Positions 1 through 64,000 of a DNA stretch of 64,000 nt are shown here, piece by piece. The position numbers were made by a program, and so were the translations under genes. The notes under the pieces were generated by a model that was not told the origin of the DNA, searched no databases, and saw nothing but the letters and a program-made list of their open reading frames with translations. This stretch comes from a virus (lineage: Duplodnaviria > Heunggongvirae > Uroviricota > Caudoviricetes): positions 7,197 through 71,196 of IMG/VR virus record IMGVR_UViG_3300024346_000025; one strand, 5' to 3'. How positions within the stretch are numbered: the first letter of the stretch is position 1; each line of letters begins with the position of its first letter.

Positions 1-8
1 AAGGGCGC

Positions 9-179
9 ATGTACAATCCAGTAACATATAAGATTGCAACTATGAAGGCAGACGGCACTTGTACAGGTTGTGGCCGCATCTTAGAGAAACACGTCGACTA
101 TCTTGGAAAGGATGGCGGCTACGAGGGCAAACCATGGAGGCTTTGCGAGCCTTGTGTGTTAGCCATCCAAAGCATTTAG
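9..179 (+). CDS. hypothetical small zinc-ribbon protein (may be 5'-truncated by the window edge)
   Basis: Frame-3 ORF MYNPVTYKIATMKADGTCTGCG...CEPCVLAIQSI ending at TAG 177-179. Two CxxC pairs (CTGCG, CEPC). Reverse ORF 40..279 judged spurious. Confidence 0.35.
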   Translation: MYNPVTYKIATMKADGTCTGCGRILEKHVDYLGKDGGYEGKPWRLCEPCVLAIQSI

Positions 180-191
180 AGGTAATGAAAG

Positions 192-752
192 ATGAATGAC
201 ATGAGAAAGTTAATGGAGACTCTAGGTAAGATTGAAGAGGGTTACGAGACCAAACGCAAAACCCCAAATCAAATTGCAAAGAGCATTTTGAACCAATACA
301 AGTTCAACAACACAATGGCCTTTTCAGACGCAGTTAGTGGCGGGCGCAGATACAAACTAATCGGCATTCGTAAAAAAGACGCTGCCCCCAGCTATTACAG
401 CAACGGAGCGTACACTATTGGCCCTGTACCAACAGCAGCCGAACAGAAAAAGATCGGCGCAAAAATTAAAGCTGCCATTGAGGCTGCTGGTTGGGATGTT
501 GAAAGTTTTTCGTTTATAGAAAAGGAAATCATTACCCGAGTTCGTACCCCAGTAACAGAGGGAATGGAGACCATCGAACAGCTTAACGAAGTTAGTGATT
601 TCGATAGTGAGGCGTTAGATGAGTTAGTTAGGCGTTTTGCAGAGATGTGTGCGTCTTTCGGTATTTCAACCAACTCAACGAAGGCTAGGGATTTAATGAA
701 TGTAGTTCTTGCCCGCGCTGAAGATGTCGAACCTATTAAGAGGCTGGTGTAG
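192..752 (+). CDS. MNDMRKLME-family protein (186 aa), function unknown
   Basis: ATG ORF; N-terminus MNDMRKLMETLGKIEEG shared with six other ORFs; purine-rich stretch GGTAATGAAAG upstream of the start. Confidence 0.65.
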   Translation: MNDMRKLMETLGKIEEGYETKRKTPNQIAKSILNQYKFNNTMAFSDAVSGGRRYKLIGIRKKDAAPSYYSNGAYTIGPVPTAAEQKKIGAKIKAAIEAAGWDVESFSFIEKEIITRVRTPVTEGMETIEQLNEVSDFDSEALDELVRRFAEMCASFGISTNSTKARDLMNVVLARAEDVEPIKRLV

Positions 753-919
753 TGAAATGGAAGAAGGCCGCTGATTATTCAACCCTTCGCGAGGACTTTG
801 AGGTTTTTTATGCGGGGTTTGATTACGGATTCAATTCTAGCGCAAGTGGAGGCGCAGGCGAAGTATCTGAAGCTGAAGAAGCCTACCGCAAATGGAAAAA
901 GACTGGCGACTTAGGTTAA
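752..919 (+). CDS. possible small ORF (55 aa) with GTG start filling the gap between two family members
   Basis: GTG at 752 overlaps the preceding stop; open to TAA at 917-919; no in-frame ATG; exactly fills the intergenic gap. Weak. Confidence 0.2.
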   Translation: MKWKKAADYSTLREDFEVFYAGFDYGFNSSASGGAGEVSEAEEAYRKWKKTGDLG

Positions 920-928
920 GGAGAATTT

Positions 929-1267
929 ATGAATGACATGAGAAAGTTGATGGAGGCGATTGCACAAATTGAAGAACAACGTGATCCTAAAGAATGGGCA
1001 CAAATAATTTTAGATAAGTTTGTAGAGGACGAGTTCACTGTAAACTATATTAGACAAGAGGGCTTTGAAGAATGTCTTAGTTTAGCGTTTGGCGGCGAAC
1101 TTGGAGACGAGGGATATAGCGGCGAACCGACAGGATATTATGCGTTGGAGGAATCGGACCAAAAGAAAATCGAAAGATGGGTTAAAAGCCAGCTTCGTAA
1201 AGGGGCGAAGATTGATCCTGATGTTGCTGATTCGAGAGGACACATTGGCGGATCAAGACGAGGATAA
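929..1267 (+). CDS. MNDMRKLME-family protein (112 aa)
   Basis: Starts ATGAATGACATGAGAAAGTTGATGGAG; RBS GGAGAA 6 nt upstream; acidic protein. Confidence 0.65.
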   Translation: MNDMRKLMEAIAQIEEQRDPKEWAQIILDKFVEDEFTVNYIRQEGFEECLSLAFGGELGDEGYSGEPTGYYALEESDQKKIERWVKSQLRKGAKIDPDVADSRGHIGGSRRG

Positions 1268-1270
1268 GTT

Positions 1271-1591
1271 ATGAATGACATGAGAAAGTTAATTGAAGCT
1301 ATCGAATCCAACGAGCAAGAGTTAGATGAAGCTGTTGGCCAGGTTGTATATGTTGTTGCGCGCAATTATGATTATGAAGGCAGCGAGGTTCTCGGCGCGT
1401 TTATTTCTATGGAAGATGCAGTCGCAGCAATTAATGTATTGGATAGCCATCACGGATCTGGAGATTATTTAGGACTAGGTCATTTTGGTGCTGGAGATAG
1501 TTATACTGTTCATACGCTTTCGGTTGGTGATCAAAATGAAGATCACCCAGAAACACACTTCGATAAAAAATCAGATTTAGGATTAGGATAA
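1271..1591 (+). CDS. MNDMRKLIE-family protein (106 aa)
   Basis: Same conserved 5' coding segment; shares its 5' leader GGATAAGTTATGAAT with the next gene. Confidence 0.65.
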   Translation: MNDMRKLIEAIESNEQELDEAVGQVVYVVARNYDYEGSEVLGAFISMEDAVAAINVLDSHHGSGDYLGLGHFGAGDSYTVHTLSVGDQNEDHPETHFDKKSDLGLG

Positions 1592-1594
1592 GTT

Positions 1595-2035
1595 ATGAAT
1601 TCAGCAGCAAGAAAAACAATACTGATGATGACCAACACTGGTCTCAATCATAACCTCACTGGTGATGCTATTCGCGCCGACAGTTATTACGGCATGACGG
1701 ATGGTATTCACACTGTGCAGGTTGTGTATAGCAATTTCACTGGAAGCTTTGGTATCCAAGGAACGCTTGCTACTGATCCAACTGAGACTGATTGGTTTGA
1801 TATCAACTTGAATACAAGGGCTAATACTAGCGCAATGGATCCTATGATCTCATTCCCTGTTAACGTGTTATCTCCAACAGGCGATACTGGTGACACTGGT
1901 ACGCAAGCATTTACGTTTGTTGGCAACTTCGTATACCTACGCGCAATACTAGACCGTAGCTATATCCCAGAGCCAAGCAACCTAGATACAAGAACAGCAC
2001 TTGGTCACATAGATCGTGTGCTATTGAGTTTATAA
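1595..2035 (+). CDS. hypothetical protein (146 aa)
   Basis: ORF immediately after the previous stop; same leader GGATAAGTTATGAAT but not the MNDMRKLME N-terminus. Confidence 0.5.
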   Translation: MNSAARKTILMMTNTGLNHNLTGDAIRADSYYGMTDGIHTVQVVYSNFTGSFGIQGTLATDPTETDWFDINLNTRANTSAMDPMISFPVNVLSPTGDTGDTGTQAFTFVGNFVYLRAILDRSYIPEPSNLDTRTALGHIDRVLLSL

Positions 2036-2046
2036 GGAAAATAAAA

Positions 2047-2337
2047 ATGAACGACATGAGAAAGTTGATGGAAGAGATTGCAGCACTCAGTGAAGAAACA
2101 ACGGAAGAAGGCATTACAGGCAGACCAGCAACAAATATTGTTCGTAAGGCGCTTGGTAAGGTTCCATATGTTGAGGGCGCCGATGCGGTAGTCCACTTAA
2201 CTGTCGATCAGCTTATTATGAAAATGGAATTAGGTATGAAGGCTCGTAATAGCAATGACCCAGAGTTCCTACAAAAGCTTATGGGTGATGCCCGCAAGGA
2301 ATTAATAGACTTGCAGAAATGGTTGCGTAAAAAATAA
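2047..2337 (+). CDS. MNDMRKLME-family protein (96 aa); short paralogue of the downstream gene
   Basis: The N-terminal 20 aa and the C-terminal ~75 aa (…NSNDPEFLQKLMGDARKELIDLQKWLRKK) match 2371..2961 at protein and DNA level. Confidence 0.6.
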   Translation: MNDMRKLMEEIAALSEETTEEGITGRPATNIVRKALGKVPYVEGADAVVHLTVDQLIMKMELGMKARNSNDPEFLQKLMGDARKELIDLQKWLRKK

Positions 2338-2370
2338 GAGTGACCCACTAGATCTGAAGGAAAAATAAAA

Positions 2371-2961
2371 ATGAACGACATGAGAAAATTGATGGAGACC
2401 ATCGAACGGATTAACGAAATCGGCGCGGGAGGATTAGCTGGACTAGAAATGCGCGCCGATGAGATTAAGGCTGCACAAGGCGTTGTTGGAGATATTATTA
2501 ATCTATTAAACCAAACAGATGATAATGAAGAAGTAGTAGGAGCCTTACAGCAATTTGCAAAATTTCCTGGGGCTCCTGAGAATTTTATAGATTTATTAAG
2601 AGACGCTATGCGTGTTTATGTTCGTGCTTTTAAAGATGATCCTTATGTAAAAAGATTAAGTATCATACGTAATATGTTACAACACGGTGTTGTTCCAATG
2701 GAAGAAGGCATTATAGGTAGGGCAGCAACAGACATTGGTCGTAAACTAGTTAATAAGGTACCGTATGCTGAAGGCATAGAGCATATGGTCAGAATATCCG
2801 TTGAAAGTGTTATTATGAGATTGGAAATAGGTCTACAGTCCCGCAACAGTAATGATCCGGAATTCCTACAAAAGCTTATGGGTGATGCCCGCAAAGAATT
2901 AATCGAGTTGCAAAAATGGATGCGTAAACATAAGAGTGATCCACTAGGTCTGAAGGACTAA
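2371..2961 (+). CDS. MNDMRKLME-family protein (196 aa); long paralogue
   Basis: Conserved 5' segment; contains an internally repeated segment (…VPYVEG/…VPYAEG) and a C-terminus shared with 2047..2337. Confidence 0.65.
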   Translation: MNDMRKLMETIERINEIGAGGLAGLEMRADEIKAAQGVVGDIINLLNQTDDNEEVVGALQQFAKFPGAPENFIDLLRDAMRVYVRAFKDDPYVKRLSIIRNMLQHGVVPMEEGIIGRAATDIGRKLVNKVPYAEGIEHMVRISVESVIMRLEIGLQSRNSNDPEFLQKLMGDARKELIELQKWMRKHKSDPLGLKD

Positions 2962-2966
2962 ATAAC

Positions 2967-4211
2967 ATGGCACGAATTAGAGCAGGTAATACATTAGCGA
3001 ATCAATACGCACCACCGTTTGTGGTGTCTGATAGTGTGTCTACAAACTGGCACCTACGCTGGAGTGATAATCTAAAAGCATTTGAAGCGTATGATCCAGA
3101 TGAAAATGCTAACATCAACGCTGGATTCGATAGTATTGAGGTTTATGGTCCATTAGTTGGTACTGGTGGTCAAAGCTTTATTCTTCCGTGGGCAGTGGCT
3201 ACAAAACAATCGCTAATTATTACTATAAACGGTGTTAAGCAAGATCAAGCTGCTTATAGTTTAGGAACTGTCACTGATTCGACCACACAGGTTATTATGG
3301 CTTCGGCTGTCAATTCTCCGGACGAAATTGAATTTGTTGGTTTACAAGCAAGCAACCCAACTGACATTAAAGTATATACGGCTGTAGGTGACAACTCACA
3401 GATGACATGGACATTGCCTTGGGTAACCCCTAGTGCTGCCGCCCTAATTGTAACACTTGATGGTGTTAAACAAAGTGTAAACTCTTATATCATAACACCA
3501 GTAGGATTAGCGACTGACATAACCTTCACAGGAACCCCGGGTCTTGGTGTTGCTATTGAAGTTGTGGGTATTATTGATACAGGCGAAACACCAGCAAGCC
3601 CAGTTAACATGATTAACCTGTATACGGGACCTGGCAGCGCAAGTGTGTACAAAGAAAAAGTAACATCGGGTGCAACGCAAATATTTAACATGCGAAGTCT
3701 TTCTGAAGGGACAGGAGTCACACTAACTGAAGGACCAACAAGCATTACAATAAGTGCTGCTTCTAAGACATTTTCTAACTTAGGTTCTGGTCGTACATTG
3801 ATGGTCGATCCCAATGCTGATCCTATAGAATTTTATGCCGTAACTGGTTCAGGTCGAATTGAAATTTCTAATCCTGCATTAACAGGCGACACTCTTACTT
3901 TTTCATATAACCACGGATACAAGCAAGACGGAGCAGCAACAGTTAATGCTAGTCCCACTGACCGCGTCGTCGGTGTAACAAACGCCGGTTCCGCTGTTAC
4001 TGTTAACTTAGCAGCCATTGGTAACATGACTGCTGGTGACTCGATCACAGTAAAGGATGAGGCGGGGGATGCTAACACGTTTAACATCACAATTGAAACT
4101 GCAGGAGCCGAAACTATAGACGGTGCTGCTAATTATACGATAAACACTGCATATGGATACGTCACACTTTACAGCGATGGTGCAAACTACTTTGTAATTG
4201 CTGCGGGATAA
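2967..4211 (+). CDS. tail-fibre-like or receptor-binding structural protein (414 aa)
   Basis: Thr/Gly/Ser-rich; internal duplicated ~60-aa domain (…FILPWAVATKQSLIITINGVKQ… / …WTLPWVTPSAAALIVTLDGVKQ…). Antisense ORFs inside it rejected. Confidence 0.5.
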   Translation: MARIRAGNTLANQYAPPFVVSDSVSTNWHLRWSDNLKAFEAYDPDENANINAGFDSIEVYGPLVGTGGQSFILPWAVATKQSLIITINGVKQDQAAYSLGTVTDSTTQVIMASAVNSPDEIEFVGLQASNPTDIKVYTAVGDNSQMTWTLPWVTPSAAALIVTLDGVKQSVNSYIITPVGLATDITFTGTPGLGVAIEVVGIIDTGETPASPVNMINLYTGPGSASVYKEKVTSGATQIFNMRSLSEGTGVTLTEGPTSITISAASKTFSNLGSGRTLMVDPNADPIEFYAVTGSGRIEISNPALTGDTLTFSYNHGYKQDGAATVNASPTDRVVGVTNAGSAVTVNLAAIGNMTAGDSITVKDEAGDANTFNITIETAGAETIDGAANYTINTAYGYVTLYSDGANYFVIAAG

Positions 4212-4220
4212 TAACTCTCA

Positions 4221-5372
4221 ATGGCCCTAACTAGAATACGCACTGACAACATCCTAGACCGCGAGGTTAAGACGCAAGACCTTGCAGATGCTGCTGTTAC
4301 GTTTGATAAGATAGCTGGAGCCTCTGGTGGGTTAGCTGGAGATGTTTTAAAAACTGATGGTGCCGGTAATTTGTTTTGGCAACCAGCAACAGGTTCAAGC
4401 ACAGCACTAACCTCACTAACTGATGTAGATGTTGTAAGTAGACCACCAATAAATGGTGACTCGCTTGTATACAATACGCTCACATTAAAATGGGAACCAG
4501 GTAGCCGAGTTCCTAGCAGTCTCGGTCTCAATAGTCTCATTGACGTCTCATTTGCATATCCTCTTGTCCAAGATCAATTCTTACGTTACTCTGGCACGGG
4601 CTGGGTTAACAGTAAAGTATCAGCAGCCTATGTGCAAGGGCTTGCAGCCGTAGGTCTTACAGGGCTACTAAACTCTCTCACTGATGTTAACGTCACTGGA
4701 GCTACTGTCGGTCAACGATTAGGATTCGATGGTGTACAATGGCGCGCGTATGATGCCGCAGAATTTGGTAGTATAGATCAACTTACTGATGTTGACACAA
4801 GCACCACAGCCCCGGTTGGCGGTGATGCCCTTGTATGGAATGGTACAACGAATCAATGGGAGCCACTCTCAGTTGGTCTTGGTGCCAGCAGCAATACATA
4901 CGTGGTTGCAGACATAACAGCCCGCAATGCGTTGAGTGCAGCAAGCGGTGATCAATGTTTTGTTCGCACAGGTACTAGCGGTGAATGGGAATTATACCTA
5001 TGGGATTCAGCTTGGGTACTCATTGCTACTAACGATTCGGCACAGAGTGATGCAAACACAATTGAAGCAGTGGTTTACTTCAACACTGGTTCGCCTGTCC
5101 TGCTTGGTAACATTAGTGCTAACTCTCGCGTCACACTAGTCAGTATAGAGGTTATAACGATATTTGACGGTACACCAACACTTACGATTGGTGATGCTGG
5201 TGATAATGCACGATTAATTGATGATAATTTACACGACCTAACAGTTGTTGGTACTTATAATGCTACGACAGATTATGTTTATTCCAGCGCGGTTGACACA
5301 GACATATACGCATATTTCGCCTTCCCAGGCGCTACGCAGGGTGAAGCAAGGGTGCTCGTGACATACGTCTAA
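4221..5372 (+). CDS. tail-fibre-like protein (383 aa)
   Basis: Repeated L[TN]SL[TI]DV[DN]V motifs (at least three); Thr/Gly-rich beta-rich composition typical of fibres. Confidence 0.5.
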   Translation: MALTRIRTDNILDREVKTQDLADAAVTFDKIAGASGGLAGDVLKTDGAGNLFWQPATGSSTALTSLTDVDVVSRPPINGDSLVYNTLTLKWEPGSRVPSSLGLNSLIDVSFAYPLVQDQFLRYSGTGWVNSKVSAAYVQGLAAVGLTGLLNSLTDVNVTGATVGQRLGFDGVQWRAYDAAEFGSIDQLTDVDTSTTAPVGGDALVWNGTTNQWEPLSVGLGASSNTYVVADITARNALSAASGDQCFVRTGTSGEWELYLWDSAWVLIATNDSAQSDANTIEAVVYFNTGSPVLLGNISANSRVTLVSIEVITIFDGTPTLTIGDAGDNARLIDDNLHDLTVVGTYNATTDYVYSSAVDTDIYAYFAFPGATQGEARVLVTYV

Positions 5373-5388
5373 GAAAAACGCAGTGTTA

Positions 5389-5401
5389 AGATAAATATAA
5401 G
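5389..5401 (+). promoter_or_regulatory. late-promoter-like motif AGATAAATATAAG
   Basis: ATAAATA core about 35 nt upstream of the ATG of the 690-aa fibre gene; resembles the T4 late TATAAATA box. Confidence 0.3.
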
Positions 5402-5426
5402 AAGAAGAAGCATTGAGGACACATGA

Positions 5427-7499
5427 ATGACAACTAAAAATTATGGTTTAGCGGGTATCGGCGCCGACGTACAGCTTGGCAAAGCTGGCGGACGTTTAGT
5501 ATATAATACAGGCGCATCCGATTTCCGTTTTACAACGGATGGATCAACCCTTGCACATCTGCAAATATTAGATCCAGTAGCAGCAACTGATGCAGCGACA
5601 AAGCAATACGTAGACGATAGGTCTGCTGGTTTAGATCCTAAGGAATCGGTTAGAGCAGCAACGACCGGCGTTCTTTCTGGTGCAGCTTACTCTGCTGGTA
5701 GCGGAGCAGGTGGTACAGGTCAGTTTACATCTGCACCTGCAGCAATAGATGGTGTAACACTAGCACAGGGTAATCGGGTACTTGTTAAAAATCAATCGAC
5801 ACAGACTCAAAATGGTATCTATGTTGTTACGGCAACAACCACGACGTGGGATAGAGCATCAGATTTTGATGCCAACAACGAAGTAACTGCTGGTGCGTTT
5901 ACGTTCGTTGAGGAAGGTACAGCGAACCAAAACAGCGGCTGGGTACTACAAGGTCCCGACCCACTAACGCTTAATTCATCTAATCTAGTTTTTGCACTTT
6001 TCAGCACATCAACAGACTTGATTGCTGGTAATGGTCTTGTAAAGAATGGCAACGCACTTGACTTAGACTTTAGCGAATTAACAACTGCGACTACTATTGC
6101 AACTGCAGACACGCTTATTTTCCAAGATGGTGGAACTACAGAATCACAAATCACGGTTGCTAACTTCTTAGCTGACAGAGATATTGTTACTGCTACAGCG
6201 GACGGAATACTTACCCGCACTGCGAACGACACGTATGCTTCCCGCACCCTTACAGCATCAGCTGTGGCTGGTGACGAGGGCATTAGTATAGTAAATGGTG
6301 ACGGCGTTGCAGGCAATCCAACAATTGGTATTGACATTGTTGGTCAGACAAATCTAACGACAGACGATGTTGATGATGCTGATGAAATATTATTGTATCA
6401 CTCAGTAGCAGGCGGAACAGAAGGTGTAGGTAACTATGCAGTCACAGCATCCAAGTTAAAGACATACATGAATGCCGGTACTTCTGCCACTAGTATTACA
6501 GAGCTTAACACAACCTTAGCAGTAAGTGATAGTGGCACAAACGGTACGTTGACATTTACAGCAGACGGCACGGTTGTACTTACTGTAACTGACACGGTTG
6601 CTACATTCCAAAATGGTTTAGATATTACCATGAACACTGGCAGCACGTTAACTGTTACTGACTTGGCTGCTGGTCGTGTTGTATACACATCAACTGGCGG
6701 GCTATTAGTTACTGATGCAAGCTATACGTATAACGGCACAACGTGGTCATTGACAGCGGCTGCTAATATTACTGGTGATTTAGACGTTGACAACATTAAT
6801 ATTAATGGCAACGCAGTCACAGTTACAAACACAAACGGTAACCTAGACCTAAGTGCAAATGGCACAGGTGATACAAGGATACTAGATGGTGCGGGCGCAG
6901 AGATTGTAGAATTTTTAAACGGTTCTACAGCGGTCAATGGGTTGGCATTCCAGGCAGGTGCAACTGGTGTTGCTCCTTACATTACAACAGGTACTGGTGC
7001 TGAAGCTAATATAGATATCGGCTTCTTGATGAATGGCACAGGCGTGTTATCGGTCACAGCAGGTTCAGGCAACTACGAAGATAACGTTACGGCCGACGAT
7101 GACATTCCGAATAAGCTATATGTTGATAATGCAGTAGCAGCGGGCGTCGGTTTAACTGGTAACGTTGATACTATTACTGAAACAATCTCCCTGGCCGTTC
7201 CGGGTACACTCACAATAGGTGCAGCGACAGGTATTCCAGCTAACTGCACGATTCTAAGTACACTAGTAGATATTACAGTAGCAACAGATACAGCGGTTAC
7301 ATTAACGGTCGGTGATACAACAAACGGTGCTGCGAGTTATATGGCAGCAACAGAAAATGATCCAGAGATAATAGGCACTTACATTGCTGATGGGCGTTTG
7401 CTTAACGGTGGCACTGCTAGACAAGCTAATGCTACAGTTGGTGGTGTAGATGGTACAACTGGTACCGCAACTATAATTATTACGTTTAGACACGCATAA
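5427..7499 (+). CDS. tail fibre protein (690 aa)
   Basis: N-terminus GLAGIGADVQLGKAGGRL…FRFT…LQILDPVAATDAATKQYVDD looks typical of phage fibre N-termini; long Thr/Gly/Asn-rich beta-region; followed by a terminator. Confidence 0.6.
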   Translation: MTTKNYGLAGIGADVQLGKAGGRLVYNTGASDFRFTTDGSTLAHLQILDPVAATDAATKQYVDDRSAGLDPKESVRAATTGVLSGAAYSAGSGAGGTGQFTSAPAAIDGVTLAQGNRVLVKNQSTQTQNGIYVVTATTTTWDRASDFDANNEVTAGAFTFVEEGTANQNSGWVLQGPDPLTLNSSNLVFALFSTSTDLIAGNGLVKNGNALDLDFSELTTATTIATADTLIFQDGGTTESQITVANFLADRDIVTATADGILTRTANDTYASRTLTASAVAGDEGISIVNGDGVAGNPTIGIDIVGQTNLTTDDVDDADEILLYHSVAGGTEGVGNYAVTASKLKTYMNAGTSATSITELNTTLAVSDSGTNGTLTFTADGTVVLTVTDTVATFQNGLDITMNTGSTLTVTDLAAGRVVYTSTGGLLVTDASYTYNGTTWSLTAAANITGDLDVDNININGNAVTVTNTNGNLDLSANGTGDTRILDGAGAEIVEFLNGSTAVNGLAFQAGATGVAPYITTGTGAEANIDIGFLMNGTGVLSVTAGSGNYEDNVTADDDIPNKLYVDNAVAAGVGLTGNVDTITETISLAVPGTLTIGAATGIPANCTILSTLVDITVATDTAVTLTVGDTTNGAASYMAATENDPEIIGTYIADGRLLNGGTARQANATVGGVDGTTGTATIIITFRHA

Positions 7500-7545
7500 T
7501 AGAATTTCTTAGGACCGACACATCTTTGATGTGCTAAGAGGTAGA

Positions 7546-7578
7546 GAGCCCCGATTCTCCCGACGGGGCTTTCTTTTT
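7546..7578 (+). terminator. rho-independent terminator
   Basis: Stem AGCCCCG (7547-7553) / CGGGGCT (7564-7570), 10-nt loop, then TTTCTTTTT. Confidence 0.6.
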
Positions 7579-7597
7579 GTCTTTATTTCCTGAGACA

Positions 7598-7607
7598 TTG
7601 ATAAATA
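7598..7607 (+). promoter_or_regulatory. late-promoter-like motif TTGATAAATA
   Basis: TGATAAATA about 30 nt upstream of the ATG at 7639. Confidence 0.3.
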
Positions 7608-7638
7608 CAAATAGCAAGGACAACTGAGGAGAAGTAGC

Positions 7639-8028
7639 ATGGCATGTGAGAAGTGCGGTGCAGAGAACGGACAGGTAGACGAATCCTATCACGTTCACAA
7701 ACACCTAGAAGCCAAGTATAAGAAGTACTGGAGACCGATAGCCGCCTATGTTTATTTGACTATCTGTTTGTTTGATTTTATGGGTATGCCTATTTATACA
7801 GCATACAATAATAGCAATATAGACACAGCAGCACTAGCAGAGATACGGTTGTTTGAGGATCCAGAAGTTAGGAAGGTAGCATTAGCGCAATTGAATTTAG
7901 GTAAGAAAGAATGGCATCCAATTACATTAGAAGGCGGGGCCTTGTTTCATCTCAGCTTTGGTGCTATAATAGGTATATCTGCGTTTAGTCGCGGACAAGA
8001 AAAGAAAGCTGCTATACAGCGAGGATAA
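7639..8028 (+). CDS. membrane protein with N-terminal CxxC (129 aa); possible holin-like protein
   Basis: Two hydrophobic segments (IAAYVYLTICLFDFMGMPIY; GALFHLSFGAIIGISAF); RBS GAGGAG 8 nt upstream. Confidence 0.45.
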   Translation: MACEKCGAENGQVDESYHVHKHLEAKYKKYWRPIAAYVYLTICLFDFMGMPIYTAYNNSNIDTAALAEIRLFEDPEVRKVALAQLNLGKKEWHPITLEGGALFHLSFGAIIGISAFSRGQEKKAAIQRG

Positions 8029-8032
8029 TAGA

Positions 8033-8461
8033 ATGAATGATATGAGAAAATTGATGGAAACCGCATCAGCACTTGACTACGATAGCGATGTTATCGATAA
8101 AATAAACTCTCGTGACCGTCTTTGGGCAGTTGAGACTCGTGATCGCTATGAGGATAGATGGGAAGGGATTAAATCAGGGCTTCATTCTGAAGAAGAAGCC
8201 CAAGCAGTATTGAAATATCACCTAAAGAAATGGTTTGATAATGTTGACAAACACATTGAGGATTATTATTCCATAACTGGCGGTGCTACGGGGAACGATG
8301 CGAGTATCACAAGAAAACTTTCGAATCCAAATTACTACCAATGTTGGATATATGACCCGGGTGCTGTCTGGTGGCGTGGGTTTCAGCAGGGCGAAGATCT
8401 CGCCCCTAATTTACGTAAAGTTTTAGATAGGGAATATCGAATCACAAATAACGACATTTAA
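8033..8461 (+). CDS. MNDMRKLME-family protein (142 aa)
   Basis: Starts ATGAATGATATGAGAAAATTGATGGAA. Confidence 0.6.
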   Translation: MNDMRKLMETASALDYDSDVIDKINSRDRLWAVETRDRYEDRWEGIKSGLHSEEEAQAVLKYHLKKWFDNVDKHIEDYYSITGGATGNDASITRKLSNPNYYQCWIYDPGAVWWRGFQQGEDLAPNLRKVLDREYRITNNDI

Positions 8462-8472
8462 GGATTAGAGCA

Positions 8473-8790
8473 ATGAATGATATGAGAAAACTAGTGGAGT
8501 CTTTAGAGGCTATTGAAGAAGGCATAAACGCAAGACCAGATGAGATTGCTGAGGAGCTTGGTCATATTAAAGATCAGATAAAGGATCTCCTAGAAGAAGC
8601 CCGCTATATAGTAGAGCATGTTGGTGGTCAAATTGAAGCGAGAGCAACATCTTATTGGCTTCCGCACATTGCAATGGCATTGGATAGTGATCATGGTTAT
8701 TTGGGTGGTAGCATGGCTACTATGCAAAGCACGATTGATGAAATCCTCGAACAAGAAGATGATGAAGATTATCACAAAGACGACATCTAA
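8473..8790 (+). CDS. MNDMRKLVE-family protein (105 aa), acidic C-terminus
   Basis: Starts ATGAATGATATGAGAAAACTAGTGGAG; ends in an acidic tail (EQEDDEDYHKDDI). Confidence 0.6.
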   Translation: MNDMRKLVESLEAIEEGINARPDEIAEELGHIKDQIKDLLEEARYIVEHVGGQIEARATSYWLPHIAMALDSDHGYLGGSMATMQSTIDEILEQEDDEDYHKDDI

Positions 8791-8792
8791 TA

Positions 8793-9368
8793 ATGCGTTT
8801 ATTTGAGTTAGCAAACAACCAACCTAAGCACAGGACCGCCGTGTTTACGTTTGGTCGCTGCAATCCGCCAACGATTGGACATGAGAAGCTTGTGCAGACA
8901 GTACAGAATGTTGCACAGGCTAATGACGCTGATTCATTTATTTTTCTCTCACAAACACAGAAGAAGCCAAAGGATCCTTTGTCTTGGCAAGACAAGCTAA
9001 AAATATTTAAGATGATGTTCCCATCTGCAAACGTTTGGGAAGACCCTGCCATAAAGACACCCTTCCAAGCATTAGGTGAACTAGCTGAAGATTATAAGAA
9101 TATTATTCTTGTTGTGGGTGATGACCGAGCAGAGCAGTTTGCTTTGGGCATGGGCAAGTATGCAAAAGAGTGGGACGTGGAGAATTTCTCTGTTGTCTCG
9201 GCTGGTGGTCGCGACCCTAACGCTGAAGGTGTTGAAGGTATGTCAGCATCCAAAGCAAGGTCATACGTTGCAGCTGGAGACTTCCCTAACTTCGCTTCAT
9301 CTTTACCCAATACAATTTCCACAAAACAAAAGAAAGCTATCTTTCAACTCCTAACTAAATCTATGTAA
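8793..9368 (+). CDS. nucleotidyltransferase (HxGH / cytidylyltransferase-like fold); possibly NMN adenylyltransferase-like
   Basis: N-terminal FTFGRCNPPTIGHEKL resembles the G-R-F-x-P-x-H-x-G-H motif of archaeal-type NMNAT and related nucleotidyltransferases. Confidence 0.5.
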   Translation: MRLFELANNQPKHRTAVFTFGRCNPPTIGHEKLVQTVQNVAQANDADSFIFLSQTQKKPKDPLSWQDKLKIFKMMFPSANVWEDPAIKTPFQALGELAEDYKNIILVVGDDRAEQFALGMGKYAKEWDVENFSVVSAGGRDPNAEGVEGMSASKARSYVAAGDFPNFASSLPNTISTKQKKAIFQLLTKSM

Positions 9369-9372
9369 TGTC

Positions 9373-9401
9373 TTGACAAATCCTCATAAGTATAGTACAA
9401 T
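9373..9401 (+). promoter_or_regulatory. sigma70-type promoter TTGACA-17-TACAAT
   Basis: TTGACA 9373-9378; TACAAT 9396-9401; followed by AGGAGG (9411-9416) and the ATG at 9422. Confidence 0.55.
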
Positions 9402-9421
9402 AGTGTACTTAGGAGGTAACA

Positions 9422-9706
9422 ATGACAACAACTACACCAGCAACACCCCAAGCCCACATCCGGCATTACTCTCAGGATGACGTTAATCGTCTAAAACAAC
9501 TAGTGACAGACGGTTGCACTATCATGCAAGAGACTAAGGACTTGAATGACGGCTTGAGTGATACGATCAAGGCAATTGCAGAAGAGATGCAAATTTCACC
9601 TTCCGTACTAAAGAAGGTAATTAGGGTTGCCTTCAAGCGTAGTCGCGATGAAGAGCGCACGAAGTTTGAAGAACTAGAAGATATCCTAGACACGCTTGGT
9701 CTATAA
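9422..9706 (+). CDS. hypothetical protein (94 aa)
   Basis: Strong promoter and RBS upstream. Confidence 0.55.
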   Translation: MTTTTPATPQAHIRHYSQDDVNRLKQLVTDGCTIMQETKDLNDGLSDTIKAIAEEMQISPSVLKKVIRVAFKRSRDEERTKFEELEDILDTLGL

Positions 9707-9708
9707 AG

Positions 9709-9993
9709 ATGACTCACTTTATCCGAGACGTCTGGTCATTCTGGAAGGAAACTTGGCGCCTCGATAAAGTATTATTCTTTGCAGAGGCTATAGGCACATT
9801 CTGCGGCATGACTGCGGCAGCAACGATGGGACTGCAAACGCCCAACCCTGACCTACCAGTCATCTATGCATTTTATCTTGCAAGTGGCATGCTTTTAGCG
9901 TATACTAGTTATATACGTCGAGCATCTTGGATGGTAGTCCTCATGTCGTTTTATGTGCTGACAACAATTATTGGAATAGGAAAACTCTTTTAA
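9709..9993 (+). CDS. small membrane protein (94 aa)
   Basis: Hydrophobic segments AIGTFCGMTAAATMGL… and MVVLMSFYVLTTIIGIG; its stop TAA overlaps the polymerase ATG (TAATG). Confidence 0.45.
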   Translation: MTHFIRDVWSFWKETWRLDKVLFFAEAIGTFCGMTAAATMGLQTPNPDLPVIYAFYLASGMLLAYTSYIRRASWMVVLMSFYVLTTIIGIGKLF

Positions 9994-12962
9994 TGTATGT
10001 AGACGCGCTATTTTCAAAAAAGCAATCACAAGTAAAAGTGGTAGAACGTGTAGATGGTAAACGCATCTACAAAGACTATCCCGCCATATACGAATTCTAT
10101 GCAGAAGATCCTAAGGGTCGTTTCAAAGGTTTGCATGGCGAATCCCTAACTAAATTTTCATGCGGTTCTGATGCGGACTTCCGAAAGACAAAGCGCATGA
10201 ACAGCAACAAAAACCTTTTTGAGTCAGATGTAAAGCCCGTTAACAAGGTGTTAGAGAAGTATTATCAGCACACAAACCCTGCTGAGATGCACGTGGCCTT
10301 CTTCGATATTGAGACAGACTTCGACCGAGAGACAGGCTATAGCTCGCCTGAGGATGCCAGTAACGCTATCTTATCCGTGGCTGTTCATCTACAGTGGCTT
10401 GGTCAAACAGTTTGCTTGGCTGTGCCTCCCAAGGGTATGGACATGGAAGAGGCAAAGAAGATTGCTGACCGTGTTGGTAACACCATCATGTATTATGAGG
10501 AAGCCCATATGCTAGATGCGTTCCTCACACTAATTGAAGACGCTGATGTGTTGAGTGGTTGGTATAGTGAAGGATTTGATATCCCATACACCGTCAATCG
10601 CATTACGCGGATACTTGGTAAGGCTGAGACACGCAGGATGTGCTTGTGGAATGAACTGCCTGAGATGCGCATGGTGGCGCGCGGCGGTAAAGAATCACCC
10701 ACGTATGACTTGGTCGGTCGTGTTCACCTTGACTACTTGCAGCTATACAAAAAGTTTATTTACGAGCAGCGTCCAAGCTGGTCACTAGACGCAATTGCGG
10801 AACACGAACTGGGCGACTGTAAGGTGCCTTATGACGGTACACTAGACGCACTGTATAACAAGGACTTTGAGAAGTTCCTACGATACAACATACAAGATAC
10901 AGAACTGCTAGACAAGCTAGACAAAAAGTTGCAGTATATTGATTTGGCATGTAGCATTGCACACGGTAATTCGGTTGTCATCAAGGCAGCGATGGGCGCG
11001 GTAGCAGTTACAGAACAAGCGATTATTATAGAAGCGCATAACAGGAATGTAATGGTGCCAGATCGTGTGCGTGTTGGTGAAGATGATTTGCCAGCTGCGG
11101 GCGGATGGGTCCAGACCCCGAAAAAGGGATTGCACCGCTGGGTCGGTTCATCTGACTTGAACTCACTATACCCCTCAGTGTTACGCGCACTGAACATGAG
11201 TCCCGAGACCATTGTTGGTCAGGTTCGGCATGATGGCACTGACAAAGCTATACGAGATTTTATTGAGGCTGCGAAACGTAATTCATTTACGGAGTGGTGG
11301 AATGACCGCTTTAATACGTTGGAGATGGAACACTTCTTCAACAACGATAACGTGGAGCGTCTCACGCTAGACATGGCAGACGGGTCGTCGTGTGAGGTCA
11401 CTGGTGCTGAATTGCGCAAGCTAGTTTTTGAAAGTGGCAACCCATGGTGTATCTCAGCGAACGGTACGATCTTCCGCACAGACGTGGACGGCGTGATTCC
11501 TGGCTTGTTAGGTCGCTGGTATGCAGAGCGTAAAAAGCTACAAGCGATCAAGCGTGACTATGATGCGCTACAGGAAGGCGTACACGTTGACATACGCGCT
11601 GACGTTGCAAGCGACATTACGGAAAACTTAGAGCGCAAGCGTGAAGCTGGTGAGGTGTCGATTGTTAATGCGTTGGATCAGAATCAGGTGTTCAGTGTTG
11701 CGGCATTGAAGAAAAAGGCTGAGAGTAAGAATCCCGAAGACCTATATGCGTATATGCTCTCACACAACCTTGTGTTTGACAAGCAGGGTTTGGTTCACTA
11801 TGCAGATAAAGCGCAACTGAAAAAGATCATTGGCTTCTGGGATAAGAGGCAGTTGGTCAAAAAGATTAGCTTGAACTCATTGTATGGTGGGTTGTTGAAT
11901 GAGCATTGTAGGTTTTACGATCACAGGTTAGGTCAAAGCACAACGCTAACTGGTCGTACAATTGCACGACACATGTCTGCTAAGACGAATGAGATCATTG
12001 ATAATGTTTACGATCATACAGGGCGGTCTGTTTTGTACGGTGATACTGACTCAGTTTATTTTTCGGCGTATCCTATATTGAAGGATGAAATTGAAGCTGG
12101 CGAAATTGTTTGGAATAAAGAGAGTGTGGTTGAGCTTTACGATGTAATTGGTGAGCAGGTATCAGATTCATTCCCGCAGTTCCTCAGTGAGGCACTTAAC
12201 GTCCCGCAGAACAGAGGCAACGTTATGAAGTCGGGTCGGGAAATTGTAGCTGAGACTGCACTGTTTGTTACAAAGAAACGCTATGCTGCATTGGTATATG
12301 ATGAAGAAGGTAACAGACGAGACGTAGACGGCAAGGATGGTAAGCTAAAGATTACTGGACTTGATCTGCGCAGGTCAGACACACCTGTCATTGTGCAAAC
12401 ATTTTTGACTGAGGTGCTGAAAGATGTGCTTGCGCTTGTTGACGAAGAGACAATTATTGAGAAAGTGCGCAAGTTCAAACAGCAGTTTAGTGAGCTTCAT
12501 CCTTGGGAACAGGGGTCGCCGACGGCAGTAAATAATCTTACACGCTACACAGATGCGCTGGAGAAGTCCTTAGAGAACAAGTTTACGGAATTCAAAAAGC
12601 TATCTAAAACTGTAGCTAACACAGAGAAATTGTCGATTCCAGGTCATGTTATGGCAAGCATAAATTGGAATAGGCTGCGGGCTGTGCATAACGACTTGCA
12701 CACCGTAAAGATAGTTGACGGACATAAGGTGAACGTGTGTTGGTTGAAAGATGGCAACGACATGAGAATGTCATCTGTTGCGTATCCTGTAGAGGAACCT
12801 CATCTTCCTGACTGGTTCATCAATTTACCTTTTGACACAGACAGCATGATGCGGTCTAACGTAGATAAAAAGGTAGAAAATCTTCTTGGTGTGTTGGGTT
12901 GGGATTTGTCTAGAACAACACCCTCAGCCGCACACATGGAAACTTTGTTTGACTTTTCCTAG
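9993..12962 (+). CDS. family-B DNA polymerase (about 990 aa)
   Basis: Exo I FFDIETDFD near nt 10300; YGDTDS motif near nt 12040; KxxxNSxYG-like LNSLYG. Start placed at the ATG at 9993 (TAATG overlap), not the upstream ATG at 9927. Confidence 0.9.
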   Translation: MYVDALFSKKQSQVKVVERVDGKRIYKDYPAIYEFYAEDPKGRFKGLHGESLTKFSCGSDADFRKTKRMNSNKNLFESDVKPVNKVLEKYYQHTNPAEMHVAFFDIETDFDRETGYSSPEDASNAILSVAVHLQWLGQTVCLAVPPKGMDMEEAKKIADRVGNTIMYYEEAHMLDAFLTLIEDADVLSGWYSEGFDIPYTVNRITRILGKAETRRMCLWNELPEMRMVARGGKESPTYDLVGRVHLDYLQLYKKFIYEQRPSWSLDAIAEHELGDCKVPYDGTLDALYNKDFEKFLRYNIQDTELLDKLDKKLQYIDLACSIAHGNSVVIKAAMGAVAVTEQAIIIEAHNRNVMVPDRVRVGEDDLPAAGGWVQTPKKGLHRWVGSSDLNSLYPSVLRALNMSPETIVGQVRHDGTDKAIRDFIEAAKRNSFTEWWNDRFNTLEMEHFFNNDNVERLTLDMADGSSCEVTGAELRKLVFESGNPWCISANGTIFRTDVDGVIPGLLGRWYAERKKLQAIKRDYDALQEGVHVDIRADVASDITENLERKREAGEVSIVNALDQNQVFSVAALKKKAESKNPEDLYAYMLSHNLVFDKQGLVHYADKAQLKKIIGFWDKRQLVKKISLNSLYGGLLNEHCRFYDHRLGQSTTLTGRTIARHMSAKTNEIIDNVYDHTGRSVLYGDTDSVYFSAYPILKDEIEAGEIVWNKESVVELYDVIGEQVSDSFPQFLSEALNVPQNRGNVMKSGREIVAETALFVTKKRYAALVYDEEGNRRDVDGKDGKLKITGLDLRRSDTPVIVQTFLTEVLKDVLALVDEETIIEKVRKFKQQFSELHPWEQGSPTAVNNLTRYTDALEKSLENKFTEFKKLSKTVANTEKLSIPGHVMASINWNRLRAVHNDLHTVKIVDGHKVNVCWLKDGNDMRMSSVAYPVEEPHLPDWFINLPFDTDSMMRSNVDKKVENLLGVLGWDLSRTTPSAAHMETLFDFS

Positions 12963-12977
12963 AAAGTATGCTATAAT
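12949..12977 (+). promoter_or_regulatory. sigma70-type promoter TTGACT-17-TATAAT inside the polymerase 3' end
   Basis: TTGACT 12949-12954; TATAAT 12972-12977; drives the gene at 13004. Confidence 0.45.
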
Positions 12978-13003
12978 TAATCGTAATTGCAACAGGAGTA
13001 TTT

Positions 13004-13750
13004 ATGCTATCGGAAGTATTGACTGATATCCTTGACCATACACATGGCTTAGGATTTATTGAAGTGTTAAAGATCACAAAGGATGCAGCCAACAAGACAA
13101 AGTTGGAAGCAATGCATCACATGCGAGCGGTCGTTATGTATGGCGAACTAAAGACGCCACTAAGTGAGATCACTGACACAATTGGCCTATCTCGGATGGC
13201 GGTGCTACAAGGCTACTTGAAGTTCCCACCGTTCACCGCAGATAAAGCAACCATCGAAATCATCTCACAACAGAGAGCCGGTGTAGATACGCCTACAGAA
13301 ATCCAATTCACCTCACCCGACGGACACGAAGCAAATTATCGTTTCATGCACAAGGATGCGGTAGACAGTGAGATCAAGGTGCCTACATTCAAAGGTGCAA
13401 CATGGGATGTAACTGTGGTGCCTACGGCTGAGAATTTGAAGGAGCTATCTTATTTCAATGGTGTGCTTGGCGCGTATGAGCCTACATTCCTTGCAAAGAC
13501 AGATGGCACCGAGCTTAATCTTTACATTGGTAGTGGTCCTACTGACCGCGCTACTGTGCCGTTTGCTAAGGGTGTGTCAGGTTCATTAGCTGGTAAGTTT
13601 AGTTTCCCGCTAATTGAGACGCTGGCTATCCTCAAGCTTGCTGCAAAGGCTGATAACTGTACGATGAGTTTTAGCGACAAAGGTGTGTTGCGTATTCTCT
13701 TGTCAACAGCCGTTTGTAACTACGAGTTTATTATACCAGCGAAGATGTAA
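13004..13750 (+). CDS. possible sliding-clamp (gp45-like) protein (248 aa)
   Basis: Sits directly after the polymerase; size and beta-rich composition fit a clamp; C-terminal …CNYEFIIPAKM resembles, from memory, the T4 gp45 …ANYVVALEA tail. Weak similarity only. Confidence 0.4.
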   Translation: MLSEVLTDILDHTHGLGFIEVLKITKDAANKTKLEAMHHMRAVVMYGELKTPLSEITDTIGLSRMAVLQGYLKFPPFTADKATIEIISQQRAGVDTPTEIQFTSPDGHEANYRFMHKDAVDSEIKVPTFKGATWDVTVVPTAENLKELSYFNGVLGAYEPTFLAKTDGTELNLYIGSGPTDRATVPFAKGVSGSLAGKFSFPLIETLAILKLAAKADNCTMSFSDKGVLRILLSTAVCNYEFIIPAKM

Positions 13751-14187
13751 TGGAAGTTATAGATAAATTTGAAGGTGACTTTGCATTTTTATCTAACTTC
13801 TATCCGGCTGAAATAATATACAAAGGGATATGCTATCCCACGGTAGAACATGCATATCAAGCGGCAAAATCAGATGATCCGTCGGTGCGCCGTTTGATGG
13901 CACATCACAGTAATCCTGCGTTAGCTAAAAAGGCTGGCAAAGTTATAAGACTGCGCGAAGACTGGGAAGATGCAAAACTGGGTATTATGAAGGAACTCGT
14001 CGCACAAAAGTTTCAAAACCCCGAACTGCGCGCAATGTTAGATTTAACAGCAGGTTACGAATTGGTTGAAGGTAATTGGTGGGGCGATACCTACTGGGGT
14101 GTTTGCCGTGGCGAAGGTCTCAATTACCTTGGAAATATATTAATGCAGATTAGAGACATAAAAGGAAACGACAATGAGAACAGTTAA
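13750..14187 (+). CDS. NADAR / YbiA-like (DUF1768) domain protein (145 aa)
   Basis: FAFLSNFYPAEIIYKGICYPTVEHAYQAAK plus …GxNxLGNILMQIR are the hallmark NADAR motifs. Confidence 0.75.
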   Translation: MEVIDKFEGDFAFLSNFYPAEIIYKGICYPTVEHAYQAAKSDDPSVRRLMAHHSNPALAKKAGKVIRLREDWEDAKLGIMKELVAQKFQNPELRAMLDLTAGYELVEGNWWGDTYWGVCRGEGLNYLGNILMQIRDIKGNDNENS

Positions 14188-14259
14188 TGTAAATTTACTT
14201 GGCATTGGAAGAACAGCTGGACAATGTCAAACACAAAATACCTCGCATAAGGATACCGA

Positions 14260-15768
14260 ATGAAAGATTTATCAAAATTCAATCAAGACTACGCAACGTT
14301 CTTGCCTGCGGTCAGTGGATTTTACACAGAAATTTTAGGTAGAACCAAACACATAGACGGGTATGTTCCTGAGGGACGTGTGCCAGCAGGCTTTGAGAAT
14401 GGACTAGAGGGAATGAACTTTCTTGATCCAGATCAAGGATACTTCTTTTACGACAAGTGTCTTTACTCCGCTGGTCATGCGTATATGGACCTCGATCAAA
14501 CAGACAGACTAGAATGGATGATCCAGCATCGCGACCCGCGTGTTATGTGTCTTGGTGATTCGGGCGGATTCCAAATTGGTAAGGGCGTTATCAAATTTGA
14601 CTGGGAACGCTTTTACGAGAAGCCCGGTGATCTCGGTTATAAAGGCAAGGCAGATAAAGTTCGGCAAGAGATCCTAACGTGGCTAGAGCACACAGCAGAG
14701 TGGTCAATGATCTTAGACGTTCCGTCTTGGGCAACTACACGACCAGAGACAGGGCTGAAGAATTTTGAGGATTGCTTGAAGGCAACGCTACACAACAATG
14801 ATTATTTTGTAGAACACCGCGAAGGCAAGACTAAGTTCCTCAATGTGCTACAGGGTGTTCATCAGGAAGACGCTGACACATGGTATGAGGCGGTCAAAGA
14901 CTATCCGTTTGAAGGCTGGGCAATGGGCGGTAATACTTTGCGAGATGTGTCCATGTGTTTGCGCAGACTTATTATTATGCGTGACGAAGGCAAGCTTGAA
15001 GGCAAGGACTGGATGCACTTTTTGGGCACCTCACGTTTAGACTGGACAGTTATGTTGACAGCGTTGCAGCGTCAGTTACGCAAGCATTGTAACCCCAACC
15101 TCACAGTCAGTTTCGATTGTGCTAGTCCTTTTATTGCTACTGCTAACGGTCTTGTATACTCTCAAAACGTATTGACTAACGATAGGTTTAGTTATATAAT
15201 GGAAGGTTGCTTTGATGATAAATCATTAAAAGGCAGCACGATCCCGTTCCCGTTTGAGAGTGAGATCGGTAAGCGTCTTGTAGCTGGCGACATTTGCACA
15301 CTAGGTCCAGGTGACTTGAACAAGCGTGGTGATGTTGGTAAGACAAGCTGGGATAGTTTTAGTTACACTATGCTAATGGCGCACAATGTTTACGCACATA
15401 TACGGGCGGTACAGCGGTCAAACGCACTTGCAGACATTGAGTCAATTGAGTGTAACCCAGATTATTTGATGTGGCGTAAAGTAAAACGCAAAGACAAGTC
15501 TGCGGAACTTTCAAAATGGGTTCCACGTAACTTGCTTTACTTTAATAATTTTGTCGAGCGTCTATTTGATTCTCACAAGCCAATGACCATGATCGAAGAA
15601 GCTGGACCATTCTTACAAGACTTTAACAACAACCGAATTGAAGATGGTCATTCACCTCTGTTTAGGGACTTGTTCTCAGAAGAGGCTAGTGAGGCTGACG
15701 ATACAACGTATGATCGAGAGGATGATTCGTTGGATGGACTAGAAGAATTTATACGAAAGGAGACATAA
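14260..15768 (+). CDS. tRNA-guanine transglycosylase superfamily protein; DpdA-like DNA-guanine transglycosylase candidate (502 aa)
   Basis: LGDSGGFQIG matches the Tgt catalytic-Asp motif (DSGGFQ); VLQGVHQED resembles the Tgt GIVQGG region; sits beside QueD and QueE genes. No CxCxxC zinc motif seen. Confidence 0.55.
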   Translation: MKDLSKFNQDYATFLPAVSGFYTEILGRTKHIDGYVPEGRVPAGFENGLEGMNFLDPDQGYFFYDKCLYSAGHAYMDLDQTDRLEWMIQHRDPRVMCLGDSGGFQIGKGVIKFDWERFYEKPGDLGYKGKADKVRQEILTWLEHTAEWSMILDVPSWATTRPETGLKNFEDCLKATLHNNDYFVEHREGKTKFLNVLQGVHQEDADTWYEAVKDYPFEGWAMGGNTLRDVSMCLRRLIIMRDEGKLEGKDWMHFLGTSRLDWTVMLTALQRQLRKHCNPNLTVSFDCASPFIATANGLVYSQNVLTNDRFSYIMEGCFDDKSLKGSTIPFPFESEIGKRLVAGDICTLGPGDLNKRGDVGKTSWDSFSYTMLMAHNVYAHIRAVQRSNALADIESIECNPDYLMWRKVKRKDKSAELSKWVPRNLLYFNNFVERLFDSHKPMTMIEEAGPFLQDFNNNRIEDGHSPLFRDLFSEEASEADDTTYDREDDSLDGLEEFIRKET

Positions 15769-15983
15769 TGGATATCGAAAAGAAAATGCACCTAGAGATT
15801 AGTGGGTGGCAGGACTACGTAAAACTGGTTCGCACAAAGGCAACCGAAAAGTTTGAGAAAGGTATTCTCGACATTGGTATGGGAACGCACACCACATATT
15901 TCATCTTCACTTGCTATATGAATAGTGTGGAGCCGGAAGAGTGTGCTAAGATTTTGATGGACAAATTTCCCGAGGTCGAGTGA
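15768..15983 (+). CDS. hypothetical protein (71 aa)
   Basis: ATGA overlap with the upstream stop. Confidence 0.4.
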   Translation: MDIEKKMHLEISGWQDYVKLVRTKATEKFEKGILDIGMGTHTTYFIFTCYMNSVEPEECAKILMDKFPEVE

Positions 15984-16522
15984 TGGAACGCACATACGCA
16001 AACAGCAACGGCCCCACAACGCAAGCGACTTTCTTCTATGGCATCGAAGTAGAGAAGACACCTGCCTATGGTTTCCCTACGTTGTTTGTGGTTGGATTAC
16101 AACCAGTGGATCTTGTTTTACAGATGGCGCGCGCGAAAGCACAGCCGGAATGGGATAAGGGTAAGATCAAACACATTTATCTTGGAGCTAACCATAGCTT
16201 CAACCAAGATGAAGAATGGGCAACGCTGATTGATGCATTGTTACATGAGGGTTTTTGGGTAACGTTAGATTATCCTAGCCGTGTTCATAATTTTGTGATG
16301 CGCATACTCAATCAAGAAATGCGCCACAGTTGTTTTATTCCCATGATTTCTATTGAGATGCCAAACATTGAGGCGTTTAGTTATAATGCTGTGATAAAGA
16401 TTGATGATCAAGATATGGATTATTCCAACCCTGGTGTTTGGTGTCATCGTATACACAACTTAATGTCAGATGAAGCCTTTACTCATTGGAACGCATACAA
16501 AGATGATAAGTTAGCAAAATAG
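15980..16522 (+). CDS. hypothetical protein (180 aa)
   Basis: ORF in operon context between the dpdA-like gene and def; no recognisable motif. Not QueC (no SGGxDS) and not FolE. Confidence 0.5.
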   Translation: MMERTYANSNGPTTQATFFYGIEVEKTPAYGFPTLFVVGLQPVDLVLQMARAKAQPEWDKGKIKHIYLGANHSFNQDEEWATLIDALLHEGFWVTLDYPSRVHNFVMRILNQEMRHSCFIPMISIEMPNIEAFSYNAVIKIDDQDMDYSNPGVWCHRIHNLMSDEAFTHWNAYKDDKLAK

Positions 16523-17011
16523 ATGTATAAAATTCTTTATTGGCCAGATCAAAGGTTGCGGGACGTTGCTGATGAGGTGACGGATTTTGCTGCGGCTGAG
16601 GACATTATAGCGCGAATGTTTGAGACAATGTACGCTGACAAAGGTATCGGTCTTGCTGCTACGCAGGTCGGTATTCCCTTACGCATCTTTGTTATGGATA
16701 CGGGATTAGATAAAATTGCGTTTATAAACCCAAAGATAATTGAACGTAATGGTACGATAACTCAGATGGAAGGTTGTCTTAGTTTCCCTGGTATTTTTGT
16801 GCCAATTGAACGAGCTGAATCAATAACTGTTCAATATCAGCTATTGACATGTGAAACAATAGAGCGTATACTGTATGGTACAGAAGCACAATGTGTACAG
16901 CATGAGATAGATCATCTTAATGGAATTGTCTTTTTTGATTATCTCAAAACAACTAAGCGCATGATGGCTGAAAACAAATTACGCAAAAAGTTAAAGGCAT
17001 TAAAGAAATGA
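16523..17011 (+). CDS. def: peptide deformylase
   Basis: Three Def motifs: GIGLAATQ, EGCLSFPG and HEIDHLNG. Confidence 0.85.
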   Translation: MYKILYWPDQRLRDVADEVTDFAAAEDIIARMFETMYADKGIGLAATQVGIPLRIFVMDTGLDKIAFINPKIIERNGTITQMEGCLSFPGIFVPIERAESITVQYQLLTCETIERILYGTEAQCVQHEIDHLNGIVFFDYLKTTKRMMAENKLRKKLKALKK

Positions 17012-17550
17012 TTTTTAAGCGGGTATCGAAACAAAAAATCCGGGGCCAACGGTTTGATAAATTATTAGAGTGGCGGAGGACTTTTATAATTTGGCCGCGC
17101 CCTCTTGTACATTGGGGGCTGGCCAGTGAAGACTCATCAATAGAATGGGCGGTATTTCAGTTTGTAATGAAACGCAATACAAAATATGGTGTTGCCAAAG
17201 GCAATTATATTTCAACGCCATGGCCTTGGCGCAAGATATTTGAGTGGAGAATGGACGCCGAGTATACAACCGATAAACATCTTTTCCATGAACGACTAAA
17301 AGGTGGATCTGGGTCTTCTAACGATGATATGGAAGAAACTTCCCAGGTCATGTCTCATGTTGGAACTAGACCAATCAACGCTATCGCTGGTTCTACTTGG
17401 ATTGATACAACAACAGGTGATACATACATTTATGATGGCTACACATGGATTCGGCAACTATCTTATAAGCAACAAGCAACCGCGAATAAAATGATCGCTG
17501 CTATCAAACAGAAACACGCACAAAGGAGACCTAATGCGAGTACAAAATAA
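17008..17550 (+). CDS. hypothetical protein (180 aa)
   Basis: ORF overlapping the neighbouring genes by 4 nt. Confidence 0.45.
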   Translation: MIFKRVSKQKIRGQRFDKLLEWRRTFIIWPRPLVHWGLASEDSSIEWAVFQFVMKRNTKYGVAKGNYISTPWPWRKIFEWRMDAEYTTDKHLFHERLKGGSGSSNDDMEETSQVMSHVGTRPINAIAGSTWIDTTTGDTYIYDGYTWIRQLSYKQQATANKMIAAIKQKHAQRRPNASTK

Positions 17551-17920
17551 AAAGTTTATTTGGGTAACATTCCAGTGTGAGGGCATACATAAATATCCGG
17601 ACGCCCCCGAAGGTGTAGAATTTTTGCGTTATCCGCACAGGCACATGTTCCATTTCAAGGTTGAGCTGGAAGTATTCCATGATGATAGAGATGTGGAATT
17701 CATTTTGTTCAAGCGCGAGCTAGAAACATTGTATAGAGAGAGTACATTGCAGCTAGATAATAAGAGTTGCGAAATGATGGCTGAGGATTTGAACGAATAC
17801 ATAAGCCGCGTTTGGCCAGGTCGTGATCTCATTATTACAGTGAGCGAAGATGGTGAGAATGGCTGTACGTGTTACTATGCTAAAGACGAAGAAAAAATCC
17901 CACGCTTATATGAGAAATAA
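17534..17920 (+). CDS. queD: 6-carboxy-5,6,7,8-tetrahydropterin synthase (QueD / PTPS family)
   Basis: FQCEGIHKYPDAPEGVEFLRYPHRHMFHF aligns with E. coli QueD [24 protein letters not shown]; C-terminal ENGCTCYY resembles ETCTAGCIY. Confidence 0.65.
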   Translation: MRVQNKKFIWVTFQCEGIHKYPDAPEGVEFLRYPHRHMFHFKVELEVFHDDRDVEFILFKRELETLYRESTLQLDNKSCEMMAEDLNEYISRVWPGRDLIITVSEDGENGCTCYYAKDEEKIPRLYEK

Positions 17921-17923
17921 ATT

Positions 17924-19036
17924 ATGAAAGTATATGTGATAGACCTTGAGTCCGTACCAACGCGATACACTTGCGAGTGGAAAGGACATATCCCTGCACT
18001 TCTAAGCGAAGCTGCTACCCATAGGGATAGACTCGACGTAGAGATTGTAAATATCTCCGGCGGAGAAGAACAGTTGAAGGCCACGCCAGGCGCCTTCCTG
18101 AACTTTGCGCAAACCAACGTGTATAAGAATAATCAACTCACGCAGGTTGCAAAGCTATTCTCCGAGGGCAAGGTCTTGCCTGGCGACCAATTCATTTTTA
18201 CTGATGCATGGAACCCAGCTATTATACAGCTAAAGTACATGAGCCAGTTGCTAGACATTCCGGTTGTTATTCATGCGCTATGGCATGCTGGCAGTTACGA
18301 TCCGCAAGACTTTTTAGGTCGTCTTATAAAGGACAAACGCTGGACTAATAATTTTGAGAAATCAATTTGGCATGCTGTAGACTACAATTGGTTTGCAACA
18401 CAATTCCACATCGACATGTTTTTTGAAAATGTTTTTGGGTGTTTTGGGTTGCAATTAGATGCAGCGGAATGGCAGCGCAAATCGCTACGTACTGGCTGGC
18501 CAATGGAGTATATGACAAAGACGTTAGATCATTACAAAGGTCTAAAAAAGCGCAACCTCATATTGTTCCCACATAGGCTTGCCCCAGAGAAGCAACCCGA
18601 AATGTTCCGCGATCTTGCAAAGTCTATGCCACAGTACGAATGGATTGTGTGTCAAGACGAAGAGCTGACAAAGAATGAATACCACAAGCTACTAGGTGAA
18701 GCAAAAATTGTTTTGTCGTTGAACCTACAAGAGACGCTAGGCATTAGTTGTTTTGAAGGTGCTATTGTTGATGCACACCCGCTAGTCCCTGATAGACTCA
18801 GTTACATGGAAATGTATAATGAGCGTTGGAAATATCCTGAGGAGTGGGCAACACCTGAGATGTATCCTAACGGTGGTAAAGAATTGCTTATGGAAAAGAT
18901 TGAACACTTTATGGAGAACTATGGTCGCTACGTTGATGAGGTTAGTGAACTAGCGAAGCATTTACAGAAAGACTTTTTTGCTGCTGGGCCACTACTTGAC
19001 AAGGTCCTCGGTCCGGTACCGAAAGGAGACAAGTGA
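17924..19036 (+). CDS. GT-B fold glycosyltransferase (370 aa)
   Basis: FPHRLAPEKQPEMF resembles the GT4 E-x7-E / RLxxEKG region; Rossmann-like N-terminal half. Confidence 0.45.
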   Translation: MKVYVIDLESVPTRYTCEWKGHIPALLSEAATHRDRLDVEIVNISGGEEQLKATPGAFLNFAQTNVYKNNQLTQVAKLFSEGKVLPGDQFIFTDAWNPAIIQLKYMSQLLDIPVVIHALWHAGSYDPQDFLGRLIKDKRWTNNFEKSIWHAVDYNWFATQFHIDMFFENVFGCFGLQLDAAEWQRKSLRTGWPMEYMTKTLDHYKGLKKRNLILFPHRLAPEKQPEMFRDLAKSMPQYEWIVCQDEELTKNEYHKLLGEAKIVLSLNLQETLGISCFEGAIVDAHPLVPDRLSYMEMYNERWKYPEEWATPEMYPNGGKELLMEKIEHFMENYGRYVDEVSELAKHLQKDFFAAGPLLDKVLGPVPKGDK

Positions 19037-19368
19037 GCGAGCAAGACGAATTTGAGTTTGAGTGGGTAGACAAAAATGGGTCCACTAACTTTGATCCGAA
19101 TTTTACATATGGGTCAGGCATTTATGCAGTTTCTGGTTTTACCAATTGTTCTACAAGCAATTCTACAATCTCATCGTATTTTTCGTCGTGGTCAGATCCA
19201 CTTCCCGCAGCACTAGATAAAATAACAAAACACCTAGAAGCGATCAACGACCGTCTTGCATTGTTAGAGGAACTTGACGACAAAGAGCAACACAATATGT
19301 TACGAGAAGCATACCGTAAATACAAAATGGTCGAAAGGCTAATTGGAAAGGATAAGACTGATGAGTGA
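19033..19368 (+). CDS. hypothetical protein (111 aa)
   Basis: C-terminus …LREAYRKYKMVERLIGKD is paralogous to the next ORF. Confidence 0.45.
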   Translation: MSEQDEFEFEWVDKNGSTNFDPNFTYGSGIYAVSGFTNCSTSNSTISSYFSSWSDPLPAALDKITKHLEAINDRLALLEELDDKEQHNMLREAYRKYKMVERLIGKDKTDE

Positions 19369-19600
19369 TATAGATGATATTTGTGATACTGTTGACAGCT
19401 TAGAGCGTGTTGTTGAACGCATGGCTCAAGCCGAAAAACACACAGCAATGGAGCTTGCAAAGTTACAGGATCAGATTTATTATATGTGTGAAATGCTTAG
19501 TCTTGCTACTGATCCTGACCGAGCAAAGGATAATGCGCTTCTAAAAGAAGCTTACGACAAATATATGTTTACAGTACATTTGGTACTAGGGAAGGAATAA
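19343..19600 (+). CDS. hypothetical protein (85 aa; start could be 19361)
   Basis: C-terminus …LKEAYDKYMFTVHLVLGKE is paralogous to the previous ORF. Confidence 0.45.
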   Translation: MERIRLMSDIDDICDTVDSLERVVERMAQAEKHTAMELAKLQDQIYYMCEMLSLATDPDRAKDNALLKEAYDKYMFTVHLVLGKE

Positions 19601-20055
19601 TGGATAAGAAATATATTACTTGGACCGAAGTTGAAACATTGGTTAGCCATTTGTGCGAGCATGTTGAATCTAGCGGATTCAAACCTGACGTTGTATTAGG
19701 TATTAGCCGCGGCGGCCTTATACCATCGGTCATGCTTAGTCATTGCTGGGACATTCCTATGATCCCTTTACGTTGGTCTACACGCGATCATCTTTACACA
19801 GATGCAGACACAGTGGCTGAAATAATAAAGGAAGTAGAAGATGGTAAGCGGTTGCTGATTGTAGATGATATTTGCGATAGCGGTGTTACGCTAACAGAGC
19901 TTAACGATCACTTTGCAAATATGCTACCTAAGATGAGAGACAATATCAAATTTGCAACATTGCATCAACGCGCTGGATCAAAGCTAGTCCCTGACTTTAT
20001 TGGCGGATATATTACTGACGGAATGTGGATTGTCTATCCTTACGAGGAGTTTTAG
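19600..20055 (+). CDS. gpt: xanthine-guanine phosphoribosyltransferase-like PRTase (151 aa)
   Basis: KYITWTEV, ISRGGL and PRPP-binding LLIVDDICDSGVTL, with C-terminal WIVYPYE. Co-linear with E. coli Gpt (KYIVTWD, VSRGGL, IVIDDLVDTGGT, WIEQPWD). Confidence 0.75.
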   Translation: MDKKYITWTEVETLVSHLCEHVESSGFKPDVVLGISRGGLIPSVMLSHCWDIPMIPLRWSTRDHLYTDADTVAEIIKEVEDGKRLLIVDDICDSGVTLTELNDHFANMLPKMRDNIKFATLHQRAGSKLVPDFIGGYITDGMWIVYPYEEF

Positions 20056-20056
20056 G

Positions 20057-20203
20057 ATGGGTTTTTCTTGGCCTGCGTTCTTTGGTTGGGTAGTTACAGC
20101 AATATCTGCTGCTGGCGTCATATTCGCAATGTATAGCTTTCTTAGCCCGTTATATAAGACGAAACCAAAAGATAATTCAGGACTTGACAAAAAGCCCAAA
20201 TAG
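20057..20203 (+). CDS. small membrane peptide (48 aa)
   Basis: MGFSWPAFFGWVVTAISAAGVIFAMY…; AGGAG lies 7 nt upstream of the internal ATG of track ORF 20000..20203. Confidence 0.3.
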   Translation: MGFSWPAFFGWVVTAISAAGVIFAMYSFLSPLYKTKPKDNSGLDKKPK

Positions 20204-20212
20204 TAGTATAAT
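20184..20212 (+). promoter_or_regulatory. sigma70-type promoter TTGACA-17-TATAAT
   Basis: TTGACA 20184-20189; TATAAT 20207-20212; the queE ATG lies at 20219 (very short leader) or 20228. Confidence 0.55.
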
Positions 20213-20218
20213 AGTAGG

Positions 20219-21130
20219 ATGCCAAACATGAACAAACATAAATATAGCGAGATTTTTACATCTATTCAAGGTGAAGGAGAATACACGGGTACGCCAACAG
20301 TATGGCTACGCTGGTTTCTCTGTAACTTACAATGCAGCGGCTTTGGTCAAAAAGTGCCAGAAGACCCCTCAACACACGTTTTGCCTTATGAGGAATTCGA
20401 TATAAGCAATATAAAGCGGATTGAGGATTTGCCAGTTTGGAGTACAGGTTGTGATTCAAGCTATAGCTGGGCTAAAAAGTACCGCCACTTGTGCCCCGAA
20501 GGCACAGCAGAGGAAATTGCTGATAAGCTTGAGGAGCAGTTAGTTAGTATGCACGATAAGCATCCTACGTTCTTTAACGAACACAGCTTGCAGTACACAC
20601 ACTTTTGTATGACGGGTGGCGAGCCGATGATGAAGCGGACGCAAACTGCACAAATAGAATTGATGAATGAATTCCTACGGCGCAATAACGTCCCCATGTT
20701 TATTACAGTTGAGACTAATGGCACACAACCGCTTGCAGAAGACATGGCGCAAACTATTATGCAATACGTGTACTCTGGTGGTGAATGGTTTTGGTCGGTG
20801 TCGCCCAAGCTACTGTACACAAGCGGCGAGCAACCTGCGAAAGCAATTAAGCCCGAGGTCGTAAAATCGTATCAAGACATAAGCCCTCGCGGTCAGCTAA
20901 AATTTGTTGTGAGCAACAGGAAGGAAGCGTGGGATGAGCTTGAGGCAACGGTGAAATTATTTAGAGACGCGGGCGTTGTATGGCCGGTGTGGATCATGCC
21001 TGTAGGTGCTACAGTAGAAGCGCAAAGTGACGATGATATGCGGGCAGTGGTCGAAGAAACAATAAGGCGCGGCTATAAGGTGGCGGCGCGAGTACATTGC
21101 TATATATGGGGCAACAAAATTGGAACGTAA
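20219..21130 (+). CDS. queE: 7-carboxy-7-deazaguanine synthase (QueE, radical SAM)
   Basis: EIFTSIQGEGEYTGTPTVWLRWFLCNLQC resembles E. coli QueE ([32 protein letters not shown]); TGGEPMM SAM motif. The Cys cluster CNLQC is non-canonical. Confidence 0.65.
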   Translation: MPNMNKHKYSEIFTSIQGEGEYTGTPTVWLRWFLCNLQCSGFGQKVPEDPSTHVLPYEEFDISNIKRIEDLPVWSTGCDSSYSWAKKYRHLCPEGTAEEIADKLEEQLVSMHDKHPTFFNEHSLQYTHFCMTGGEPMMKRTQTAQIELMNEFLRRNNVPMFITVETNGTQPLAEDMAQTIMQYVYSGGEWFWSVSPKLLYTSGEQPAKAIKPEVVKSYQDISPRGQLKFVVSNRKEAWDELEATVKLFRDAGVVWPVWIMPVGATVEAQSDDDMRAVVEETIRRGYKVAARVHCYIWGNKIGT

Positions 21131-21140
21131 GGAAAAAGAT

Positions 21141-21917
21141 ATGAGTAAGAAAAAGAGATTGCTACCCTTCGGTTGGCTCCCTGGACATTGGGGACTAGCA
21201 GGTAAGACACGGGAACGCGCCCAAGCGGAATATGAATTTGCGCAAGGCTATGAGCTAGATGCCATGTTAATAAGAATTGACAATCCCGATGATTCTAGTT
21301 TTGCAAAGGCTTTAGTTGAGTTACGACTTAGGTACGGTCTCATCACAGAACAAGAATGTGATTATTCGTTGCATGATTTAACGTATTTTCTTGGCTCCGA
21401 AGAAGCCAAACTATCTCTTCTCAAGCTAGATAAGAAATATAATAAGATTGAGGAAGAAGATTACCAGCGCAAGCTTGCAGAGCTTACAATAACAGATGAG
21501 AAGTTATTGAAGATGCGTTTGCTGGAACTGGATAAAAAGTACGAGAAGATTACACACGACGAGTTTGAGAAAAAGAAGGCAACGCTCCTTGAAGAGCCGT
21601 ATGTCCGCATTGCAAAAATTGAGACTGATCCTACAAACCCAGCGTATGGTGGAATTATAATGGATTGGAACAAGGCGTTTGTGCAGCAATTGGAAGACGC
21701 TGGCTATGGTCCAGATCCCGATGAGGCGCGTATTGTTGAACAGTGGTTCAATGAACTATGTAGGAATATTGCGACAGAAGCGTTTGACGGCGTCGGTGAT
21801 TTTAATGAGAAAATGGCTGCGGGTAATGTCCCACACCACAGACGCAATTTACACGATGACGTTATACTAAAGAAGCCAACACAACCAAAACAGGATGATA
21901 CCAGTGCAGAAGAATAA
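21141..21917 (+). CDS. hypothetical protein (about 258 aa)
   Basis: Start placed at the internal ATG with an AAGGA RBS. Confidence 0.45.
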   Translation: MSKKKRLLPFGWLPGHWGLAGKTRERAQAEYEFAQGYELDAMLIRIDNPDDSSFAKALVELRLRYGLITEQECDYSLHDLTYFLGSEEAKLSLLKLDKKYNKIEEEDYQRKLAELTITDEKLLKMRLLELDKKYEKITHDEFEKKKATLLEEPYVRIAKIETDPTNPAYGGIIMDWNKAFVQQLEDAGYGPDPDEARIVEQWFNELCRNIATEAFDGVGDFNEKMAAGNVPHHRRNLHDDVILKKPTQPKQDDTSAEE

Positions 21918-22929
21918 GTATATCTTAGTAGACGCGATGAATATGTTTCATCGTGCAAAACACGTAGTCCACAATGGGCCCATTGATATGCGCATTGGTA
22001 TGAGCTTGCATATCACGTTTAATGCTTTACGCAAAGCGTGGCGCGATCTCGGAGGCAATCATGTTGTGTTTTGCTTAGAGGGTCGAAGCTGGCGTAAGAC
22101 TGCGTGTGAGACATACAAGGCTAATCGACTTGCTGCACAACTAAAGCGTACCAAGCGCGAAGCAGAAGACGATGATTTGTTTTTTGAAGCGTTTAATGAT
22201 TTTAGCGACTTCTTCTCAAACCAAACTAATTGCACTGTATTACAGTGTCCAATTGGCGAAGCAGATGATCTCATTGCAACGTGGATTGACTTACACCCAG
22301 ATGAAGATCATGTGATCGTTAGCTCGGACACCGACTTCTATCAGTTGCTTGCAAAAAATGTAGAAATCTACAACGGCATCACAAACAACCTCATTACACT
22401 TGAGGGATTCTTTGACGACAAGGGCAAGCCTGTAAAAGATAAAAAGACCGGCCTACCTAAGAAACTGGAAGATCCTGAATGGCTGTTGTTTGAAAAATGT
22501 ATACGCGGCGACAAGAGCGACAACGTGTTCCCAGCGTATCCAGGTGCAAGGAAGAAGGGTAGCAAGAACAAAACTGGCATGATGGAAGCGTTTGCAGATC
22601 GTAATAGCGGTAGCTTTGATTGGAATAATTTTATGCTACAGACATGGGAAGACCACGAAGGCAATGTGCATCGTGTGCTAGATCGGTATATGGAAAACGT
22701 GTCATTAATTGATTTACATGCCCAGCCTGACGAGGTCAAGGTTGAGTTGATCGAATGTATCCTGCGCGAGGTTGATCGACCAGTAGTGCAGGGTGTTGGT
22801 GTTCATTTCCTGCGGTTCTGTGGTAAATGGGATCTTGGTAACATCAGCAAGTATCCAGATGAATTTGCACGGATGCTAAACACACGCTATAAGGGTCACC
22901 TTATTGAGCAGACAGAGGAGGTAAGTTAA
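21895..22929 (+). CDS. 5'-3' exonuclease / flap endonuclease (RNase H-like, T4 rnh / PolI 5'-exo family)
   Basis: LVDAMNMFHRA (compare LIDGNSLAYRA), IGEADDLIATW (compare GYEADDIIGT) and SSDTDFYQLL (compare SGDKDLLQL). Confidence 0.75.
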   Translation: MIPVQKNKYILVDAMNMFHRAKHVVHNGPIDMRIGMSLHITFNALRKAWRDLGGNHVVFCLEGRSWRKTACETYKANRLAAQLKRTKREAEDDDLFFEAFNDFSDFFSNQTNCTVLQCPIGEADDLIATWIDLHPDEDHVIVSSDTDFYQLLAKNVEIYNGITNNLITLEGFFDDKGKPVKDKKTGLPKKLEDPEWLLFEKCIRGDKSDNVFPAYPGARKKGSKNKTGMMEAFADRNSGSFDWNNFMLQTWEDHEGNVHRVLDRYMENVSLIDLHAQPDEVKVELIECILREVDRPVVQGVGVHFLRFCGKWDLGNISKYPDEFARMLNTRYKGHLIEQTEEVS

Positions 22930-23426
22930 TGGTCGTCTTAAAAGAAATCACTACAAAGAGTTGGTTGGTATTAACAGACGAGGACGGAGAAAACCTCGGT
23001 CTACTTAGCCAACACACATCTGGCCGTTATATACTGTTGTCTAAAGCAGGCAAGGTTGAGTTTGCAGATAAGGAAGATATTAGCACATTTTTTGAGGAAG
23101 ATATTTTCTCGAAAGTGGTGTCTCCCCGTATTATGGATCAAGAAGAATTTTTCATTAATAGCTATCCCGTAGGACACACAAATCCTGTTGGAGCAGATCC
23201 TGACAATCTGATCTCAGAATTACCGTTGTACACCAAATCCGCTGCTAGTAAAATTTATCATTGTGCTGGATATTACTGTGTTTTGTTTCCGAAGGGCTGG
23301 GTTCTGCGTTATAATCCAAAGTTGGCTACTTTAGGTAAATATGAGTATACAGGGCCCTTTAAAACTGAAATGGAAACGAAATCTCACCTCAGTATGTTAA
23401 AGAAAAATGCAAAGCGAAATAAATAA
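22929..23426 (+). CDS. hypothetical protein (165 aa)
   Basis: Operon context only. Confidence 0.45.
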   Translation: MVVLKEITTKSWLVLTDEDGENLGLLSQHTSGRYILLSKAGKVEFADKEDISTFFEEDIFSKVVSPRIMDQEEFFINSYPVGHTNPVGADPDNLISELPLYTKSAASKIYHCAGYYCVLFPKGWVLRYNPKLATLGKYEYTGPFKTEMETKSHLSMLKKNAKRNK

Positions 23427-23607
23427 TTTTCGGTTGAAGATACGCAACACACTTAGACTAAAACGACCAACGTTGTCTTTTACAGTTGACGAAGCTAAGA
23501 AATTAGATAACGATATAATAGCGTTAGAAAAGCGTATAACACAGTTAGAACAGGAAGCCCTAAACTTTGAAACATTGACCGTCGATATTGTCGGGAATGA
23601 ATTCTAA
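23407..23607 (+). CDS. hypothetical small protein (66 aa)
   Basis: Short ORF. Confidence 0.3.
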   Translation: MQSEINNFRLKIRNTLRLKRPTLSFTVDEAKKLDNDIIALEKRITQLEQEALNFETLTVDIVGNEF

Positions 23608-23619
23608 TGTGGGAAACTG

Positions 23620-24705
23620 ATGAGAAAGTTGTTATTTGCCCTAGCGGCTATGTTGAGTTGGACAGGAGTAGGCGCGCACGATCATGATATAGTTGAAATA
23701 GCGGCTAAAGTCCTACCATCTGTTACGTATATTGAAGTAGAACGATATATAGAACAACACGCAATAAGCTTGGATAACGACGATGTTGATCAACAGGTTA
23801 TCAAGCGCCATGTCAACATTTCCCCTATAATTGGTTCTGGTTTTGTCATCGAAGGTAATTTTGTAATCACAAATTACCATGTTATCTCTTACGTGTTAAA
23901 TCATCCTGAATCTAAAATTTGGGTATACTTCTATAACGAAAACGACGATGTATCTATTAAATATCTTGCCACTGTAGTTGGGTACGATGAAATTACTGAT
24001 GTGGCTTTGTTATCTATTCCTGGTGAACACCAAGGTGTTGAGTTGTGTGCGTCTGGAAGTATCAAAATTGGCTCAAACGTTTTCTCCATCTCTAATTTTT
24101 ACGGTATTAAATTTTCTGTAACTACAGGAATAGTTAGCTCTACAAATCGTGCAGACACTAGATTCCCTTATGTCTCACAGCTCCAGTTACAAATAGCCGC
24201 AGGATCAGGTAGCAGCGGAGGACCTGTGTTTAATGAGTTAGGTCAAGTCGCTTCTATGAATCATACTGTCCTTAGTATGGATGGAAATTCCAGTATTAAC
24301 AATAGTATGTTATCGACCGTTGCGTTCTCTATCCGCAGTGATGTAATACTAAGCACAATTATGCGCATAGAGAAACAAGGTGGTGGTGCAGTTGAACACC
24401 CTGATCTTGGTGTGCTACTTGTTAGTTTTGGCCAATCCTCGAGATTGTATCAAGACACAAATGACGGCGAAAACATATTTGACGGACTTATGGTCAAGTC
24501 TGAGGACTATGGGCCCAACTCCACACCGTTTGAGGTTGGTGATATAATTGTTGAGCTGGATGGATTATCTTTCAGTAGCCCGCGATTATTTTTCATCTAT
24601 TTAGACACCCAATACAAAGTTGGAGACAGCATTAAACTACTTGTTTACCGAAATGGTAGAATAATAAATATGACTATGAAGTTACAAGCCGCTCGGAGAA
24701 TTTAA
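23620..24705 (+). CDS. secreted trypsin-like (HtrA/DegP-like) serine protease with a C-terminal PDZ-like region
   Basis: N-terminal signal peptide MRKLLFALAAMLSWTGVGA; GSGFVIEGNFVITNYHV (His) and GSSGGPVF (Ser) motifs; C-terminal VGDIIVELDG is PDZ-like. Confidence 0.7.
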   Translation: MRKLLFALAAMLSWTGVGAHDHDIVEIAAKVLPSVTYIEVERYIEQHAISLDNDDVDQQVIKRHVNISPIIGSGFVIEGNFVITNYHVISYVLNHPESKIWVYFYNENDDVSIKYLATVVGYDEITDVALLSIPGEHQGVELCASGSIKIGSNVFSISNFYGIKFSVTTGIVSSTNRADTRFPYVSQLQLQIAAGSGSSGGPVFNELGQVASMNHTVLSMDGNSSINNSMLSTVAFSIRSDVILSTIMRIEKQGGGAVEHPDLGVLLVSFGQSSRLYQDTNDGENIFDGLMVKSEDYGPNSTPFEVGDIIVELDGLSFSSPRLFFIYLDTQYKVGDSIKLLVYRNGRIINMTMKLQAARRI

Positions 24706-24708
24706 CAC

Positions 24709-24939
24709 ATGCCACCTATTAAAGTTTACACACGAAGAAGATGCCCACATTGCGTTTCAGCGAAAACATGGTTACGACAACGTGACTATGAGTTTGAAGA
24801 AATTCTGCTAGAAGATAAAGACACAGTCTCAGAGTTTTTAGGTCAATATCCAGAATTACGTTCGGTCCCCCAAATTTTTGTGGGTGAAAAACACATTGGC
24901 GGTTTCACAGATTTAATAAAGTCCAGTCTCGCTAAATAA
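24709..24939 (+). CDS. glutaredoxin
   Basis: CPHC active site in VYTRRRCPHCVSAK; 76 aa; GGF motif. Confidence 0.8.
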   Translation: MPPIKVYTRRRCPHCVSAKTWLRQRDYEFEEILLEDKDTVSEFLGQYPELRSVPQIFVGEKHIGGFTDLIKSSLAK

Positions 24940-24951
24940 TCTCCGTTATGT

Positions 24952-24961
24952 GATAAATAAT
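24952..24961 (+). promoter_or_regulatory. late-promoter-like motif GTGATAAATAA
   Basis: TGATAAATAA about 35 nt upstream of the ATG at 24995. Confidence 0.3.
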
Positions 24962-24994
24962 AGTAGCACTTAATGGTTACTATGGAGACATATA

Positions 24995-25303
24995 ATGGCA
25001 AGGCCGAAACCGGATATTCTTATTGAATATACCAATTCCAAGACATACAAGAGTGAGCAGGTATTAAAGGCCGATGCTATTTTTGCTGTTTACTACGAGA
25101 ACACGCCAATCAATTTGCGTACACTAAACTCCCTTGTAAACTACCCTGGACCAAAGTATAAAAAGGTTAGCTTTTCAAATCCTGGTCACGCTTTTAATCT
25201 TGCAGAGCGTTTGAACAAATTGTTTAAGACAAAAAAGTTTGAGGTCTATCGTCTTGTAGCAGGAGAAAAATGTGAGGAAGAAAACACCGACGAATCCTCT
25301 TAG
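24995..25303 (+). CDS. hypothetical protein (102 aa)
   Basis: Operon context only. Confidence 0.45.
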   Translation: MARPKPDILIEYTNSKTYKSEQVLKADAIFAVYYENTPINLRTLNSLVNYPGPKYKKVSFSNPGHAFNLAERLNKLFKTKKFEVYRLVAGEKCEEENTDESS

Positions 25304-25658
25304 ACTTTTTCTTATAAACGAAGTCCGTGAAGGTAACGAAAAAGTAAAAGACAAAACTGATCTTGAGCTTGACCAACTCATCTTTTGCAATTCCAAATCC
25401 TTACGTGTTACCCGCGACGGCTATCTTCTGCTCTCATCTGTGTTTGAAACACATCGCTTCATGCTAAAATGTGAAGAAGGTGAAAACCCTCGTCTCACAG
25501 GCAAGGAGCTAATCGCGCTCAAGCGTTATGTTCCCTGGCCCTATTACCTAACCAACCGTTATTTACACCTTTTTGACTCTAAGAACCCCTTCTATCTCAA
25601 TCTCAACGGTGGGGACATAAAAGCTTGGTTGTTGCAGCTTTACAATCAGAATCAGTAA
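25272..25658 (+). CDS. hypothetical protein (128 aa)
   Basis: Overlaps the upstream gene by 32 nt. Confidence 0.4.
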   Translation: MRKKTPTNPLRLFLINEVREGNEKVKDKTDLELDQLIFCNSKSLRVTRDGYLLLSSVFETHRFMLKCEEGENPRLTGKELIALKRYVPWPYYLTNRYLHLFDSKNPFYLNLNGGDIKAWLLQLYNQNQ

Positions 25659-25733
25659 GTCACTGATTTATATAGAGTTTCCAAAATAATTGTAAGTCTT
25701 TGTTTTTCTTGATGTTTATTCTTGTTTATTCTG

Positions 25734-25762
25734 TTGACTTTTAGGACATAAGATAGTATAAT
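25734..25762 (+). promoter_or_regulatory. sigma70-type promoter TTGACT-17-TATAAT
   Basis: TTGACT 25734-25739; TATAAT 25757-25762. Confidence 0.6.
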
Positions 25763-25812
25763 AAGGTTGTAGTTAGAGAAATATACTTTTGAACATCACA
25801 GGAGATAAAAGT

Positions 25813-26127
25813 ATGATCAAGCGTCGCAAGACTGGCAATTCCACTGTTTGTCCTTTAACCGGCAACAAACTCTTCGAGTGGGAACTGTTTGATGATAAAG
25901 ATGAAGAGAACGTCGTGGGTATTGCCTACCCATCGTATAAGACCCGCACCCAGCGCGTCTTCCGCGCAGAAATGACCCTCAACGGGGTTACTGCAAGCAC
26001 CGAGAACGCCCGTTCTATTGGTGACGCTGTGAAGCAGATGCAAGCTACGATTGACGCAGGGCAACCTGTTGTTTCTACTGTGGTTTCTACTCCTGCAGAC
26101 GGTGCGACTGAGGCGGTTACCGCCTAA
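25813..26127 (+). CDS. hypothetical protein (104 aa)
   Basis: Start moved to the ATG at 25813, which has AGGAG 8 nt upstream; the track start at 25789 would leave almost no leader after the promoter. Confidence 0.5.
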   Translation: MIKRRKTGNSTVCPLTGNKLFEWELFDDKDEENVVGIAYPSYKTRTQRVFRAEMTLNGVTASTENARSIGDAVKQMQATIDAGQPVVSTVVSTPADGATEAVTA

Positions 26128-26134
26128 CAAGGGC

Positions 26135-26170
26135 AAGGGCGGGGCTCAAATCCCGCCCTTAATCTTTTGT
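26135..26170 (+). terminator. rho-independent terminator
   Basis: AAGGGCGGG (26135-26143) / CCCGCCCTT (26152-26160), then AATCTTTTGTT. Confidence 0.55.
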
Positions 26171-26198
26171 TGACTTTTAACAAGAAAGATTATATAAT
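26170..26198 (+). promoter_or_regulatory. sigma70-type promoter TTGACT-17-TATAAT
   Basis: TTGACT 26170-26175; TATAAT 26193-26198; AGGAGAAG RBS before the ATG at 26231. Confidence 0.6.
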
Positions 26199-26230
26199 AC
26201 ACGTATTAACAAGCTTAGGAGAAGAAGCAA

Positions 26231-27451
26231 ATGGCACGGACAAGAGACGAAAATGCCCTCAGTTTTAACACGGTTTGCCCCAGAGATGCTGCGGCACTTC
26301 TGAGACACACTATGGCCGTTGGGCGCCCTGTAATGCTTTGGGGACCGCCCGGAATCGGAAAATCTGACATTATTGCTCAGATTGGTAAATCCCAAAATCG
26401 CCCAGTAATCGACCTTCGGTTGCTGCTAATGGAGCCCACAGACCTGAAGGGCATCCCCTATTACGACACGAAGACTGGCTTGATGCGTTGGGCTAAGCCT
26501 TCGGAACTTCCTACTATTGTGTCGGCTGAAGACGTTACCCTTGCTGAAAATACGCTGGCGCGTTTGGTTGATGACAAGGCCCCGGAAGAAGATATTAAGG
26601 CGGCTCGGCATCACCTCGAGGTGGTCGCTGGTAATTTTGCTTTGCAGAATGCAATCTTGTTCCTCGATGAGGTCAACGCAGCACCTCAGTCCGTTCAGGC
26701 AGCTGCCTACCAGCTGATCTTGAACCGCAAGATCGGTGAGTATATTCTGCCTAAGGGTGTGAGCATTGTCGCTGCTGGTAACAGAGAGACAGATAAGGCG
26801 GTTACTTTCCGTATGCCGTCGGCGTTGGCTAACAGGTTCGTCCACTTAGAGATGAAGGTTCGCTTTGATGATTGGTTCGATTGGTCAATTGACCACAGAG
26901 TGAAGTCAGACGTGGTCGGTTTCTTGAAGGCTCACCCTCACCGTTTGTTTGAGTTTGATCCTAAGAATGCCTCAAAGGCGTTCCCCACTCCTCGGTCTTG
27001 GGTGTTTGTTAGCGAGTTGATGAGTGACGACATGCCCGACAACCTCAACCAGTTCCTGGTTGCTGGTACGGTCGGTGATGGTCTTGCGCTGGAATTTATG
27101 CAGCACCGTCGTCTGAAGGACAGTCTGCCTTCGGTGGAAGACATCCTCAGCGGTCGTGTTACGAAGTTTGCGAACCCGGACAAGGTTGAGATTTCGGCAC
27201 TGTACTCGTTGGTGATCTCACTGTGTCATTCCTTGCAGGACTTTGCAGTTGACAACAAATCGGACAGCAAGGCTTGGGAAACAGCGACCACCAACTTCCT
27301 CGAGTTTACAATGAACAACCTGTCCAATGAGGTTGCGGTGTTGGCTGCGGTGACTGCGATTCGGAAATACAAGATTGATTTTGTATTTGGTTCGAAGGCG
27401 TTTGACAAGTTTTACGAGAAGTATGGCGAGTCTGTTAACGCTTACAACTAA
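26231..27451 (+). CDS. MoxR-family AAA+ ATPase (CobS-like)
   Basis: Walker A LWGPPGIGKSD; Walker B ILFLDEVNAA; sensor region AAGNRE. Confidence 0.8.
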   Translation: MARTRDENALSFNTVCPRDAAALLRHTMAVGRPVMLWGPPGIGKSDIIAQIGKSQNRPVIDLRLLLMEPTDLKGIPYYDTKTGLMRWAKPSELPTIVSAEDVTLAENTLARLVDDKAPEEDIKAARHHLEVVAGNFALQNAILFLDEVNAAPQSVQAAAYQLILNRKIGEYILPKGVSIVAAGNRETDKAVTFRMPSALANRFVHLEMKVRFDDWFDWSIDHRVKSDVVGFLKAHPHRLFEFDPKNASKAFPTPRSWVFVSELMSDDMPDNLNQFLVAGTVGDGLALEFMQHRRLKDSLPSVEDILSGRVTKFANPDKVEISALYSLVISLCHSLQDFAVDNKSDSKAWETATTNFLEFTMNNLSNEVAVLAAVTAIRKYKIDFVFGSKAFDKFYEKYGESVNAYN

Positions 27452-27474
27452 GCTACTGGTTCCCGGAGAGATAT

Positions 27475-28743
27475 ATGAGTTTTGATCGTTACAAGCAGGC
27501 TACCCCAGAAGAGAAGCTCTCACAGGCTAGGCTGTCTTTTATCCTCCAGCAGTCGCCATTCTTCGGCACGCTGGCACTACACCTAAAGCTGGTGGAGGCT
27601 GATTGGCTTCCTACAGCTGGTGTGGATGGAAAACATCTTTACTACAATCCTGAATTTGTTGGTCGGCTGAACCACGAAGAGTGCAAGTTCCTCATCGCCC
27701 ACGAAGTGATGCATTGTGTATACGAACATATGCTCCGTCGGAATGGTCGGGAACCTCGTTTGTGGAATTGTGCTGCGGACTACGTTATCAATTGGGAATT
27801 GAAAGAGATTGGTGTTGGTACGATCATCCCGCCCGAGAAGTTAGTTGATCCTGAGGTTCTGAAGAAGAACCCCAACTACATCCGTGACAACAAGGTCGGT
27901 GCTTTGATTGACCGTCGGTTTGCTGGTATGTCGTCTGAGGAAGTCTTCAAAATCCTAGACGATGAAAAACAAGAGCAAGGTGATTCGATGGATCAGCACA
28001 TTGAAGTGGTGTTTGGTCAGCCTGGTGAAGGTGATCCTTCTGGCAAGAATGGCCCAATCCCAATGACCAAGGATGAGATTGAGCGTCTGCCTGACGATAT
28101 CCGCAAGGCGGTTATGGATGCTGCTAAGATTGCTGAGGAGATGGGCGGCGCTGGTAACTTGCCTGGTGGTGTCCGTCGGCTGTTGGAGAAGTGGAATGAT
28201 TCTCAGATGGACTGGCGCGAGGTTTTGAACTGCATCATCCAGTCCTTGTTTAAGAGCGATTACACTTGGCAGCGCCCTTCGCGTAAGAGCTTCCAGTCTG
28301 GTTGCTACCTGCCTGGCATGAAGAACGACGAGCGTGTTAGCGTTGACGTTGCTATTGATACTTCTGGTTCAATGACTGCTAAGATGTTGGCTGACTTCCT
28401 CGGTGAGGTTCGCGGCATTATGGAACAGTTCCAGGACTTCAAGCTTCGCGTTTGGTGTTTTGATACTTCGACCTACACGATCCACACTTACGAAGCTGAT
28501 AACTTGGAAGACATTGACGATTTTGAAATGGAAGGCGGTGGTGGCACGATGTTTGAGTGTAACTGGGAAATGATGCGTGAGAATGAGATCATGCCCGACC
28601 AGTTGCTTGTGTTTACTGACGGTTACCCCTGTGGTTCATGGGGCGAGGAAGATTACTGTGATACAGCGTTTGTGGTTCATGGTAAAAAGGACATCATTGC
28701 CCCGTTTGGTGAGACTGTATACTACGAACGCGAGGAAGCATAA
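27475..28743 (+). CDS. VWA-domain protein with an N-terminal HExxH metallopeptidase-like domain (DUF2201-type MoxR partner; CobT-like)
   Basis: HEVMHCVYEH (HExxH); MIDAS motif VAIDTSGSM; follows the MoxR gene in the same transcriptional unit. Confidence 0.7.
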   Translation: MSFDRYKQATPEEKLSQARLSFILQQSPFFGTLALHLKLVEADWLPTAGVDGKHLYYNPEFVGRLNHEECKFLIAHEVMHCVYEHMLRRNGREPRLWNCAADYVINWELKEIGVGTIIPPEKLVDPEVLKKNPNYIRDNKVGALIDRRFAGMSSEEVFKILDDEKQEQGDSMDQHIEVVFGQPGEGDPSGKNGPIPMTKDEIERLPDDIRKAVMDAAKIAEEMGGAGNLPGGVRRLLEKWNDSQMDWREVLNCIIQSLFKSDYTWQRPSRKSFQSGCYLPGMKNDERVSVDVAIDTSGSMTAKMLADFLGEVRGIMEQFQDFKLRVWCFDTSTYTIHTYEADNLEDIDDFEMEGGGGTMFECNWEMMRENEIMPDQLLVFTDGYPCGSWGEEDYCDTAFVVHGKKDIIAPFGETVYYEREEA

Positions 28744-28746
28744 ATC

Positions 28747-29091
28747 ATGGCTAAGCGGTTCGCGATAACCGAACAACCCGAAGATAAAGAAAAAGCAGCC
28801 TTTATCAACGAACTAAAGGGTATTACATATCCTCGAGATATGTTTGGTGCCTTAATGGATATAGGTGATACAATTATTCTTGGTGGCGGGCAATGGGGTG
28901 CGAGCTTGTTTCTTGCTACAGTTATCCAATTCAATTATCTTATTGAGGACGGAACCTACCGATTTACATCTATTAGCGCGAAACGGCTTGGAAAAAAAGG
29001 TCGCAGATTGACTGGAAATCCTCGAGAATCCGTAATTATGAACGATGAAACCATCAATCAAATGCGCAAACACTTGAAATCTAAAGAGTAA
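28747..29091 (+). CDS. hypothetical protein (114 aa)
   Basis: Operon context only. Confidence 0.45.
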   Translation: MAKRFAITEQPEDKEKAAFINELKGITYPRDMFGALMDIGDTIILGGGQWGASLFLATVIQFNYLIEDGTYRFTSISAKRLGKKGRRLTGNPRESVIMNDETINQMRKHLKSKE

Positions 29092-29098
29092 ATAGTTC

Positions 29099-29127
29099 TT
29101 GACTTTCCCCTTCACCTTTGCTATAAT
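29099..29127 (+). promoter_or_regulatory. sigma70-type promoter TTGACT-17-TATAAT
   Basis: TTGACT 29099-29104; TATAAT 29122-29127. Confidence 0.6.
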
Positions 29128-29148
29128 AGTGGTATATTAGGACTACAC

Positions 29149-30402
29149 ATGGGAAATAAGATGTCAAATTACGAGGTAACCCAAGGATTGAACGGTCAGG
29201 GCATAGTAAAGTCTTGGACTAAGGGTGTCAATTTTGAATCTCAGGCACGCGACCAGTTAAAGAACATTGCGTCACTGCCATTTATACATAGCCACGTTGC
29301 AGCAATGCCAGACGTTCATCTTGGTATTGGTGCTACTGTTGGATCGGTTATTGCAACCAAAGGTGCGATCATTCCTGCGGCTGTCGGCGTGGACATTGGC
29401 TGCGGCATGAACGCGATTCGTCTTTCGCTGAAGGCAGAAGACTTGCCAGATTCTTTGGTTAGCACTCGCCACGAAATCGAAAAGCTTGTTCCTGTTGGGC
29501 ACGAAGACCACAATCTTTCGCGGTTGGGTAGCAAGCATAACAGCGGCACAACCAAAATTCTTAACAACTATTTCGCACAGTTGGAACCTGGCTATAAGGC
29601 TTTGGTCGAAAAGCATCCAGCGATTGCGAAGATGGGTCGTGAATTAGACCAGCGCGTCTACCGTCAGATCGGAACGTTGGGTGGTGGAAACCACTTCATC
29701 GAATTGTGTCTTGACGAGGTCGGCGATGTGTGGGTTATGTTGCACTCGGGTTCGCGTAACCCAGGTAACTGTATTGGTCGCTATTTCATTGATCTTGCAA
29801 AGCAGGATATGGAGCGTCACTTCATTAGCTTGCCAGATAAGGATCTTGCATACCTTGTAGAAGGTACAGACCACTACGACGATTATGTAGAAGGTGTATC
29901 TTGGGCGCAGGATTTTGCATATCGTAACAGACAGGCAATGATGACGCTGGTTCTTACGGCGTTGCAGAACAAGCTGCCTCCGTTTACAATTACGAAGGAA
30001 GCGATCAACTGTCACCATAACTACGTGGCGATGGAAAACCATTTTGGTGCGAACGTACACGTTACGCGCAAAGGTGCAGTTCGCGCTCGCGTTGGCGACT
30101 ACGGAATCATTCCTGGTTCGATGGGCGCAAAGTCGTTCATCGTTCGCGGACTTGGCAACGCAGATTCGTTCCACTCTTGTTCTCACGGGGCAGGTCGCAA
30201 CCACTCGCGCTCGGCGGCTAAGAAGCTTTTCTCGGTGGAAGATCATGAGAAGGCAACGGCTGGTGTAGAGTGTCGAAAGGATGCTGGTGTGATAGATGAG
30301 ACTCCTTTGGCATACAAGGACATTGATGCTGTAATGGAGGCGCAGAAGGATTTGGTTGAGATTGTGCATACGTTGAAGCAGGTTGTTTGTGTAAAGGGCT
30401 AA
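29149..30402 (+). CDS. rtcB: RtcB-family RNA 3'-phosphate ligase
   Basis: PDVHLGIGATVG, GVDIGCGM, GGGNHFIEL and CSHGAGR motifs; 417 aa. The start could instead be the ATG at 29161. Confidence 0.85.
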   Translation: MGNKMSNYEVTQGLNGQGIVKSWTKGVNFESQARDQLKNIASLPFIHSHVAAMPDVHLGIGATVGSVIATKGAIIPAAVGVDIGCGMNAIRLSLKAEDLPDSLVSTRHEIEKLVPVGHEDHNLSRLGSKHNSGTTKILNNYFAQLEPGYKALVEKHPAIAKMGRELDQRVYRQIGTLGGGNHFIELCLDEVGDVWVMLHSGSRNPGNCIGRYFIDLAKQDMERHFISLPDKDLAYLVEGTDHYDDYVEGVSWAQDFAYRNRQAMMTLVLTALQNKLPPFTITKEAINCHHNYVAMENHFGANVHVTRKGAVRARVGDYGIIPGSMGAKSFIVRGLGNADSFHSCSHGAGRNHSRSAAKKLFSVEDHEKATAGVECRKDAGVIDETPLAYKDIDAVMEAQKDLVEIVHTLKQVVCVKG

Positions 30403-30406
30403 TGAT

Positions 30407-30712
30407 ATGAGCGTGTTGGTACAGTTTGAACGATCGGAAAAGGCAATGGCGCTATTGACTGCTGGTAAGGCATTGATGGTACAGGTTGAGTTTCGGAATA
30501 ATGAGACTTACTCTGATATGAAGCATGTCCTTGCACAACTCGGATACGATACTGGCAGAGATTTTTATCCAGCCACAATCCTGTTTGGGATTGGCAACAT
30601 GCCTGGACATTATGTTGTTGCGGCCAACAATAAAATCGTTTGCGGTTTACATGGTGACATATTTTACATAGACGAAGAAGATTTTGTTACAGATGGGGAC
30701 GACGTTGTTTAG
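30407..30712 (+). CDS. hypothetical protein (101 aa)
   Basis: Operon context only. Confidence 0.4.
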   Translation: MSVLVQFERSEKAMALLTAGKALMVQVEFRNNETYSDMKHVLAQLGYDTGRDFYPATILFGIGNMPGHYVVAANNKIVCGLHGDIFYIDEEDFVTDGDDVV

Positions 30713-30980
30713 ATTTTATTGCGAAGTACCTACTAATTCTGATACGCAATGGCTCACATTCTTGAATGCGGAACCGCAAATTCCTCGTTGGGGGATTCCG
30801 TATGGATTCCTACTAGAAAAATCTAAGCGCGTTTGGGTGCAGCCCCCCGATGGCGCGGTATATTATTATAATCCCAGTGAGATGAATCCGACTGGCGCAC
30901 CAATAGATATGAAGGAATTTTTTACTGTGAAGATGCGTTGCTTAGATTTTGACTCAGTATTACAGACCTACGTAACATAA
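30684..30980 (+). CDS. hypothetical protein (98 aa); paralogue of the next ORF
   Basis: Shared motif WVQPPDGAVYYYN…MKEFFTVKMRC. Confidence 0.45.
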   Translation: MLQMGTTLFRFYCEVPTNSDTQWLTFLNAEPQIPRWGIPYGFLLEKSKRVWVQPPDGAVYYYNPSEMNPTGAPIDMKEFFTVKMRCLDFDSVLQTYVT

Positions 30981-31222
30981 TGACTAGATATTATTGTGAA
31001 ATTTGCGAGCATAGCAATTCTTCTTATCCTAAGTGGATCACGTTTCAGGATGAAGCTGGTATTTATCCTTACAGGGTTATAGGAGAATCTTGGCGTGTAT
31101 GGGAACAACGACCTAATGGATCAGTTCGCTTCTATAAGAATAGGGAAGGACCTGAGATGAAAGTAGATATGAAGGAATTTTTTATAGTGAAGATGAAGTG
31201 TGTTTTTTACCCGAACAATTAA
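30980..31222 (+). CDS. hypothetical protein (80 aa); paralogue of the previous ORF
   Basis: WEQRPNGSVRFYKN…MKEFFIVKMKC; the N-terminus CEICEH adds a Cys pair. Confidence 0.45.
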   Translation: MTRYYCEICEHSNSSYPKWITFQDEAGIYPYRVIGESWRVWEQRPNGSVRFYKNREGPEMKVDMKEFFIVKMKCVFYPNN

Positions 31223-31244
31223 TTTTTAACAACTGGAGAATAAA

Positions 31245-32774
31245 ATGAACGAAGTAACACAAGCAGGGCTTTTCGGGAATATTGATATTCTTGCAACCCT
31301 ATTTTGGATTGTCGGCACAATTTTTGTCGCTTTCCTTGTTTACCTACCAATCAAGCTCGCTAAAGCTTATCGTAGGGTCGTGGAGCCGAATGAGATTCAC
31401 GTTGTACGGTCTCGGAAAGGCACCGTAATTTACGGACAGCAAGATGCTGAAGATGCGAAAGCGTCCGTAAACAGCGACGAGAATATGATTCCAGAAGCGT
31501 CAAGCAATAGCTACTACGAGTGGCCGAGCTGGTGGCCTGTCATTGGTGTTAGCACTGTAAAGCTACCGCTAGCGGTATTCCCTGAGGCTTTGAATGATTA
31601 TGATGCTTATGACATTGGTAAGGTGCCGTTCGTGGTTGATATTGTGGCGTTCTTCCGCATCTCAGACCCGCAGACCGCAGCCAAGCGTGTGTCATCTATG
31701 AATGAGCTACAGTCTCAGTTGAAGTCAATTTTGCAAGGTGCGGTACGTACCATTCTTGCAAAGCATGAGATTGAAGAGATTATGACAGAGCGTAGCACGT
31801 TTGGTCTAAAGTTTACGGAAGAAGTGCGCGACCAGCTTAAAGCTTGGGGTATCTCAAACGTCAAAAACATTGAGCTAATGGATATTAGAGACGGTGAAGA
31901 GTCAAGGACTGTTAGCAATATTATGGCGAAGAAGGAATCCTTGATTGAGAAAGAGTCACGCACAGAAGTGGCTGCTAACAAGAAGGATGCTAAGATCGCT
32001 GAAATTGACGCAGAACGTGCGACAGATGTGCGTAAGCAGGAAGCGTTGCAGTTGGTCGGTGAGCGTACCGCGGAGAAAGATAAAATCGTTGGTATTGCAA
32101 ATCAAAAAGCACAGCAGGAAATTCAGACGGAAGGTAAGATCACAGCAGAGCGCGATATGGCTGTTGCTGAGGTCGAGCAGGTTCGAACGGCTGAGATTGC
32201 GAAGATGGTTCGCGTTGTGAAGGCTGACGAGCAGCGGCAGGTCGATATTACTGAGACTGAAGGTAAGAAGCAGCAGACGATTTTGCTTGCGGAAGGTCAG
32301 TTGAAGGATCAGCAATTGAAAGGTGAGGGTATCCTCGCTGTTGGTACGGCGTCGGCAGAAGCGAAGCGTTTGGCGGAAATGGCGCTGGTGTCTCCGCAGA
32401 TTGCGTTGGCTACTGAGATTGGTGAGAACGAAAACTACCAGACCTACCTCATTAGGATTCGTGAGGTCGAGAAGGACCAGGCTGTGGGTGTACAGCAGGC
32501 TATGGCGTTGCAGGACGCGGGCATCAAGGTCATTGCTAACACTGGCAATGTCTCACAGGGTGTCTCCAACGTTATGGAACTGTTCTCTCCTAAGGGCGGA
32601 ACTGCTATAAGTGGTGCAGTTGAAGCATTTGCTCAGACGCCACAGGGCGAGGCAATCTTGAAGGCATTGGGCATGGCACAGCCGCCAGCCGAGCCTAAAG
32701 TAACTCCGCTACGCGCAGAAGCTGGTGAGCCGGCCACAAAGAAGGTCAGTAACAAACCTAAGCAAACGAAGTAG
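31245..32774 (+). CDS. SPFH / band-7 (flotillin-like) membrane protein with a long coiled coil (509 aa)
   Basis: N-terminal TM helix LATLFWIVGTIFVAFLVYLPI, then an SPFH-like domain, then an E/K/A/Q-rich coiled-coil region. Confidence 0.6.
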   Translation: MNEVTQAGLFGNIDILATLFWIVGTIFVAFLVYLPIKLAKAYRRVVEPNEIHVVRSRKGTVIYGQQDAEDAKASVNSDENMIPEASSNSYYEWPSWWPVIGVSTVKLPLAVFPEALNDYDAYDIGKVPFVVDIVAFFRISDPQTAAKRVSSMNELQSQLKSILQGAVRTILAKHEIEEIMTERSTFGLKFTEEVRDQLKAWGISNVKNIELMDIRDGEESRTVSNIMAKKESLIEKESRTEVAANKKDAKIAEIDAERATDVRKQEALQLVGERTAEKDKIVGIANQKAQQEIQTEGKITAERDMAVAEVEQVRTAEIAKMVRVVKADEQRQVDITETEGKKQQTILLAEGQLKDQQLKGEGILAVGTASAEAKRLAEMALVSPQIALATEIGENENYQTYLIRIREVEKDQAVGVQQAMALQDAGIKVIANTGNVSQGVSNVMELFSPKGGTAISGAVEAFAQTPQGEAILKALGMAQPPAEPKVTPLRAEAGEPATKKVSNKPKQTK

Positions 32775-32782
32775 ACAATAAT

Positions 32783-32814
32783 AGTCCGGCGGGGAAACTC
32801 GCCGGACTTCTTTG
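32783..32814 (+). terminator. rho-independent terminator
   Basis: AGTCCGGCG / CGCCGGACT stem with loop GGGAAACT, then TCTTTG. Confidence 0.6.
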
Positions 32815-32824
32815 AGGGAATGAC

Positions 32825-33178
32825 ATGACTGATACTGAACGCAACAAAAAACTTTTTATAAAAAAATTAGGTGGCACACCTATCGGCCATGATATTTTTG
32901 GCCGTGACGTTTTTGAAGGTGATTTTATTGTGTATGCCCCTAGTGGTGGTTTCTCAGGCACAAGCATGAAGGTCGGCAAGATTGTTCGGGTCGAGACTAA
33001 CCAGTTGCGCTATGGCATTACCTATGTACTACACCTGGAAACAGCCAGAAAAAGGTCAGGGTCTTGGGTATTAGGTGGTAAGGGTCGGTTTGAAAATCTA
33101 GCGGGCGCTGCAATGCTGTGGACTGACCCTATTCCAGAGGTTATTGCATTGTTTGACACTGATAAGAATGGTAAATAA
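32825..33178 (+). CDS. hypothetical protein (117 aa)
   Basis: GGGAATGAC RBS-like sequence upstream. Confidence 0.5.
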   Translation: MTDTERNKKLFIKKLGGTPIGHDIFGRDVFEGDFIVYAPSGGFSGTSMKVGKIVRVETNQLRYGITYVLHLETARKRSGSWVLGGKGRFENLAGAAMLWTDPIPEVIALFDTDKNGK

Positions 33179-33182
33179 GTGT

Positions 33183-33347
33183 ATGAGGCTGAGTGAAATA
33201 CTAAAAGAAGAATCAGATGTTATTGATACATCTGCTGTCGATAGTAAGGTTGACCCAGCTTTATTACGTGCTAAAGAAAGAGAAAGACAAGAAGAAGAGG
33301 GCATCGACCCCGATCTAGACGAGATTATCCAGGATTTCCCCACCTAG
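33183..33347 (+). CDS. small acidic protein (54 aa)
   Basis: ATG at 33183 just after the upstream stop; track ORF 33144..33347 trimmed to the non-overlapping start. Confidence 0.3.
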   Translation: MRLSEILKEESDVIDTSAVDSKVDPALLRAKERERQEEEGIDPDLDEIIQDFPT

Positions 33348-33361
33348 AAGAAAGAAAACTC

Positions 33362-33390
33362 TTGCTCTTTTGTGGCAATTGTGTTATAGT
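33362..33390 (+). promoter_or_regulatory. weaker sigma70-type promoter TTGCTC-17-TATAGT
   Basis: Spacing and -10 box are good; the -35 box is degenerate. Confidence 0.35.
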
Positions 33391-33417
33391 ACGAGTACTT
33401 AAGAAGAAGGTGTGGAA

Positions 33418-33972
33418 ATGGATACGTTAATACTAAACAAAGATGGAACCCCACTCTCGGTTGTGCCGCTATCGGTTATTTCGTGGCAGACAGCTATTCG
33501 CCTAGCATATCAGGAGAAGGTAAGAGTACACGCAACCTACGAAAACTGGGTTGTTCGTTCTCCAAGTGTAGAGATGCACGTACCTTCTGTGGTTATGACT
33601 ACGGATTACGTGAAATGGGGCAAACAGATCAAGTACAGCCGATCTAACGTGTACCTACGTGATCGCTTCACTTGCCAACTTTGCAGCAAGCAATTCCCAG
33701 TTAGCCAGCTAACACTGGACCACGTTGTACCACGGTCGCATGGTGGTAAGACAAACTGGACAAATATTATCACCGCTTGCAAGCCTTGTAACCACCGCAA
33801 AGGTGACAACCACAAAATTCGTCCGCGGGTTATGCCGTCGAAGCCAAACTATTACGAGATAATGGCTAAGCGTATGCAATACCCAGTCGCAGTTCGTGAC
33901 GAGTCTTGGTTGCCTTTCTTAGCATGGGACAAGGAATTGATCCAAATGCGTCCAGCGCGCGGAGCGGATTAA
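33418..33972 (+). CDS. HNH endonuclease (about 185 aa)
   Basis: CQLCSKQ…LDHVVPRSHGG…CKPCNHRKGD is an HNH motif with zinc-binding Cys pairs. Start is ATG 33418, or GTG 33412 as in the track. Confidence 0.7.
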   Translation: MDTLILNKDGTPLSVVPLSVISWQTAIRLAYQEKVRVHATYENWVVRSPSVEMHVPSVVMTTDYVKWGKQIKYSRSNVYLRDRFTCQLCSKQFPVSQLTLDHVVPRSHGGKTNWTNIITACKPCNHRKGDNHKIRPRVMPSKPNYYEIMAKRMQYPVAVRDESWLPFLAWDKELIQMRPARGAD

Positions 33973-33995
33973 CACCTAAAACCAATTGGTTTTTG

Positions 33996-34061
33996 CCTCT
34001 AGTTGATAAATAATAATGTACGCAGATAATACTGCACAATGAATTAATTATCAACTAGAGG
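33996..34061 (+). repeat. perfect 14-bp inverted repeat (CCTCTAGTTGATAA … TTATCAACTAGAGG) flanking a 38-nt AT-rich loop
   Basis: Arms at 33996-34009 and 34048-34061. The downstream arm contains the AGAGG RBS of the gene at 34073; no U-tract follows. Confidence 0.6.
34004..34013 (+). promoter_or_regulatory. late-promoter-like motif TTGATAAATAA (inside the hairpin loop)
   Basis: Same TGATAAATAA motif as at 7598, 24952 and 61911. Confidence 0.3.
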
Positions 34062-34072
34062 TGAAAATCAAA

Positions 34073-34339
34073 ATGGCTAAGACTAAAGCAAGTTCGACCG
34101 CAGAAGCAAAAACAACCCCAACTCCAACCGCAGCACCACAGGCTGCACCTGCTCCAGATACACTGACGATTTCTGACATACAGGCATTGGCTGAGTGTGT
34201 AGATTTGGCTTGCAGGCGCGGCGCCTATGGTGCTGGCGAAATGGTAAGCGTAGGCACAGTTTACAATAAGGTTGCTGGATTCCTACAAATGGTTGCTGCA
34301 CAGAAGAAAGAGCAGGAAGCCGAGCAGGAAGGAGAATAA
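34073..34339 (+). CDS. Ala/Pro/Thr-rich small protein (about 88 aa)
   Basis: ATG at 34073 with AGAGGTGA upstream; the track used the GTG at 34061. Confidence 0.4.
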   Translation: MAKTKASSTAEAKTTPTPTAAPQAAPAPDTLTISDIQALAECVDLACRRGAYGAGEMVSVGTVYNKVAGFLQMVAAQKKEQEAEQEGE

Positions 34340-34343
34340 GATC

Positions 34344-34970
34344 ATGGCAAAATTTATGAAGCACGTTGGTGTAGATACGGTGGGTAATAAGATTGTTATT
34401 ATTTTCCGTGAGATTCCAGATGACCCGAGCAACTGTCTTATTGTTCGTAGTAACGCATTAAGCGAAATGTACCACGACCAATTAATGCGTGTGCTTGAGA
34501 GTGATGATGCACAACAGACTGTTAACTTGTATGAGGTTCTACAACGTAGGATTTTTGGTGACGGACAAAATATGCTAAATGCATTGCATAGTCGAGGACT
34601 ATTGATAAAGATGCCTGTTAGCAGTATTCGCGTTTCTCCAATGCCAAACCGTTTTGAAGAACTTAGCGTGGTCAATGCAGCGATCCGCGGGGATTCTACT
34701 CCAGTATCGCCGGTTGCTGCAGCCGTTGCAGCCGTTGCTCCTACTGACCCAGTTGCCGCACCAGCATTAGATGTGGATCAGAGCAAGACACTTGCAGAGT
34801 CAAAATTATTGCAGGCGCGCTTGATGGAAGATGATGCTAAGGCATTGCGTGAAGAGGCTTACGTGTTGGATCCTGATTTGAAGAAGGGCGGACGTCCGAC
34901 TAAAGAACAGAAGAAGACGCAAGAGCGTAAGGCAGCGGTAAAGGCTGCGGTAGACGGAACAGTAAACTAA
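34344..34970 (+). CDS. hypothetical protein (about 208 aa)
   Basis: Internal ATG at 34344 preceded by AGGAAGGAGAA; the longer track start (34272) would overlap the upstream gene by 68 nt. Confidence 0.5.
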   Translation: MAKFMKHVGVDTVGNKIVIIFREIPDDPSNCLIVRSNALSEMYHDQLMRVLESDDAQQTVNLYEVLQRRIFGDGQNMLNALHSRGLLIKMPVSSIRVSPMPNRFEELSVVNAAIRGDSTPVSPVAAAVAAVAPTDPVAAPALDVDQSKTLAESKLLQARLMEDDAKALREEAYVLDPDLKKGGRPTKEQKKTQERKAAVKAAVDGTVN

Positions 34971-34977
34971 AATATAT

Positions 34978-35008
34978 GAGGGTGTCGATTATGGCACCCT
35001 CATTTTTA
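34978..35008 (+). terminator. rho-independent terminator
   Basis: GAGGGTG / CACCCTC stem, then ATTTTTAGG. Confidence 0.5.
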
Positions 35009-35021
35009 GGTAAATATTAGT

Positions 35022-35354
35022 ATGGCCACTGAACTGACTGTAAACACCCGCGTAAACGAAGCAATCCAGTATATCCTCAATGAGGAGACTGATCCAATTC
35101 TTGACATTGATGGTACTCGTTATCTTCTCGACGTTAGCAATTGGGGGCTTGGAAAGATTATGTGGACGCCGTTTGTAATCGAAACACAAACTATCGACGG
35201 TGAATATTCGTATTCATATCCTTACGCTGCACATAGCACGTTGCGCGATGTTGTTATAAATGCCAGTAGCAGAAATGGACCACGTGCTCCATTAACAACT
35301 ACCTATCCGACTCGTACATACGACCCATTGCCAAACGGTTCTGTTACTCCGTAA
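35022..35354 (+). CDS. hypothetical protein (110 aa)
   Basis: ORF. Confidence 0.4.
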   Translation: MATELTVNTRVNEAIQYILNEETDPILDIDGTRYLLDVSNWGLGKIMWTPFVIETQTIDGEYSYSYPYAAHSTLRDVVINASSRNGPRAPLTTTYPTRTYDPLPNGSVTP

Positions 35355-35363
35355 TTTTACAGC

Positions 35364-35723
35364 ATGGGTGAGATCACTACATTCGTTGGTGATGTACTAA
35401 GAATTCACAACGACTGGCCTTCGATGCATATACACGCTAATGAACTTTGCGTGGTTCTATATGTGCAAGTTTTAGACGATGAAATTTTAATTCCAAGCAT
35501 TGATGATGGTAGTGCTTGGGCTGCTATTATGTTGTTTGAAGATGGTGGGTACGGAACATTTAGGGAAGAGGAAGTGCAGACTCATTTTAGCATGACAGGG
35601 ATGTGCATGCCTGCAATTACGCTTGAATATAAATGGATCGGAATTAACGGTCTAATACGCGACTGGCATTCGGGTTTGTTTGATAGTGCGTTTGCGAGTT
35701 GCAAACAGTTACTTGATAAGTGA
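35364..35723 (+). CDS. hypothetical protein (119 aa)
   Basis: ORF. Confidence 0.4.
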   Translation: MGEITTFVGDVLRIHNDWPSMHIHANELCVVLYVQVLDDEILIPSIDDGSAWAAIMLFEDGGYGTFREEEVQTHFSMTGMCMPAITLEYKWIGINGLIRDWHSGLFDSAFASCKQLLDK

Positions 35724-35948
35724 CTCTTGCTTACAGGCGCAGTTACCACCGCAAGGACAGTCGCTCTTGACCTTTGTTACACTCCACACCAATGCTACTA
35801 GCCAACCCACTGTAGTCCAACCACCAAATATATTCAACACCCATATAGCACAAGCATTGTGATGATTCCTTACGGAAGCAATAATGCCTGGCACTAGGTA
35901 AACTAGTGCTGCTATTATTAGTGCTATAAAACCTACTAGTGTTTCCAT
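35709..35948 (-). CDS. small membrane protein, superinfection-immunity (T4 Imm, PF14373)-like; or holin
   Basis: METLVGFIALIIAALVYLVPGIIASVRNHHNACAIWVLNIFGGWTTVGWLVALVWS fits the Imm-family pattern (…P.IIA..R…VLN.FLGWT..GW..AL.W). Start moved to the internal ATG so it no longer overlaps the fibre gene. Confidence 0.45.
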   Translation of the reverse strand: METLVGFIALIIAALVYLVPGIIASVRNHHNACAIWVLNIFGGWTTVGWLVALVWSVTKVKSDCPCGGNCACKQESLIK

Positions 35949-35949
35949 A

Positions 35950-36423
35950 TTAATATATAGTTCTATATCCTGATGCGAATAGATGGACAGAAGTGGAAGC
36001 GATAGCTGTGCCTGTAACGCCATCGACACCTGTTCCGTCTATTCCAATATATACTGTGCCTGACCATTCATATTCAGGACCATCGGATAGTAGAGTTAGG
36101 GAATGGTCAAAATTTATAGTAGTCCATGTGTTCTCTGTCCAGGTAGAATCTGGGGATGTACCTGATGGGAGGCCAACGCCGTCAACCCACATTATTTCAT
36201 ATCCTAATCCTATGTTTGTAATAGGGCTACCAATATACCACTGATCAGTTAGGGTCAGCCATGCGCCCCAGGCACCTGTATTATTTCTGCGAGTTTGTGC
36301 TCTACCATCGCTGGTGAATCGAACGCTTCCTCCGTAGTTACCAGATGCACCGATTGAAAACTCTAAGTAAACACCGCCGCTGTCATACGACACGCCTGAG
36401 TTATGTAATGCCCATCCACTCAT
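35950..36423 (-). CDS. tail-fibre-associated structural protein (157 aa)
   Basis: Gly/Ser/Thr-rich; contiguous with the fibre gene. Confidence 0.5.
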   Translation of the reverse strand: MSGWALHNSGVSYDSGGVYLEFSIGASGNYGGSVRFTSDGRAQTRRNNTGAWGAWLTLTDQWYIGSPITNIGLGYEIMWVDGVGLPSGTSPDSTWTENTWTTINFDHSLTLLSDGPEYEWSGTVYIGIDGTGVDGVTGTAIASTSVHLFASGYRTIY

Positions 36424-36424
36424 C

Positions 36425-38152
36425 TTAGCTTATACCTGCACCGTAGATCCAAAACTCATCATCGCTAACTTTGTATATGGTTGCAACACCGCCAGGAGCT
36501 AGACTTCTGTTGCCTGTGCTTGTGGTCGAACCGGTCAACCAATAGAGATATGTAAGATTATAACATGTAATAGATACTGCACCAGAGGTCCCGCGATTAG
36601 CAACGCCCCATATTGTTCCAGCTGGTATGGTTAAATCATTCGGGATAAAATATGTGTATGCAGTTGTGTCATCCTTGTATATCATGTTCTGGTTGTTGTT
36701 TTTAGAGAATGTATATGTAAGATTTCTCTTATATGGAATCATTGTTGCAAAACCGATATCGCGCTGCGTACCGTCTGCACCCTTAACTGTTGCTGCACTG
36801 AGCTTATCAGTCAAAACAGTGTGATCTTGCGTAATAATAGCACCGGTGCCAGACGTACCATAATATATACTTACGGCAGTAGTGTTACCGTAAATACGGT
36901 CTGTACGTAAACCACTAGTTGTTGCTGGGAATGTCCACTGGCCTGCAATTGATGTAGTTGCAGCCGCTTGAGTAAAGGCAGTTCCTACAGTAGGTGTACC
37001 GCTTACATCCAAATAATGTGCGTTGAGGTTTGCTACTCTATATGTGCTGTCAACTGTGAATGGTGCTGATACACCAGAAGTACCACTATTAAATGCAGGC
37101 CGAGCAGTATATGTCCAGAGACCAGTTATAGTATCTGTACTTCCTTTCTGTGGATAAAATTCAGCATAGTCTCCTGCCTGTGTTACTACTGTGCCCGTAC
37201 GCGGTTCGTTAGTAGGACCAAAGCTATCTACCGCACCACCGCCACCACCAGCACCAAGCGGTCCAACTGTATCGCCGTTTATGCGTACATACATACCACC
37301 AGAGGTTGTCCAAACATCTCCATCTTGGAGAAATGGCGTAGAAGGAGCGTCACCAGGCGGAATGTTTAATCCTGCTGAGGATAAGGTGCTCTCTTTTACA
37401 GATAGTTTTCCAGTAATACCACTATATTTCAGTTCTGGAGTAGGGTTATCATGGTTTGTTTTTTCCCACTGTGTGCTATTGAACCAAAACATCTGTCCTG
37501 TTGTAGGAGCAGGCGGGCCAGCCACACTAACGTCTTCGAGGCTGTCCAGTGCTATTGTACCGGCAGTTGCGGAGAGATTCACCGGTGTTCCGCCACCGTT
37601 TACGAACCATAGATCAGTACCATCAACATATATGTCACCAAACGTTGTTGTGGTATATGTGGTACCTGTAATTTTTAATGCGGGAGAAGTTGCATTTGAA
37701 GATGTAACTAGAAGATCTGCTGTAACTTGGCCTGTACTAGAACCATTGGACACACTTAGGTTGTCAAAATAACCATAGCGCCAACGTAGTGGACCTGATG
37801 TTGAACCAATGTCGTATGTGCTATCTACTGCTGGTAATAAATTACCAGTAATACTAGCTGCGCCGCCAGTGTTTGTTAATATTTCATCCCAAGAACCGCC
37901 ATTCCAAACTTGCATAGCGTTAGATGTAGTATTATACCATAACTGACCAATTAATCTATCTATGGAACCTGTTCCCGGGGCCGTGGTATGCGCAAAATTT
38001 TCCAAGCTCCACATAAGCGCCTGGGCAACCGACTCACCGTAATTTGTTGTATTCTGCCCTAATAGCGGAATTGTATACCTGTTATCAACACTACCTTCAG
38101 TTACGACAACCGAGGTTGCGCCGTTGGAAAGTGTAAAACTATAATTGGCCAT
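36425..38152 (-). CDS. tail fibre protein (575 aa)
   Basis: Thr/Gly/Ser-rich beta-protein in the baseplate module; late-promoter-like motif 26 nt upstream. Confidence 0.6.
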   Translation of the reverse strand: MANYSFTLSNGATSVVVTEGSVDNRYTIPLLGQNTTNYGESVAQALMWSLENFAHTTAPGTGSIDRLIGQLWYNTTSNAMQVWNGGSWDEILTNTGGAASITGNLLPAVDSTYDIGSTSGPLRWRYGYFDNLSVSNGSSTGQVTADLLVTSSNATSPALKITGTTYTTTTFGDIYVDGTDLWFVNGGGTPVNLSATAGTIALDSLEDVSVAGPPAPTTGQMFWFNSTQWEKTNHDNPTPELKYSGITGKLSVKESTLSSAGLNIPPGDAPSTPFLQDGDVWTTSGGMYVRINGDTVGPLGAGGGGGAVDSFGPTNEPRTGTVVTQAGDYAEFYPQKGSTDTITGLWTYTARPAFNSGTSGVSAPFTVDSTYRVANLNAHYLDVSGTPTVGTAFTQAAATTSIAGQWTFPATTSGLRTDRIYGNTTAVSIYYGTSGTGAIITQDHTVLTDKLSAATVKGADGTQRDIGFATMIPYKRNLTYTFSKNNNQNMIYKDDTTAYTYFIPNDLTIPAGTIWGVANRGTSGAVSITCYNLTYLYWLTGSTTSTGNRSLAPGGVATIYKVSDDEFWIYGAGIS

Positions 38153-38175
38153 CTTCTATAAGCTCCTGTTTATAT

Positions 38176-38188
38176 CTTTATTTATCTG
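38176..38188 (-). promoter_or_regulatory. late-promoter-like motif (minus-strand sense AGATAAATAAAG)
   Basis: Plus-strand CTTTATTTATCTGG; about 26 nt upstream of the 575-aa fibre gene ATG. Confidence 0.35.
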
Positions 38189-38190
38189 GT

Positions 38191-38823
38191 TTATGGTCCC
38201 ATTTGGACTCTAATAGTGTACTCAATTTGCAACTCCCGGTTTGCGGCTTTTTGTACAGGATGGAAAATAACGTGGGTTACCATACGACCATCTGGGGCAA
38301 AGCTAAAGGATCCTGCTGTTGTAGCTGATCCAAGATCACCCATCGTTGTGCCAGTATATAGTGCTATTTCATCAAAAACATATGTGCCATTTGTTGTTGC
38401 GGCTGTATCTATACTGGATTGTAAAAATTCTGGGTTTACGTTGTCTGGCTCGCCGAACGATAACGTAGCAATTGATTGCAGATCAGCGAAATTGGATGTT
38501 CCTGCTACAGAGCTAATGCTATTGCCTGCTGCTGTAAGATCTTGCCAGTATGTTGGTTGGTATGGTTCAGCGGCTGGGTCTTGTAAATTGCTTGTATTTG
38601 GTGACCTATAAGAAATATTGCCCGAGCTGTCTATGCTTGTGCCGCCGCTGCCGAATACCATATTCGAAATGTGACCAATAGCATCACCAGCTAATGCGTT
38701 AGCAATCGCCCAAGAGATATTGCCGAAATGTATGGCATTTTTCTGGTCTACCAGTTTTTCGCCAGTAGCTTTATCAGTTATTATAAGATGCCCTTCAGCA
38801 TGATGTTTCATCGTCTCAAACAT
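38191..38823 (-). CDS. virion structural protein (210 aa)
   Basis: Module context only. Confidence 0.45.
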   Translation of the reverse strand: MFETMKHHAEGHLIITDKATGEKLVDQKNAIHFGNISWAIANALAGDAIGHISNMVFGSGGTSIDSSGNISYRSPNTSNLQDPAAEPYQPTYWQDLTAAGNSISSVAGTSNFADLQSIATLSFGEPDNVNPEFLQSSIDTAATTNGTYVFDEIALYTGTTMGDLGSATTAGSFSFAPDGRMVTHVIFHPVQKAANRELQIEYTIRVQMGP

Positions 38824-38960
38824 ATTATCCTCTTGTGTTTATGATCTCTTTGCCACTCTTTTTATCTTTTATAACAAGGTGGGCTGCGGCCGATCCAGGC
38901 AGTGTTTCGTCTGGTTTTTTATCTTCCGTTGCAGTTTGTTTAGTGTCTTTGTCCATCCAA

Positions 38961-38969
38961 CTATTTATC
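38961..38969 (-). promoter_or_regulatory. late-promoter-like motif (minus-strand sense TGATAAATAG) in the 155-nt gap after the giant gene
   Basis: Plus-strand CTATTTATCA at 38961-38970. Confidence 0.3.
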
Positions 38970-38979
38970 AACTTTCCGT

Positions 38980-41900
38980 TTATAGTGCGTTACCTGCTTC
39001 TGCATTTATGAATACTGCTTGCGCCGTTGTAGAAGCATTTAATCCACCAGCATTTTGTTGATCTACTGACCATGTTAGCGTATTGGCGCCGGTTATGCGA
39101 CCCGCTGTATTGTAAATTGGGGCTGAAGGTAGTTCTAAAGCTTCAGTATCAAATATACCTGTTGCTGTCGCTGTTCCGTCTCCTGAACCTGTTAAGTCAA
39201 AATTCACCGTGCCAGTTTCTGCTGATCCTGATCCGCGAGATATTATACTAATCGCTGTAATTGCGCCGCTGCCATCGACCGCAGCTACCTCAGCCAGCGG
39301 ATGATAGAACTCAAATTCTGATCCAGAACCTGAGGCTGTAGTAATTGAATCCACTGTAGTGAATGTGTATCCACTACCTCGGTTGCTGAATGTTAGCGAT
39401 GTTATTCCGCCTAGACCATTTATAGTACCAACAGTAGCAGCTCCACTACTACCATCTCCGCCAAAGTTAATGGTATCTCCGACCAAATAATTTATACCAC
39501 CGTTAGTAATTACAGGATCTGGGATTTGAGTTGGGATTGGCGCCGCATCACCCACGCTATACCCTGCAGCACCATCTGTAATAGTAATTATACTCAGCTC
39601 ACCAACAGGTATGATTGTCGTGCTATATTCGCGAGCAATTGCACCACCACTTGTAACATTGAGTGTATCACCATTAGCCATATTAGCAGTAAATAAATTA
39701 TCTGTCCCGTCACTAAAAATTATAGTACCATCAAAGTTATCTTGCCATATACCGTCTGTTCCACTATAAATGCTTGCGCTTGTTGTATCAACCCAGTATA
39801 CTTCTGGGAGTGCAATTTCCTGTGAGGCTCCACCTGCAAACATTTTGACGCCCGAATCATGTGCGCTTAGTGTTGTACCAAGCGTACCTCTGCGGACACC
39901 TAGTAGCAAATTATTTACTTCATCAGCACCATATGCCTCAATGCGTTCGTTGCCGATCCATGCTATTAGCGGTGTTGTTAGTGTTGGGGCAGTTGCTGAC
40001 TCGTATAACAACGTCACGTCTGTTACTGCAATTATATCGTCTGTTAGACCAATTGCTGCTATAGTGGTTGTGCTTGCGCTATCAGCGTTACGTATGTAAT
40101 GCGAGTTATGCACTGTATCGTAATGTATGCGGAAGCTTGTTGATCCATTGGCCATATTCATTGTTGCTACATTAGCTAGTGTACCAGCTGTTGTTATGGT
40201 TGTTATTTGTTCGTTTACACTGGTTCCGCCCATAGTCTCAACAACATAAATAAAACGGTAAGTAGATCCGTCGTCATAAGTATGATCTACTGTGTATGTT
40301 CCGTCTTTTGTTGCATCAAAGCTATTCACAACGGTTATAGAATCACCCGGAGAGAGTGTTAGTACATCCGCACAATTAAGTACGCTATATGGGATTCTTA
40401 TTCCCCATAACGGAGCATCTGCTAGATCATTACGGATGGCTATTGGCCCACCTATGCTAACGTTAGTGATGTTTAAACCCGTAACAGCATCGGTTTGTAT
40501 GGTTACAGGATTTGCTGGATACACAGAATATGTTCCAGGCTCAGTAATATCGAATGTATCTATTGCACCTGTTGAAATATTTACGCCTGTTACAGTTATC
40601 TGTAATGGAGTAGTAAATGTTCCGCCTTGCGCGGTTAGTACGTCATCAATTGCAAAGCTAGTACCACCATCTACGATCGCATAGGGAATATCTGTTGTAT
40701 CAGCAACTAGCACAAACGATTCTCTTGGATCAAGCGGAACCATTTCATCTGTTATGCCTTCATTGACTTGCGGGTTGATTAGATCACCAGCTTCAATATA
40801 TGTAAACAACTGGATGTTATTTGTGCCAACACCCGGTGCCGTAATAAATACAAGCTTGCCTGCAATGAAGAAGTAGTCCACGTTCAAACGCATTTCGACA
40901 CCGTCAACCACAGCAAACATAAAGTAGGTTGGCGTTGTGGTAACGATTGCAAATTCTCGTGTCGTGCCGTCTCCGTCAAATTCTTCTTCTGCAGGAATAT
41001 CAGCAAATAGGTTCAGACCATCAGCAGCATCACCTAAACCGTCAAGCAATGTAATGCTATTGTCATTGTCGTTGGAGTCCCAACCGATCTGATCCCAAGG
41101 GAGGCTATCCCATGGTTGTGTATCACCCGCTTTGAATACAAGCGATGTAACACTTCCGTCAGTGCCCGACCCTCCCAACAATAGCACAGGATCAATGGTT
41201 GGTTTTTGCACGTATGCACCGCCGCTTAATAGTTTCAATCCTGTTATCTCTCCGCTACCACCAATAGATAGAACACGGAACGCAGCGGGTGCCTTTGGAA
41301 TACCACTACCAGCGTCTAGATATAATGTATCACCAACAACATAACCCGTACCAGCCGCAGAAATGTCTGCGCTAATCAACGATGGGAAGCTACCAAATAG
41401 CGTGTTTTGTAGTGTAATACCAGTAAAGTCTGCTGCAAATTCTTGGATGATTCTCTCATTCAATGCTGCTACTGCTTCGATCTCAGTCTGCGTAGGCGCC
41501 ATGCCCACAGCAGTTACAGAATAACTACTTAGTAGGTCAGGGTCTAAACCTGTTGCAAGGTCAGTAATGTCTGCCAACAAATCTCTTTGTTGTGCAGCGT
41601 AACGTCCAGCAGCACCTAAGCGCACCAGTGTCGCACCAGCGTCTAATGTACTGTAACCATCATACGTTGCAGATCCCATACCTAACGCTTTTACAATACG
41701 TGCCTCAGCAATACTAAAATCGCCGCCGCGCACTCTATCGTAATACAATGTCATACTCATATTACGTAGGATTTCCTCGGCTGAACCTGGCAGCACATCT
41801 GTGTCTGCTGCACGTACAATGGTGTAGTCGCGTAGCTTGGAGTGGTATGGCTTCGCCTCCGTAATATAATCTACGGCGCTGTCAAACGGATCATTTTGAT

Positions 41901-44900
41901 AAACGCTATTTTGAGACAGACCTTGTCCTGTTTGTTTCAAATATAAATATGTAGTCTTGAATACCCAGTCCAGATCCTCTTGTTCTTTGAATATATAATT
42001 TAGTAGTGCAAAGAATGTAAGGTTGTTGTCAACTTCGCGTTCACCTACAAACACTTCAGTTTGTAATGCCGTGATCAACTCACGCAACTCTAAAGCTTCA
42101 GGAAGATTTGGGTTGTTTTCCCAAATTATATCTAACAATTCTAACCTCGTTGCTTCACGACCAACCAACGTATACGTATCTGTTGGTCCATCATAAGCAT
42201 ATAGACTATACCGTGCACCAGTGACCTTGACAATTTCACCATGGTACGGGTTTGCAAGCCCATCTAATGCGGAGACCGCTGTTACTTGCCTTGTAGGAAT
42301 TGTGTTGGTGCTGTCGTATCCATCCTCATACCAGTTTACCCACTCCCACAACGTGTTAGTGGTCATGCTTGCGTTCCATGCGGAGTTTTCATCACGTAGC
42401 AAAATTGGAGATACTAGCTCGTTCACTTTTTGCACAAATATTTTTCTTGCAGTCTGTATGTCCATAAACATAGACTGTAGTGGGCGCCGTTTGATGCCGT
42501 ACTTGTTGCTGTCGCTTAGTGTTGGGTCTGGTACAATCAGGTAGCCCATTGAAGAATCGGCTGCTGATGGTAGCGCATTGTTGAAGTTATACAACGGATA
42601 TTCGTCGTTACCCGCTGTGGAATTGTTTATAGGTACTAGGTCTGTAAATCCTACAAGCGAATCGACCATCTTATCCCAGATGTGCGTGTTCACCGTATAA
42701 TTGCTGTCACCTTCACGCGCTAGTTCCCACTGTACGTGACGCTTGTCTTCCATCTCTAGCTTGCTAAAGTTGATCTGGAATACGTTGTCACTGTCAGTAA
42801 ACACGCCCTCAACACCAGCAAACATAAATCCTGTTTGACTGACTGGGCTGAACCATGCGTAGTTTTGTGCGTGAGGGTTAGCTATCAATCTTGCTACCTC
42901 ACTGGAGGCTAGTGTCCTGTCTTTGCGGTTAGGAACGGTCGTAATACCCTTTACCCAGAAATAGTAGAAGGTGCGCACTGTCTCTAACAGGTCGTCCCAC
43001 TCTTCCTTTTCCACGTAGTCGGTCGTATTACGCACTGTGCCGTCACCAGTATAGCTCGCTGGAACCACTGTGCTTCGTGTCCACTCATAAATGTCAATCG
43101 AAGAACCAGTGAACAGCGCACCCCAGTTGTCTCTGCGGTACTCATCGTCGCCCTGCTCGTAATACAAATATGCGCATGTGGATAAATCCCACCATGCTAG
43201 GCCAACTTGATTGCCGCCAAATGTTGTACCAGTGTTTATCAAACGTGCGTCACTAGCATTTGTGTATCGTGCTGGATCGCGCCTTGTCTTGTAGGCGATA
43301 TTTAGATCCGCAGGACCAGGAATGGTTCCTTTGAACGGGTCATACAAAGGCAATTGCGCAAGCGTGTCTTTAGTATCGTACTCATAAACAAAGCCGCTGC
43401 GGAATTTTTCCGTGTCAACAAGATTGCTCTGTGTGCGCGTTACTGTAAACGCTGGAGTAGACTGAACCTCAGCAAAGCTTAGGCCGTTGTCGTCTATCCA
43501 CACAGTGGCTACACTGCTAGCCGTTATGTGCGCTGCCTGTGCGTCCCTTGCTGTCTCATCAGCGAACCGTACGTCTAACAGGCTCATGTACGCAATGGAC
43601 GTAGGCACTGTTTCTACGGTTGGGAATGTGTCGTCCGCTACTGGAACGCCATCCTTGCTAATAATGTAGTTGGGGTGTGCAACGTCAACTGCATAGTCGT
43701 ACAGTGTGTTGCCAACGTAAATCTTGCCTACGCCTGTTGCGCTATTTCCTAGGAAGGTTAGGTTTCCAACATCCTCATACGGGGCCACAGACATCGTGAC
43801 CTTGCCCGCTGCTGCAACATAGCCTACGTCGTTTATGCCTAGCTGCGTTATTGTGCCAGCGTAGCTGTATAATGCGTATACTGCCCAATCCTCATTTTCT
43901 GATTTTGCGACCCAAATTGTTTCACCGTTTGTGCTTGGTGGTATTGGTGCCGCTGCTAAACCGTCAATTGCGTCTACGTCAAATACCATATAGTCAATGT
44001 CATCTGTATGCACAAATCCTGCGTTAGGAATTTGTGTCGAGACGTCTGCTAGTGCAATTGTAGGCCACAATTCAGTGCCAACTTTACATGCTACGTTGCT
44101 GGGTTTAATCAACCAACGCGCATTGTCATCTGCGTCTATCACAATTACATCATCGTTTGCTATGTCAGTGTCAATGTCGTATACCATTGTAGCCACTGCA
44201 CGATCACTTGTCGCCGTTACAGCACCGTTTATTAATACCTGCGGTGTGCTTGTGTAACCACTACCGTTGTTTAGCATGTCAATGCGTGATAGGTAACCGT
44301 CAGAATCGAGTATAGCTGTCGCTGTTGCGCTTGAACCACCGCCACCAGTAAACGTAACTGCTGGGGCTGTTGTCCATACGTTGCTGGAGCTTACTATGTT
44401 TACCGCGCTTACACTTGCTGTAGCAGTTGGGTCTTGTGCTTGACCTGGGTAAGACAATACCACCAGTTGTGGGTCGCCCTTGACCTCGTTAGCATGGATT
44501 AGGAATTCAGTTATGTTGCTATTGCACACTGGACCAAACTCGCCCAATTTTAATGCCCACTCGCCATACACTAATAGTTCTTGACCTACGTCTGTAACAA
44601 TCTCATTGCGCTCTAGCTTTTTAATGGCCTGTAGCGTACCTTTCTGGCGTGTCATGCCCTTGTAAAACTGGAACTGTGCGTCGTCATGTAGACCTAAGTC
44701 GTTAAAGTATCCGCGCTCCTCAAAACCAATGAGGTGTCGTGCTGTGTCTTCAATTTGCGGGTTGTCTAGGAACGATTCTGTGTCATGGTAGTCACGGATG
44801 CTGTTGACCATGTTCTCAAAGTTTGGCACTAGCCCAGTGTCTGTAACTAGGTAGCCAGGTGCTTCAAGCTTGCCGATCCAGTCTAACGTCTTGCGACCGT

Positions 44901-47900
44901 TAAAGAATAGGCGTGCCAGTCTCGAACCTAATCGAGGATCGTAAATCGTGTCGTTGAATTCAGTCACGTTATCGAACGCAACAATATTTTCAGTTTCGGT
45001 TGTGTAAATGCGCGCGGAGTAGATACCTTGCTGTTCCAGTTGAGGTAGTATGGTTATCTTTCTGTCATCGCGCTTGATGGTTGTGTTGCCAGGGTCAATG
45101 GCAACGCCATTTTTGTCTAGGATGCTGTACACGCCGTTTACAATTTTTTCTACGTTCGTTGGATAGCCTTCCTGTGCTTCGAGGACAACGCCTTGTGCCG
45201 CAGGACTTAGCATGATGATGCTGCCTGCTTCCCAGTTTGTTGCAACCCAAAACAAGAATTCTTTAGCCGAGGCCAACCAGTTTTCTAGCTTGCCAGTTTC
45301 AGCATTTATGTTCTCAAAGACCCAGCCCTCACTTTCGAGGAAGTCGCTGTAGCCAATAATAAAATCAAACAGTGCCTGCACTGTTGTAAACGTGTGACCG
45401 TATTCTATTGTTGCTAACGAACCAGTACCTTGCTTCTTATGCGTTACATTCAAGCCACCTGTTATCGGAAGTGTTGTCAACTTCTGCCAGTTTGCTGGGA
45501 TCCAGCTACTTGCTGTATGTGCTACTATAGCACGGTAATATACGCCATTCAAGCGCACAATTGATCCTATAGCATACGTCTGACCAGTTGTGTAGTTTGT
45601 AAATGCCGCTGGCTTACCACCAATGTTTATGTTGGTGTCGGTGTTAGACGCTGTACGCGGTTCGTAAGTAAACTCACCGCTTAGTACATCATAGCCATAG
45701 ACCTTGAACGTGCCATCAGCAATAGCTTTTACTAGTACGCCTCCGTAAAAATATTCGCGCACTGGTGCACCTGTGTGCAACGATACTTCGATATTTTCCG
45801 TTGGGATTAGAAGATTGGACGAGGATGAGGACACGCTGACACCTTCAACAAATACGCGCATTGTGTCTGCGTCTGTAAATGCAGCCATCTTATGACCTAG
45901 TTTCACATCCAGTGATCGTACCAGCTCGCCAAACTCGCTTGTCAAATCCTTATTCAGTGTGCGTAAGCGTCCACTGATCCAAACCTGATAGCCAGTGCGC
46001 ACCTGTGCAACACCGCTTAGTGTCTCACCATGCACGTATAGACCGCTGTTACCAGTTCTCTGGTATAGCCCATCTACGTCTGTAACGATTTGCTCGACCT
46101 TCACTGGGCAGGTTACCACATGCTCAGGATCCCAATATTTTTCTCCAAATTCGCCTGGGCGGGATAGGAACAACGCCTCAGCAACGGCAAACGGATAGCT
46201 CTCACTCGTACGCCATGCAAATTCCACAGGACCCATGTCACCAAATATCCAGTCGCTTTGTGCTTCTGCACTTGACGGTGCGGTCAACGATGCTGATACG
46301 TCAATAGCTAACAGCGGTGTTGCCTTGAGCGCACCTAGGCTGTCAACAGGCACATAGCCGGCGACCAATCCTGGTCGTGCGTATCGTGTATCTGTCCCTG
46401 CCCTATCGCCTCTGCGGATGAGACCTGCTTCGAGATCTGTCCACATAGCGTGAGATGCTGGCCAAGGTCCTGCGCCGTAGCCAATGAATCCATCACCTGT
46501 GTTTGGCGTTGCTGTCCACCACGTTGGTTCCTCGCGGAAGCCTAACATTTCCCAAGGTGTCGATTCTGGTGTTTGCGTATCGTAATAGTAATCAAAAATG
46601 CCGCGCCAGTAACCAGCAAGTGCCTCACCATCCACATCAGTTACGTCATTGTAGTTCCATGTCCATGTGTCTACGGAACTGTAGTAACTGTTAGTACGGT
46701 AGTCAGCCTTGTTGGTCGATGTCCACTTGTAGAACGGTGATTTAATTAGGCTGTGATATTCATCTGTTGTCCAGCGTGTCTCGCGGAACTTACCAGGCTT
46801 CACATCTGTGAGGGCTAGCGGAAGTATATCTAGTGTGCGGAACTTTTCAATAATGCCGTTGTAGATGCGTGTCTCAAATTCAATAAGTAGCTCATCGCGG
46901 TAATCGCCATACACTGGCACACGTGAACCATCATGACCAATAATTACATCCGTTGGAGTCATGTAACTGGAGTCAGTTACAATCTCAGGCTTGTACACTG
47001 GATATATGCCGAGCTTACTTGGTGTTGCTGGAATGTGCGCTGGTGTAGTATCTGCAAACAAACGAACAACAACCTCGTCAGACACAATTAGGTTCGCCGG
47101 GAATGTGATTTGTATTGGGTTGAGATTCGATATTGTATAATCGCGGTCTACTAGCTGTAAGGTATCATTTAGATACACATACATAGCGTTGCGTGGATCT
47201 TCGAGGTCTATGAAATCGGTTAGTGTAAAACTGGCTTGTGCTAATCCAGTGAACGTTGTCTCTTCGTATGTGTTACTCCACGACAGCATGTAGGTATCTT
47301 TGAAGGCATTTGTGTATTCCCTAGACACTGTAATACGACGGATTATTTCATCCATCCACTGATTCACTGGGATTGTGTCGCCAGCGTTAAACGGTGTGAA
47401 TCCTTCGTTGATTAGTTGTGCTGCAATCTTAACAAACTTGTTCTTGTAGCGTGTATATTCCTTACTAGAGAAACGTAATGCCTCGATCACATCCAATTCA
47501 TTGCTTGATGTTACAAGCATAGCCTTTAGCAATGGCGACTGATTCTGCAAAATATATGAGCCTAGCGAACCGTCTTTTGCCGTGTCTCTATAATTGTTTA
47601 TGGAACCAAACGATGCACCTTCAAACGGTACTTGGTTTTCAATTATGCTTACAAAATGACTTGTAAAATCATTCCAGCTTTGCTCTGTTATCTCTAAGTT
47701 ATTTGGGTTGTTCTCTAGCTCGTTTGGAATTTCAAAATATCCACGGTCAGCGGCGACTATCGCCTCATGCGTGTATACAAATATTTCCACTATGGTGTTA
47801 ATGCCGGGGGCACCTGAGGTTTGATCGCGACCTTCTACGATTGCACCGTTTACTGGAGCTGTAGCAAACGTGATGCTTGGTTCTGGTGAAAGGAAATTTA

Positions 47901-50900
47901 TTGTGTAGTCTACGTTAACGATTTGGAATATATCATCCACAAACACTTGTAAATCACTGCTATCAGTTATGCTTATCTCACTAAAATTAAATGTTATCTT
48001 AGTGCCGTTGCCAATCTCAACTACGGTTTTAGTAGGTGTAGCTAATATGGTTACTGTATTATCAATGCTGTTATAAGCAATTTGATTCGTGTTCAAACGG
48101 CGCCCTGCTACTACCGCGTACAAGTCCTCGTTATACGGAGTTGCACTCAATATAAATGTATCTTCGGTGTCAGTTGAAGTCAAGAAACGATCAATAACAC
48201 GTTGTTTCTCCACATCACTGGATGCTAACCAATTTGTCTCAAACACGGAGTCAGTAATCAGTGCGGTTGATTCATTAACTAAATTTCGTTTGAAGAAGTA
48301 GTAACCTGGAATTTCACCAAGTGAACCATTTGTGTATCTATTTGTCTCTAAGTCATTCTCAAAAACAATGTCGCTAATTTGTTGTAGACCAGTAACGGTT
48401 ACCGGGAAGCCTAATACCGAATCATCGGTTAGTATTCCACCTGTGTCAACTAAATCATCTTGTGTTAATATTCTATACGAAAATATCTCATTTCCGCTAA
48501 AATTACTGCTTGCGTATTCTAAAGGATCACCTAGTTCAATACCATTGTAATCGTATAATTGAAATAGAGGTGCTACGTTTATTCCGGTCTTTTCTTGACA
48601 TTGCAACCATGTATAAGCGATTCCGCTTGGAATTAAGGATTGATAAAAACTTGTTCCAGCATAAACTGAACCTTGTTCAATCAATACGACATCACCAAGC
48701 TGTGTTGGGTTAGCACTAGCCCCAGTAAGACCTGTCCTTAAATCATACTTGTTAAAATTGATAGTTGGTCCTGACATGTCTACTTGCCACACATAGCGAG
48801 AGATTAAACCAGATGTTCCAGATACATCCCATGCGCTGGTATCCCATCCGTCCCAAGCCACGCCACCCAATGCTGATGAATCATCCCATAGCTGGAAAAC
48901 AGGTGCTGAATTAGGATCTAAAAAGATCACTAGCATGCCGTCAGTTAATGGAACTCCATCTATGTCATAAGATACTTGACCCACTATATCTGAAAGGGTA
49001 CCTGTAACAGCAATTAAATCGACCTCACCTAAGTAATCCGTTCCGTAGTTATAGAGTTGCAAGTCTTGTTTGAATTCAATAATTGGCCGCTGGCCTTTCT
49101 TTGAAGTGTTGATTGGTGTAGCCAGTCTAATAGCGAATATCGCATCAGTTCCTGTAACCGAAGATAGCGGTTGATCCCACGCAACTATAGGATCAAAAGT
49201 CCCTGTTGCTGTTGCATCACCATTACCAGATCCTGAAAGATCTAAACTGATCGGGCCTACTTCTCCTGCATATAATCCGCGGTCGGTTATACTAATCTCT
49301 GTGATTACACCACCAGTACCAACAACCGATACTTCCGCAGTTGGGTGTTTTAGTATAATATTCGCCGACGAGCCACCGGAAGTAGTTATAGAGGACACTG
49401 ACGAATATGTATAATTACTGCCTCGATTATTAACTCTTAGCGATAATATTGCACCTGTTCCACTAACACTAAGCACTTCAACATCAGCCCCTGCTCCGTC
49501 TCCAGCAATGTTTAACACATCGCCAACTAGGTATCCACTACCACCACTAACAATTACTGGATTAGGAATACCAGTAGCAATAACTACTGTATCGCTTACA
49601 CTATAACCTGTGCCGCCGTTTGTAATTGTAATCGTTCGTAACTCTCCTGCGGAGTCCCAATATGATCCAAAGGCTGCAGGGAATGTATCCCACGCGGAAT
49701 ATCCTCCAGTTACCGAGAAGCCGGTTTCATCAATCGCACCATATGTATAATCTTGTCCGTGGTGAGAAACTTCATAATCTGTTATAGCACCTAAGAAATC
49801 CACGCCTAATACTTTTACATACGCATTTATGCCGTCCCCTATTACTGGTAGCTCGTCGTTAACCGAATATCCTGATCCTGGATTAATCATCAGAGCATCT
49901 ATTACCTGTCCTAGTGCTTGAACACTTTCTACAACTGCAATATTATACCAACGATTAGTTCTTGTCCATGCGCTTCCTTCTAAACTCCCTCGTTCGATAG
50001 TGAGATAATCTCTGGTAGCTATGTCTGTGCCACTTGACCACGAAATTGGATACGGTTCTAATAGTCTAATACCACGGCCGACACGTTCCACAGCATATAC
50101 GTTATCGTAGCTTGCTGATCCTACAAACTGTACACGCATGCCGCTTGTAAATTCAAAGCCGCTCGGTAATAAATTAGGATCTTGGCTGGTATTAAAGCTC
50201 TCTTGACCAATGACTAATGTCTCAATTAAAGTATCAAATTGTGCACCTGTGTACGTAGCTGCTTCAACATATACTACTGGCATTCCTGATTCAAATGCTG
50301 TTTCGTTTAGTGCACCAGTAGTCAATTCAAACGATTCACCTATACCCGATGTACTAGCTTGTGCCTGTGGGGTACCACTTGCAAATCCAGACGTGCTGTC
50401 TACAATAATAGTAAATTCGGTCACAAGACCACCGACTTGGGTGTCAACTATAATTCTTGTGCCGTCTTCTAAAATAATAATTTCATTATCTACATATCCG
50501 GTACCACTGTTCCAAGTACCGTTTAATCCTATGTTGTCAAAGTTAGCTTCTGTCTGTCCTACGATAGTCGATTGATCCGTAGATGATGCTAACCATACAT
50601 AATTTTGATAGTTGGTAAACTTGTCAATGTCGATTGGTGGGGCAAAGCTATAAAAGCGATCAGCAAATAACCTATCGTGGTTGCTAACGTCGCCCCCACG
50701 GAACTGGATATAATTGACGAGGTCTTCGTAAAATTGTTCGTTGCGATCATTTAGGGTTGTGCTATCTACAGCATACGCCATTGGTTCAAGCTGGTATGCT
50801 GAACGGCCTTTAGTAGGCTCACCAATGTAGTTGTCTGCGGGCGCACGGTTTACAGTGCTGCTCTTACGACCAATGTAACCTTGTGCCTGTTCTACGTTTG

Positions 50901-50997
50901 CTGGGCTAAATAGTTGATCAAATGTTGCTGCGAAAAATTCTTTCTGTGTATCTGTTTGGAATACAACCGGAAGCTTTCTAACCATTCGTCTTAACAT
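38980..50997 (-). CDS. giant virion structural protein (4005 aa); baseplate- or fibre-associated
   Basis: Single uninterrupted ORF. A ~150-aa domain (…GYSV.D…GYLVGD…F.HP.AEV..V.G.G.IT.ISI..RG…) occurs twice, near nt 49170-49640 and 39170-39640; GxGYxVGD motifs recur. Confidence 0.8.
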   Translation of the reverse strand: MLRRMVRKLPVVFQTDTQKEFFAATFDQLFSPANVEQAQGYIGRKSSTVNRAPADNYIGEPTKGRSAYQLEPMAYAVDSTTLNDRNEQFYEDLVNYIQFRGGDVSNHDRLFADRFYSFAPPIDIDKFTNYQNYVWLASSTDQSTIVGQTEANFDNIGLNGTWNSGTGYVDNEIIILEDGTRIIVDTQVGGLVTEFTIIVDSTSGFASGTPQAQASTSGIGESFELTTGALNETAFESGMPVVYVEAATYTGAQFDTLIETLVIGQESFNTSQDPNLLPSGFEFTSGMRVQFVGSASYDNVYAVERVGRGIRLLEPYPISWSSGTDIATRDYLTIERGSLEGSAWTRTNRWYNIAVVESVQALGQVIDALMINPGSGYSVNDELPVIGDGINAYVKVLGVDFLGAITDYEVSHHGQDYTYGAIDETGFSVTGGYSAWDTFPAAFGSYWDSAGELRTITITNGGTGYSVSDTVVIATGIPNPVIVSGGSGYLVGDVLNIAGDGAGADVEVLSVSGTGAILSLRVNNRGSNYTYSSVSSITTSGGSSANIILKHPTAEVSVVGTGGVITEISITDRGLYAGEVGPISLDLSGSGNGDATATGTFDPIVAWDQPLSSVTGTDAIFAIRLATPINTSKKGQRPIIEFKQDLQLYNYGTDYLGEVDLIAVTGTLSDIVGQVSYDIDGVPLTDGMLVIFLDPNSAPVFQLWDDSSALGGVAWDGWDTSAWDVSGTSGLISRYVWQVDMSGPTINFNKYDLRTGLTGASANPTQLGDVVLIEQGSVYAGTSFYQSLIPSGIAYTWLQCQEKTGINVAPLFQLYDYNGIELGDPLEYASSNFSGNEIFSYRILTQDDLVDTGGILTDDSVLGFPVTVTGLQQISDIVFENDLETNRYTNGSLGEIPGYYFFKRNLVNESTALITDSVFETNWLASSDVEKQRVIDRFLTSTDTEDTFILSATPYNEDLYAVVAGRRLNTNQIAYNSIDNTVTILATPTKTVVEIGNGTKITFNFSEISITDSSDLQVFVDDIFQIVNVDYTINFLSPEPSITFATAPVNGAIVEGRDQTSGAPGINTIVEIFVYTHEAIVAADRGYFEIPNELENNPNNLEITEQSWNDFTSHFVSIIENQVPFEGASFGSINNYRDTAKDGSLGSYILQNQSPLLKAMLVTSSNELDVIEALRFSSKEYTRYKNKFVKIAAQLINEGFTPFNAGDTIPVNQWMDEIIRRITVSREYTNAFKDTYMLSWSNTYEETTFTGLAQASFTLTDFIDLEDPRNAMYVYLNDTLQLVDRDYTISNLNPIQITFPANLIVSDEVVVRLFADTTPAHIPATPSKLGIYPVYKPEIVTDSSYMTPTDVIIGHDGSRVPVYGDYRDELLIEFETRIYNGIIEKFRTLDILPLALTDVKPGKFRETRWTTDEYHSLIKSPFYKWTSTNKADYRTNSYYSSVDTWTWNYNDVTDVDGEALAGYWRGIFDYYYDTQTPESTPWEMLGFREEPTWWTATPNTGDGFIGYGAGPWPASHAMWTDLEAGLIRRGDRAGTDTRYARPGLVAGYVPVDSLGALKATPLLAIDVSASLTAPSSAEAQSDWIFGDMGPVEFAWRTSESYPFAVAEALFLSRPGEFGEKYWDPEHVVTCPVKVEQIVTDVDGLYQRTGNSGLYVHGETLSGVAQVRTGYQVWISGRLRTLNKDLTSEFGELVRSLDVKLGHKMAAFTDADTMRVFVEGVSVSSSSSNLLIPTENIEVSLHTGAPVREYFYGGVLVKAIADGTFKVYGYDVLSGEFTYEPRTASNTDTNINIGGKPAAFTNYTTGQTYAIGSIVRLNGVYYRAIVAHTASSWIPANWQKLTTLPITGGLNVTHKKQGTGSLATIEYGHTFTTVQALFDFIIGYSDFLESEGWVFENINAETGKLENWLASAKEFLFWVATNWEAGSIIMLSPAAQGVVLEAQEGYPTNVEKIVNGVYSILDKNGVAIDPGNTTIKRDDRKITILPQLEQQGIYSARIYTTETENIVAFDNVTEFNDTIYDPRLGSRLARLFFNGRKTLDWIGKLEAPGYLVTDTGLVPNFENMVNSIRDYHDTESFLDNPQIEDTARHLIGFEERGYFNDLGLHDDAQFQFYKGMTRQKGTLQAIKKLERNEIVTDVGQELLVYGEWALKLGEFGPVCNSNITEFLIHANEVKGDPQLVVLSYPGQAQDPTATASVSAVNIVSSSNVWTTAPAVTFTGGGGSSATATAILDSDGYLSRIDMLNNGSGYTSTPQVLINGAVTATSDRAVATMVYDIDTDIANDDVIVIDADDNARWLIKPSNVACKVGTELWPTIALADVSTQIPNAGFVHTDDIDYMVFDVDAIDGLAAAPIPPSTNGETIWVAKSENEDWAVYALYSYAGTITQLGINDVGYVAAAGKVTMSVAPYEDVGNLTFLGNSATGVGKIYVGNTLYDYAVDVAHPNYIISKDGVPVADDTFPTVETVPTSIAYMSLLDVRFADETARDAQAAHITASSVATVWIDDNGLSFAEVQSTPAFTVTRTQSNLVDTEKFRSGFVYEYDTKDTLAQLPLYDPFKGTIPGPADLNIAYKTRRDPARYTNASDARLINTGTTFGGNQVGLAWWDLSTCAYLYYEQGDDEYRRDNWGALFTGSSIDIYEWTRSTVVPASYTGDGTVRNTTDYVEKEEWDDLLETVRTFYYFWVKGITTVPNRKDRTLASSEVARLIANPHAQNYAWFSPVSQTGFMFAGVEGVFTDSDNVFQINFSKLEMEDKRHVQWELAREGDSNYTVNTHIWDKMVDSLVGFTDLVPINNSTAGNDEYPLYNFNNALPSAADSSMGYLIVPDPTLSDSNKYGIKRRPLQSMFMDIQTARKIFVQKVNELVSPILLRDENSAWNASMTTNTLWEWVNWYEDGYDSTNTIPTRQVTAVSALDGLANPYHGEIVKVTGARYSLYAYDGPTDTYTLVGREATRLELLDIIWENNPNLPEALELRELITALQTEVFVGEREVDNNLTFFALLNYIFKEQEDLDWVFKTTYLYLKQTGQGLSQNSVYQNDPFDSAVDYITEAKPYHSKLRDYTIVRAADTDVLPGSAEEILRNMSMTLYYDRVRGGDFSIAEARIVKALGMGSATYDGYSTLDAGATLVRLGAAGRYAAQQRDLLADITDLATGLDPDLLSSYSVTAVGMAPTQTEIEAVAALNERIIQEFAADFTGITLQNTLFGSFPSLISADISAAGTGYVVGDTLYLDAGSGIPKAPAAFRVLSIGGSGEITGLKLLSGGAYVQKPTIDPVLLLGGSGTDGSVTSLVFKAGDTQPWDSLPWDQIGWDSNDNDNSITLLDGLGDAADGLNLFADIPAEEEFDGDGTTREFAIVTTTPTYFMFAVVDGVEMRLNVDYFFIAGKLVFITAPGVGTNNIQLFTYIEAGDLINPQVNEGITDEMVPLDPRESFVLVADTTDIPYAIVDGGTSFAIDDVLTAQGGTFTTPLQITVTGVNISTGAIDTFDITEPGTYSVYPANPVTIQTDAVTGLNITNVSIGGPIAIRNDLADAPLWGIRIPYSVLNCADVLTLSPGDSITVVNSFDATKDGTYTVDHTYDDGSTYRFIYVVETMGGTSVNEQITTITTAGTLANVATMNMANGSTSFRIHYDTVHNSHYIRNADSASTTTIAAIGLTDDIIAVTDVTLLYESATAPTLTTPLIAWIGNERIEAYGADEVNNLLLGVRRGTLGTTLSAHDSGVKMFAGGASQEIALPEVYWVDTTSASIYSGTDGIWQDNFDGTIIFSDGTDNLFTANMANGDTLNVTSGGAIAREYSTTIIPVGELSIITITDGAAGYSVGDAAPIPTQIPDPVITNGGINYLVGDTINFGGDGSSGAATVGTINGLGGITSLTFSNRGSGYTFTTVDSITTASGSGSEFEFYHPLAEVAAVDGSGAITAISIISRGSGSAETGTVNFDLTGSGDGTATATGIFDTEALELPSAPIYNTAGRITGANTLTWSVDQQNAGGLNASTTAQAVFINAEAGNAL

Positions 50998-51012
50998 TAA
51001 TTCTTATCCTTC

Positions 51013-54000
51013 TTAGTTAGTGCTATTACTGCTAATTCTTAAATTCGTATCAGTCAAATTACGCACGATCACAACATCCGATACCGACGCCGTACTTAAA
51101 AATAGCTCATTTGATTCTGCTTTTACTTGGAACAAATTACCAAACACTGATTCGGCTTTTTGCGGAACAATTACGATAGACGCAATTGTGTTTGCTAGTT
51201 GCTGGTGTATATATGCTGAAAGCTCTGTGTAGTAAAAGCTTTCACCAAAGTCCCAGTTATTGATACTAAAATATGTGTCAATTGCTTGTATTACCTTCGA
51301 CTTAATTTCATTATCAGTTAGCGTAGCATTAGCAACCTTCACCACTTTGAATGTTGCCTGCAATTCAGATGCTGCACTTGCACCAAACAATAATTTGAAT
51401 TGTGCAGGTTTGTAAATTATTTGATCTGAAAGCATCTTGAATTCTTCCAAGTCACTAAATTGTATGCGCAAATCCTCTGTTGTTGGAGGGACAGGAATTG
51501 ATTCTGTAATGTCATTGCGAGCCTTCCATGTTAGCACATCCGTGTAATATGTGTTCGTTAATAGAACCATATCAATAATGTTGCTTACGCTTGGATCAAT
51601 TCTATTTGCACGTGGTGCATAGTGCTTCCACTTAAAGTAAAATGGATTCGTTGCCGCATTCGTGTCCAGCTCAAAGCTACGACCTGGTCTTGCAGTATAG
51701 TCTGTGGTTGCATCTACGGTCAATGTATAGGTCCCTGTTTGCGTTATCTTATAAAATGCATAGGTGCCACCAAAATTAGAATAAATTACCATGCCGTTAA
51801 ACTGCGCGACCGCTGATGCTAATTGTGTACCTGCAGGAACTGCTAGTATTGTAGATCCAATATCTGCAGGATTTAATGTAGTCCACAATAGATCAACTAA
51901 ACTCGCTGAGGTGCCGCTGTTGATTAACCAGTCCCCACTACCTGGGGATAATTCTGTCAATGCAAACGCTCCACCTACATCAAGTTGTCCAGCTGACCAC
52001 AGTTGGAAGTATTCGTAACCGTCAAAATCGGTAAACCGTTCTGAGAAAACTGTATACTCTGTTCCACCATTGTAAAGCAAATCTACAATGGCTAGCGGAT
52101 CATCTGGAACACCATCATCGTCGGCATCTGGTGGTGATACCTCAATTTTACGTGGGTCATAATATCCATCTTCGTACATAACCAGCGCATCCAATTGTAA
52201 TGGCACTGGTTCTCCTAGAGGATCACCGTATGTCGAAAACGTTAGTGTGAATGTTGCACCAGTACCCGAAGCTGATCCAACGGATGCAGTTACAGGATTA
52301 TTTGGAGTAACACTATAATTTCCTGGGTCACTTATGGATGTTGCAAATATGGTCTGATTTGCATCAACTATAGTATTAAGGGCAAAACCAACACCTACTC
52401 CGCTTGTGCTTGTTTGTGTTAGCGTTGCGTTATCAATGGAAATACCTGTTGTTGACGCAGACAGGACTGTAAATTCTAATACACCGTCACTGGATTGTTC
52501 GTTGTTTGTATTCGTCGTTATTGTAAAGACACTGCCGTCGCCTGTGCTACTTGCCAGAGTTAGTATTGATGCAGTTGAGATTGTAGATGTGCTGCGACTA
52601 AGGATTGTAAATCCATCTATCACACTACCGGCGACCGATGTTACCAATATAACAGTACCGTCTGACATTGTTAATCTATCACCAATGTTATGCAAGGTTC
52701 CCGGGTCGTTAATGGTGCCGTTAGCTGCTGTTGTTGGAAAATCAAAGTCAGCTTCCGTTTGTCCAGCAATTGTAGTTAGATATGTTGTATCAACATTATC
52801 GACTTGTACCACAGTACCATCATACAATGTAATAGTATCACTCACTGCATAACCAATGCCCGGCGCCCAGGCGACGCCAAAAGCAGTTTCATCTTGTGCT
52901 GCTATTGTAGACACAGATGTAACATCTATTGTCCCCGCAGTTGTAAATGTGCCACCGTCAATCGTTAGTGTTTCACCAACCTTGTATCCAGCAGTACCGC
53001 TACTCACTGTTTGTAAACCTGTAATATAAGAATCAGTTCCGCGAATTGTTAGCGTGTTTGTTTTTAGGATTTCAATTTGATCCTTTAAGGATAGACCCGT
53101 CTCAACGTTGATTGCTAAGTTCGCTGGGTCGAAATAGAACCGCACGTCCTCAAAGCTTTCAAAAATATATCTTGAGCCACGTGTTGTAAAATTCCAAACC
53201 ATATCTACAGCATCGTAACTACAGAATACCAACCAGCTACTAGTCCCCCATCCTGAGATATCGAACGTCTCAGTACCATCCGGTGCGCTGGGAGGTACTA
53301 TTACGTACCACGCACCTTCCCTATCATTACTTTCAATATTATAACCTATACCAAAATCTGCTCTGGCACTTATTGCAGTGCTTACTGCGGCTGCTTCCGT
53401 AGCATTAAAGGTTGTTCTAAAATTTGGTACTAAGTCTAATGCAATTCGATCTTTAATTATTTCTTTGTTGAACTCGATGGGCCCAGTTTCTGTTAGGCTA
53501 GTTTCGCTAACCGGAACTCCATCATTAATTATAGACTGCACTGTGACCCAATCTTCTACTGTGGGTGTTGATAGGCTATCAACAAATCTAACGGCACACC
53601 CAGTTTTCAAGAAAGTAATAGGGGACAAGCCGCTTACAGGGTTACTTATTGGTACCGGTGTCGTTGTAGCACCTGTGGATGTTTTAAAGAAGCCTGTATC
53701 GTTTTGCGATTTCTTTGGCTGTGGTTCCCAATATAATGATGCTGCTCCAAAACTTGGAATATTGTTAGATACGTTAAACGCATTTGGGTTTGCAACTAAA
53801 TACGCGGTTCGATATGTACCGTAAAAGAAATTGCGAAGCTCTTGTACCTCTAAGAAATTATTAAGGTCTGCGCTGGTTATTGTGCTTGCATTTTGTGTAG
53901 CACCAACTTCCAAACGTGCGGGTTCGTTATCTTCGTATAGTGCGCCATCATCGCCAAACACTAGCAAGTTTTGTGCTGTGCCTGTTGGATCATTAATATC

Positions 54001-55395
54001 AATGTAACGGCTGTGGCCTGCATGTGTGCGGTTCAATGCCTTTATCTTACGTATCTCTTGACCGCGCGTTAGCGGGAAGATGTTATAGTCTTCGCCGTTG
54101 ACCATTCTGTTTTGCGTGTAGAAAACCTGTGGTGCACGTTCTTTGATCTGCTCGTTTGTCTCAGCGGCCGCACCGTTAGCTACGGTTGCTTCCAAACTAA
54201 AGATCAAACGCAACGAGTATTCTTGACCATCAGCACCATAGTATGGGATGCGTATCTCGTAATTTCTTACGTCCTCAGGGCGTAGTGTTACGTTCTTGTT
54301 TGCGGATGTACGTGCCCATGTGCGGTATGTTCCGACTGGTACGTCACCGAAATTGCCGTCAGCAAATTTCAGCGTGATCTGATCGTTCAATCTTGGGATA
54401 ACGCTAAAGATAGAACGAACGCTATTGCTAATGCTGTTAAAAATAACGTTTGTGCCAACCAAGCTAGGTACTTTAGTCCACTCCTCAATTACGTTACCGT
54501 CCTGATCAATCTCCTGCATGTAGACATCAGTTTCGTTTACGTTTGAAAAGCTAATGTCTGTTGTCCTATTGCGGATTGGGAAATCGTATCTGTTGTCTTG
54601 ACGTTGTAGCTGTCCTTGTTTGAACATGAGGAAGAAGCCAGTGTTTGCTGATCCCATACCCTCGCCGTCGTTCCTATAAATCAAGTTGAAGGAATTTGCT
54701 GGGTTAGGGTGACGCTCGTAAAAATATTCGCCGTCAGTAAAATCAGGATTCACAATGTCGAATGGGTATTGCTTACCACGCACTGAAATATTTAGGTTGT
54801 ATGACACCTCAACGTTTGGTACGCTGTTCATGTCATATAGGTCGGACGGTATGCCGCCAAGTGTGCCTGACTTTGATGGGCGACCGAATGGGTTGCTAGA
54901 CTTGAACGCAGCATTTAGTATTGTTGTGAACTGCTCAAAGCCATCTGGATTGTTAGGATCATTCCAAAATACAGTAGTATTATTGAGATCGCGACCTAGG
55001 CTGTCAGTTATAGACTGGTTCGTTTGTACACCAATGAGCTTGAACAGGCCTGAGGTTGCAATATTACGCTTAGGGTTGTAGCTCAACATACGTGCTAAAC
55101 GTATAATGCTCTCGCGTCGTTCCGCAGTATCGAGGAAGTTTTCGCGGGAGTTTAAGTCCACCCTAAAGTTTAAGCTTGTACCAACGTATGCAAGCAATTC
55201 AATCATCGCTACAAATTCTGAACTCTCAATGTAGTCATTGAAATCTTCAGGATAGTGTGCTCTAATGTAATCAATTAAAGAGGCGCGTATGCTGTCGAAA
55301 TCGTATGCACGGAAGTCAACGTCCTTAAATGATCTGTAAATTGCTTGCCAATCTTCGGCCGCAAATAAATTATTCTGTCTAACACTCTGTGACAT
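51013..55395 (-). CDS. baseplate wedge protein, Baseplate_J / gp6-like N-terminus with a long extension (1460 aa)
   Basis: N-terminal …DFDSIRASLIDYIRAHYPE…SEFVAMIELLAYVGTSL… fits the Baseplate_J pattern; follows the gp25-like gene as in the T4 gene 25-6 and P2 W-J order. Confidence 0.55.
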   Translation of the reverse strand: MSQSVRQNNLFAAEDWQAIYRSFKDVDFRAYDFDSIRASLIDYIRAHYPEDFNDYIESSEFVAMIELLAYVGTSLNFRVDLNSRENFLDTAERRESIIRLARMLSYNPKRNIATSGLFKLIGVQTNQSITDSLGRDLNNTTVFWNDPNNPDGFEQFTTILNAAFKSSNPFGRPSKSGTLGGIPSDLYDMNSVPNVEVSYNLNISVRGKQYPFDIVNPDFTDGEYFYERHPNPANSFNLIYRNDGEGMGSANTGFFLMFKQGQLQRQDNRYDFPIRNRTTDISFSNVNETDVYMQEIDQDGNVIEEWTKVPSLVGTNVIFNSISNSVRSIFSVIPRLNDQITLKFADGNFGDVPVGTYRTWARTSANKNVTLRPEDVRNYEIRIPYYGADGQEYSLRLIFSLEATVANGAAAETNEQIKERAPQVFYTQNRMVNGEDYNIFPLTRGQEIRKIKALNRTHAGHSRYIDINDPTGTAQNLLVFGDDGALYEDNEPARLEVGATQNASTITSADLNNFLEVQELRNFFYGTYRTAYLVANPNAFNVSNNIPSFGAASLYWEPQPKKSQNDTGFFKTSTGATTTPVPISNPVSGLSPITFLKTGCAVRFVDSLSTPTVEDWVTVQSIINDGVPVSETSLTETGPIEFNKEIIKDRIALDLVPNFRTTFNATEAAAVSTAISARADFGIGYNIESNDREGAWYVIVPPSAPDGTETFDISGWGTSSWLVFCSYDAVDMVWNFTTRGSRYIFESFEDVRFYFDPANLAINVETGLSLKDQIEILKTNTLTIRGTDSYITGLQTVSSGTAGYKVGETLTIDGGTFTTAGTIDVTSVSTIAAQDETAFGVAWAPGIGYAVSDTITLYDGTVVQVDNVDTTYLTTIAGQTEADFDFPTTAANGTINDPGTLHNIGDRLTMSDGTVILVTSVAGSVIDGFTILSRSTSTISTASILTLASSTGDGSVFTITTNTNNEQSSDGVLEFTVLSASTTGISIDNATLTQTSTSGVGVGFALNTIVDANQTIFATSISDPGNYSVTPNNPVTASVGSASGTGATFTLTFSTYGDPLGEPVPLQLDALVMYEDGYYDPRKIEVSPPDADDDGVPDDPLAIVDLLYNGGTEYTVFSERFTDFDGYEYFQLWSAGQLDVGGAFALTELSPGSGDWLINSGTSASLVDLLWTTLNPADIGSTILAVPAGTQLASAVAQFNGMVIYSNFGGTYAFYKITQTGTYTLTVDATTDYTARPGRSFELDTNAATNPFYFKWKHYAPRANRIDPSVSNIIDMVLLTNTYYTDVLTWKARNDITESIPVPPTTEDLRIQFSDLEEFKMLSDQIIYKPAQFKLLFGASAASELQATFKVVKVANATLTDNEIKSKVIQAIDTYFSINNWDFGESFYYTELSAYIHQQLANTIASIVIVPQKAESVFGNLFQVKAESNELFLSTASVSDVVIVRNLTDTNLRISSNSTN

Positions 55396-55407
55396 ATTTG
55401 TTTCCTA

Positions 55408-55785
55408 TTATACCGCGTCTATGTTTTTTCGGTCGTAGTCTATAATGAGATGTTCGGATGTGTTCTGAGGTATGAAATTCAAAATCACATCTAGTCTCAT
55501 AACTTGTTCTAGTTCTCTTGCTTCTACACTAACGATGCTTACTCTTGGTTCTTGACTAATGATGTTTATAGCATCCTCAATAATGGAATCTTTTGTCTCA
55601 TCATCAAACGGATCCATTAAAAGGTCATAGATGATTGTACCATAATCTGGACGCATCACCCTCTCACCTTTTATAGTTTGGAGTGCATTTAGCAAATCTT
55701 GCTTGACCAACTCAATATCAACCATTCTAAATGGAGCTGCGTCACGACCTATTGTGCTAAAACCTATATAAACTTCATCTGCCAT
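55408..55785 (-). CDS. baseplate wedge protein GpW / gp25-like (125 aa)
   Basis: Size and pattern …LQTIKGERVMRPDYGTIIYDLLMDP…IIEDAINIISQEPRV… match the GPW_gp25 family. Confidence 0.7.
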   Translation of the reverse strand: MADEVYIGFSTIGRDAAPFRMVDIELVKQDLLNALQTIKGERVMRPDYGTIIYDLLMDPFDDETKDSIIEDAINIISQEPRVSIVSVEARELEQVMRLDVILNFIPQNTSEHLIIDYDRKNIDAV

Positions 55786-55812
55786 CTTTTACATCTCGCA
55801 TTATCATTTAAC

Positions 55813-55831
55813 TTATTTATCTAATAAATAA
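55813..55831. promoter_or_regulatory. palindromic TTATTTATC-TAATAAATAA giving the ATAAATAA late-like motif on both strands
   Basis: Minus-strand sense AGATAAATAAG lies about 30 nt upstream of the gp25-like ATG; the plus-sense copy lies upstream of the 79-aa gene. Confidence 0.35.
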
Positions 55832-55855
55832 TAACACGTTTTAATTAATGAGTTG

Positions 55856-55884
55856 TTGACATACATCTTGTTGTGTGCTATACT
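55856..55884 (+). promoter_or_regulatory. sigma70-type promoter TTGACA-17-TATACT
   Basis: TTGACA 55856-55861; TATACT 55879-55884. Confidence 0.55.
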
Positions 55885-55908
55885 ACACTTGTGTTTAATA
55901 ACTGAGTA

Positions 55909-56148
55909 ATGGATATGAAAAAGAATGAAATCGTGGTTCGGTTCTCCGAACTTGCTGACACTGCGTTATCTATTAATGCTCGCACTAAAGATAAGCGGTT
56001 CTACCCAATGACTGACGGCCGCAACGGCAAGCTCATTGATTTTGGAATGTACGATTACACTACTAAGAGGTATGTACTTTCTAATATCCACGCTGCAAAC
56101 GCTAAATCAGCGTTAGTGGAAATCGAAAAGATGATTACCCGTCGGTAA
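55909..56148 (+). CDS. small plus-strand gene (79 aa) embedded in the minus-strand baseplate operon (moron-like)
   Basis: Has its own consensus promoter and terminator; RBS TGAGTAATGGATATG; basic protein. Confidence 0.5.
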   Translation: MDMKKNEIVVRFSELADTALSINARTKDKRFYPMTDGRNGKLIDFGMYDYTTKRYVLSNIHAANAKSALVEIEKMITRR

Positions 56149-56153
56149 TACAG

Positions 56154-56180
56154 TGGGGGCTGCAATGGCCCCCATTTTTT
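56154..56180 (+). terminator. rho-independent terminator shared by convergent genes
   Basis: TGGGGGC / GCCCCCA stem with loop TGCAATG, then TTTTTT. Confidence 0.55.
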
Positions 56181-57105
56181 AGGCTGCTATGACGCCTACG
56201 TCAGGAAGGCAAATATTTGGCCATGGTAGGGAATCCATAAACGGGAGAGAGTTAATCCATCCCATCATCATGTCTGTGGAATACTGCGAGCATTTCGTCT
56301 GTAGTGATTTAATGCCTTCCTGTAATTCTAATTCTGGAATTTCAAAGCCCGCAAATAGTGGGTCAGGCAAATCCGAAATGTTCACACCAGGGAAACCAGG
56401 GATGCCTGCGATTGCTAACGCTTTTAGATCGGCTAAGGATGGCGTAGCTGGGAGCAATGCTAAAAGATCGGCTGTGGTTGGTAGAGATAATAGTGTAAAC
56501 GCAAGCATATAATCGCCGCCGACTGCACCGCCACCCACCAATGCAGCAACCGCATCTGAGATTGCTGATGCTCCTCCAAAGATTAGCATATAGATTGTGC
56601 TTGTATAGCCACGTATAATATTTTGCAGTGCTACGCCAAATTCGTAGTCAGGAATTCCTAAGCCCTGGAATAATGGATCCGAAACAAACGGCTGTAAAAA
56701 TCCTAAGAATGAAAAATCACCAGCTATTGCGTATTGTGCTTTTAATGCTGCTATTAAGTCATTTGCGTTAGCTGTCAACAAATCCACAAAGCTTACACCT
56801 ATGCCCGGGATATCTGGAATCGGAATCGTAATGCCTAAAATACTGTCGATACCATCAAGCAATGTTGCTAGTGATTGTAGTTGTAAACCTGCAAAAAATT
56901 CAGTTGCCAGTGCATTAAGCTCCATTGGTATGTTGCTCATTGAGGGCATTAATGGATTCGGCATTGACGGTATAGGAAATGGAAACGCTGATATTGACAA
57001 GGTCATGGGTGTAAACAGCGGTGTGCTTGGCGCGAGTGCCATCATTGCGGCTGTTACACTGCTAAAACTAGGGAGTGCCGGTCCTACGTCAAAACACAAG
57101 CCCAT
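56179..57105 (-). CDS. Pro-rich hydrophobic structural protein (308 aa)
   Basis: Directly downstream of the spike gene with an ATGA overlap. Confidence 0.45.
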   Translation of the reverse strand: MGLCFDVGPALPSFSSVTAAMMALAPSTPLFTPMTLSISAFPFPIPSMPNPLMPSMSNIPMELNALATEFFAGLQLQSLATLLDGIDSILGITIPIPDIPGIGVSFVDLLTANANDLIAALKAQYAIAGDFSFLGFLQPFVSDPLFQGLGIPDYEFGVALQNIIRGYTSTIYMLIFGGASAISDAVAALVGGGAVGGDYMLAFTLLSLPTTADLLALLPATPSLADLKALAIAGIPGFPGVNISDLPDPLFAGFEIPELELQEGIKSLQTKCSQYSTDMMMGWINSLPFMDSLPWPNICLPDVGVIAA

Positions 57106-58394
57106 TAGCTAGTGCCTTTGTTTACGTGGTCAGGACACGGCTCATACGTAGGTAGGCGTGAGACGACCGTGTCTAAGCTTGCTGTTTGTCTTGTAAAGCC
57201 ATCGCTCTCAAACCCAACCAACACGTTTGTTTTGCTTGTTGTACTTGGTGGTGTAGCATCTGCGGGCTGTGCTTTGCCTTTCTGTATGTTCACCATTGCA
57301 CCGTCAAAGCTTACGTCAGCATCTGCACGACCGTGTATCTGCAATCCTTTCAGTGACATCTTACCTGCTGCATCAAAAACAATTCCTGCATCAGCGTTTA
57401 CATCAAAACTATTAGTTTGTACAGCTATGGCGCTTGCAGCTCTCATATTGATAGAATCACCAGCTTCAATATTTACATTACGATCCGCACGTAGGTTTAT
57501 GTCCTCTTGTGCGCGTACACTGACCGACTTCGCACCAAAAATATCTACGTTGCCATCAGCGTCCATTTGTATCCAACCAGTGCCAGCCTTGTTGATCGCA
57601 TACACAATGCCGTTTGTCTCGTCAATCAATAATTGGGCACCACTGCGTGTACGTATGCGCACATGCTCTTGTGTTGCTCCATCATCCAAGTAGAAAGATG
57701 AGCCGCCCAATCTTTTGCCCCCGTTGCCGTCTATCGAGTCTTGCGTTGTCTTGCTTGTATCAACTGGACCTGGTGTCAAAAATCCGTATGTTTGGGATGG
57801 TGCTTCACGTCTTGCGCTAGTAGTTGTTGTGCCGCGTATTGCGTCATTTATCAAGCCTTGCGCTGCAATGCCTACCTTTGCTGATGGTAGCTCAGGGCGG
57901 AGCATGTCATCTTTTGGTTTCTCTTTGGTGCGCCTGTTGTACTCCATAAGCGGAACATCTTGCGTGTTCTGAAAGTTTTTGCCTGCGGGAATACCTGGCA
58001 CCATGTTGTTCATGTTTTGCTGATATAAACAACCAAACCAAATGCCTCGGCTTGGATCACCGCTAATAAAAGTTACGACAACAAGATTTTCTATGTCAGG
58101 TGGAACAGCCCACCAACCATAACTGGTTTGGGTGTCTGAACTTTTTGAGACGTTTGTTCCTAGGTTATTTGGGCTAGTTGCGCCAGCGAAAGGTGATGCG
58201 TAGCTAACGGTGAACCATCCTCGTTCGTCTTTGGGGTCACTGTTGAATTCTGGAATCCACACTTGTAACCTACCCATCTTCTGCACATCGCGATTGTCTT
58301 TGACAATGCCCATGAACACGCCTGTGTAGGATTTGGTTCTCCCCATGTCCTCAAAGTTAGGACTGACCTTGTGTGTTCTTGAAATATTTGCCAT
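57105..58394 (-). CDS. baseplate central spike (gp5 / gpV / VgrG-like)
   Basis: N-terminal OB-fold-type motif GVFMGIVKDNRDVQKMGRLQVWIPEF…GWFTVSYASPFAG; C-terminal beta-helical repeats (NLRADRNVNIEAGDSINMRA…). Confidence 0.7.
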   Translation of the reverse strand: MANISRTHKVSPNFEDMGRTKSYTGVFMGIVKDNRDVQKMGRLQVWIPEFNSDPKDERGWFTVSYASPFAGATSPNNLGTNVSKSSDTQTSYGWWAVPPDIENLVVVTFISGDPSRGIWFGCLYQQNMNNMVPGIPAGKNFQNTQDVPLMEYNRRTKEKPKDDMLRPELPSAKVGIAAQGLINDAIRGTTTTSARREAPSQTYGFLTPGPVDTSKTTQDSIDGNGGKRLGGSSFYLDDGATQEHVRIRTRSGAQLLIDETNGIVYAINKAGTGWIQMDADGNVDIFGAKSVSVRAQEDINLRADRNVNIEAGDSINMRAASAIAVQTNSFDVNADAGIVFDAAGKMSLKGLQIHGRADADVSFDGAMVNIQKGKAQPADATPPSTTSKTNVLVGFESDGFTRQTASLDTVVSRLPTYEPCPDHVNKGTS

Positions 58395-60946
58395 TATGTG
58401 CCTTCGTTGCTTGTGTCTATTAGAGTTGGGTTGAGGCCTGCGAGATCGCCATCTAAATAACGTAAATTAATATGTGGGAAGCGAATTGCATTTATGGTTT
58501 GTGTAAACTGTCCCTCAGCAAATTCGTGTGTAACTTTCTGCACACCGTATACACCGTTTAATACTGTATTCGTTGTAAATTTAGGTGTTAGACCTGTTTC
58601 TGCATCTGGCATTTGCGGTGAGAAGCTGCGGAATAAAACGAATATTTCCTGGTCTGCCGTATCTACTGTTCCGATGGCACCAGAGTCGTAGGTTCCATCT
58701 ATGGGATTTCTGCTTTCTAAAACCCTGTCCATTGGCGAATTAAATTGATATTTCTTACCAAGCGGTGCTGGTTCAATCCAATACGGATCACCTTTCACCT
58801 TCAGTTCAATATTAAATAAATCCGCGGACACCGGGGACATGGCATCTTCCATCAATGCACTAAGTATTGAGCGGCCTGTGTTAGACATGTTTCCTAAACT
58901 AATAGCGTTACCTTCTCCTGGTTTAGCTTCTGTAAACATTTGGTGTCCCAGCGGACTCTGCTCACCATGTACCTTACTTGATTCTGAAGATTGACCACCT
59001 AAATATAACTCGCTGTCTTGTGTTATTCCAACGGCTGCACTGACTTGTGCACCTAAATCTACAAAATGAGTTGATGCCCATGTATCAATTCCCTGCGTTA
59101 GTGCATTTGAAGATCCTAAAACTGCTGAGGATGCATCTATATTAAATGCTTGGTCAGTTGAGTCAGTGGTTGCTGAATAATTTAACTGTGTGAAATCAAC
59201 AGCCGCAGCACTCACATCTGTTGCGGTATTTGTTGTGCCACTTAATGACCAAGGGTTATCAGCAGTCACAAATATATTAGTACCTTCTGGCGAGTTAGAC
59301 CCGCTAACAGTTGCGGCTTTTTTACTGTCTAATAGTTGGGCATCAATTTGGGCACCGCCTTCATAGTTTGTAGAGTTGTTAGTTCCACCTTGATATGGTA
59401 GTACCGAATACCACTGAAAATTGAATGTTATATCGAAGTCCAGTACCTGATCGTTTAAACCCGTATAAATGTAATCATATCGTTTCCGTAATACCTGTTT
59501 CTGTAATAAATCACTGACTCGTTGGTTTGTTGTTAATTCTGAACTATCGTTTGATTTACTTTTTAGTGTGGGTTTTCCATACGGGACGATCAAATACTTG
59601 TATCGTAATTGATAATCTCCGCGTCTCTCATCGTACTGGATAATTTCTACATCTGTTATTACTTTCCATAGTTTTTGGTTCTGTACCTTACTGGTTTGTC
59701 CTGGTTGACCTATAGAATCTGCATCATCCACTGCGCTTGCAGCTTCTTGAAAGTATGTTGTTGTACAAAGAACTGTATCTATAATCTTCGCAATAGACGT
59801 GCCTTTTGAGAATGTTGCGATAGTTTTTCCATCTTCAACAATAAATGTATTCGAACGGCCAGGTGTATCTTCTAGATTGTCTGGGATTATTTTTTCTTTT
59901 GCTACATCGCTGTCAATAATAAATTTATATTCATCTGGATATAATTGTTTTGATGAGAAACTTTTTTCTAGTTGACGAGCATACAAGTATTTCTCCAAAT
60001 TACTAAAATATTCTCCGACAGTTGCAGCAGGGAGCGCCGAAACTTCACTGAGATCTGATGCATGGTTAGAGCTTGCTTTATCGCCTGCAATTATTCCGCT
60101 TATGTCGTATGTACTGCCGCCTCCGCTTATGTTAATTGCTGTTTGTAATATATAGATTGGCCATGTCCAAACTTGGTTCGATAGAGTACCATCTGTTATT
60201 GGCTTGAAGTCCCCGCCCTCATCTGGATTGCGAGCACGAAAAGATAGTTCTAAAAAGTACGGAAATGCGCGAAAGTTTTTGATACCAAATTCAGTTGCAT
60301 AGGCACTAATTTTATCGAGGAACGTTGCTCCAAGAGGCTCTTGTAATACCATATCAAACTTCCACGATGTACCAGTGCCTGTTTCTCTCGTAATACCAAT
60401 AATAGATTCAATATTTACACTTGTAATACCCATTTCACCGGAGCCAGATTCAGCTAATACTCTTATATCTTCTGCTGTTACATTCTTTGCTATTACAGCT
60501 TCTTCTCTTGCCAGATATAAACGAAAATGGTATGTGTAATTAGAATACTCATCTAACACATTTGATTGTATACTATCTTCTTCTTTTTCATTTGTTAATC
60601 TAGGCTGTTTTGGTTTTATCGTTTCGGTTGTTGCAGATGCAGATGCAGATGCTGATTCTGATTTTGATTCTTTTGACAGTCTTATACTTTCCGTGGATAA
60701 TGCAGTACCCGCCTGTATTTGTATACTAGACGTTCCATATTGGCTTCGCCCAGCCAACCCGTCTGATCCTGTTCCGCCCAGTGCATATGTGTATGATGAT
60801 AGTGCAGCCTGATCATCGCCTTGCATGGGTGTTTGCCAGTTCCCGTTAAGTCGGTATGCGGTGTTAGCTGCTAGCCATTCTGGGTCAGGTGTATTAATGG
60901 CATCGAGGTTGGCGCGCTGGTTGGTTTCGTCGGCATTTCTCGGCAT
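58394..60946 (-). CDS. baseplate hub-like structural protein (850 aa)
   Basis: Sits between the tail X-like gene and the spike gene (gpD/gp27 position); Ser/Ala-rich linker SASASASATT. Function inferred from gene order only. Confidence 0.4.
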   Translation of the reverse strand: MPRNADETNQRANLDAINTPDPEWLAANTAYRLNGNWQTPMQGDDQAALSSYTYALGGTGSDGLAGRSQYGTSSIQIQAGTALSTESIRLSKESKSESASASASATTETIKPKQPRLTNEKEEDSIQSNVLDEYSNYTYHFRLYLAREEAVIAKNVTAEDIRVLAESGSGEMGITSVNIESIIGITRETGTGTSWKFDMVLQEPLGATFLDKISAYATEFGIKNFRAFPYFLELSFRARNPDEGGDFKPITDGTLSNQVWTWPIYILQTAINISGGGSTYDISGIIAGDKASSNHASDLSEVSALPAATVGEYFSNLEKYLYARQLEKSFSSKQLYPDEYKFIIDSDVAKEKIIPDNLEDTPGRSNTFIVEDGKTIATFSKGTSIAKIIDTVLCTTTYFQEAASAVDDADSIGQPGQTSKVQNQKLWKVITDVEIIQYDERRGDYQLRYKYLIVPYGKPTLKSKSNDSSELTTNQRVSDLLQKQVLRKRYDYIYTGLNDQVLDFDITFNFQWYSVLPYQGGTNNSTNYEGGAQIDAQLLDSKKAATVSGSNSPEGTNIFVTADNPWSLSGTTNTATDVSAAAVDFTQLNYSATTDSTDQAFNIDASSAVLGSSNALTQGIDTWASTHFVDLGAQVSAAVGITQDSELYLGGQSSESSKVHGEQSPLGHQMFTEAKPGEGNAISLGNMSNTGRSILSALMEDAMSPVSADLFNIELKVKGDPYWIEPAPLGKKYQFNSPMDRVLESRNPIDGTYDSGAIGTVDTADQEIFVLFRSFSPQMPDAETGLTPKFTTNTVLNGVYGVQKVTHEFAEGQFTQTINAIRFPHINLRYLDGDLAGLNPTLIDTSNEGT

Positions 60947-61242
60947 TAGCTTAGTGTCTCAACTACTTGGGCTGATGGAATAATAATTTCCAAACCAGCA
61001 ACAAAGTCTTCAATCGGATCAACAAGAATATCTTTGTTTCTCGCTGCAAAAACCCACCACAGTCTTGGTGAGCCGTATATGTCTTGTGCTAGGGTGTCTG
61101 GCCGCTTGTCGTATTTAGATTCAAGAATCATCTTATAGTCATTAGCTGAGACAGGAATTTCCCTTGCATTCCATAGATCAAGATAAAAATCTTTTATTGG
61201 AGTGGTGTAATATGGGCTGCTTACTTTGTTAATACGTGACAT
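60946..61242 (-). CDS. tail protein X-like (LysM-like) protein (98 aa)
   Basis: …YKMILESKYDKRPDTLAQDIYGSPRLWWVFAARNKDILVDP…GLEIIIP matches the GDTL..IA…YG…W..I..AN…L..G..L.IP pattern. Confidence 0.5.
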   Translation of the reverse strand: MSRINKVSSPYYTTPIKDFYLDLWNAREIPVSANDYKMILESKYDKRPDTLAQDIYGSPRLWWVFAARNKDILVDPIEDFVAGLEIIIPSAQVVETLS

Positions 61243-61880
61243 TATAAGAATCCTTTTGAAAGTAGATCGCCTGTTTTAAATTTTGCAAGGTCAAATTCCT
61301 TGCGTACTTTTGATGGGTTTTGTTGTACAAGTAAGGTTACGGTCATATTCAATGATGTTGGTACATAACTAGTAGTATTATTGGGACCAGGAACAGATAC
61401 ATAATCTATATCTCGTTCTAATTGATAATTCACAGTAGACACGACAACCGGCACATTATTAAATTGATGGTCACCCATATAGTTGAATCGTAATACTGGA
61501 GGCGGCGTGCCTGCCCTTCCAGCTTTGGCAGCTTCGTCACCAAATTCAATCATTGTCATAGCACGTAAAAAGTGTATAACAGCTAATACGTATCGAGCTT
61601 CAGACACAGTCTGTGCAGTGAACATGCCTACCACGGTTATTTCCGCAGGCATAGATTTTACGTAATTTTGGTAAGGATAGTTGCTATGTGTAAAGTGAAA
61701 ATTATTATATTCTGCGGATGCGCCAAACATGATATCTGGAGTATATGGCCAGACTACACCTCTAGTTTTCCAAAGCGGTGCTAGAATATTTTCATCGCAA
61801 TAGGCAGGACCAAGAACCTCTGTTTTACCGGCAATAGTTTTCGATGCCGGTCCTAATCTTGCTCTCATTTTATCTTCCAT
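61242..61880 (-). CDS. tail / baseplate structural protein (212 aa)
   Basis: First gene of the minus-strand module in this window; GAGGAG RBS. Confidence 0.45.
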   Translation of the reverse strand: MEDKMRARLGPASKTIAGKTEVLGPAYCDENILAPLWKTRGVVWPYTPDIMFGASAEYNNFHFTHSNYPYQNYVKSMPAEITVVGMFTAQTVSEARYVLAVIHFLRAMTMIEFGDEAAKAGRAGTPPPVLRFNYMGDHQFNNVPVVVSTVNYQLERDIDYVSVPGPNNTTSYVPTSLNMTVTLLVQQNPSKVRKEFDLAKFKTGDLLSKGFL

Positions 61881-61910
61881 AATACACTCCTCAGTTGCAT
61901 ACTATTTACC

Positions 61911-61920
61911 TGATAAATAA
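61911..61920 (+). promoter_or_regulatory. late-promoter-like / UP-like motif CTGATAAATAA
   Basis: About 30 nt upstream of the -35 box at 61950. Confidence 0.25.
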
Positions 61921-61949
61921 TATATAGTTTTAATTTTCTGTTAAAAGAC

Positions 61950-61978
61950 TTGACAATTAGTGGAAAAGACGCTATAAT
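61950..61978 (+). promoter_or_regulatory. sigma70-type promoter TTGACA-17-TATAAT
   Basis: TTGACA 61950-61955; TATAAT 61973-61978; AAGGAGG RBS before the ATG at 62006. Confidence 0.6.
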
Positions 61979-62005
61979 AATAGGAACGCAGTCGTAAGGA
62001 GGAAC

Positions 62006-62839
62006 ATGGCTAAGACTAACTATTTAAGCAATAAACAGCTATTAAAAGAAATACACAGAAGTAAACGCTCGTATTGCGAATTCACCGCCCCGCATTATCA
62101 CCAATATGATGTAATAGTAGAAGAACTTGATGAAATTTTTGAGCCTGAAACCATAAAATTAGCAAGAAAGAATAAAGCGGCTCGTTTGGCACAAGCAAAT
62201 CACAAAGCTGCCGTAGAGGCACACACAGGATCACCTTCTGCAAAACCTCGGTTGATCGACCATAAAATTGATCCTACAACATTAGCAGCAGATGAGCTTG
62301 TATACCGTGTAATTGATTACACCCACATACCGCTCGAACCTGGACGTAAGAAGAATCCGCGCAAAGAAGCAGAGCATTATGCGCGATTGAATTTTATTCC
62401 CTTCAAGCACTATGTTGTGAAGGATGGTAAGGCTATAGAGGTTGGTCGCAGCCATTGTCAAAATGGTGAATTTTGCCAGACACATGGTGCGATGACTGAC
62501 ACGCTGGCGCGTATGTTTATGTTGCTTGTAGAGCGTTATAGTCAAAGATCAAACTGGCGCGCATATACATATCTCGATGAGATGAAGGGGCAAAGCTTAT
62601 TGCAACTTTCATCTATGGGGCTACAGTTTAACGAATATAAGAGTGATAACCCGTTTGCGTATTACACGGCTGCAATCTCAAACACGTTTACACGGGTGTT
62701 GAATATCGAAAAGAAGAATCAAAATGTGCGTGATGAAATCCTCATTAGCAGAGGACAAACGCCGAGCTTCTCAAAACAAATACAATATGAGGAAGGTCTG
62801 CGCCTACTGCGCGAATCGAATATCGAAAACGAGGATTAA
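62006..62839 (+). CDS. late-transcription sigma factor, T4 gp55-like (277 aa)
   Basis: N-terminus NYLSNKQLLKEI versus T4 gp55 NYVNNKELLQAI; …NPFAYYTAAISNTFTRVL… versus NPHAYITQACFNAFVQRI. Both T4 gp55 strings are recalled from memory. Sits upstream of the gp47 and gp46 homologues as in T4. Confidence 0.55.
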   Translation: MAKTNYLSNKQLLKEIHRSKRSYCEFTAPHYHQYDVIVEELDEIFEPETIKLARKNKAARLAQANHKAAVEAHTGSPSAKPRLIDHKIDPTTLAADELVYRVIDYTHIPLEPGRKKNPRKEAEHYARLNFIPFKHYVVKDGKAIEVGRSHCQNGEFCQTHGAMTDTLARMFMLLVERYSQRSNWRAYTYLDEMKGQSLLQLSSMGLQFNEYKSDNPFAYYTAAISNTFTRVLNIEKKNQNVRDEILISRGQTPSFSKQIQYEEGLRLLRESNIENED

Positions 62840-62842
62840 GGA

Positions 62843-63862
62843 ATGGCTCAAGAGCAGTTGTTTAAGAAGGCAGCGGTCTTTACGGATATACACTTTGGCT
62901 TGAAGCATAACTCGCGGCAACATAACAACGATTGTCAGCGTTTTGTGGAATGGTTCTGTGAGGAAGCAAAAGCGCGCGGATGTGATACATGTTTCTTTTT
63001 AGGAGACTGGCACCATCATCGTGCGTCTATAAACGTCACCACACTCAACTACACACTCAATAATTTAGAGACACTCAACAATACTTTTGAAAAAGTGTAT
63101 TTCATTACTGGCAATCACGATCTATATTACAGGGAAAAACGTGACATGCATTCCTTGCCTATGTTACACAAATTCCCCAATATTGTTGTTGTGGATGAAA
63201 TATTAGTCGAAGGTGATGTTGCGGTTGTTCCGTGGCTTGTGGCTAACGAGTGGAAAGACATTGAGAAAATAAAGTCGAAATACATGTTTGGTCACTTTGA
63301 GATACCGCATTTTTATATGAACGCGCTGGTCTCGATGCCAGATCATGGTACACTACAAGAAACACATTTTATAAACCAGGAATATGTTTTCTCAGGCCAT
63401 TTTCACAAACGCCAGCAACGAGGCAAAGTACATTACGTTGGGAATCCCTTTGGTCATAACTATGCTGACATTTGGGATTTTGAACGTGGCGCAATGTTTT
63501 TGGAATGGGGTGGTGTCCCCGAATATGTAGACTGGGAAAATGGACCTCGGTACATTACGCTGAACCTAAGTGAGCTACTGGAGTATCCTGACAAATACTT
63601 GAACGAGTATACACATGCAAAAGTTACGCTGGATGTGGACATCTCGTATGAGGAGGCAAATTTTTTGCGTGAGACGTTTCAGGAAACCTATAACATACGT
63701 GAGCTACGTTTGATCCCTAAGAAGGATGAGGATCTTATAAACACTGATTCAGGTGACATTACGTTTGAAACAGTGGATCAGATTGTTACAGATCAGCTTA
63801 CGGCGATAGACAGTCAAAATTTTGATAAAAACAAATTGATTGAGATTTATAGTAACTTATGA
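62843..63862 (+). CDS. Mre11/SbcD-family recombination nuclease (T4 gp47-like)
   Basis: Calcineurin-like phosphoesterase motifs VFTDIHFG, FLGDWHHH, ITGNHD, GHFE and SGHFH. Confidence 0.85.
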   Translation: MAQEQLFKKAAVFTDIHFGLKHNSRQHNNDCQRFVEWFCEEAKARGCDTCFFLGDWHHHRASINVTTLNYTLNNLETLNNTFEKVYFITGNHDLYYREKRDMHSLPMLHKFPNIVVVDEILVEGDVAVVPWLVANEWKDIEKIKSKYMFGHFEIPHFYMNALVSMPDHGTLQETHFINQEYVFSGHFHKRQQRGKVHYVGNPFGHNYADIWDFERGAMFLEWGGVPEYVDWENGPRYITLNLSELLEYPDKYLNEYTHAKVTLDVDISYEEANFLRETFQETYNIRELRLIPKKDEDLINTDSGDITFETVDQIVTDQLTAIDSQNFDKNKLIEIYSNL

Positions 63863-64000
63863 TTACAATAAAAAATATTACAATAAAAAACTTCATGTCC
63901 GTCGGGCAGGTTACACAAAGCATTAATTTTGAGAATCAGGATTTGGTCCTTGTGCTTGGTGAAAACTTAGACCTCGGTGGTAATGATTCGCGCAACGGTG
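63859..64000 (+). CDS. Rad50/SbcC-family ATPase (T4 gp46-like), N-terminal fragment; runs off the window
   Basis: The ATG overlaps the preceding TGA (ATGA); …IKNFMSVGQVTQSINFENQDLVLVLGENLDLGGNDSRNG has the typical Rad50 N-terminal / P-loop approach. Confidence 0.55.
   Translation, partial: MITIKNITIKNFMSVGQVTQSINFENQDLVLVLGENLDLGGNDSRNG

Follow-up and report, generated by a model that had tools for sequence, protein, structure and literature searches.

Seven small genes on the plus strand of an uncultured phage begin with the same leader, MNDMRKL[M/I/V]E, which is conserved as a peptide and precedes largely dissimilar proteins (cargos). By analogy with phage T4, we consider it on balance probable that this leader does the job of the T4 capsid-targeting sequence, that is, loading of the cargos into the head followed by its own removal by a protease.

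The tagged genes start at positions 192, 929, 1271, 2047, 2371, 8033 and 8473 of the window, by which we mean the whole stretch of 64,000 nucleotides that was analyzed. The initial annotation had reported their shared N-terminus, and it was found in all seven ORFs, with none expected by chance: the degenerate DNA pattern of the tag has exactly seven matches in the window as against 0.00 expected from 100 shuffles, and a search of every frame of the window revealed no further copies. Two details had to be corrected. The identical core is not a decapeptide but comprises nine residues, within a conserved leader that reaches residue 16–17, and the tagged genes number at least nine rather than seven on the source contig, where two more are located to the left of the window. 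The eighth gene (plus strand) encodes an 85-aa protein with a Zn-ribbon-like CxxC...CxxC pattern. The gene begins, with its tag, 78 nt to the left of the window, whose ORF 9..179 (plus strand) represents its C-terminal part; on the source contig (L029:9731-9988) it reads MNDMRKLMEKVNKINEG..., running on into this ORF. The ninth gene is found about 8.8 kb further left.

Within the window, g192 (192..752, 186 aa, leader codons 1–17 at 192–242) is a fusion of two cassettes. It is followed by g929 (929..1267, 112 aa, pI 4.7, leader 929–979), which has no match in Pfam or PHROG, and by g1271 (1271..1591, 106 aa, pI 4.3, leader 1271–1321), with a weakly DUF7336-like cargo from residue 26. An untagged conserved gene (1595..2035, plus strand) anchors the locus; its product matches phrog_13657 of unknown function (E 7e-28) and is 43.5% identical to PA5oct gp299, annotated as 'structural protein, ESI-MS/MS', i.e., a virion protein found by mass spectrometry. 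Next come g2047 (2047..2337, 96 aa, leader 2047–2097) and g2371 (2371..2961, 196 aa, leader 2371–2421), the latter without a match in cultured phages. Three fibre/baseplate-associated structural genes on the same strand (2967..7499; 414, 383 and 690 aa), which belong to PHROG tail, baseplate and fibre families and correspond in gene order to the large virion proteins encoded after gp299 in PA5oct, split the tagged genes into two groups, the second of which consists of g8033 (8033..8461, 142 aa, pI 5.1, leader 8033–8083) and g8473 (8473..8790, 105 aa, pI 4.2, leader 8473–8523).

The consensus of the leader is MNDMRKLME[AT][VI]Ex[IL][NDE]E or, in its 16-residue form, MNDMRKLME-x-[IV]-x-x-[IL]-x-E. 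In the alignment of clusters E9 is invariant, M4 and L7 are nearly so, and N2, D3, R5 and K6 are very strongly conserved. The leader is an amphipathic helix whose hydrophobic residues are at positions 4, 7, 8, 11 and 14; a flexible linker comes next, with many turn-forming residues at positions 17–20. A low-confidence AlphaFold2 model of g1271 contains a helix at residues 3–20, a break at 20–24 and strands from residue 25. The prohead-protease-like L-x-E end noticed earlier was recovered at the end of the core, and there is a second such site at residues 14–16. Thus there are two [LI]-x-E sites in the leader; one ends at residue 9 in 67 of 69 independent cargo clusters and the other at residue 16 in 41 of 69, against a background of one or two (up to five) clusters at each other position, although this short motif arises easily in glutamate-rich helices. 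Of the 42 significant HMM hits among 1.84 billion proteins, 41 have the tag at their very N-terminus (residue 1), as do essentially all pattern matches.

In total, 136 occurrences of the tag were collected from IMG/VR and metagenome loci, nearly all of them a few codons from an upstream in-frame stop. They come from contigs of uncultured phages and metagenomes, many of them aquatic relatives, and the informative neighbours of the tagged genes are PA5oct-like. Judging from its sequence, the window phage is probably a T4-type giant myovirus of the PA5oct-like kind. Cellular genomes amounting to 596 Gb contained no tagged genes, and neither the tag nor a homologue of a cargo turned up when all cultured phages were searched at the translated level.

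Comparison of 71 different DNA versions of the tag, taken from many contigs, demonstrated that every synonymous codon family is in use: AAC (40) and AAT (31) for Asn; AGA (44), CGA (10), CGC (10) and CGT (6) for Arg; TTA, CTA, TTG, CTC and CTG for Leu; GAA (48) and GAG (23) for Glu. Since synonymous variation is free, selection acts on the peptide, in agreement with the initial annotation. It is very improbable that the conserved unit is instead a nucleic-acid element, such as an enhancer of translation initiation or a short site at which cassettes are exchanged by recombination, with the peptide incidental. Such an element would fit the cassette-like behaviour of the tagged genes, the A-rich and weakly structured start region and the use of AGA for Arg-5 in 62% of tags versus 16% genome-wide. 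However, the amino acids are fixed though CGN and AGR codons for Arg and CTN and TTR codons for Leu all occur, and the amino-acid variants observed are conservative (D/E, M/I/L/V). Besides, the DNA 5' of the window tags is not conserved except for an RBS-like AGGA, and the tag gave neither a match in Rfam nor a common RNA fold. It should be mentioned that conservation at the nucleic-acid level was largely refuted already by the codon data.

The 123 distinct tagged proteins revealed by pattern scans and HMM search form 70 cargo clusters, and no similarity could be detected between one cluster and another. The earlier description of the cargos as unrelated therefore holds for the clusters but not for all window genes, as g2047 and g2371 have a common 76-aa C-terminal domain (66% identity) and g192 is a fusion. 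Residues 125–185 of g192 match residues 8–68 of a stand-alone tagged 87-aa protein from another contig (56% identity, E 4e-22); because the match begins at residue 8 of that protein, the second half of its tag has been retained in g192, as the internal remnant METIEQLNEV (residues 125–134). Internal tags are likewise kept in two other in-frame fusions, a 182-aa protein of L076 and P0154, and would do no harm if the tag includes a site for cleavage. The only cargo with a significant match in Pfam is DUF7448 (E 4e-25), whose domain starts at residue 29. The match of g1271 to DUF7336 (residues 26–59 against profile positions 3–36; 22.2 bits, E 1.3e-4) is below the curated cut-off of 25 bits; g1271 also matches phrog_5421 (residues 25–96 against 1–71, E 1.5e-4). 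Thus, the leader is an add-on before a recognised domain in one clear and one sub-threshold case. Most mature cargos are acidic (median pI 4.65; 70% below pI 6). Being small, acidic and without homologues, they look like typical early-gene products; domain evidence for an anti-defence role was sought among them and none was found.

As the initial annotation had anticipated, the cargos turn over at fixed loci in related phages while the leader stays constant. In the syntenic relative L021, one different tagged gene (67 aa) occupies the g8473 position, where the window has two. In L017, a tagged gene and an HNH-like ORF separate two structural genes that lie side by side in the window phage. In L001, a tagged gene lies just upstream of TerL, while in PA5oct gp203 is directly beside TerL. 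The tagged genes thus act as cassettes inserted between conserved genes. The cargo family of g8473 recurs in other phages behind either an identical tag or a variant of it, with homologues in L012 (MSDMRKLME...), L014 and L074.

The search for a gp21-like prohead protease proposed in the initial annotation was successful: a gp21-family enzyme (Pfam Peptidase_S77) is encoded on the source contig, 10.3 kb to the right of the window. The genes follow the T4 order: Portal_T4, a 73-aa protein, an acidic 284-aa protein, Peptidase_S77, a 374-aa scaffold and the Gp23 capsid protein. In the relative L092, whose portal is 75% identical to that of the window phage, the protease (207 aa) has 40% identity with T4 gp21 (E 2e-25) and the capsid protein 36% identity with gp23. 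The head proteins of the window phage have similar short N-terminal helices bearing [LI]-x-E sites: the scaffold starts with MRKFEDILAE and the 73-aa protein with MDLRKFLLNE, which has D-phi-R-K-phi-phi in common with the tag, and the N-terminal region of the capsid protein includes ...KEALME-G. The tag is only loosely similar to the scaffold N-terminus; across the clade, scaffolds start with MLDVLKSLFEN, MLDAFKRLVES or MNEILANLLES.

The T4 internal proteins IPI, IPII and IPIII have a capsid-targeting sequence, reportedly described by Mullaney and Black in 1996 and reviewed in PMC9026906 and PMC3012670. Like the tag, it is an N-terminal propeptide (10–19 aa) common to otherwise unrelated proteins (95–193 aa), with hydrophobic positions 4 and 7 and the end [LI/T]-x-E; experiments on T4 assigned the targeting function to residues 4 and 7, while processing was found to depend on residues 8 and 10 (PMC9026906). 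Both phages have a gp21-family protease and a gp22-like scaffold with a leader-like N-terminus (in T4, IPII and IPIII start with MKTYQEFIAE and gp22 with MLKEQLIAE), and in both the cargo sets vary between related phages, those of T-even phages being hypervariable (PMC3012670). The differences are that the tag is unrelated to MKTYQEFIAE, is longer (16–17 aa) and has two phased [LI]-x-E sites; that the repertoire is far larger, with at least nine cargos in the window phage and 70 clusters in the clade; and that the carrier is a PA5oct-like giant phage and not a T-even one.

What we infer by this analogy is a pathway of core docking, cleavage, packaging and injection, with a possible effector role of the cargos. 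The leader would attach diverse small cargos to the scaffolding core while the prohead is being assembled and would be cut by the gp21-family protease at L7-x-E9 and/or [IL]14-x-E16; the mature cargos would stay inside the head and be delivered to the host cell together with the DNA, and a new cargo could be recruited by placing the leader before any small gene. Support for the T4 parallel is circumstantial. In favour of capsid targeting are the reality of the leader and its strict position at residue 1, its modularity, selection on the peptide, the phased [LI]-x-E sites, hydrophobic residues at the T4 targeting positions 4 and 7, the T4-type head genes on the contig with leader-like N-termini of their products, cassette turnover like that at the internal-protein loci of T-even phages and the fusions that keep the tag. 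The parallel drawn by the initial annotation stands as regards the head genes, positions 4 and 7 and the cassettes. It is weakened by the mostly acidic cargos, as the T4 internal proteins are basic (pI 8.9–9.5), and by a rival partner, ClpA/DnaJ, encoded upstream. Also against capsid targeting are the absence of tagged genes from about 1 Mb of head-gene neighbourhoods in 80 related contigs, the lack of sequence similarity to the T4 targeting sequence, the no more than loose similarity to the phage's own scaffold N-terminus, the ease with which glutamate-rich helices give rise to [LI]-x-E, and the conservation of N2, D3, R5 and K6 beyond what a generic amphipathic docking helix needs. In addition, the motif occurs in one HD-domain protein, from L046, whose domain begins at residue 10, so this copy cannot be a removable leader and may have arisen by chance.

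It is unlikely that the mature proteins permanently retain the leader as a functional element, which would form a short mutual coiled coil or anchor them all to a single conserved hub in the host or phage and would be held by purifying selection while the remainder diverges or is swapped, with no packaging and no cleavage. The heptad-like hydrophobic spacing (4, 7, 11, 14), together with the strongly conserved polar residues, does suggest a specific interface; the overlap with the HD domain in L046, the scattering of tagged genes among replication and packaging genes, and the low-confidence AlphaFold2 model of g8473, in which the leader helix runs on into the next helix, point the same way. 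However, the DUF7448 cargo (clearly) and the DUF7336 cargo (sub-threshold) do not need the leader for their fold, a turn-rich linker comes after it, a mere interaction helix would not need the strict residue-1 position, and the enrichment of [LI]-x-E at exactly two positions would be left unexplained.

The adjacent ClpA/DnaJ module raises another possibility, which we regard as quite unlikely: the leader could act as a degron, or as a docking tag, that is read by the phage ClpA (probably with ClpP) and DnaJ and serves the timed unfolding, hand-over or destruction of small, probably early effectors. Genes for a ClpA homologue (759 aa; Clp_N, two AAA modules, ClpB_D2-small) and DnaJ precede the first tagged genes by 1–4 kb and share their strand, and the DnaJ-ClpA-structural-gene synteny is also found in PA5oct, which has ClpP, and in L017. 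ClpA and ClpX recognise N-terminal signals, as in P1 RepA and lambda O, and a hydrophobic core with basic flanks, such as phi-R-K-L-phi in the tag, is the kind of site bound by Hsp70 and Clp adaptors; the early-gene-like cargos would also suit this role. To our knowledge, however, Clp signals are loosely defined and occur on individual substrates, never as a near-invariant 9-mer on dozens of proteins. PA5oct has both ClpA and ClpP, yet no tag in the 92 kb examined, and the cultured phages searched lack it too; on other contigs tagged genes lie near TerL, DnaB and RNR, far from any ClpA gene. Moreover, the two phased [LI]-x-E motifs and the invariant Glu-9 are left unexplained, and no adaptor has been identified.

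Capsid targeting by the leader can also be compared with other systems of cargo loading. In encapsulins and bacterial microcompartments, a short terminal amphipathic helix is a transferable label that brings unrelated cargos into a protein shell, and encapsulin shells have the HK97 fold, as phage capsids do. Their peptides, as far as is generally known, have no sequence similarity to the tag, are usually C-terminal in encapsulins and are not removed by a maturation protease. In giant myoviruses of the phiKZ/SPN3US type, a different lineage with a virion RNA polymerase, the head holds many different proteins, as proposed here for the tagged phage, and N-terminal propeptides of ejection and inner-body proteins, inferred to target the prohead, are removed by the gp175/gp245 prohead protease (PMC5694885). 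In contrast to the tag, these propeptides mostly exceed 100 residues and have a different cleavage logo (PMC5694885), and there is no short universal tag common to unrelated cargos. Nevertheless, the paralogues gp53 and gp54 of this type have identical N-termini and a diverged remainder (PMC5694885).

The sequence MNDMRKL[M/I/V]E opens seven plus-strand ORFs of the window, which start at positions 192, 929, 1271, 2047, 2371, 8033 and 8473 (g192 to g8473). A degenerate DNA pattern for this sequence found exactly these seven places, while shuffles are expected to give none, and the shared N-terminus reported for the seven genes in the initial annotation is therefore real. No further copies were revealed in the 64-kb window by a six-frame scan. 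The same contig carries two more genes of this type to the left of the window: one of 85 aa, with its tag 78 nt beyond the left edge of the window and its C-terminal part corresponding to window ORF 9..179, and one of 110 aa, located about 8.8 kb further left. Thus, MNDMRKL[MIV]E is common to nine genes of the contig, and the conserved stretch (the tag, or leader) comprises 16–17 aa; the rest of each protein is referred to as its cargo. The cargos had been described as unrelated to each other. For most of those in the window this is correct, as they share no mutual similarity, but g2047 and g2371 have a C-terminal domain in common.

The structure of the tag was analyzed in 69 independent cargo clusters. 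Positions 1–9 are essentially invariant, with M4 present in 67 clusters (F or I in the others) and L7 likewise in 67 (otherwise F). They are followed by A, T or S at position 10, V, I or L at position 11, I or L at position 14, E, D or N at position 15 and E at position 16, while positions 17–20 are enriched in G, P, S, N and D. Judged from this residue pattern, the tag is a predicted 16-residue amphipathic helix, hydrophobic at positions 4, 7, 8, 11 and 14, with a linker behind it. The prohead-protease-like (L/I)-x-E motif noticed earlier in the leader was confirmed at residue 9, where [LI]-x-E ends in 67 of the 69 clusters, and it was also found to end at residue 16 in 41 of them (background at other positions of 1–2 per position, up to 5). 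Recognizable domains start behind the leader, a clear case being DUF7448 (E 4e-25), which begins at residue 29; a weak sub-threshold match to DUF7336 in g1271 begins at residue 26. AlphaFold2 single-sequence models of g1271 and g8473 (mean pLDDT 52 and 65, respectively) were too weak for fold searches and were used for secondary structure only; with low confidence, they place residues 2–20 in a helix, with a break before the g1271 domain.

An explanation of the shared starts at the level of RNA or DNA was considered and is effectively excluded. The upstream DNA is not conserved, since the aligned 80 nt preceding the seven starts have only a ribosome-binding-site-like AGGA in common, and neither an Rfam match nor a shared or unusually stable RNA fold was found around the starts. 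Among 71 distinct tag DNAs synonymous codons vary freely, including AGA/CGN for arginine and TTR/CTN for leucine, which argues that selection acts on the peptide, in agreement with the initial annotation. It should be mentioned that the codon for Arg-5 is AGA in 62% of the tags (e.g., window 204–206), compared with 16% of arginine codons in the long window genes. This excess could be due to common ancestry, or starts that are A-rich and unstructured may be preferred.

The tag occurs in phage and metagenome contigs only. Exact-pattern scans revealed 27 loci in IMG/VR and 57 in JGI metagenomes, and in 136 occurrences an in-frame stop is nearly always located within a few codons before the motif. 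A word-indexed search with a 40-aa N-terminal profile returned three proteins only, because too few 5-mers are shared. A full scan of 1.84 billion representative proteins with an HMM of the seven N-termini succeeded instead, giving 42 significant matches, of which 41 start at residue 1. Close variants of the tag include MNEMRKLME, MSDMRKLME, MNNMRKLME and MTSDMRKLME. In total, 123 distinct tagged proteins forming 70 cargo clusters were collected (median 94 aa, range 48–565 aa). Contigs with the tag occur in estuarine and marine material, such as samples from the Columbia River estuary, the Baltic and the Arctic. The strict pattern had no matches in 596 Gb of bacterial and archaeal genomes; a looser pattern gave five matches in cellular genomes, which were rejected as chance because all of them lie deep within long ORFs. 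Translated searches of 50,697 cultured phage records with g2371, a 20-aa consensus tag and two large cargo families revealed neither the tag nor a cargo homologue. Megablast of window 1–9000 and a literature search for the string MNDMRKL gave no match either.

The phage itself, a giant myovirus, is uncultured. The 1460-aa baseplate wedge protein encoded by it shares 47.5% identity with the counterpart in the cultured Pseudomonas phage PA5oct, while Atu_ph07, Phosso and SCTP-2 are more distant. Other tag-bearing contigs are also PA5oct-like wherever their neighbouring genes are informative: the TerL of locus L001 has 54% identity to that of PA5oct, locus L017 retains the synteny of DnaJ, ClpA and structural genes, and locus L021 is collinear with window 4221–12962. 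In the 92 kb of PA5oct examined, no shared-leader family was detected, only ordinary paralogue pairs and shared fibre N-termini; the same script recovered IPII/IPIII from T4 as a positive control.

The contig of the window phage (ENA ERZ27246548 k141_767084, 100 kb) contains, to the left of the window, genes for a spanin, DnaJ, a 759-aa ClpA homologue and a nucleoside deoxyribosyltransferase, besides the two additional tagged genes. To the right of it, the T4 head-gene order is found: Portal_T4, a 73-aa protein, an acidic 284-aa protein, Peptidase_S77, a 374-aa scaffold and the Gp23 capsid protein. The Peptidase_S77 protein belongs to the T4 gp21 family (205 aa; L174:13007–13624, or 74255–74872 if the window coordinates are extended along the contig). 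A gp21-like prohead protease, which the initial annotation had proposed to look for, is thus present in the genome together with the scaffold and Gp23 genes after the portal gene. At locus L092, whose portal is 75% identical to that of the window phage, the protease shares 40% identity with T4 gp21 (E 2e-25) and matches phrog_207; identity between the capsid protein and gp23 amounts to 36%.

Comparison of related loci revealed that the tagged genes differ in content and location while the leader stays the same, as would be expected from the initial annotation. In PA5oct, ClpA is directly followed by gp299, a virion protein detected by mass spectrometry and a homologue of the untagged window gene at 1595–2035. 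In the window phage seven extra genes, four of them tagged, lie between ClpA and the gp299 homologue, and in L017 there are none. L017 carries a tagged 61-aa gene and an adjacent 221-aa HNH-like ORF at another place (4669–5523), between two structural genes that lie side by side in the window phage. On its sequence alone, we take this ORF, which ends in ...HHVVP, to be an HNH-type endonuclease, and this hints that homing endonucleases may help to move the cassettes. L021 has one 67-aa tagged gene in place of g8033 and g8473, and in L001 a tagged gene is located just upstream of TerL, a gene abutted by gp203 in PA5oct.

Sometimes adjacent cassettes are fused in frame. Residues 125–185 of g192 (within window 192–752) represent a second cassette that has kept tag residues 8–16 (METIEQLNEV), a 182-aa protein at L076:1943–2488(-) contains a complete internal tag, NEMRKLMEAVEE, and the protein P0154 contains two internal tags. 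Provided that a cleavage site is present in the tag, such fusions would be small polyproteins.

When 72 cargo representatives were compared with Pfam and PHROG, the few isolated matches were to families without a known function and to folds of the zinc-ribbon or SH3-like type, and none was to a Pfam or PHROG internal-protein family; the anti-defence role suggested earlier for the cargos has no support yet. The largest tagged protein (565 aa, L003:1081–3944 (-)) has a 410-aa relative, P0145, and its gene is located immediately downstream of a gene for a 388-aa trypsin-like protease (phrog_20754; weak match to Pfam Trypsin_2). A 179-aa HD-domain (ppGpp-hydrolase-like) protein at L046:3797–4333 begins with MNDMRKLIEAASFAAQRH. 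Its HD_4 domain starts at residue 10, so that the motif overlaps the fold. The match probably arose by chance or represents a special case; the alternative to chance would be a tag fused directly onto an enzyme.

The closest parallel to this arrangement is offered by the capsid-targeting sequence (CTS) of phage T4. T4 IPII and IPIII share the N-terminus MKTYQEFIAE, and IPI has MKTFKEF...ITE. Truncation and suppressor experiments assigned targeting to residues 4 and 7 of IPIII and processing to residues 8 and 10 (PMC9026906), and the diverse internal proteins of T-even phages have only the CTS in common (PMC3012670). An aspartate in the last position of the T4 CTS, at the cleavage site, prevents processing (PMC9026906). 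Like the CTS, the tag is a short putative N-terminal propeptide (10–20 aa) common to otherwise unrelated small proteins (nine genes here), is near-invariantly hydrophobic at positions 4 and 7 and carries (L/I)-x-E, the gp21 cleavage motif; in addition, the window phage has, like T4, genes for a prohead protease of the gp21 family and for a gp22-like scaffold. In these respects the analogy with T4 internal proteins drawn in the initial annotation stands, but it does not extend to basic cargos or to sequence homology (MNDMRKLME versus MKTYQEFIAE), and of five CTS-class features examined, basic cargos were the only one not found. The mature cargos have a median pI of 4.65, with 14% above pI 8, whereas the pI of T4 IPI, IPII and IPIII is 8.9–9.5; a basic charge and association with DNA are typical of the internal proteins of T-even phages and perhaps not essential. 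The tag is also longer and has two phased [LI]-x-E sites, the cargo repertoire is far larger, and the PA5oct-like giant-phage lineage concerned is known from metagenomes alone. Functionally, the tag looks similar to the T4 CTS system and is a candidate member of that class.

The T4 CTS resembles the N-terminus of the T4 scaffold gp22 (MLKEQLIAE), and the head-module N-termini here are helices of the CTS type. The scaffold of the window phage begins with MRKFEDILAE, those of the clade with MLDVLKSLFEN, MLDAFKRLVES or MNEILANLLES; the 73-aa protein (MDLRKFLLNE) has D-phi-R-K-phi-phi in common with the tag, and the N-terminal region of the capsid protein contains ...KEALME-G. Taken together with the likeness to the T4 CTS and with the gp21-family protease on the contig, these N-termini make one scheme the most economical: the leader would dock the tagged proteins to the prohead core and would then be clipped off by the prohead protease.

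Several observations point away from capsid targeting. Besides the acidity of the cargos, head-gene neighbourhoods covering about 1 Mb contained no tagged genes, two scaffold N-termini alone resembling the tag there, and the conservation of the polar residues N2, D3, R5 and K6 exceeds the needs of a generic amphipathic helix. The leader might instead be a phage-specific address or timing label read by the phage ClpA/ClpP-DnaJ system or by another phage-built structure, so that a single transferable tag of 16 residues would regulate a whole, rapidly changing set of small effectors post-translationally. The ClpA homologue (L029:6615–8894, left of the window on the same contig) and the adjacent DnaJ form a pair (L029:5805–8894; about −4000 to −900 in window coordinates) immediately upstream of the tagged cluster, and the tag could therefore be a degron or a chaperone-docking signal. 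Tag and Clp are also found together in L017, most tag loci being too short to judge their co-occurrence; PA5oct, which has ClpA and ClpP and no tag in the 92 kb, counts neither for nor against a degron. We regard such a label as rather improbable next to capsid targeting. It is also possible that the leader is a permanent interaction helix. A phage-borne Clp system is in itself unusual; in PA5oct, gp272, gp297 and gp298 together make up a DnaJ and ClpA pair plus a ClpP, and this ClpP was detected in virions by mass spectrometry.

In uncultured giant phages, candidates for injected proteins can be recognized by the tag from sequence alone. If it is capsid-targeting, it would mark, from metagenomes alone, the proteins injected along with the DNA by a large group of aquatic giant phages that are uncultured; these proteins would comprise at least 70 cargo families, almost all of them without a known domain. 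Some T4 internal proteins are inhibitors of host restriction, and the tagged set would therefore give a ready list of candidate first-strike effectors for phages that are so far beyond cultivation. It would also mean that phages far removed from the T-even group follow the T4 strategy of a short clip-off tag and interchangeable cargos, with a tag of their own, and that there is a second natural tag by which foreign proteins could be loaded into phage heads. As a degron or docking tag for the phage's own Clp system, the leader would instead represent a novel type of post-translational control in viruses.

A second recurrent N-terminus, M-R-(L/A/I)-(N/F)-(E/D)-(L/F/I/M)..., was observed in several genes (e.g., MRLFELA, MRLNELLNE, MRANEFIVE, MRLNDILLE). 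It is found at window 8793–9368, at L029:1610–2065 and 2062–2715, at L012:2429–2860 and 3095–5125, and at L174:13637–14761 on the window's contig to the right, and its carriers include a cytidyltransferase-like protein, a protein with an amidoligase domain and several others without a known function. It resembles the scaffold MRKFEDILAE, many homologues of the 73-aa protein (MRFNELA, MRYSELKE) and T4 MKTYQEFIAE, and could be a second class of head-targeting leader or a coincidence.

Between the portal and protease genes, in the position of the T4 prohead core proteins gp67 and gp68, lies a gene for a small protein (L174:11750–11971; window about 72998–73219) of about 65–100 aa with at least 118 homologues (P0004–P0121), which matches phrog_13986 of unknown function. 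Its basic block, DTRRPRLTLRHLNKLRK, is invariant, and a conserved [LI]-[LI]-x-E-[NYH]-Y motif is located upstream of the block. A 4005-aa ORF at window 38980–50997 (-) directly adjoins the baseplate wedge gene.

The T4 late promoter TATAAATA showed no enrichment, and scans of window 1–10000 for sigma-70-like promoters and terminators gave numbers at or below shuffle expectation. The sole near-consensus sigma-70-type promoter in the first 10 kb, at 9373–9401 (+), consists of TTGACA, a 17-nt spacer and TACAAT (11 of 12 matches). It is located just after the block of tagged and fibre genes and before the DsbA-like and DNA polymerase genes, which suggests a transcription-unit boundary at this point.

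Follow-up and report, generated by a model that had tools for sequence, protein, structure and literature searches.

Downstream of a family-B DNA polymerase (PolB), the window, a 64,000-nt stretch of DNA from an uncultured jumbo-like phage, holds a short gene for a protein with a NADAR/YbiA domain. Does this protein erase ADP-ribose from guanines in DNA as a counter-defence, as a sequence-only reading of the locus had proposed? The gene itself is real and encodes an ordinary NADAR-family enzyme. Its bounds are exact in both the ORF listing and the sequence, from an ATG start to a TAA stop (Table 1). The protein matches Pfam NADAR (PF08719) with E=3.3e-22 and 79.9 bits (gathering score 35.1) over model positions 9-160 of 163, PHROG 1017 with E=8.7e-41 and, in a sequence search of the PDB, E. 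coli YbiA (2b3w) with E=1.4e-16. With ~1,600 homologues in databases and the fold matches described below, the assignment lies far beyond chance. The canonical motifs that had been claimed are all found in the protein: FLSNFYP, in which L14, S15, N16 and F17 are invariant in an alignment of 48 sequences (A1), YPTVEHAYQAAK (residues 29-40), GLNYLG (residues 123-128) and R135. An hmmsearch of all six frames of the 64-kb window found no second NADAR or gp30.3-type copy. The GC content of the gene (41.8%) is not distinct from that of the window (43.7%), so that composition gives no hint of recent transfer or foreign origin. Identical copies of the protein are encoded on at least 22 metagenomic contigs.

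Table 1. Features of the NADAR locus, with positions in the window.
Feature	Position	Strand	Details and basis
Sigma-70-like promoter match, upstream of the clamp-like/NADAR pair	12949..12977	+	TTGACT, 17 nt spacer, TG, TATAAT; 11/12
Clamp-like ORF, 248 aa; conserved upstream neighbour, not part of the enzyme	13004..13750	+	PHROG 12062
TAATG junction	13748..13752	+	One-base overlap between the stop of the 248-aa ORF and the start codon of the NADAR; read from the sequence
NADAR-domain ORF	13750..14187	+	145 aa plus stop; stand-alone, single-domain; ORF listing, PF08719, PHROG 1017, AF2/Foldseek
FLSNFYP motif, N-terminal, residues 13-19	13786..13806	+	Aligned to LSNFYP of PnNADAR 8bau
EHAYQAAK, codons E33-K40; predicted catalytic Glu and phosphate-binding Lys	13846..13869	+	Alignment; roles from mutagenesis (PMC11543638, PMC11825919)
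EGNWWGDTYW, codons E107-W116; predicted second acidic residue and pyrophosphate-contacting Asp and Trp	14068..14098	+	Alignment to PnNADAR
TGT-fold ORF, 502 aa; conserved downstream neighbour, not part of the enzyme	14260..15768	+	AF2 and Foldseek

The AF2 model of the protein (pLDDT 95.0, pTM 0.88) shows the alpha+beta fold of NADARs and can be superposed on both E. coli YbiA and the Phytophthora NADAR (PnNADAR) in its complex with ADPr (8bau). These two are also the only significant Foldseek matches in the PDB (2b3w, E=2e-10, TMq 0.80; 8bau, E=8e-7, TMq 0.75). Together with the Pfam match, model and matches confirm the claimed NADAR/YbiA domain. Residues E33, K40, K60, D71, W72, E107, D113 and W116 align with the ADPr-contacting residues E43, K50, K75, D86, W89, E125, D130 and W133 of PnNADAR. 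E33 further corresponds to E88 of the E. coli C7 NADAR and E36 of T4 AdfN, and K40 to K95 and K43, respectively. The roles of the catalytic Glu and Lys (E43/K50 in PnNADAR, E88/K95 in E. coli C7) and of the acidic residue at the position of PnNADAR E125 are known from mutagenesis (PMC11543638, PMC11825919). Alignment A1 of 48 homologues shows no variation at E33, K40, E107 and D113, and conservation of at least 90% at W116. Judged by alignment, the protein thus appears to hold the catalytic Glu and Lys and the acidic residue in E33, K40 and E107, the last of which is replaced by Asp171 in DarT1-linked NADARs and by His in those of the T4 type.

Among characterized proteins, the closest relative is AdfN-Bas32 (bas32_0066, QXV80247.1), the NADAR that serves T5-like phages as an anti-DarT factor, here from Escherichia phage IrisVonRoten (Bas32); the two sequences are 46% identical across 136 residues (E=2e-39). 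Bas32 has a single NADAR, as bas32_0066 is the sole place in its genome that is matched by this sequence. AdfN-Bas32 is a published guanine-ADP-ribose glycohydrolase that counteracts DarT1 and restores the growth of three phages on hosts with DarTG1 (Johannesman et al. 2025, PMC11825919). The window protein and AdfN-Bas32 recruited 508 and 468 phage records, respectively, essentially one set with the same organism profile, and bit scores within this phage group are 117-170, against 70-90 to E. coli YbiA. Both proteins are stand-alone phage NADARs of ~145-149 aa from PHROG 1017, have the E/K/E/D/W pattern of active-site residues in common, along with the EGNxWGDTYWGVCRG block that forms part of it, and are encoded in an early region of nucleotide metabolism or replication with no cognate toxin gene alongside. 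They differ in lineage, AdfN-Bas32 being from a T5-like siphovirus, and in neighbours, which are RNase H and DUF7022 there and the clamp-like and TGT-like genes here. The homology to a validated AdfN runs through the Bas32 protein, no similarity to T4 AdfN being detectable. The gene lies in viral surroundings (PolB, baseplate and giant structural ORFs), and ~40 window ORFs scanned against Pfam include no ADP-ribosyltransferase domain and no Macro or other NAD-related partner. A weak NMNAT-like or cytidylyltransferase match lies at 8793..9368.

With the Glu/Lys/Glu set kept and this level of identity, the eraser proposed at the outset is the best-supported reading: the ORF probably encodes a catalytically competent, stand-alone NADAR N-glycosidase of the AdfN-Bas32 phage group that removes guanine-linked ADP-ribose (G-ADPr) from DNA as a counter-defence. 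The 46% identity to a validated anti-DarT1 protein makes a counter-defence role of a known kind plausible for the gene; phage NADARs were published as anti-DarT1 factors in 2025 (PMC11825919), and the idea is not new. We infer the DNA substrate, the role in vivo and the presence of a DarT1-like toxin in the host. Transcription of the gene would go together with that of the early replication genes, the stop of the clamp-like gene overlapping the NADAR start codon. DarT1-type ADP-ribosyltransferases of the host would place ADP-ribose on guanines of single-stranded phage DNA, and the NADAR would cut the bond between ribose C1'' and guanine N2, releasing ADP-ribose and restoring a normal guanine, so that replication could proceed. 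Hydrolysis of G-ADPr in vitro is common to every NADAR subtype tested to date (PMC11125620). On thymine-ADPr every NADAR tested was inactive (PMC11825919, PMC11125620), and reversal of DarT2 by the window protein is therefore not expected.

Several observations count against this assignment. The validated enzyme is only 46% identical, and NADARs that share their catalytic residues differ in specificity in vivo. YbiA and T4 gp30.3 are active in vitro, yet neither alone rescues cells from DarT1 toxicity (PMC11125620), so that activity in vitro does not guarantee rescue in vivo. At E107, where DarT1-linked antitoxins typically carry Asp, the window protein has Glu; it is also 37-38% identical to the housekeeping YbiA and exceeds the cut-off of TIGR02464, the model for riboflavin-intermediate N-glycosidases, by 2 bits. 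In addition, a large comparative study made the case that small molecules derived from ADPr, and not macromolecules, are what most phage NADARs act on (PMC9503650).

The other NADAR types put these points in perspective. DarG1, the DarT1-linked NADAR antitoxin of E. coli C7 and Geobacter lovleyi (Schuller et al. 2023, PMC11543638), belongs to the same superfamily; its catalytic E88 and K95 correspond to E33 and K40, and its DNA-side Lys K115 to K60, while its Asp171 stands opposite E107. As AdfN-Bas32 also has Glu at this position, E107 does not exclude anti-DarT1 activity. No DarT1 toxin gene adjoins the window NADAR, whose neighbours are the clamp-like and TGT-fold ORFs, and similarity to the Geobacter NADAR structure was too low for a PDB sequence match at E<0.01. 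PADLOC gave one weak match only, to the candidate-system NADAR PDC-M42C (29 bits). T4 gp30.3 (AdfN-T4; PF08010, PHROG 652) is likewise an orphan phage NADAR that conserves the Glu/Lys pair and is active on G-ADPr DNA, and it depends on its T-even context to work (PMC11825919). It is distant from the window protein, with 21% identity in the alignment, no BLASTP match, a different PHROG and a PF08010 score of 16.6 bits (GA 36), which places the window protein outside the gp30.3 type. E. coli YbiA shares the fold, 36-38% identity and the Glu at E107, and it hydrolyses G-ADPr in vitro (PMC11125620). Unlike the window gene, a patchy phage accessory, it is chromosomal and lies in a LexA-controlled operon with dinG.

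The gene was further claimed to follow the polymerase and a sliding-clamp-like gene. The position holds, as PolB (9927..12962) is followed by the 248-aa ORF and then by the NADAR, while the clamp label is less secure. Homologues of the 248-aa ORF adjoin PolB in PA5oct, Phosso, Vibrio phage 2.275.O and Atu_ph07, and two of them were annotated by their depositors as 'PCNA' and 'sliding clamp beta'. This ORF has no match in Pfam, neither phmmer nor a 4-sequence profile gave a relevant match in the PDB, and hhalign against T4 gp45 returned a probability of 0.9%. The label hence derives from these depositor annotations and the constant synteny with PolB, and not from sequence. The overlap of stop and start codons suggests co-transcription and probably translational coupling. 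A promoter and terminator scan gave counts equal to those expected from shuffling; with 13 promoter matches in the region against 13.2 expected, the match upstream of the pair is a hint and not a finding. The window PolB is ~40% identical to those of Phosso, Atu_ph07 and 121Q, and a megablast of positions 9900..17100 against 50,697 phage records gave no match, which indicates a phage without a close sequenced isolate.

On the downstream side, the NADAR gene is separated by 72 bp from the 502-aa ORF, which has no family match in any profile library searched. Its AF2 model (pLDDT 89) gave 50 top Foldseek matches that are all tRNA-guanine transglycosylases (best E=7.5e-9), and the motifs DSGGxQ and FDCASP are invariant. 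Judged by the model, the ORF is probably a DNA-modification gene encoding a base-exchange enzyme. This unannotated neighbour was judged more interesting than the NADAR itself. Genes resembling QueE and XGPRT lie within 6 kb of the NADAR.

Among 83 related viral loci, the clamp-like gene is followed by the TGT-like gene in 81, whereas only three have a NADAR in the slot between these two genes; 80 of the 83 TGT-like loci have no NADAR within 6 kb. A conserved pairing of NADAR and TGT-like genes was therefore rejected. The three slot NADARs are 50-55% identical to the window NADAR, and the flanking TGT-like proteins 62-71%. In PA5oct the slot contains an unrelated 86-aa ORF, and the slot genes of Vibrio phage 2.275.O (ORF 467) and Phosso (a 'glycosylase') are not NADARs either. 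In a related contig the NADAR lies elsewhere, beside small ORFs and a homologue of the anti-Gabija protein Gad2 and with QueD and QueE-like genes less than 5 kb away, and the closest NADARs of isolate phages are in unrelated gene contexts. The window NADAR is thus an accessory gene with a patchy distribution among related phages. The description of the gene as sitting among replication genes consequently applies to its upstream side; downstream comes the TGT-fold gene, and the NADAR is a lineage-specific insertion outside the conserved replication module.

If not guanines in DNA, the enzyme might clear ADP-ribose from RNA bases or from cytosine, countering RNA-targeting or pierisin-like ADP-ribosyltransferase toxins. 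Among hydrolases, the NADAR family alone has been found to undo the ADP-ribosylation of guanosine in RNA (PMC11833690), YbiA-type NADARs also remove ADPr from cytidine (PMC12945103), and Johannesman et al. raised other DNA- or RNA-ADP-ribosylating defences as a possibility. The window also encodes an RtcB RNA ligase (29149..30402), which puts counter-measures against RNA damage within the repertoire of the phage. However, RtcB is 15 kb away from the NADAR, which is coupled to the PolB/clamp-like operon, and the only known phenotype of a close relative in vivo is directed against the DNA toxin DarT1 (PMC11825919). We consider this substrate unlikely as the target; the two activities are not mutually exclusive.

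A metabolic role is doubtful as well. Here, the protein would act as a YbiA-type N-glycosidase on GTP-derived riboflavin intermediates or another small N-riboside, in housekeeping of the nucleotide pool during infection. YbiA being the best PDB match, the active-site Glu by which the YbiA type is defined and the GTP-derived chemistry encoded nearby (QueE-like and XGPRT-like genes) are in line with this, as is a TIGR02464 score of 75.8 bits above the cut-off of 73.7. YbiA itself scores 169.5, however, and AdfN-Bas32 (66.3) and its T5-like relative (76.5) fall in the range of the window protein, so that the model cannot separate the two groups there. The protein is single-domain, and neither a ribA/ribD fusion nor a ribA/ribD-like gene was found among its neighbours and the ~40 window ORFs scanned. 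A presence in three of 83 loci would be unusual for a metabolic need, and even YbiA hydrolyses G-ADPr in vitro.

Degradation of low-molecular-weight ADP-ribose derivatives, such as immune signals or toxic ADPr metabolites, in place of macromolecular adducts also appears improbable. The argument of the comparative study cited above (PMC9503650) points this way, while the literature examined contains no demonstration of such a NADAR activity, the reported biochemical tests all found hydrolysis of base-linked ADPr, and no SLOG, Macro or Nudix partner adjoins the gene.

The probable translational coupling to the clamp-like gene, the adjacent TGT-fold gene and the QueE-like and XGPRT-like genes suggested a NADAR adapted to replisome-coupled DNA modification in place of a generic anti-DarT1 factor. 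Its substrate at the fork would be guanine or 7-deazaguanine carrying ADP-ribose, or another modified base, and its action would let base exchange and replication proceed. We regard this as very unlikely; if true, it would connect de-ADP-ribosylation functionally with the modification of DNA by 7-deazaguanine, a link that is described in no paper. Joint work with the TGT-fold enzyme in guanine/7-deazaguanine modification, either by clearing ADP-ribosylated guanines before base exchange or by processing nucleoside precursors, has the least to commend it: the immediate adjacency, the identical slot in all three NADAR-bearing relatives, the nearby QueE-like and XGPRT-like genes and the contig with QueD speak for it, but NADAR-free TGT-like loci, unrelated slot ORFs and unrelated contexts in isolate phages prevail, and no link between NADARs and 7-deazaguanine was found in the literature. 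The preQ0 pathway, moreover, yields free bases and needs no N-glycosidase.

Should the prediction of a guanine-ADP-ribose eraser hold, an uncultured and environmentally widespread jumbo-like lineage would join the phages with orphan NADAR 'antitoxin mimics', and guanine ADP-ribosylation of DNA would be a selective pressure beyond enterobacteria. With concept, enzyme family and assay all in place already, no new question is opened. PHROG 1017, now listed as 'unknown function', gains a functional label, since it contains a validated anti-DarT1 enzyme and has homologues in ~500 phage records. The annotations 'riboflavin biosynthesis' and 'GTP cyclohydrolase II' given to these phage NADAR genes are probably misleading.

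The motifs that the sequence-only reading had named as canonical for NADAR proteins (FLSNFYP, YPTVEHAYQAAK, GLNYLG and R135) are all present in the NADAR ORF, and its assignment to the NADAR domain is borne out by family matches well above chance in Pfam, PHROG, PDB and AlphaFold2/Foldseek comparisons. The protein, here called the window NADAR, matches Pfam PF08719 with E=3.3e-22 and 79.9 bits (gathering score 35.1) and PHROG 1017 with E=8.7e-41. A PDB sequence search returned E. coli YbiA (2b3w, E=1.4e-16) and the Phytophthora NADAR in complex with ADP-ribose (PnNADAR, 8bau, E=8e-6). The AlphaFold2 model, built from an alignment of 48 homologues, has a pLDDT of 95, and only 2b3w (TMq 0.80) and 8bau (TMq 0.75) were significant in Foldseek. 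Some 1,600 homologues were found in the metagenome protein database, while hmmsearch of all six frames revealed no second NADAR in the window. By every feature that could be tested, the protein is a member of the NADAR superfamily and, within it, of the orphan NADARs of phages known as the AdfN class.

Judged by sequence similarity, its nearest characterised relative is AdfN-Bas32 (bas32_0066), the anti-DarT1 NADAR of the T5-like phage Bas32 (IrisVonRoten), with 46% identity over 136 residues (117 bits, E=2e-39); bas32_0066 matches only one place in the Bas32 genome. The NADARs of a T5-like Salmonella phage (46%, 123 bits) and of the isolate phages Salvo, KLPPOU148 and Ochrobactrum phage OC (46-53%, 141-144 bits) are further phage relatives, and E. 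coli YbiA shows 37-38% identity at 73 bits. Like the window NADAR, AdfN-Bas32 belongs to PHROG 1017, and the two recruit nearly identical sets of phage records (508 by the window NADAR, 468 by AdfN-Bas32) with the same organism profile. T4 gp30.3, in contrast, falls into PHROG 652, aligns with only 21% identity and is not matched by BLASTP; the window NADAR is not a gp30.3-type protein. AdfN-Bas32 neutralises DarT1 in E. coli and allows RB69, T5 and Bas25 to plaque again on DarTG1 hosts, while it is ineffective against DarTG2 (Johannesman et al., PMC11825919).

To map the active site, the window NADAR was aligned, through the PDB-search alignment, to the residues of PnNADAR that contact ADP-ribose (PMC11543638). 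Residues E33, K40, K60, D71, W72, E107, D113 and W116 correspond to E43, K50, K75, D86, W89, E125, D130 and W133 of PnNADAR, respectively, and E33, K40, E107 and D113 are invariant across the 48-sequence NADAR alignment. Mutating the equivalents of E33 and K40 led to loss of function in both the E. coli C7 NADAR (E88, K95; PMC11543638) and T4 AdfN (E36, K43; PMC11825919). At the position of E107, YbiA-type proteins carry Glu, DarT1-linked antitoxins Asp and members of the T4 gp30.3 clade His (PMC11543638); both the window NADAR and AdfN-Bas32 have Glu. An antitoxin of the DarG1 type, the NADAR linked to DarT1, was ruled out by this Glu in place of Asp and by the absence of a DarT1 neighbour.

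Features of the window, in order of position
Feature	Position	Strand	Remarks
PolB	9927..12962		first in local gene order
248-aa clamp-like ORF	13004..13750	+	second, directly before NADAR
NADAR ORF	13750..14187	+	ATG start, 145 aa, TAA stop (ORF listing and sequence)
502-aa ORF	14260..15768	+	fourth, after NADAR; small ORFs follow
Peptide deformylase	16523..17011	+	PF01327, E=8e-48; after the small ORFs, within the early gene block
370-aa glycosyltransferase-like ORF	17924..19036	+	after peptide deformylase
XGPRT-like phosphoribosyltransferase	19600..20055	+	NF006613, E=5e-15
QueE-like radical-SAM protein	20219..21130	+	phrog_2076, E=4e-54; QueE N-terminal motif matches
FEN-type 5'-3' exonuclease			after the QueE-like gene
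AAA_5 ATPase, DUF2201 metallopeptidase/VWA pair, RtcB RNA ligase	26231..30402	+	RtcB, E=1.5e-129
Two giant back-to-back ORFs	38980..55395	-	4,005 aa and 1,460 aa
Baseplate-spike-like genes	57105..58394		Phage_base_V; upstream of the giant ORFs

The proposed location downstream of polymerase and sliding-clamp-like genes holds as gene order, but the clamp identity lacks sequence support: hhalign of the 248-aa ORF against T4 gp45 gave a probability of 0.9%, and no PDB chain resembles it detectably in sequence. Homologues of this ORF are annotated as PCNA or beta clamp in two other records, and the one of PA5oct is listed as a virion 'structural protein' on mass-spectrometric evidence. In a TAATG junction, the stop codon of the clamp-like gene and the start codon of the NADAR overlap, and the two genes are presumably co-transcribed and translationally coupled. 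A sigma-70-like site (11/12) lies upstream of the pair; such matches are no commoner than in shuffled sequence. The window derives from an uncultured phage whose PolB shares ~40% identity with the PolBs of the jumbo phages Phosso, Atu_ph07, Vibrio phage 2.275.O and 121Q; the identical NADAR protein, in the same synteny, recurs on at least 22 contigs from metagenomes, which are up to 100 kb long. Among the further genes of this region, peptide deformylase is also kept in related phages. The 370-aa ORF, which matches Glyco_transf_61 only faintly, shares 49% identity (E=2e-126) with an annotated glycosyltransferase of Phosso that is encoded in the corresponding PolB-clamp neighbourhood, and may function as a glycosyltransferase related to DNA or to modification.

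To place the NADAR among core or accessory genes, HMMs for NADAR, for the clamp-like ORF and for the 502-aa protein were run on 83 loci (L023-L105), namely 80 from IMG/VR that encode relatives of this last protein and three metagenomic contigs. In 81 of these loci the clamp-like gene adjoins the 502-aa gene upstream and in the same orientation, with an interval ranging from no gap (34 loci) to ~1.3 kb that sometimes contains small accessory ORFs or a NADAR. Only three loci (L023, L024 and L027), which are among the closest relatives, carry a NADAR, always in this interval; their identity to the window NADAR is 50-55%, against 62-71% for the flanking TGT-like relatives of the 502-aa protein. 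PA5oct, Vibrio phage 2.275.O and Phosso have unrelated ORFs in the interval. On ERZ21844627, a syntenic contig of P0037, the NADAR lies among small ORFs between FEN and AAA_5/DUF2201 genes, and the closest isolate-phage NADARs adjoin helicase, RNase H or anonymous early genes. Such a distribution is that of mobile accessory genes residing in early/replication transcription units; it fits a counter-defence role and speaks against a function that replication or the neighbouring pathway would depend on. In ERZ21844627 a homologue of Gad2 (anti-Gabija, PF26128) is found ~700 bp downstream of the NADAR, and QueD and QueE-like genes lie 3-5 kb upstream. This region looks like an anti-defence islet.

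The analysis shows the family, the fold and the catalytic residues of the protein, its homology to a validated enzyme and its accessory distribution. We favour, with moderate confidence, a role of the window NADAR in removing DarT1-type guanine ADP-ribosylation from phage DNA, letting replication continue. Expressed early along with the replication genes, it would hydrolyse the bond between ribose C1'' and guanine N2 in the ADP-ribosyl-guanine that DarT1-type toxins would set on single-stranded phage DNA, and replication could then proceed. The substrate, the role in vivo and the presence of a toxin in the host are what we infer. YbiA and T4 gp30.3 are active on guanine-ADP-ribose (G-ADPr) in vitro, yet alone do not rescue DarT1 toxicity (PMC11125620, PMC11825919). 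Since every NADAR tested was inactive on thymine-ADPr (PMC11825919, PMC11125620), rescue from DarT2 is expected to be negative.

Reversal of guanosine-ADPr on RNA or of cytidine-ADPr, both performed by NADARs in vitro (PMC11833690, PMC12945103), would be compatible with action against DarT1, though we consider it unlikely. Degradation of small ADPr-derived molecules has been put forward from comparative genomics (PMC9503650); no assay in the papers examined supports it, and it seems quite improbable. A metabolic N-glycosidase like YbiA is equally improbable. The window NADAR does exceed the cut-off of TIGR02464, the NCBIfam riboflavin-N-glycosidase model, by 2 bits (75.8 versus 73.7), but AdfN-Bas32 (66.3) and its relative (76.5) score close to it and YbiA reaches 169.5, so the label does not discriminate between the groups and the score alone does not separate the window NADAR from YbiA equivalogs. 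The metabolic role is weakened by this calibration, by the lack of rib genes among the ~40 window ORFs scanned and by the patchy NADAR distribution. A function bound to the TGT-like enzyme encoded next to it is highly improbable, being contradicted by the 80 loci (of 83) without NADAR.

The mechanism proposed for the window NADAR, reversal of DarT1-type modification, matches one already published in 2023-2025, and NADARs were known earlier as very common in large phages (PMC9503650). Close AdfN-Bas32 homologues are labelled 'GTP cyclohydrolase II', 'riboflavin biosynthesis protein', 'swarming motility protein YbiA' or 'glycosylase' in GenBank, and PHROG 1017 'unknown function'; these labels are probably outdated.

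Of more worth than the NADAR finding is a side observation on the downstream 502-aa ORF, which has no match in Pfam, NCBIfam, PHROGs or PADLOC. Its AlphaFold2 model (pLDDT 89) gave tRNA-guanine transglycosylases (TGT) for all of the best 50 PDB matches in Foldseek (best E=7.5e-9). The motifs DSGGxQ and FDCASP, which we take to hold the equivalents of the catalytic Asp102 and Asp280 of Zymomonas TGT, are invariant. The protein has over 7,300 homologues in metagenomes and occurs at least 596 times in IMG/VR. The gene directly follows the PolB and clamp-like pair in 81 of the 83 loci, and its adjacency to the clamp-like gene suggests a base-exchange enzyme tied to the PolB and clamp module. The XGPRT-like and QueE-like genes adjoin each other close to it, and the three together point to synthesis of 7-deazaguanine along with salvage of guanine; the window ORFs scanned included no FolE, QueD or QueC. 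In Vibrio phage 2.275.O the 502-aa homologue is followed by QueF and a YhhQ-type transporter, while Phosso has a folE-like gene in its PolB/clamp region and the 502-aa homologue ~170 kb away. The protein is probably a DNA 7-deazaguanine transglycosylase of the DpdA-like kind, linked to the replication module. No mention of this subfamily was found in the DpdA papers searched, and phages carrying DpdA3, such as CP220 and phiST, are not among its 13 BLAST phage matches.

Elsewhere in the window, the grouped AAA_5, DUF2201/VWA and RtcB genes may form an RNA-repair or counter-defence module. The two giant ORFs, with one CBM_5_12 module as their sole Pfam match, probably encode giant fibre or virion proteins.

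What the first reader, a model, noticed from the sequence alone, without database searches (positions are those of the whole stretch)
14260..21130. Candidate 7-deazaguanine DNA-modification cluster: DpdA-like transglycosylase, QueD, QueE, Gpt-like PRTase and a glycosyltransferase; no QueC or FolE in the window
- **Genes on one strand:**
  - TGT-superfamily protein with the DSGGFQ catalytic motif (DpdA-like)
  - peptide deformylase
  - QueD
  - a GT-B glycosyltransferase
  - a Gpt-like phosphoribosyltransferase
  - QueE, with a non-canonical Cys motif and its own promoter
- **Known biology.** In phages, DpdA together with preQ0-pathway enzymes replaces G in DNA with 7-deazaguanine derivatives to evade restriction.
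- **What is unusual.** QueC (ATP-dependent nitrile formation) and FolE are not in the window. QueD plus QueE alone yields 7-carboxy-7-deazaguanine (CDG), so the inserted base could be CDG or a new derivative.
- **Co-located enzymes.** Co-location of a purine PRTase and a glycosyltransferase is unusual. They may add a nucleotide-level salvage or sugar-decoration step.
- **Unassigned ORFs.** Two ORFs in the cluster (15980..16522, 17008..17550) have no assignable function and could be the missing tailoring enzymes.
Basis: partly seen in the sequence, partly recalled or inferred. Interest (0 to 1): 0.8.

Follow-up and report, generated by a model that had tools for sequence, protein, structure and literature searches.

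The report
Phage 7-deazaguanine DNA modification gene cluster
This phage gene cluster most likely replaces guanine in the phage's own DNA with a 7-deazaguanine base to escape host restriction enzymes; such systems are known, but here the base-swapping enzyme belongs to a large unannotated family and three conserved helper genes have no assigned role.

Summary
One key assignment is wrong.

- **"QueD" (128 aa).** This is an orthologue of DpdL, the proposed 7-carboxy-7-deazaguanine (CDG) decarboxylase. It carries LRYPHRHMF where QueD has CxxxHGH.
- **Other assignments.** QueE-like (atypical CX3C-X38-C), a Gpt-like phosphoribosyltransferase and a GT4-type glycosyltransferase are supported.
- **Missing genes.** QueC, FolE and canonical QueD are absent from the window. 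The cultured relative PA5oct encodes FolE and QueD 58 kb from its cluster.
- **Conservation.** Across 82 related loci the conserved set is the transglycosylase, the 180-aa ORF at 15980-16522, DpdL, the glycosyltransferase, FolE, the phosphoribosyltransferase and QueE. QueC occurs only in Vibrio phage 2.275.O.
- **Not conserved.** The ORF at 17008-17550, the deformylase and NADAR are lineage-specific inserts.

The predicted base is 7-deazaguanine or a derivative, not CDG. This is a new variant of a known kind.

The parts
14260..15768 (+). 502-aa TGT-superfamily transglycosylase, DpdA-like. Candidate catalytic residues are D100 (in DSGGFQ), D153 (in LDVP) and D286 (in SFDCASP).
   Evidence: - AlphaFold2 model pLDDT 87.8.
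- hhalign of the 112-member family profile against VH7D gp012 (likely DpdA2): 96.9%, E 1.8e-10.
- D286 is invariant, and D100 and D153 are at least 90% conserved, in 112 diverse members.
- D100 and D153 align to D102 and D156 of Z. mobilis TGT.
- No hit in Pfam, PHROG, NCBIfam or PADLOC.
15980..16522 (+). 180-aa conserved partner of unknown function, with no conserved cysteines.
   Evidence: - Present downstream of the transglycosylase (usually the next conserved gene) in 75 of 82 loci, and in 37 of 39 loci with at least 9.5 kb of flank.
- Among cultured phages, homologues occur only in PA5oct-like phages and ACP17, where it sits next to the TGT-like gene.
- AlphaFold2 pLDDT 90.7.
- No sequence relation to QueE. 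No Pfam, PHROG or PDB sequence hit.
17534..17920 (+). 128-aa DpdL orthologue: a T-fold QueD paralogue and proposed CDG decarboxylase. It is not QueD.
   Evidence: - LRYPHRHMF at residues 31-39 matches the DpdL signature LxxxHRHxF (PMC10516641).
- 47% identity to ACP17 gp125 and 39% to phiST CGPG_00067.
- The motif is conserved in about 75 homologues.
- Cys27 of E. coli QueD aligns to Phe.
- No PF01242 hit, matching published DpdLs and unlike real QueD.
17924..19036 (+). 370-aa GT-B glycosyltransferase of GT4 type. Its acceptor is unknown.
   Evidence: - EX7E motif at residues 270-278. E278, R218 and K223 are invariant.
- 5 of 31 family members hit Pfam Glycos_transf_1, best 3.7e-6.
- PDB profile hits to glycosyltransferases 8xsg and 6eji, E 0.1-0.3.
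- Homologues lie beside or near DpdL in PA5oct, ACP17, Phosso, BUDD and BCSR5.
19600..20055 (+). 151-aa Gpt-like 6-oxopurine phosphoribosyltransferase.
   Evidence: - PF00156, 4.3e-15. NF006613 xanthine PRTase, 4.8e-15, below cut-off.
- Found in 30 of 39 loci with enough flank.
- Among cultured phages, its homologues are mostly in deazaguanine phages: the phiST group, Flavobacterium immuto_2-6A, BUCT-ZZ01 and PA5oct-like phages. It also occurs in two Brevundimonas phages and one faecal phage.
20184..20212 (+). Perfect sigma-70-type promoter consensus, TTGACA-17-TATAAT, just upstream of the QueE-like gene.
   Evidence: - 12 of 12 consensus positions match.
- The window holds 11 sites within one mismatch against 0.55 expected, all on the + strand and mostly just upstream of genes.
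- This is a consensus match only; no transcription data exist.
20219..21130 (+). 303-aa QueE-like radical SAM enzyme (CDG synthase) with an insert in the cluster-binding loop. The true start is probably the ATG at 20228.
   Evidence: - phrog_2076 'QueE-like', 3.7e-54, full length.
- PDB QueEs are the only sequence hits.
- C35, C39 and C78 are invariant in 29 homologues.
- GGEP at 133-136 and ETNG at 165-168.
- 42% identity to the QueE-like proteins of KVP40, nt-1 and VH7D, and 35% to PA5oct QueE.
- NCBIfam QueE models match only the N-terminal 30 residues, below their cut-offs.
13004..13750 (+). 248-aa conserved upstream neighbour of unknown function. Listed for context; no evidence that it belongs to the pathway.
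   Evidence: - phrog_12062, unknown function, 6.9e-42.
- Lies upstream of the transglycosylase (adjacent in most loci) in 80 of 82 loci.
- The PA5oct homologue is annotated as a virion protein from mass spectrometry.
16523..17550 (+). Peptide deformylase (16523-17011) and an orphan 180-aa ORF (17008-17550). Both are lineage-specific inserts and not part of the conserved system.
   Evidence: - The deformylase occurs in only 2 of 82 loci, and the orphan ORF in none.
- Both are absent from the PA5oct and ACP17 clusters.

Best explanation
The cluster is the core of a DpdA/DpdL-type system that modifies phage DNA with a 7-deazaguanine base.

**Pathway, step by step**
1. GTP is converted to CPH4 by FolE and QueD. 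Neither is in the window. They are presumably encoded elsewhere in the phage genome or supplied by the host. *Inferred.*
2. The QueE-like radical SAM enzyme (20219-21130) converts CPH4 to 7-carboxy-7-deazaguanine (CDG). *Inferred from homology.*
3. The DpdL orthologue (17534-17920) removes the carboxyl group to give 7-deazaguanine. *This is the published proposal for DpdL and has never been shown biochemically.*
4. The 502-aa TGT-fold enzyme (14260-15768) exchanges guanine in double-stranded phage DNA for that base by the TGT/DpdA double-displacement mechanism. D286 would act as nucleophile and D100 as general acid/base. *Fold, motifs and gene association are shown here; activity is inferred.*
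5. The modified DNA resists host restriction enzymes.

**Helper genes (all inferred)**
- The Gpt-like phosphoribosyltransferase most plausibly returns the guanine released by each exchange to GMP. That feeds GTP, the pathway's own precursor.
- The GT4 glycosyltransferase and the 180-aa protein are conserved members whose steps are unknown. They may be the 'other unknown enzymes' invoked when DpdL plus DpdA failed to make dDG in E. coli.
For: **Transglycosylase**
- The fold is closest to the DNA preQ0 insertase DpdA.
- The broadened family profile matches VH7D gp012 at 96.9%, running from the DSGG motif to the SxD motif. That gene lies within the FolE/QueF/QueC cluster, so it is the likely DpdA2. 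VH7D DpdA2 inserts preQ1, preQ0 and CDG into DNA (PMC10516641).
- All three aspartates that define TGT and DpdA are conserved.

**Gene association in independent phages**
- Vibrio phage 2.275.O: the family member lies two genes upstream of QueF, in a cluster that also holds a YhhQ-like transporter, QueC, Gat and FolE.
- ACP17: QueD, FolE, the 180-aa homologue, a TGT-like gene, the glycosyltransferase, DpdL and QueE in a row.
- PA5oct: the transglycosylase, glycosyltransferase, DpdL, phosphoribosyltransferase and QueE in the same order as here.
- 82 metagenomic loci share the order. QueC is absent from all but Vibrio phage 2.275.O.

**DpdL**
- Orthology and motif are established.
- phiST, which encodes DpdL and no QueC, carries dDG in its DNA (PMC10516641).

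**Experimental hint from a relative**
- PA5oct is hit by nucleases that sense modified G (PMC12191111).
- PA5oct encodes FolE and QueD 58 kb from its cluster.
Against: - No activity has been measured for any protein of this family. DpdL's decarboxylase activity is unproven, and the published attempt with phiST and ACP17 genes in E. coli gave no dDG.
- QueD and FolE are not in the window, so the supply of CPH4 is assumed.
- The structural Zn motif CxCxxC...H of TGT and bacterial DpdA is not kept. Only C346 and H375 remain.
- D286 was mapped to the nucleophile by motif and profile alignment, not by superposition.
- The family shows no significant similarity to phiST DpdA3. Similarity to DpdA2 is visible only at profile level.
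- A conserved glycosyltransferase, a phosphoribosyltransferase and a 180-aa protein are not needed for a simple 'make 7-deazaguanine and insert it' route. phiST manages without detectable homologues of the glycosyltransferase and the 180-aa protein, so the real product may differ.
Confidence: 0.6

Rival explanations
1. Hypermodified product. The inserted base is not plain 7-deazaguanine. It is a glycosylated or otherwise extended 7-deazaguanine made with the GT4 enzyme and the 180-aa protein, acting either on the free base before insertion or on the DNA afterwards.
For: - The glycosyltransferase lies between the transglycosylase and DpdL, or next to DpdL, in PA5oct, ACP17 and Phosso, and near DpdL in BUDD and BCSR5.
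- It is present in 31 of 39 relatives with enough flank.
- phiST, whose DNA carries plain dDG, has no detectable homologue of the glycosyltransferase or the 180-aa protein.
- DpdL plus DpdA alone gave no dDG in E. coli.
- There is precedent for a glycosyltransferase acting on a free 7-deazapurine base: HuiG in huimycin biosynthesis.
- PA5oct is restricted by END nucleases, which sense hypermodified DNA.
Against: - 7-Deazaguanine has no obvious acceptor apart from the N2 amine.
- No glycosylated deazaguanine has been reported in DNA.
- The glycosyltransferase assignment is only moderately supported, and its acceptor could be unrelated to DNA.
- Several DpdL phages lack it.
Confidence: 0.2
2. 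Nucleotide-pool route. The phosphoribosyltransferase attaches CDG or 7-deazaguanine to PRPP. The nucleotide is decarboxylated, phosphorylated and reduced to a 7-deaza-dGTP, which the phage polymerase incorporates during replication. The TGT-like enzyme plays only a secondary or different role.
For: - In tubercidin biosynthesis, TubE is a CDG-specific phosphoribosyltransferase and decarboxylation follows at the nucleotide level (PMC6112128).
- Among cultured phages, the phosphoribosyltransferase homologues are found mainly in deazaguanine phages. These include phiST and immuto_2-6A, which are reported to be fully substituted.
- phiST and PA5oct also encode MazG-like pyrophosphatases.
- The cluster sits among replication genes: DNA polymerase and a 5'-3' exonuclease.
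Against: - A transglycosylase is the most conserved gene of the module (82 of 82 loci) and would be redundant under this route.
- No kinase, reductase or dGTPase lies in the cluster, and no MazG homologue is found in the window.
- The enzyme resembles the housekeeping guanine/xanthine salvage enzyme Gpt.
- The published view is that all known DNA deazaguanines are inserted after replication.
Confidence: 0.12
3. QueD plus QueE make CDG, and CDG itself or a new amide derivative is inserted into DNA.
For: - QueC is absent.
- VH7D DpdA2 can insert CDG at low efficiency, and dCDG occurs in one archaeal virus.
Against: - The supposed QueD lacks the catalytic cysteine and is a DpdL orthologue.
- The presence of a proposed CDG decarboxylase argues that CDG is an intermediate, not the product.
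Confidence: 0.05
4. tRNA target. The TGT-like enzyme modifies tRNA in a queuosine- or archaeosine-like manner to tune translation during infection, and does not act on DNA.
For: The fold is shared with tRNA-guanine transglycosylases. Large phages often carry translation-related genes, here a peptide deformylase and RtcB.
Against: - The best structural match is the DNA enzyme DpdA.
- The profile homology is to the likely phage DpdA2.
- The N-terminal and Zn sub-domain features of tRNA TGTs are not conserved.
- PA5oct DNA itself is restriction-resistant at G-containing sites.
- The window has no tRNA genes.
Confidence: 0.03

Closest known systems
DpdL-containing deazaguanine clusters of Acidovorax phage ACP17 and Cellulophaga phage phiST (Cui et al. 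2023, PMC10516641)
   Same: - FolE/QueD/QueE-type pathway without QueC, plus DpdL and a TGT-like DpdA.
- The window's DpdL is 47% identical to that of ACP17 and 39% to that of phiST.
- ACP17 also has homologues of the glycosyltransferase (36%) and the 180-aa protein (31-33%) next to its TGT-like gene.
- phiST also encodes a homologous phosphoribosyltransferase (35%).
   Different: - The transglycosylase here (502 aa) is not detectably similar to phiST DpdA3. It matches ACP17 gp123 only at profile level, 31 bits.
- FolE and QueD are missing from the window.
- QueE carries a roughly 38-residue insert in the Fe-S loop, whereas ACP17 QueE is canonical.
- The published work assigned no role to the glycosyltransferase, the phosphoribosyltransferase or the 180-aa protein.
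Pseudomonas jumbo phage PA5oct cluster EST35_0316-0322 (Wroclawvirus)
   Same: - Orthologous module in the same order: transglycosylase 40%, glycosyltransferase 43%, DpdL 52%, phosphoribosyltransferase 30%, QueE 35%. The flanking 248-aa protein and 5'-3' exonuclease are also shared.
- PA5oct DNA behaves as G-modified (PMC12191111).
   Different: - PA5oct keeps its 180-aa homologue 25 kb away (gp121) and FolE/QueD 58 kb away.
- It lacks the deformylase, NADAR and the orphan ORF.
- In GenBank the transglycosylase is annotated 'hypothetical protein'. The preprint that inferred a modified G named only QueE and a PTPS.
DpdA2 of Vibrio phages VH7D and nt-1 (DNA transglycosylase, experimentally active)
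   Same: - TGT-like core with DSGGxQ, a second Asp, QG, HxLG and SxD motifs. hhalign gives 96.9% over 182 columns.
- Equivalent position in the gene cluster: VH7D has FolE, gp012, QueF, QueC. Vibrio phage 2.275.O has a member of the 502-aa family two genes upstream of QueF, with QueC and FolE further along.
   Different: - BLAST finds no significant similarity.
- The N- and C-terminal regions differ.
- DpdA2 phages have QueC and QueF and insert preQ1 or preQ0 at low levels. Most members of this family accompany DpdL and lack QueC.
Bacterial DpdA of the Dpd restriction-modification system (PDB 7UI4)
   Different: - 15% identity.
- No DpdB ATPase partner or DpdC in the window.
- The Zn site is not conserved.
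- The substrate is probably not preQ0.
Tubercidin (tub) and huimycin (hui) deazapurine pathways of actinomycetes
   Same: The tub pathway combines GCH I, CPH4 synthase, CDG synthase, a phosphoribosyltransferase and a decarboxylase without QueC. HuiG is a glycosyltransferase acting on a deazapurine base.
   Different: - These pathways make free nucleoside antibiotics, not DNA bases, and contain no transglycosylase.
- The tub decarboxylase is of the UbiD type, not a T-fold protein.
- Homology between those enzymes and the phage enzymes was not tested here.

Membership tests
TGT superfamily (tRNA/DNA-guanine transglycosylases) | TIM-barrel TGT fold | tested here: met
TGT superfamily (tRNA/DNA-guanine transglycosylases) | General acid/base Asp (TGT D102, DpdA D95) and base-recognition Asp (TGT D156, DpdA D130) | tested here: met
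   D100 in DSGGFQ and D153 in LDVP align to D102 and D156 of Z. mobilis TGT in the profile alignment. Both are at least 90% conserved in 112 diverse members.
TGT superfamily (tRNA/DNA-guanine transglycosylases) | Nucleophile Asp (TGT D280, DpdA D256) | tested here: inconclusive
   D286 (SFDCASP) is invariant in 112 members and aligns to the SYD motif of VH7D gp012 and ACP17 gp123. No residue-level superposition on TGT or DpdA could be made.
TGT superfamily (tRNA/DNA-guanine transglycosylases) | Structural Zn site CxCxxC...H | tested here: not met
   Only C346 (GDxC) and H375 are conserved; H375 aligns to TGT H349. The CxCxxC motif is absent.
TGT superfamily (tRNA/DNA-guanine transglycosylases) | Match to Pfam PF01702 (TGT) | tested here: not met
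   No Pfam hit at E<=0.01. The same holds for published phiST DpdA3, ACP17 gp123 and PA5oct 0316 at E<=1, so this test does not exclude divergent DpdAs.
DpdA (DNA 7-deazaguanine transglycosylase), any subfamily | Guanine exchange on DNA | not testable with these tools
   Needs a biochemical or genetic assay.
DpdA (DNA 7-deazaguanine transglycosylase), any subfamily | Genetic linkage to deazaguanine biosynthesis genes in a phage | tested here: met
   Linked to QueE, DpdL and FolE in 82 loci and in PA5oct. Linked to QueF, QueC, Gat and FolE in Vibrio phage 2.275.O.
DpdA2 subfamily | Sequence homology to nt-1 or VH7D DpdA2 | tested here: inconclusive
   hhalign of the family profile against VH7D gp012 gives 96.9%, E 1.8e-10, over the catalytic core only. 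BLAST is not significant. That gp012 is the published DpdA2 is inferred from its position in the gene cluster.
DpdA3 subfamily | Sequence homology to phiST CGPG_00065 | tested here: not met
   hhalign probability 6%. HMM E-value 0.39. No tblastn hit to Cellulophaga or Campylobacter phages.
DpdA4 subfamily | Match to PF20314 (DUF6610) | tested here: not met
   No Pfam hit.
DpdL (proposed CDG decarboxylase) | LxxxHRHxF in place of the QueD motif CxxxHGH | tested here: met
   LRYPHRHMF at residues 31-39. Conserved in about 75 homologues. The motif definition comes from PMC10516641.
DpdL (proposed CDG decarboxylase) | Homology to phiST CGPG_00067 and ACP17 gp125 | tested here: met
   tblastn 2e-13 (39%) and 3e-25 (47%). 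Local BLAST 7e-20 and 1e-32.
DpdL (proposed CDG decarboxylase) | CDG decarboxylase activity | not testable with these tools
   Unproven even for the founding members.
QueD (CPH4 synthase, PTPS-I) | CxxxHGH motif with catalytic Cys, and a PF01242 match | tested here: not met
   The Cys aligns to Phe. No PF01242 hit, whereas PA5oct QueD gp230 scores 2.1e-30.
QueE (CDG synthase, radical SAM) | Three-Cys [4Fe-4S] motif, SAM-binding GGEP, and full-length similarity to QueE | tested here: met
   C35, C39 and C78 are invariant, with atypical CX3C-X38-C spacing. GGEP and ETNG are present. phrog_2076 matches at full length, 3.7e-54. The only PDB sequence hits are QueEs.
QueE (CDG synthase, radical SAM) | NCBIfam QueE equivalog score cut-offs | tested here: not met
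   Best 40.6 bits against a cut-off of 260; only the N-terminal 30 residues match.
Gpt-type xanthine-guanine phosphoribosyltransferase | PRTase domain and the Gpt equivalog score | tested here: inconclusive
   PF00156 at 4.3e-15 is above cut-off. NF006613 scores 55.5 bits against a cut-off of 138. Substrate was not tested.
GT4 glycosyltransferases (GT-B fold) | EX7E motif and a Glycos_transf_1 match | tested here: inconclusive
   EX7E at 270-278 with invariant E278. 5 of 31 family members hit PF00534 (best 3.7e-6), but the window protein itself does not. No structure was predicted.

The most novel reading that the evidence does not exclude
The 502-aa family is an unnamed, very abundant DpdA subfamily, found mainly in large phages. 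It has at least 7300 clusters at 90% identity and 1240 at 50%. Together with DpdL, a GT4 glycosyltransferase, a cysteine-less 180-aa protein and a Gpt-like phosphoribosyltransferase, it would install a 7-deazaguanine hypermodification not yet described in DNA, for example a glycosylated 7-deazaguanine. The phosphoribosyltransferase would recycle the displaced guanine back into the pathway.
Probability: 0.2. Interest if true: 0.8.

Novelty: new variant of a known kind. Interest (0 to 1): 0.58.

Why it matters
**An unrecognised enzyme family.** DpdA has been called the signature protein for deazaguanine DNA (PMC10516641). No Pfam, PHROG, NCBIfam or PADLOC model recognises this family, and every cultured phage carrying it annotates it as 'hypothetical protein'. 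Yet it has thousands of metagenomic members, many on contigs of 100-400 kb. Surveys of phage DNA modification therefore probably miss a large group of modified, restriction-resistant phages. That group includes PA5oct-like therapeutic candidates.

**Candidates for the missing dDG factors.** Three co-conserved genes have no assigned role: the glycosyltransferase, the 180-aa protein and the phosphoribosyltransferase. They are concrete candidates for the factors that prevented reconstitution of dDG synthesis.

**Directly testable.** PA5oct and ACP17 are cultured, so the predictions can be checked experimentally.

Tried and rejected
**Searches that found nothing**
- Megablast of the region against 50,697 phage records gave no match.
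- Pfam, PHROG, NCBIfam and PADLOC on the 502-aa protein gave nothing.
- A profile of close homologues against PDB sequences gave nothing. A broader profile gave only E~1.5 hits to TGT, useful for residue alignment only.
- The profile of the 180-aa family against PDB sequences gave nothing.

**Ideas tested and dropped**
- *The 128-aa protein is QueD.* Rejected on motif, Pfam behaviour and orthology to DpdL.
- *The 248-aa upstream neighbour is a sliding clamp.* I assumed this at first. No evidence supports it (phrog_12062, unknown function), so the label is withdrawn.
- *The family belongs to DpdA3.* Not supported.

**Could not be done**
It was redone with database homologues.
- The supplementary tables of PMC10516641 are not held. 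I could not confirm which ACP17 gene the authors called dpdA.

Full report
**Observation.** The whole left half of the window (1-35.8 kb) is + strand and encodes replication and metabolic genes. These include a family-B DNA polymerase at 9927-12962 and a 5'-3' exonuclease at 21895-22929. The right half is − strand and holds very large ORFs of 4005 and 1460 aa. No near-identical phage record exists.

**The 502-aa protein.**
- *Family size.* No Pfam, PHROG, NCBIfam or PADLOC model detects it. It nevertheless has more than 7300 homologues of about 500 aa in metagenomes, all unnamed, and 1240 clusters at 50% identity.
- *Catalytic residues.* In 112 diverse members D286 is invariant, and D100, S101, G102, G103, Q105 and D153 are at least 90% conserved. 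The profile aligns DSGGfQ to TGT D102-SGGYQ and LDvP to FD156EC. These are the aspartates shown to be essential in DpdA and TGT (PMC10164549).
- *Zn site.* The CxCxxC zinc motif is not kept.
- *Relation to DpdA2.* The broadened profile matches VH7D gp012 with hhalign probability 96.9%. That gene is the TGT-like gene within the FolE/QueF/QueC cluster of VH7D. It is therefore most likely the DpdA2 that Cui et al. showed to insert preQ1, preQ0 and CDG into DNA.
- *Relation to other subfamilies.* The family profile also matches ACP17 gp123 at 31 bits. It does not match phiST DpdA3.

**The 'QueD' is DpdL.**
- The 128-aa protein gives no PTPS Pfam hit. PA5oct QueD scores 2e-30 under the same test, while the published DpdLs of phiST and ACP17 also give none.
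- A weak alignment to E. coli QueD places Phe where the catalytic Cys27 sits.
- Its sequence LRYPHRHMF is the LxxxHRHxF signature that Cui et al. use to separate DpdL, the proposed CDG decarboxylase, from QueD with its CxxxHGH.
- It is 47% identical to ACP17 gp125 and 39% to phiST CGPG_00067. The motif holds in about 75 homologues.
- No canonical QueD, FolE or QueC is found anywhere in the window.

**Other genes.**
- *QueE-like (303 aa).* It matches phrog_2076 over its full length. C35, C39 and C78 are invariant, and a variable insert of about 38 residues separates the second and third cysteines. ACP17 QueE has the canonical CxxxCxxC.
- *Promoter.* A perfect sigma-70 consensus precedes the gene. 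Such sites are twentyfold enriched in the window, and all lie on the + strand.
- *Phosphoribosyltransferase (151 aa).* It is Gpt-like.
- *Glycosyltransferase (370 aa).* It has an EX7E motif and family-level Glycos_transf_1 hits. No structure was predicted for it.

**Conservation.** Eighty metagenomic viral loci carrying the transglycosylase, plus the PA5oct and 2.275.O loci, were compared. The recurring order is: 248-aa protein, transglycosylase, 180-aa ORF, DpdL, glycosyltransferase, FolE, phosphoribosyltransferase, QueE, 5'-3' exonuclease. Counts among the 39 loci with at least 9.5 kb downstream:

| Gene | Loci out of 39 |
|---|---|
| DpdL | 39 |
| 180-aa ORF | 37 |
| QueE | 33 |
| FolE | 32 |
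| Glycosyltransferase | 31 |
| Phosphoribosyltransferase | 30 |
| QueC | 0 |
| Deformylase | 2 |
| NADAR | 1 |
| ORF 17008-17550 | 0 |

These loci belong to one lineage, so they are not independent. Independent support comes from four cultured phages:
- **ACP17**, a T4-like phage: QueD, FolE, the 180-aa homologue, a TGT-like gene, the glycosyltransferase, DpdL and QueE in a row.
- **PA5oct**, a jumbo phage with the same module. Its FolE, two QueD-like genes and a MazG lie 58 kb away, and its 180-aa homologue 25 kb away.
- **Phosso**: DpdL and the glycosyltransferase are adjacent while the transglycosylase lies elsewhere.
- **Vibrio phage 2.275.O**: a family member lies two genes upstream of QueF, in a cluster that also holds a YhhQ-like transporter, QueC, Gat and FolE.

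**Experimental link.** A 2025 preprint reports that PA5oct DNA resists several restriction enzymes in a pattern that suggests a modified G. PA5oct is also targeted by nucleases that sense modified G. The authors named only QueE and a PTPS, not a transglycosylase (PMC12191111). The orthologous gene EST35_0316 is the obvious candidate.

**Mechanism.**
- *Main route.* CPH4, made by enzymes outside the window, is converted to CDG by QueE. DpdL would convert CDG to 7-deazaguanine, a step that is proposed but unproven. The DpdA-like enzyme then exchanges guanine in DNA for that base.
- *Phosphoribosyltransferase.* Among cultured phages its homologues occur mostly in deazaguanine phages: the phiST group, immuto_2-6A, BUCT-ZZ01 and PA5oct-like phages. 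I infer that it recycles the displaced guanine into GTP, the pathway's precursor.
- *Alternative for the phosphoribosyltransferase.* It could activate CDG or 7-deazaguanine for a replicative route. The precedent is the CDG-specific TubE of tubercidin biosynthesis.

**Verdict.** Four corrections apply:
- DpdL, not QueD.
- The predicted base is 7-deazaguanine or a derivative, not CDG.
- Lack of QueC is typical of DpdL phages.
- One of the two unassigned ORFs is a conserved member and the other is an insert.

What is new is an abundant, unrecognised DpdA-like family and three co-conserved helper genes with no assigned role.

Noticed in passing
window 38980-50997 (-) and 51013-55395 (-): Two giant ORFs of 4005 aa and 1460 aa sit on the minus strand among other large minus-strand ORFs. 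They are presumably virion or tail proteins of a large phage.
   Followed up: no
window 9373-9401, 12949-12977, 25734-25762, 26170-26198, 29099-29127, 61950-61978 and others: There are eleven sigma-70 consensus sites within one mismatch against 0.55 expected by chance. All are on the + strand and most lie just upstream of genes. The phage probably relies on host sigma-70 RNA polymerase for these genes.
   Followed up: partly
window 29149-30402 (+): A full-length RtcB RNA ligase (PF01139, 1.5e-129). No tRNA gene occurs in the window. It may serve in tRNA repair against host anticodon nucleases.
   Followed up: no
window 26231-27451 and 27475-28743 (+): A MoxR-like AAA ATPase is followed by a DUF2201 metallopeptidase/VWA protein, a conserved pair of unknown role in phages.
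   Followed up: no
window 23620-24705 (+): A trypsin-like serine protease with a C-terminal PDZ domain (HtrA/DegP-like) and a hydrophobic N-terminus that suggests secretion.
   Followed up: no
window 13750-14187 and 16523-17011 (+): A NADAR domain protein and a peptide deformylase are inserted into the modification cluster. They occur only in this phage and its two closest relatives, L004 and L005.
   Followed up: partly
window 19033-19368 and 19343-19600 (+): Two small tandem ORFs (111 and 85 aa) between the glycosyltransferase and the phosphoribosyltransferase share an LL(K/R)EAY(D/R)KY motif and look like paralogues. PA5oct 0319 is weakly similar (E 0.004).
   Followed up: no
window 20057-20203 (+): A small ORF of about 48 aa with one hydrophobic helix (MGFSWPAFFGWVVTAISAAGVIFAMY...) and a Shine-Dalgarno-like AGGA overlaps the 3' end of the phosphoribosyltransferase gene. 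The QueE promoter lies inside it.
   Followed up: no
window 8793-9368 (+): A cytidylyltransferase-like protein (phrog_3041, 2.4e-44) lies upstream of the DNA polymerase. PA5oct has a 'cytidyltransferase' in the equivalent place.
   Followed up: no
L086 8502-8972 (PA5oct gp226): PA5oct encodes a second QueD-like protein with CSRIHGY in place of CxxxHGH, in addition to canonical QueD gp230 and the DpdL orthologue. That makes three T-fold paralogues in one genome.
   Followed up: partly
window 31245-32774 and 33412-33972 (+): An SPFH/Band 7 domain protein (509 aa) and a free-standing HNH endonuclease.
   Followed up: no
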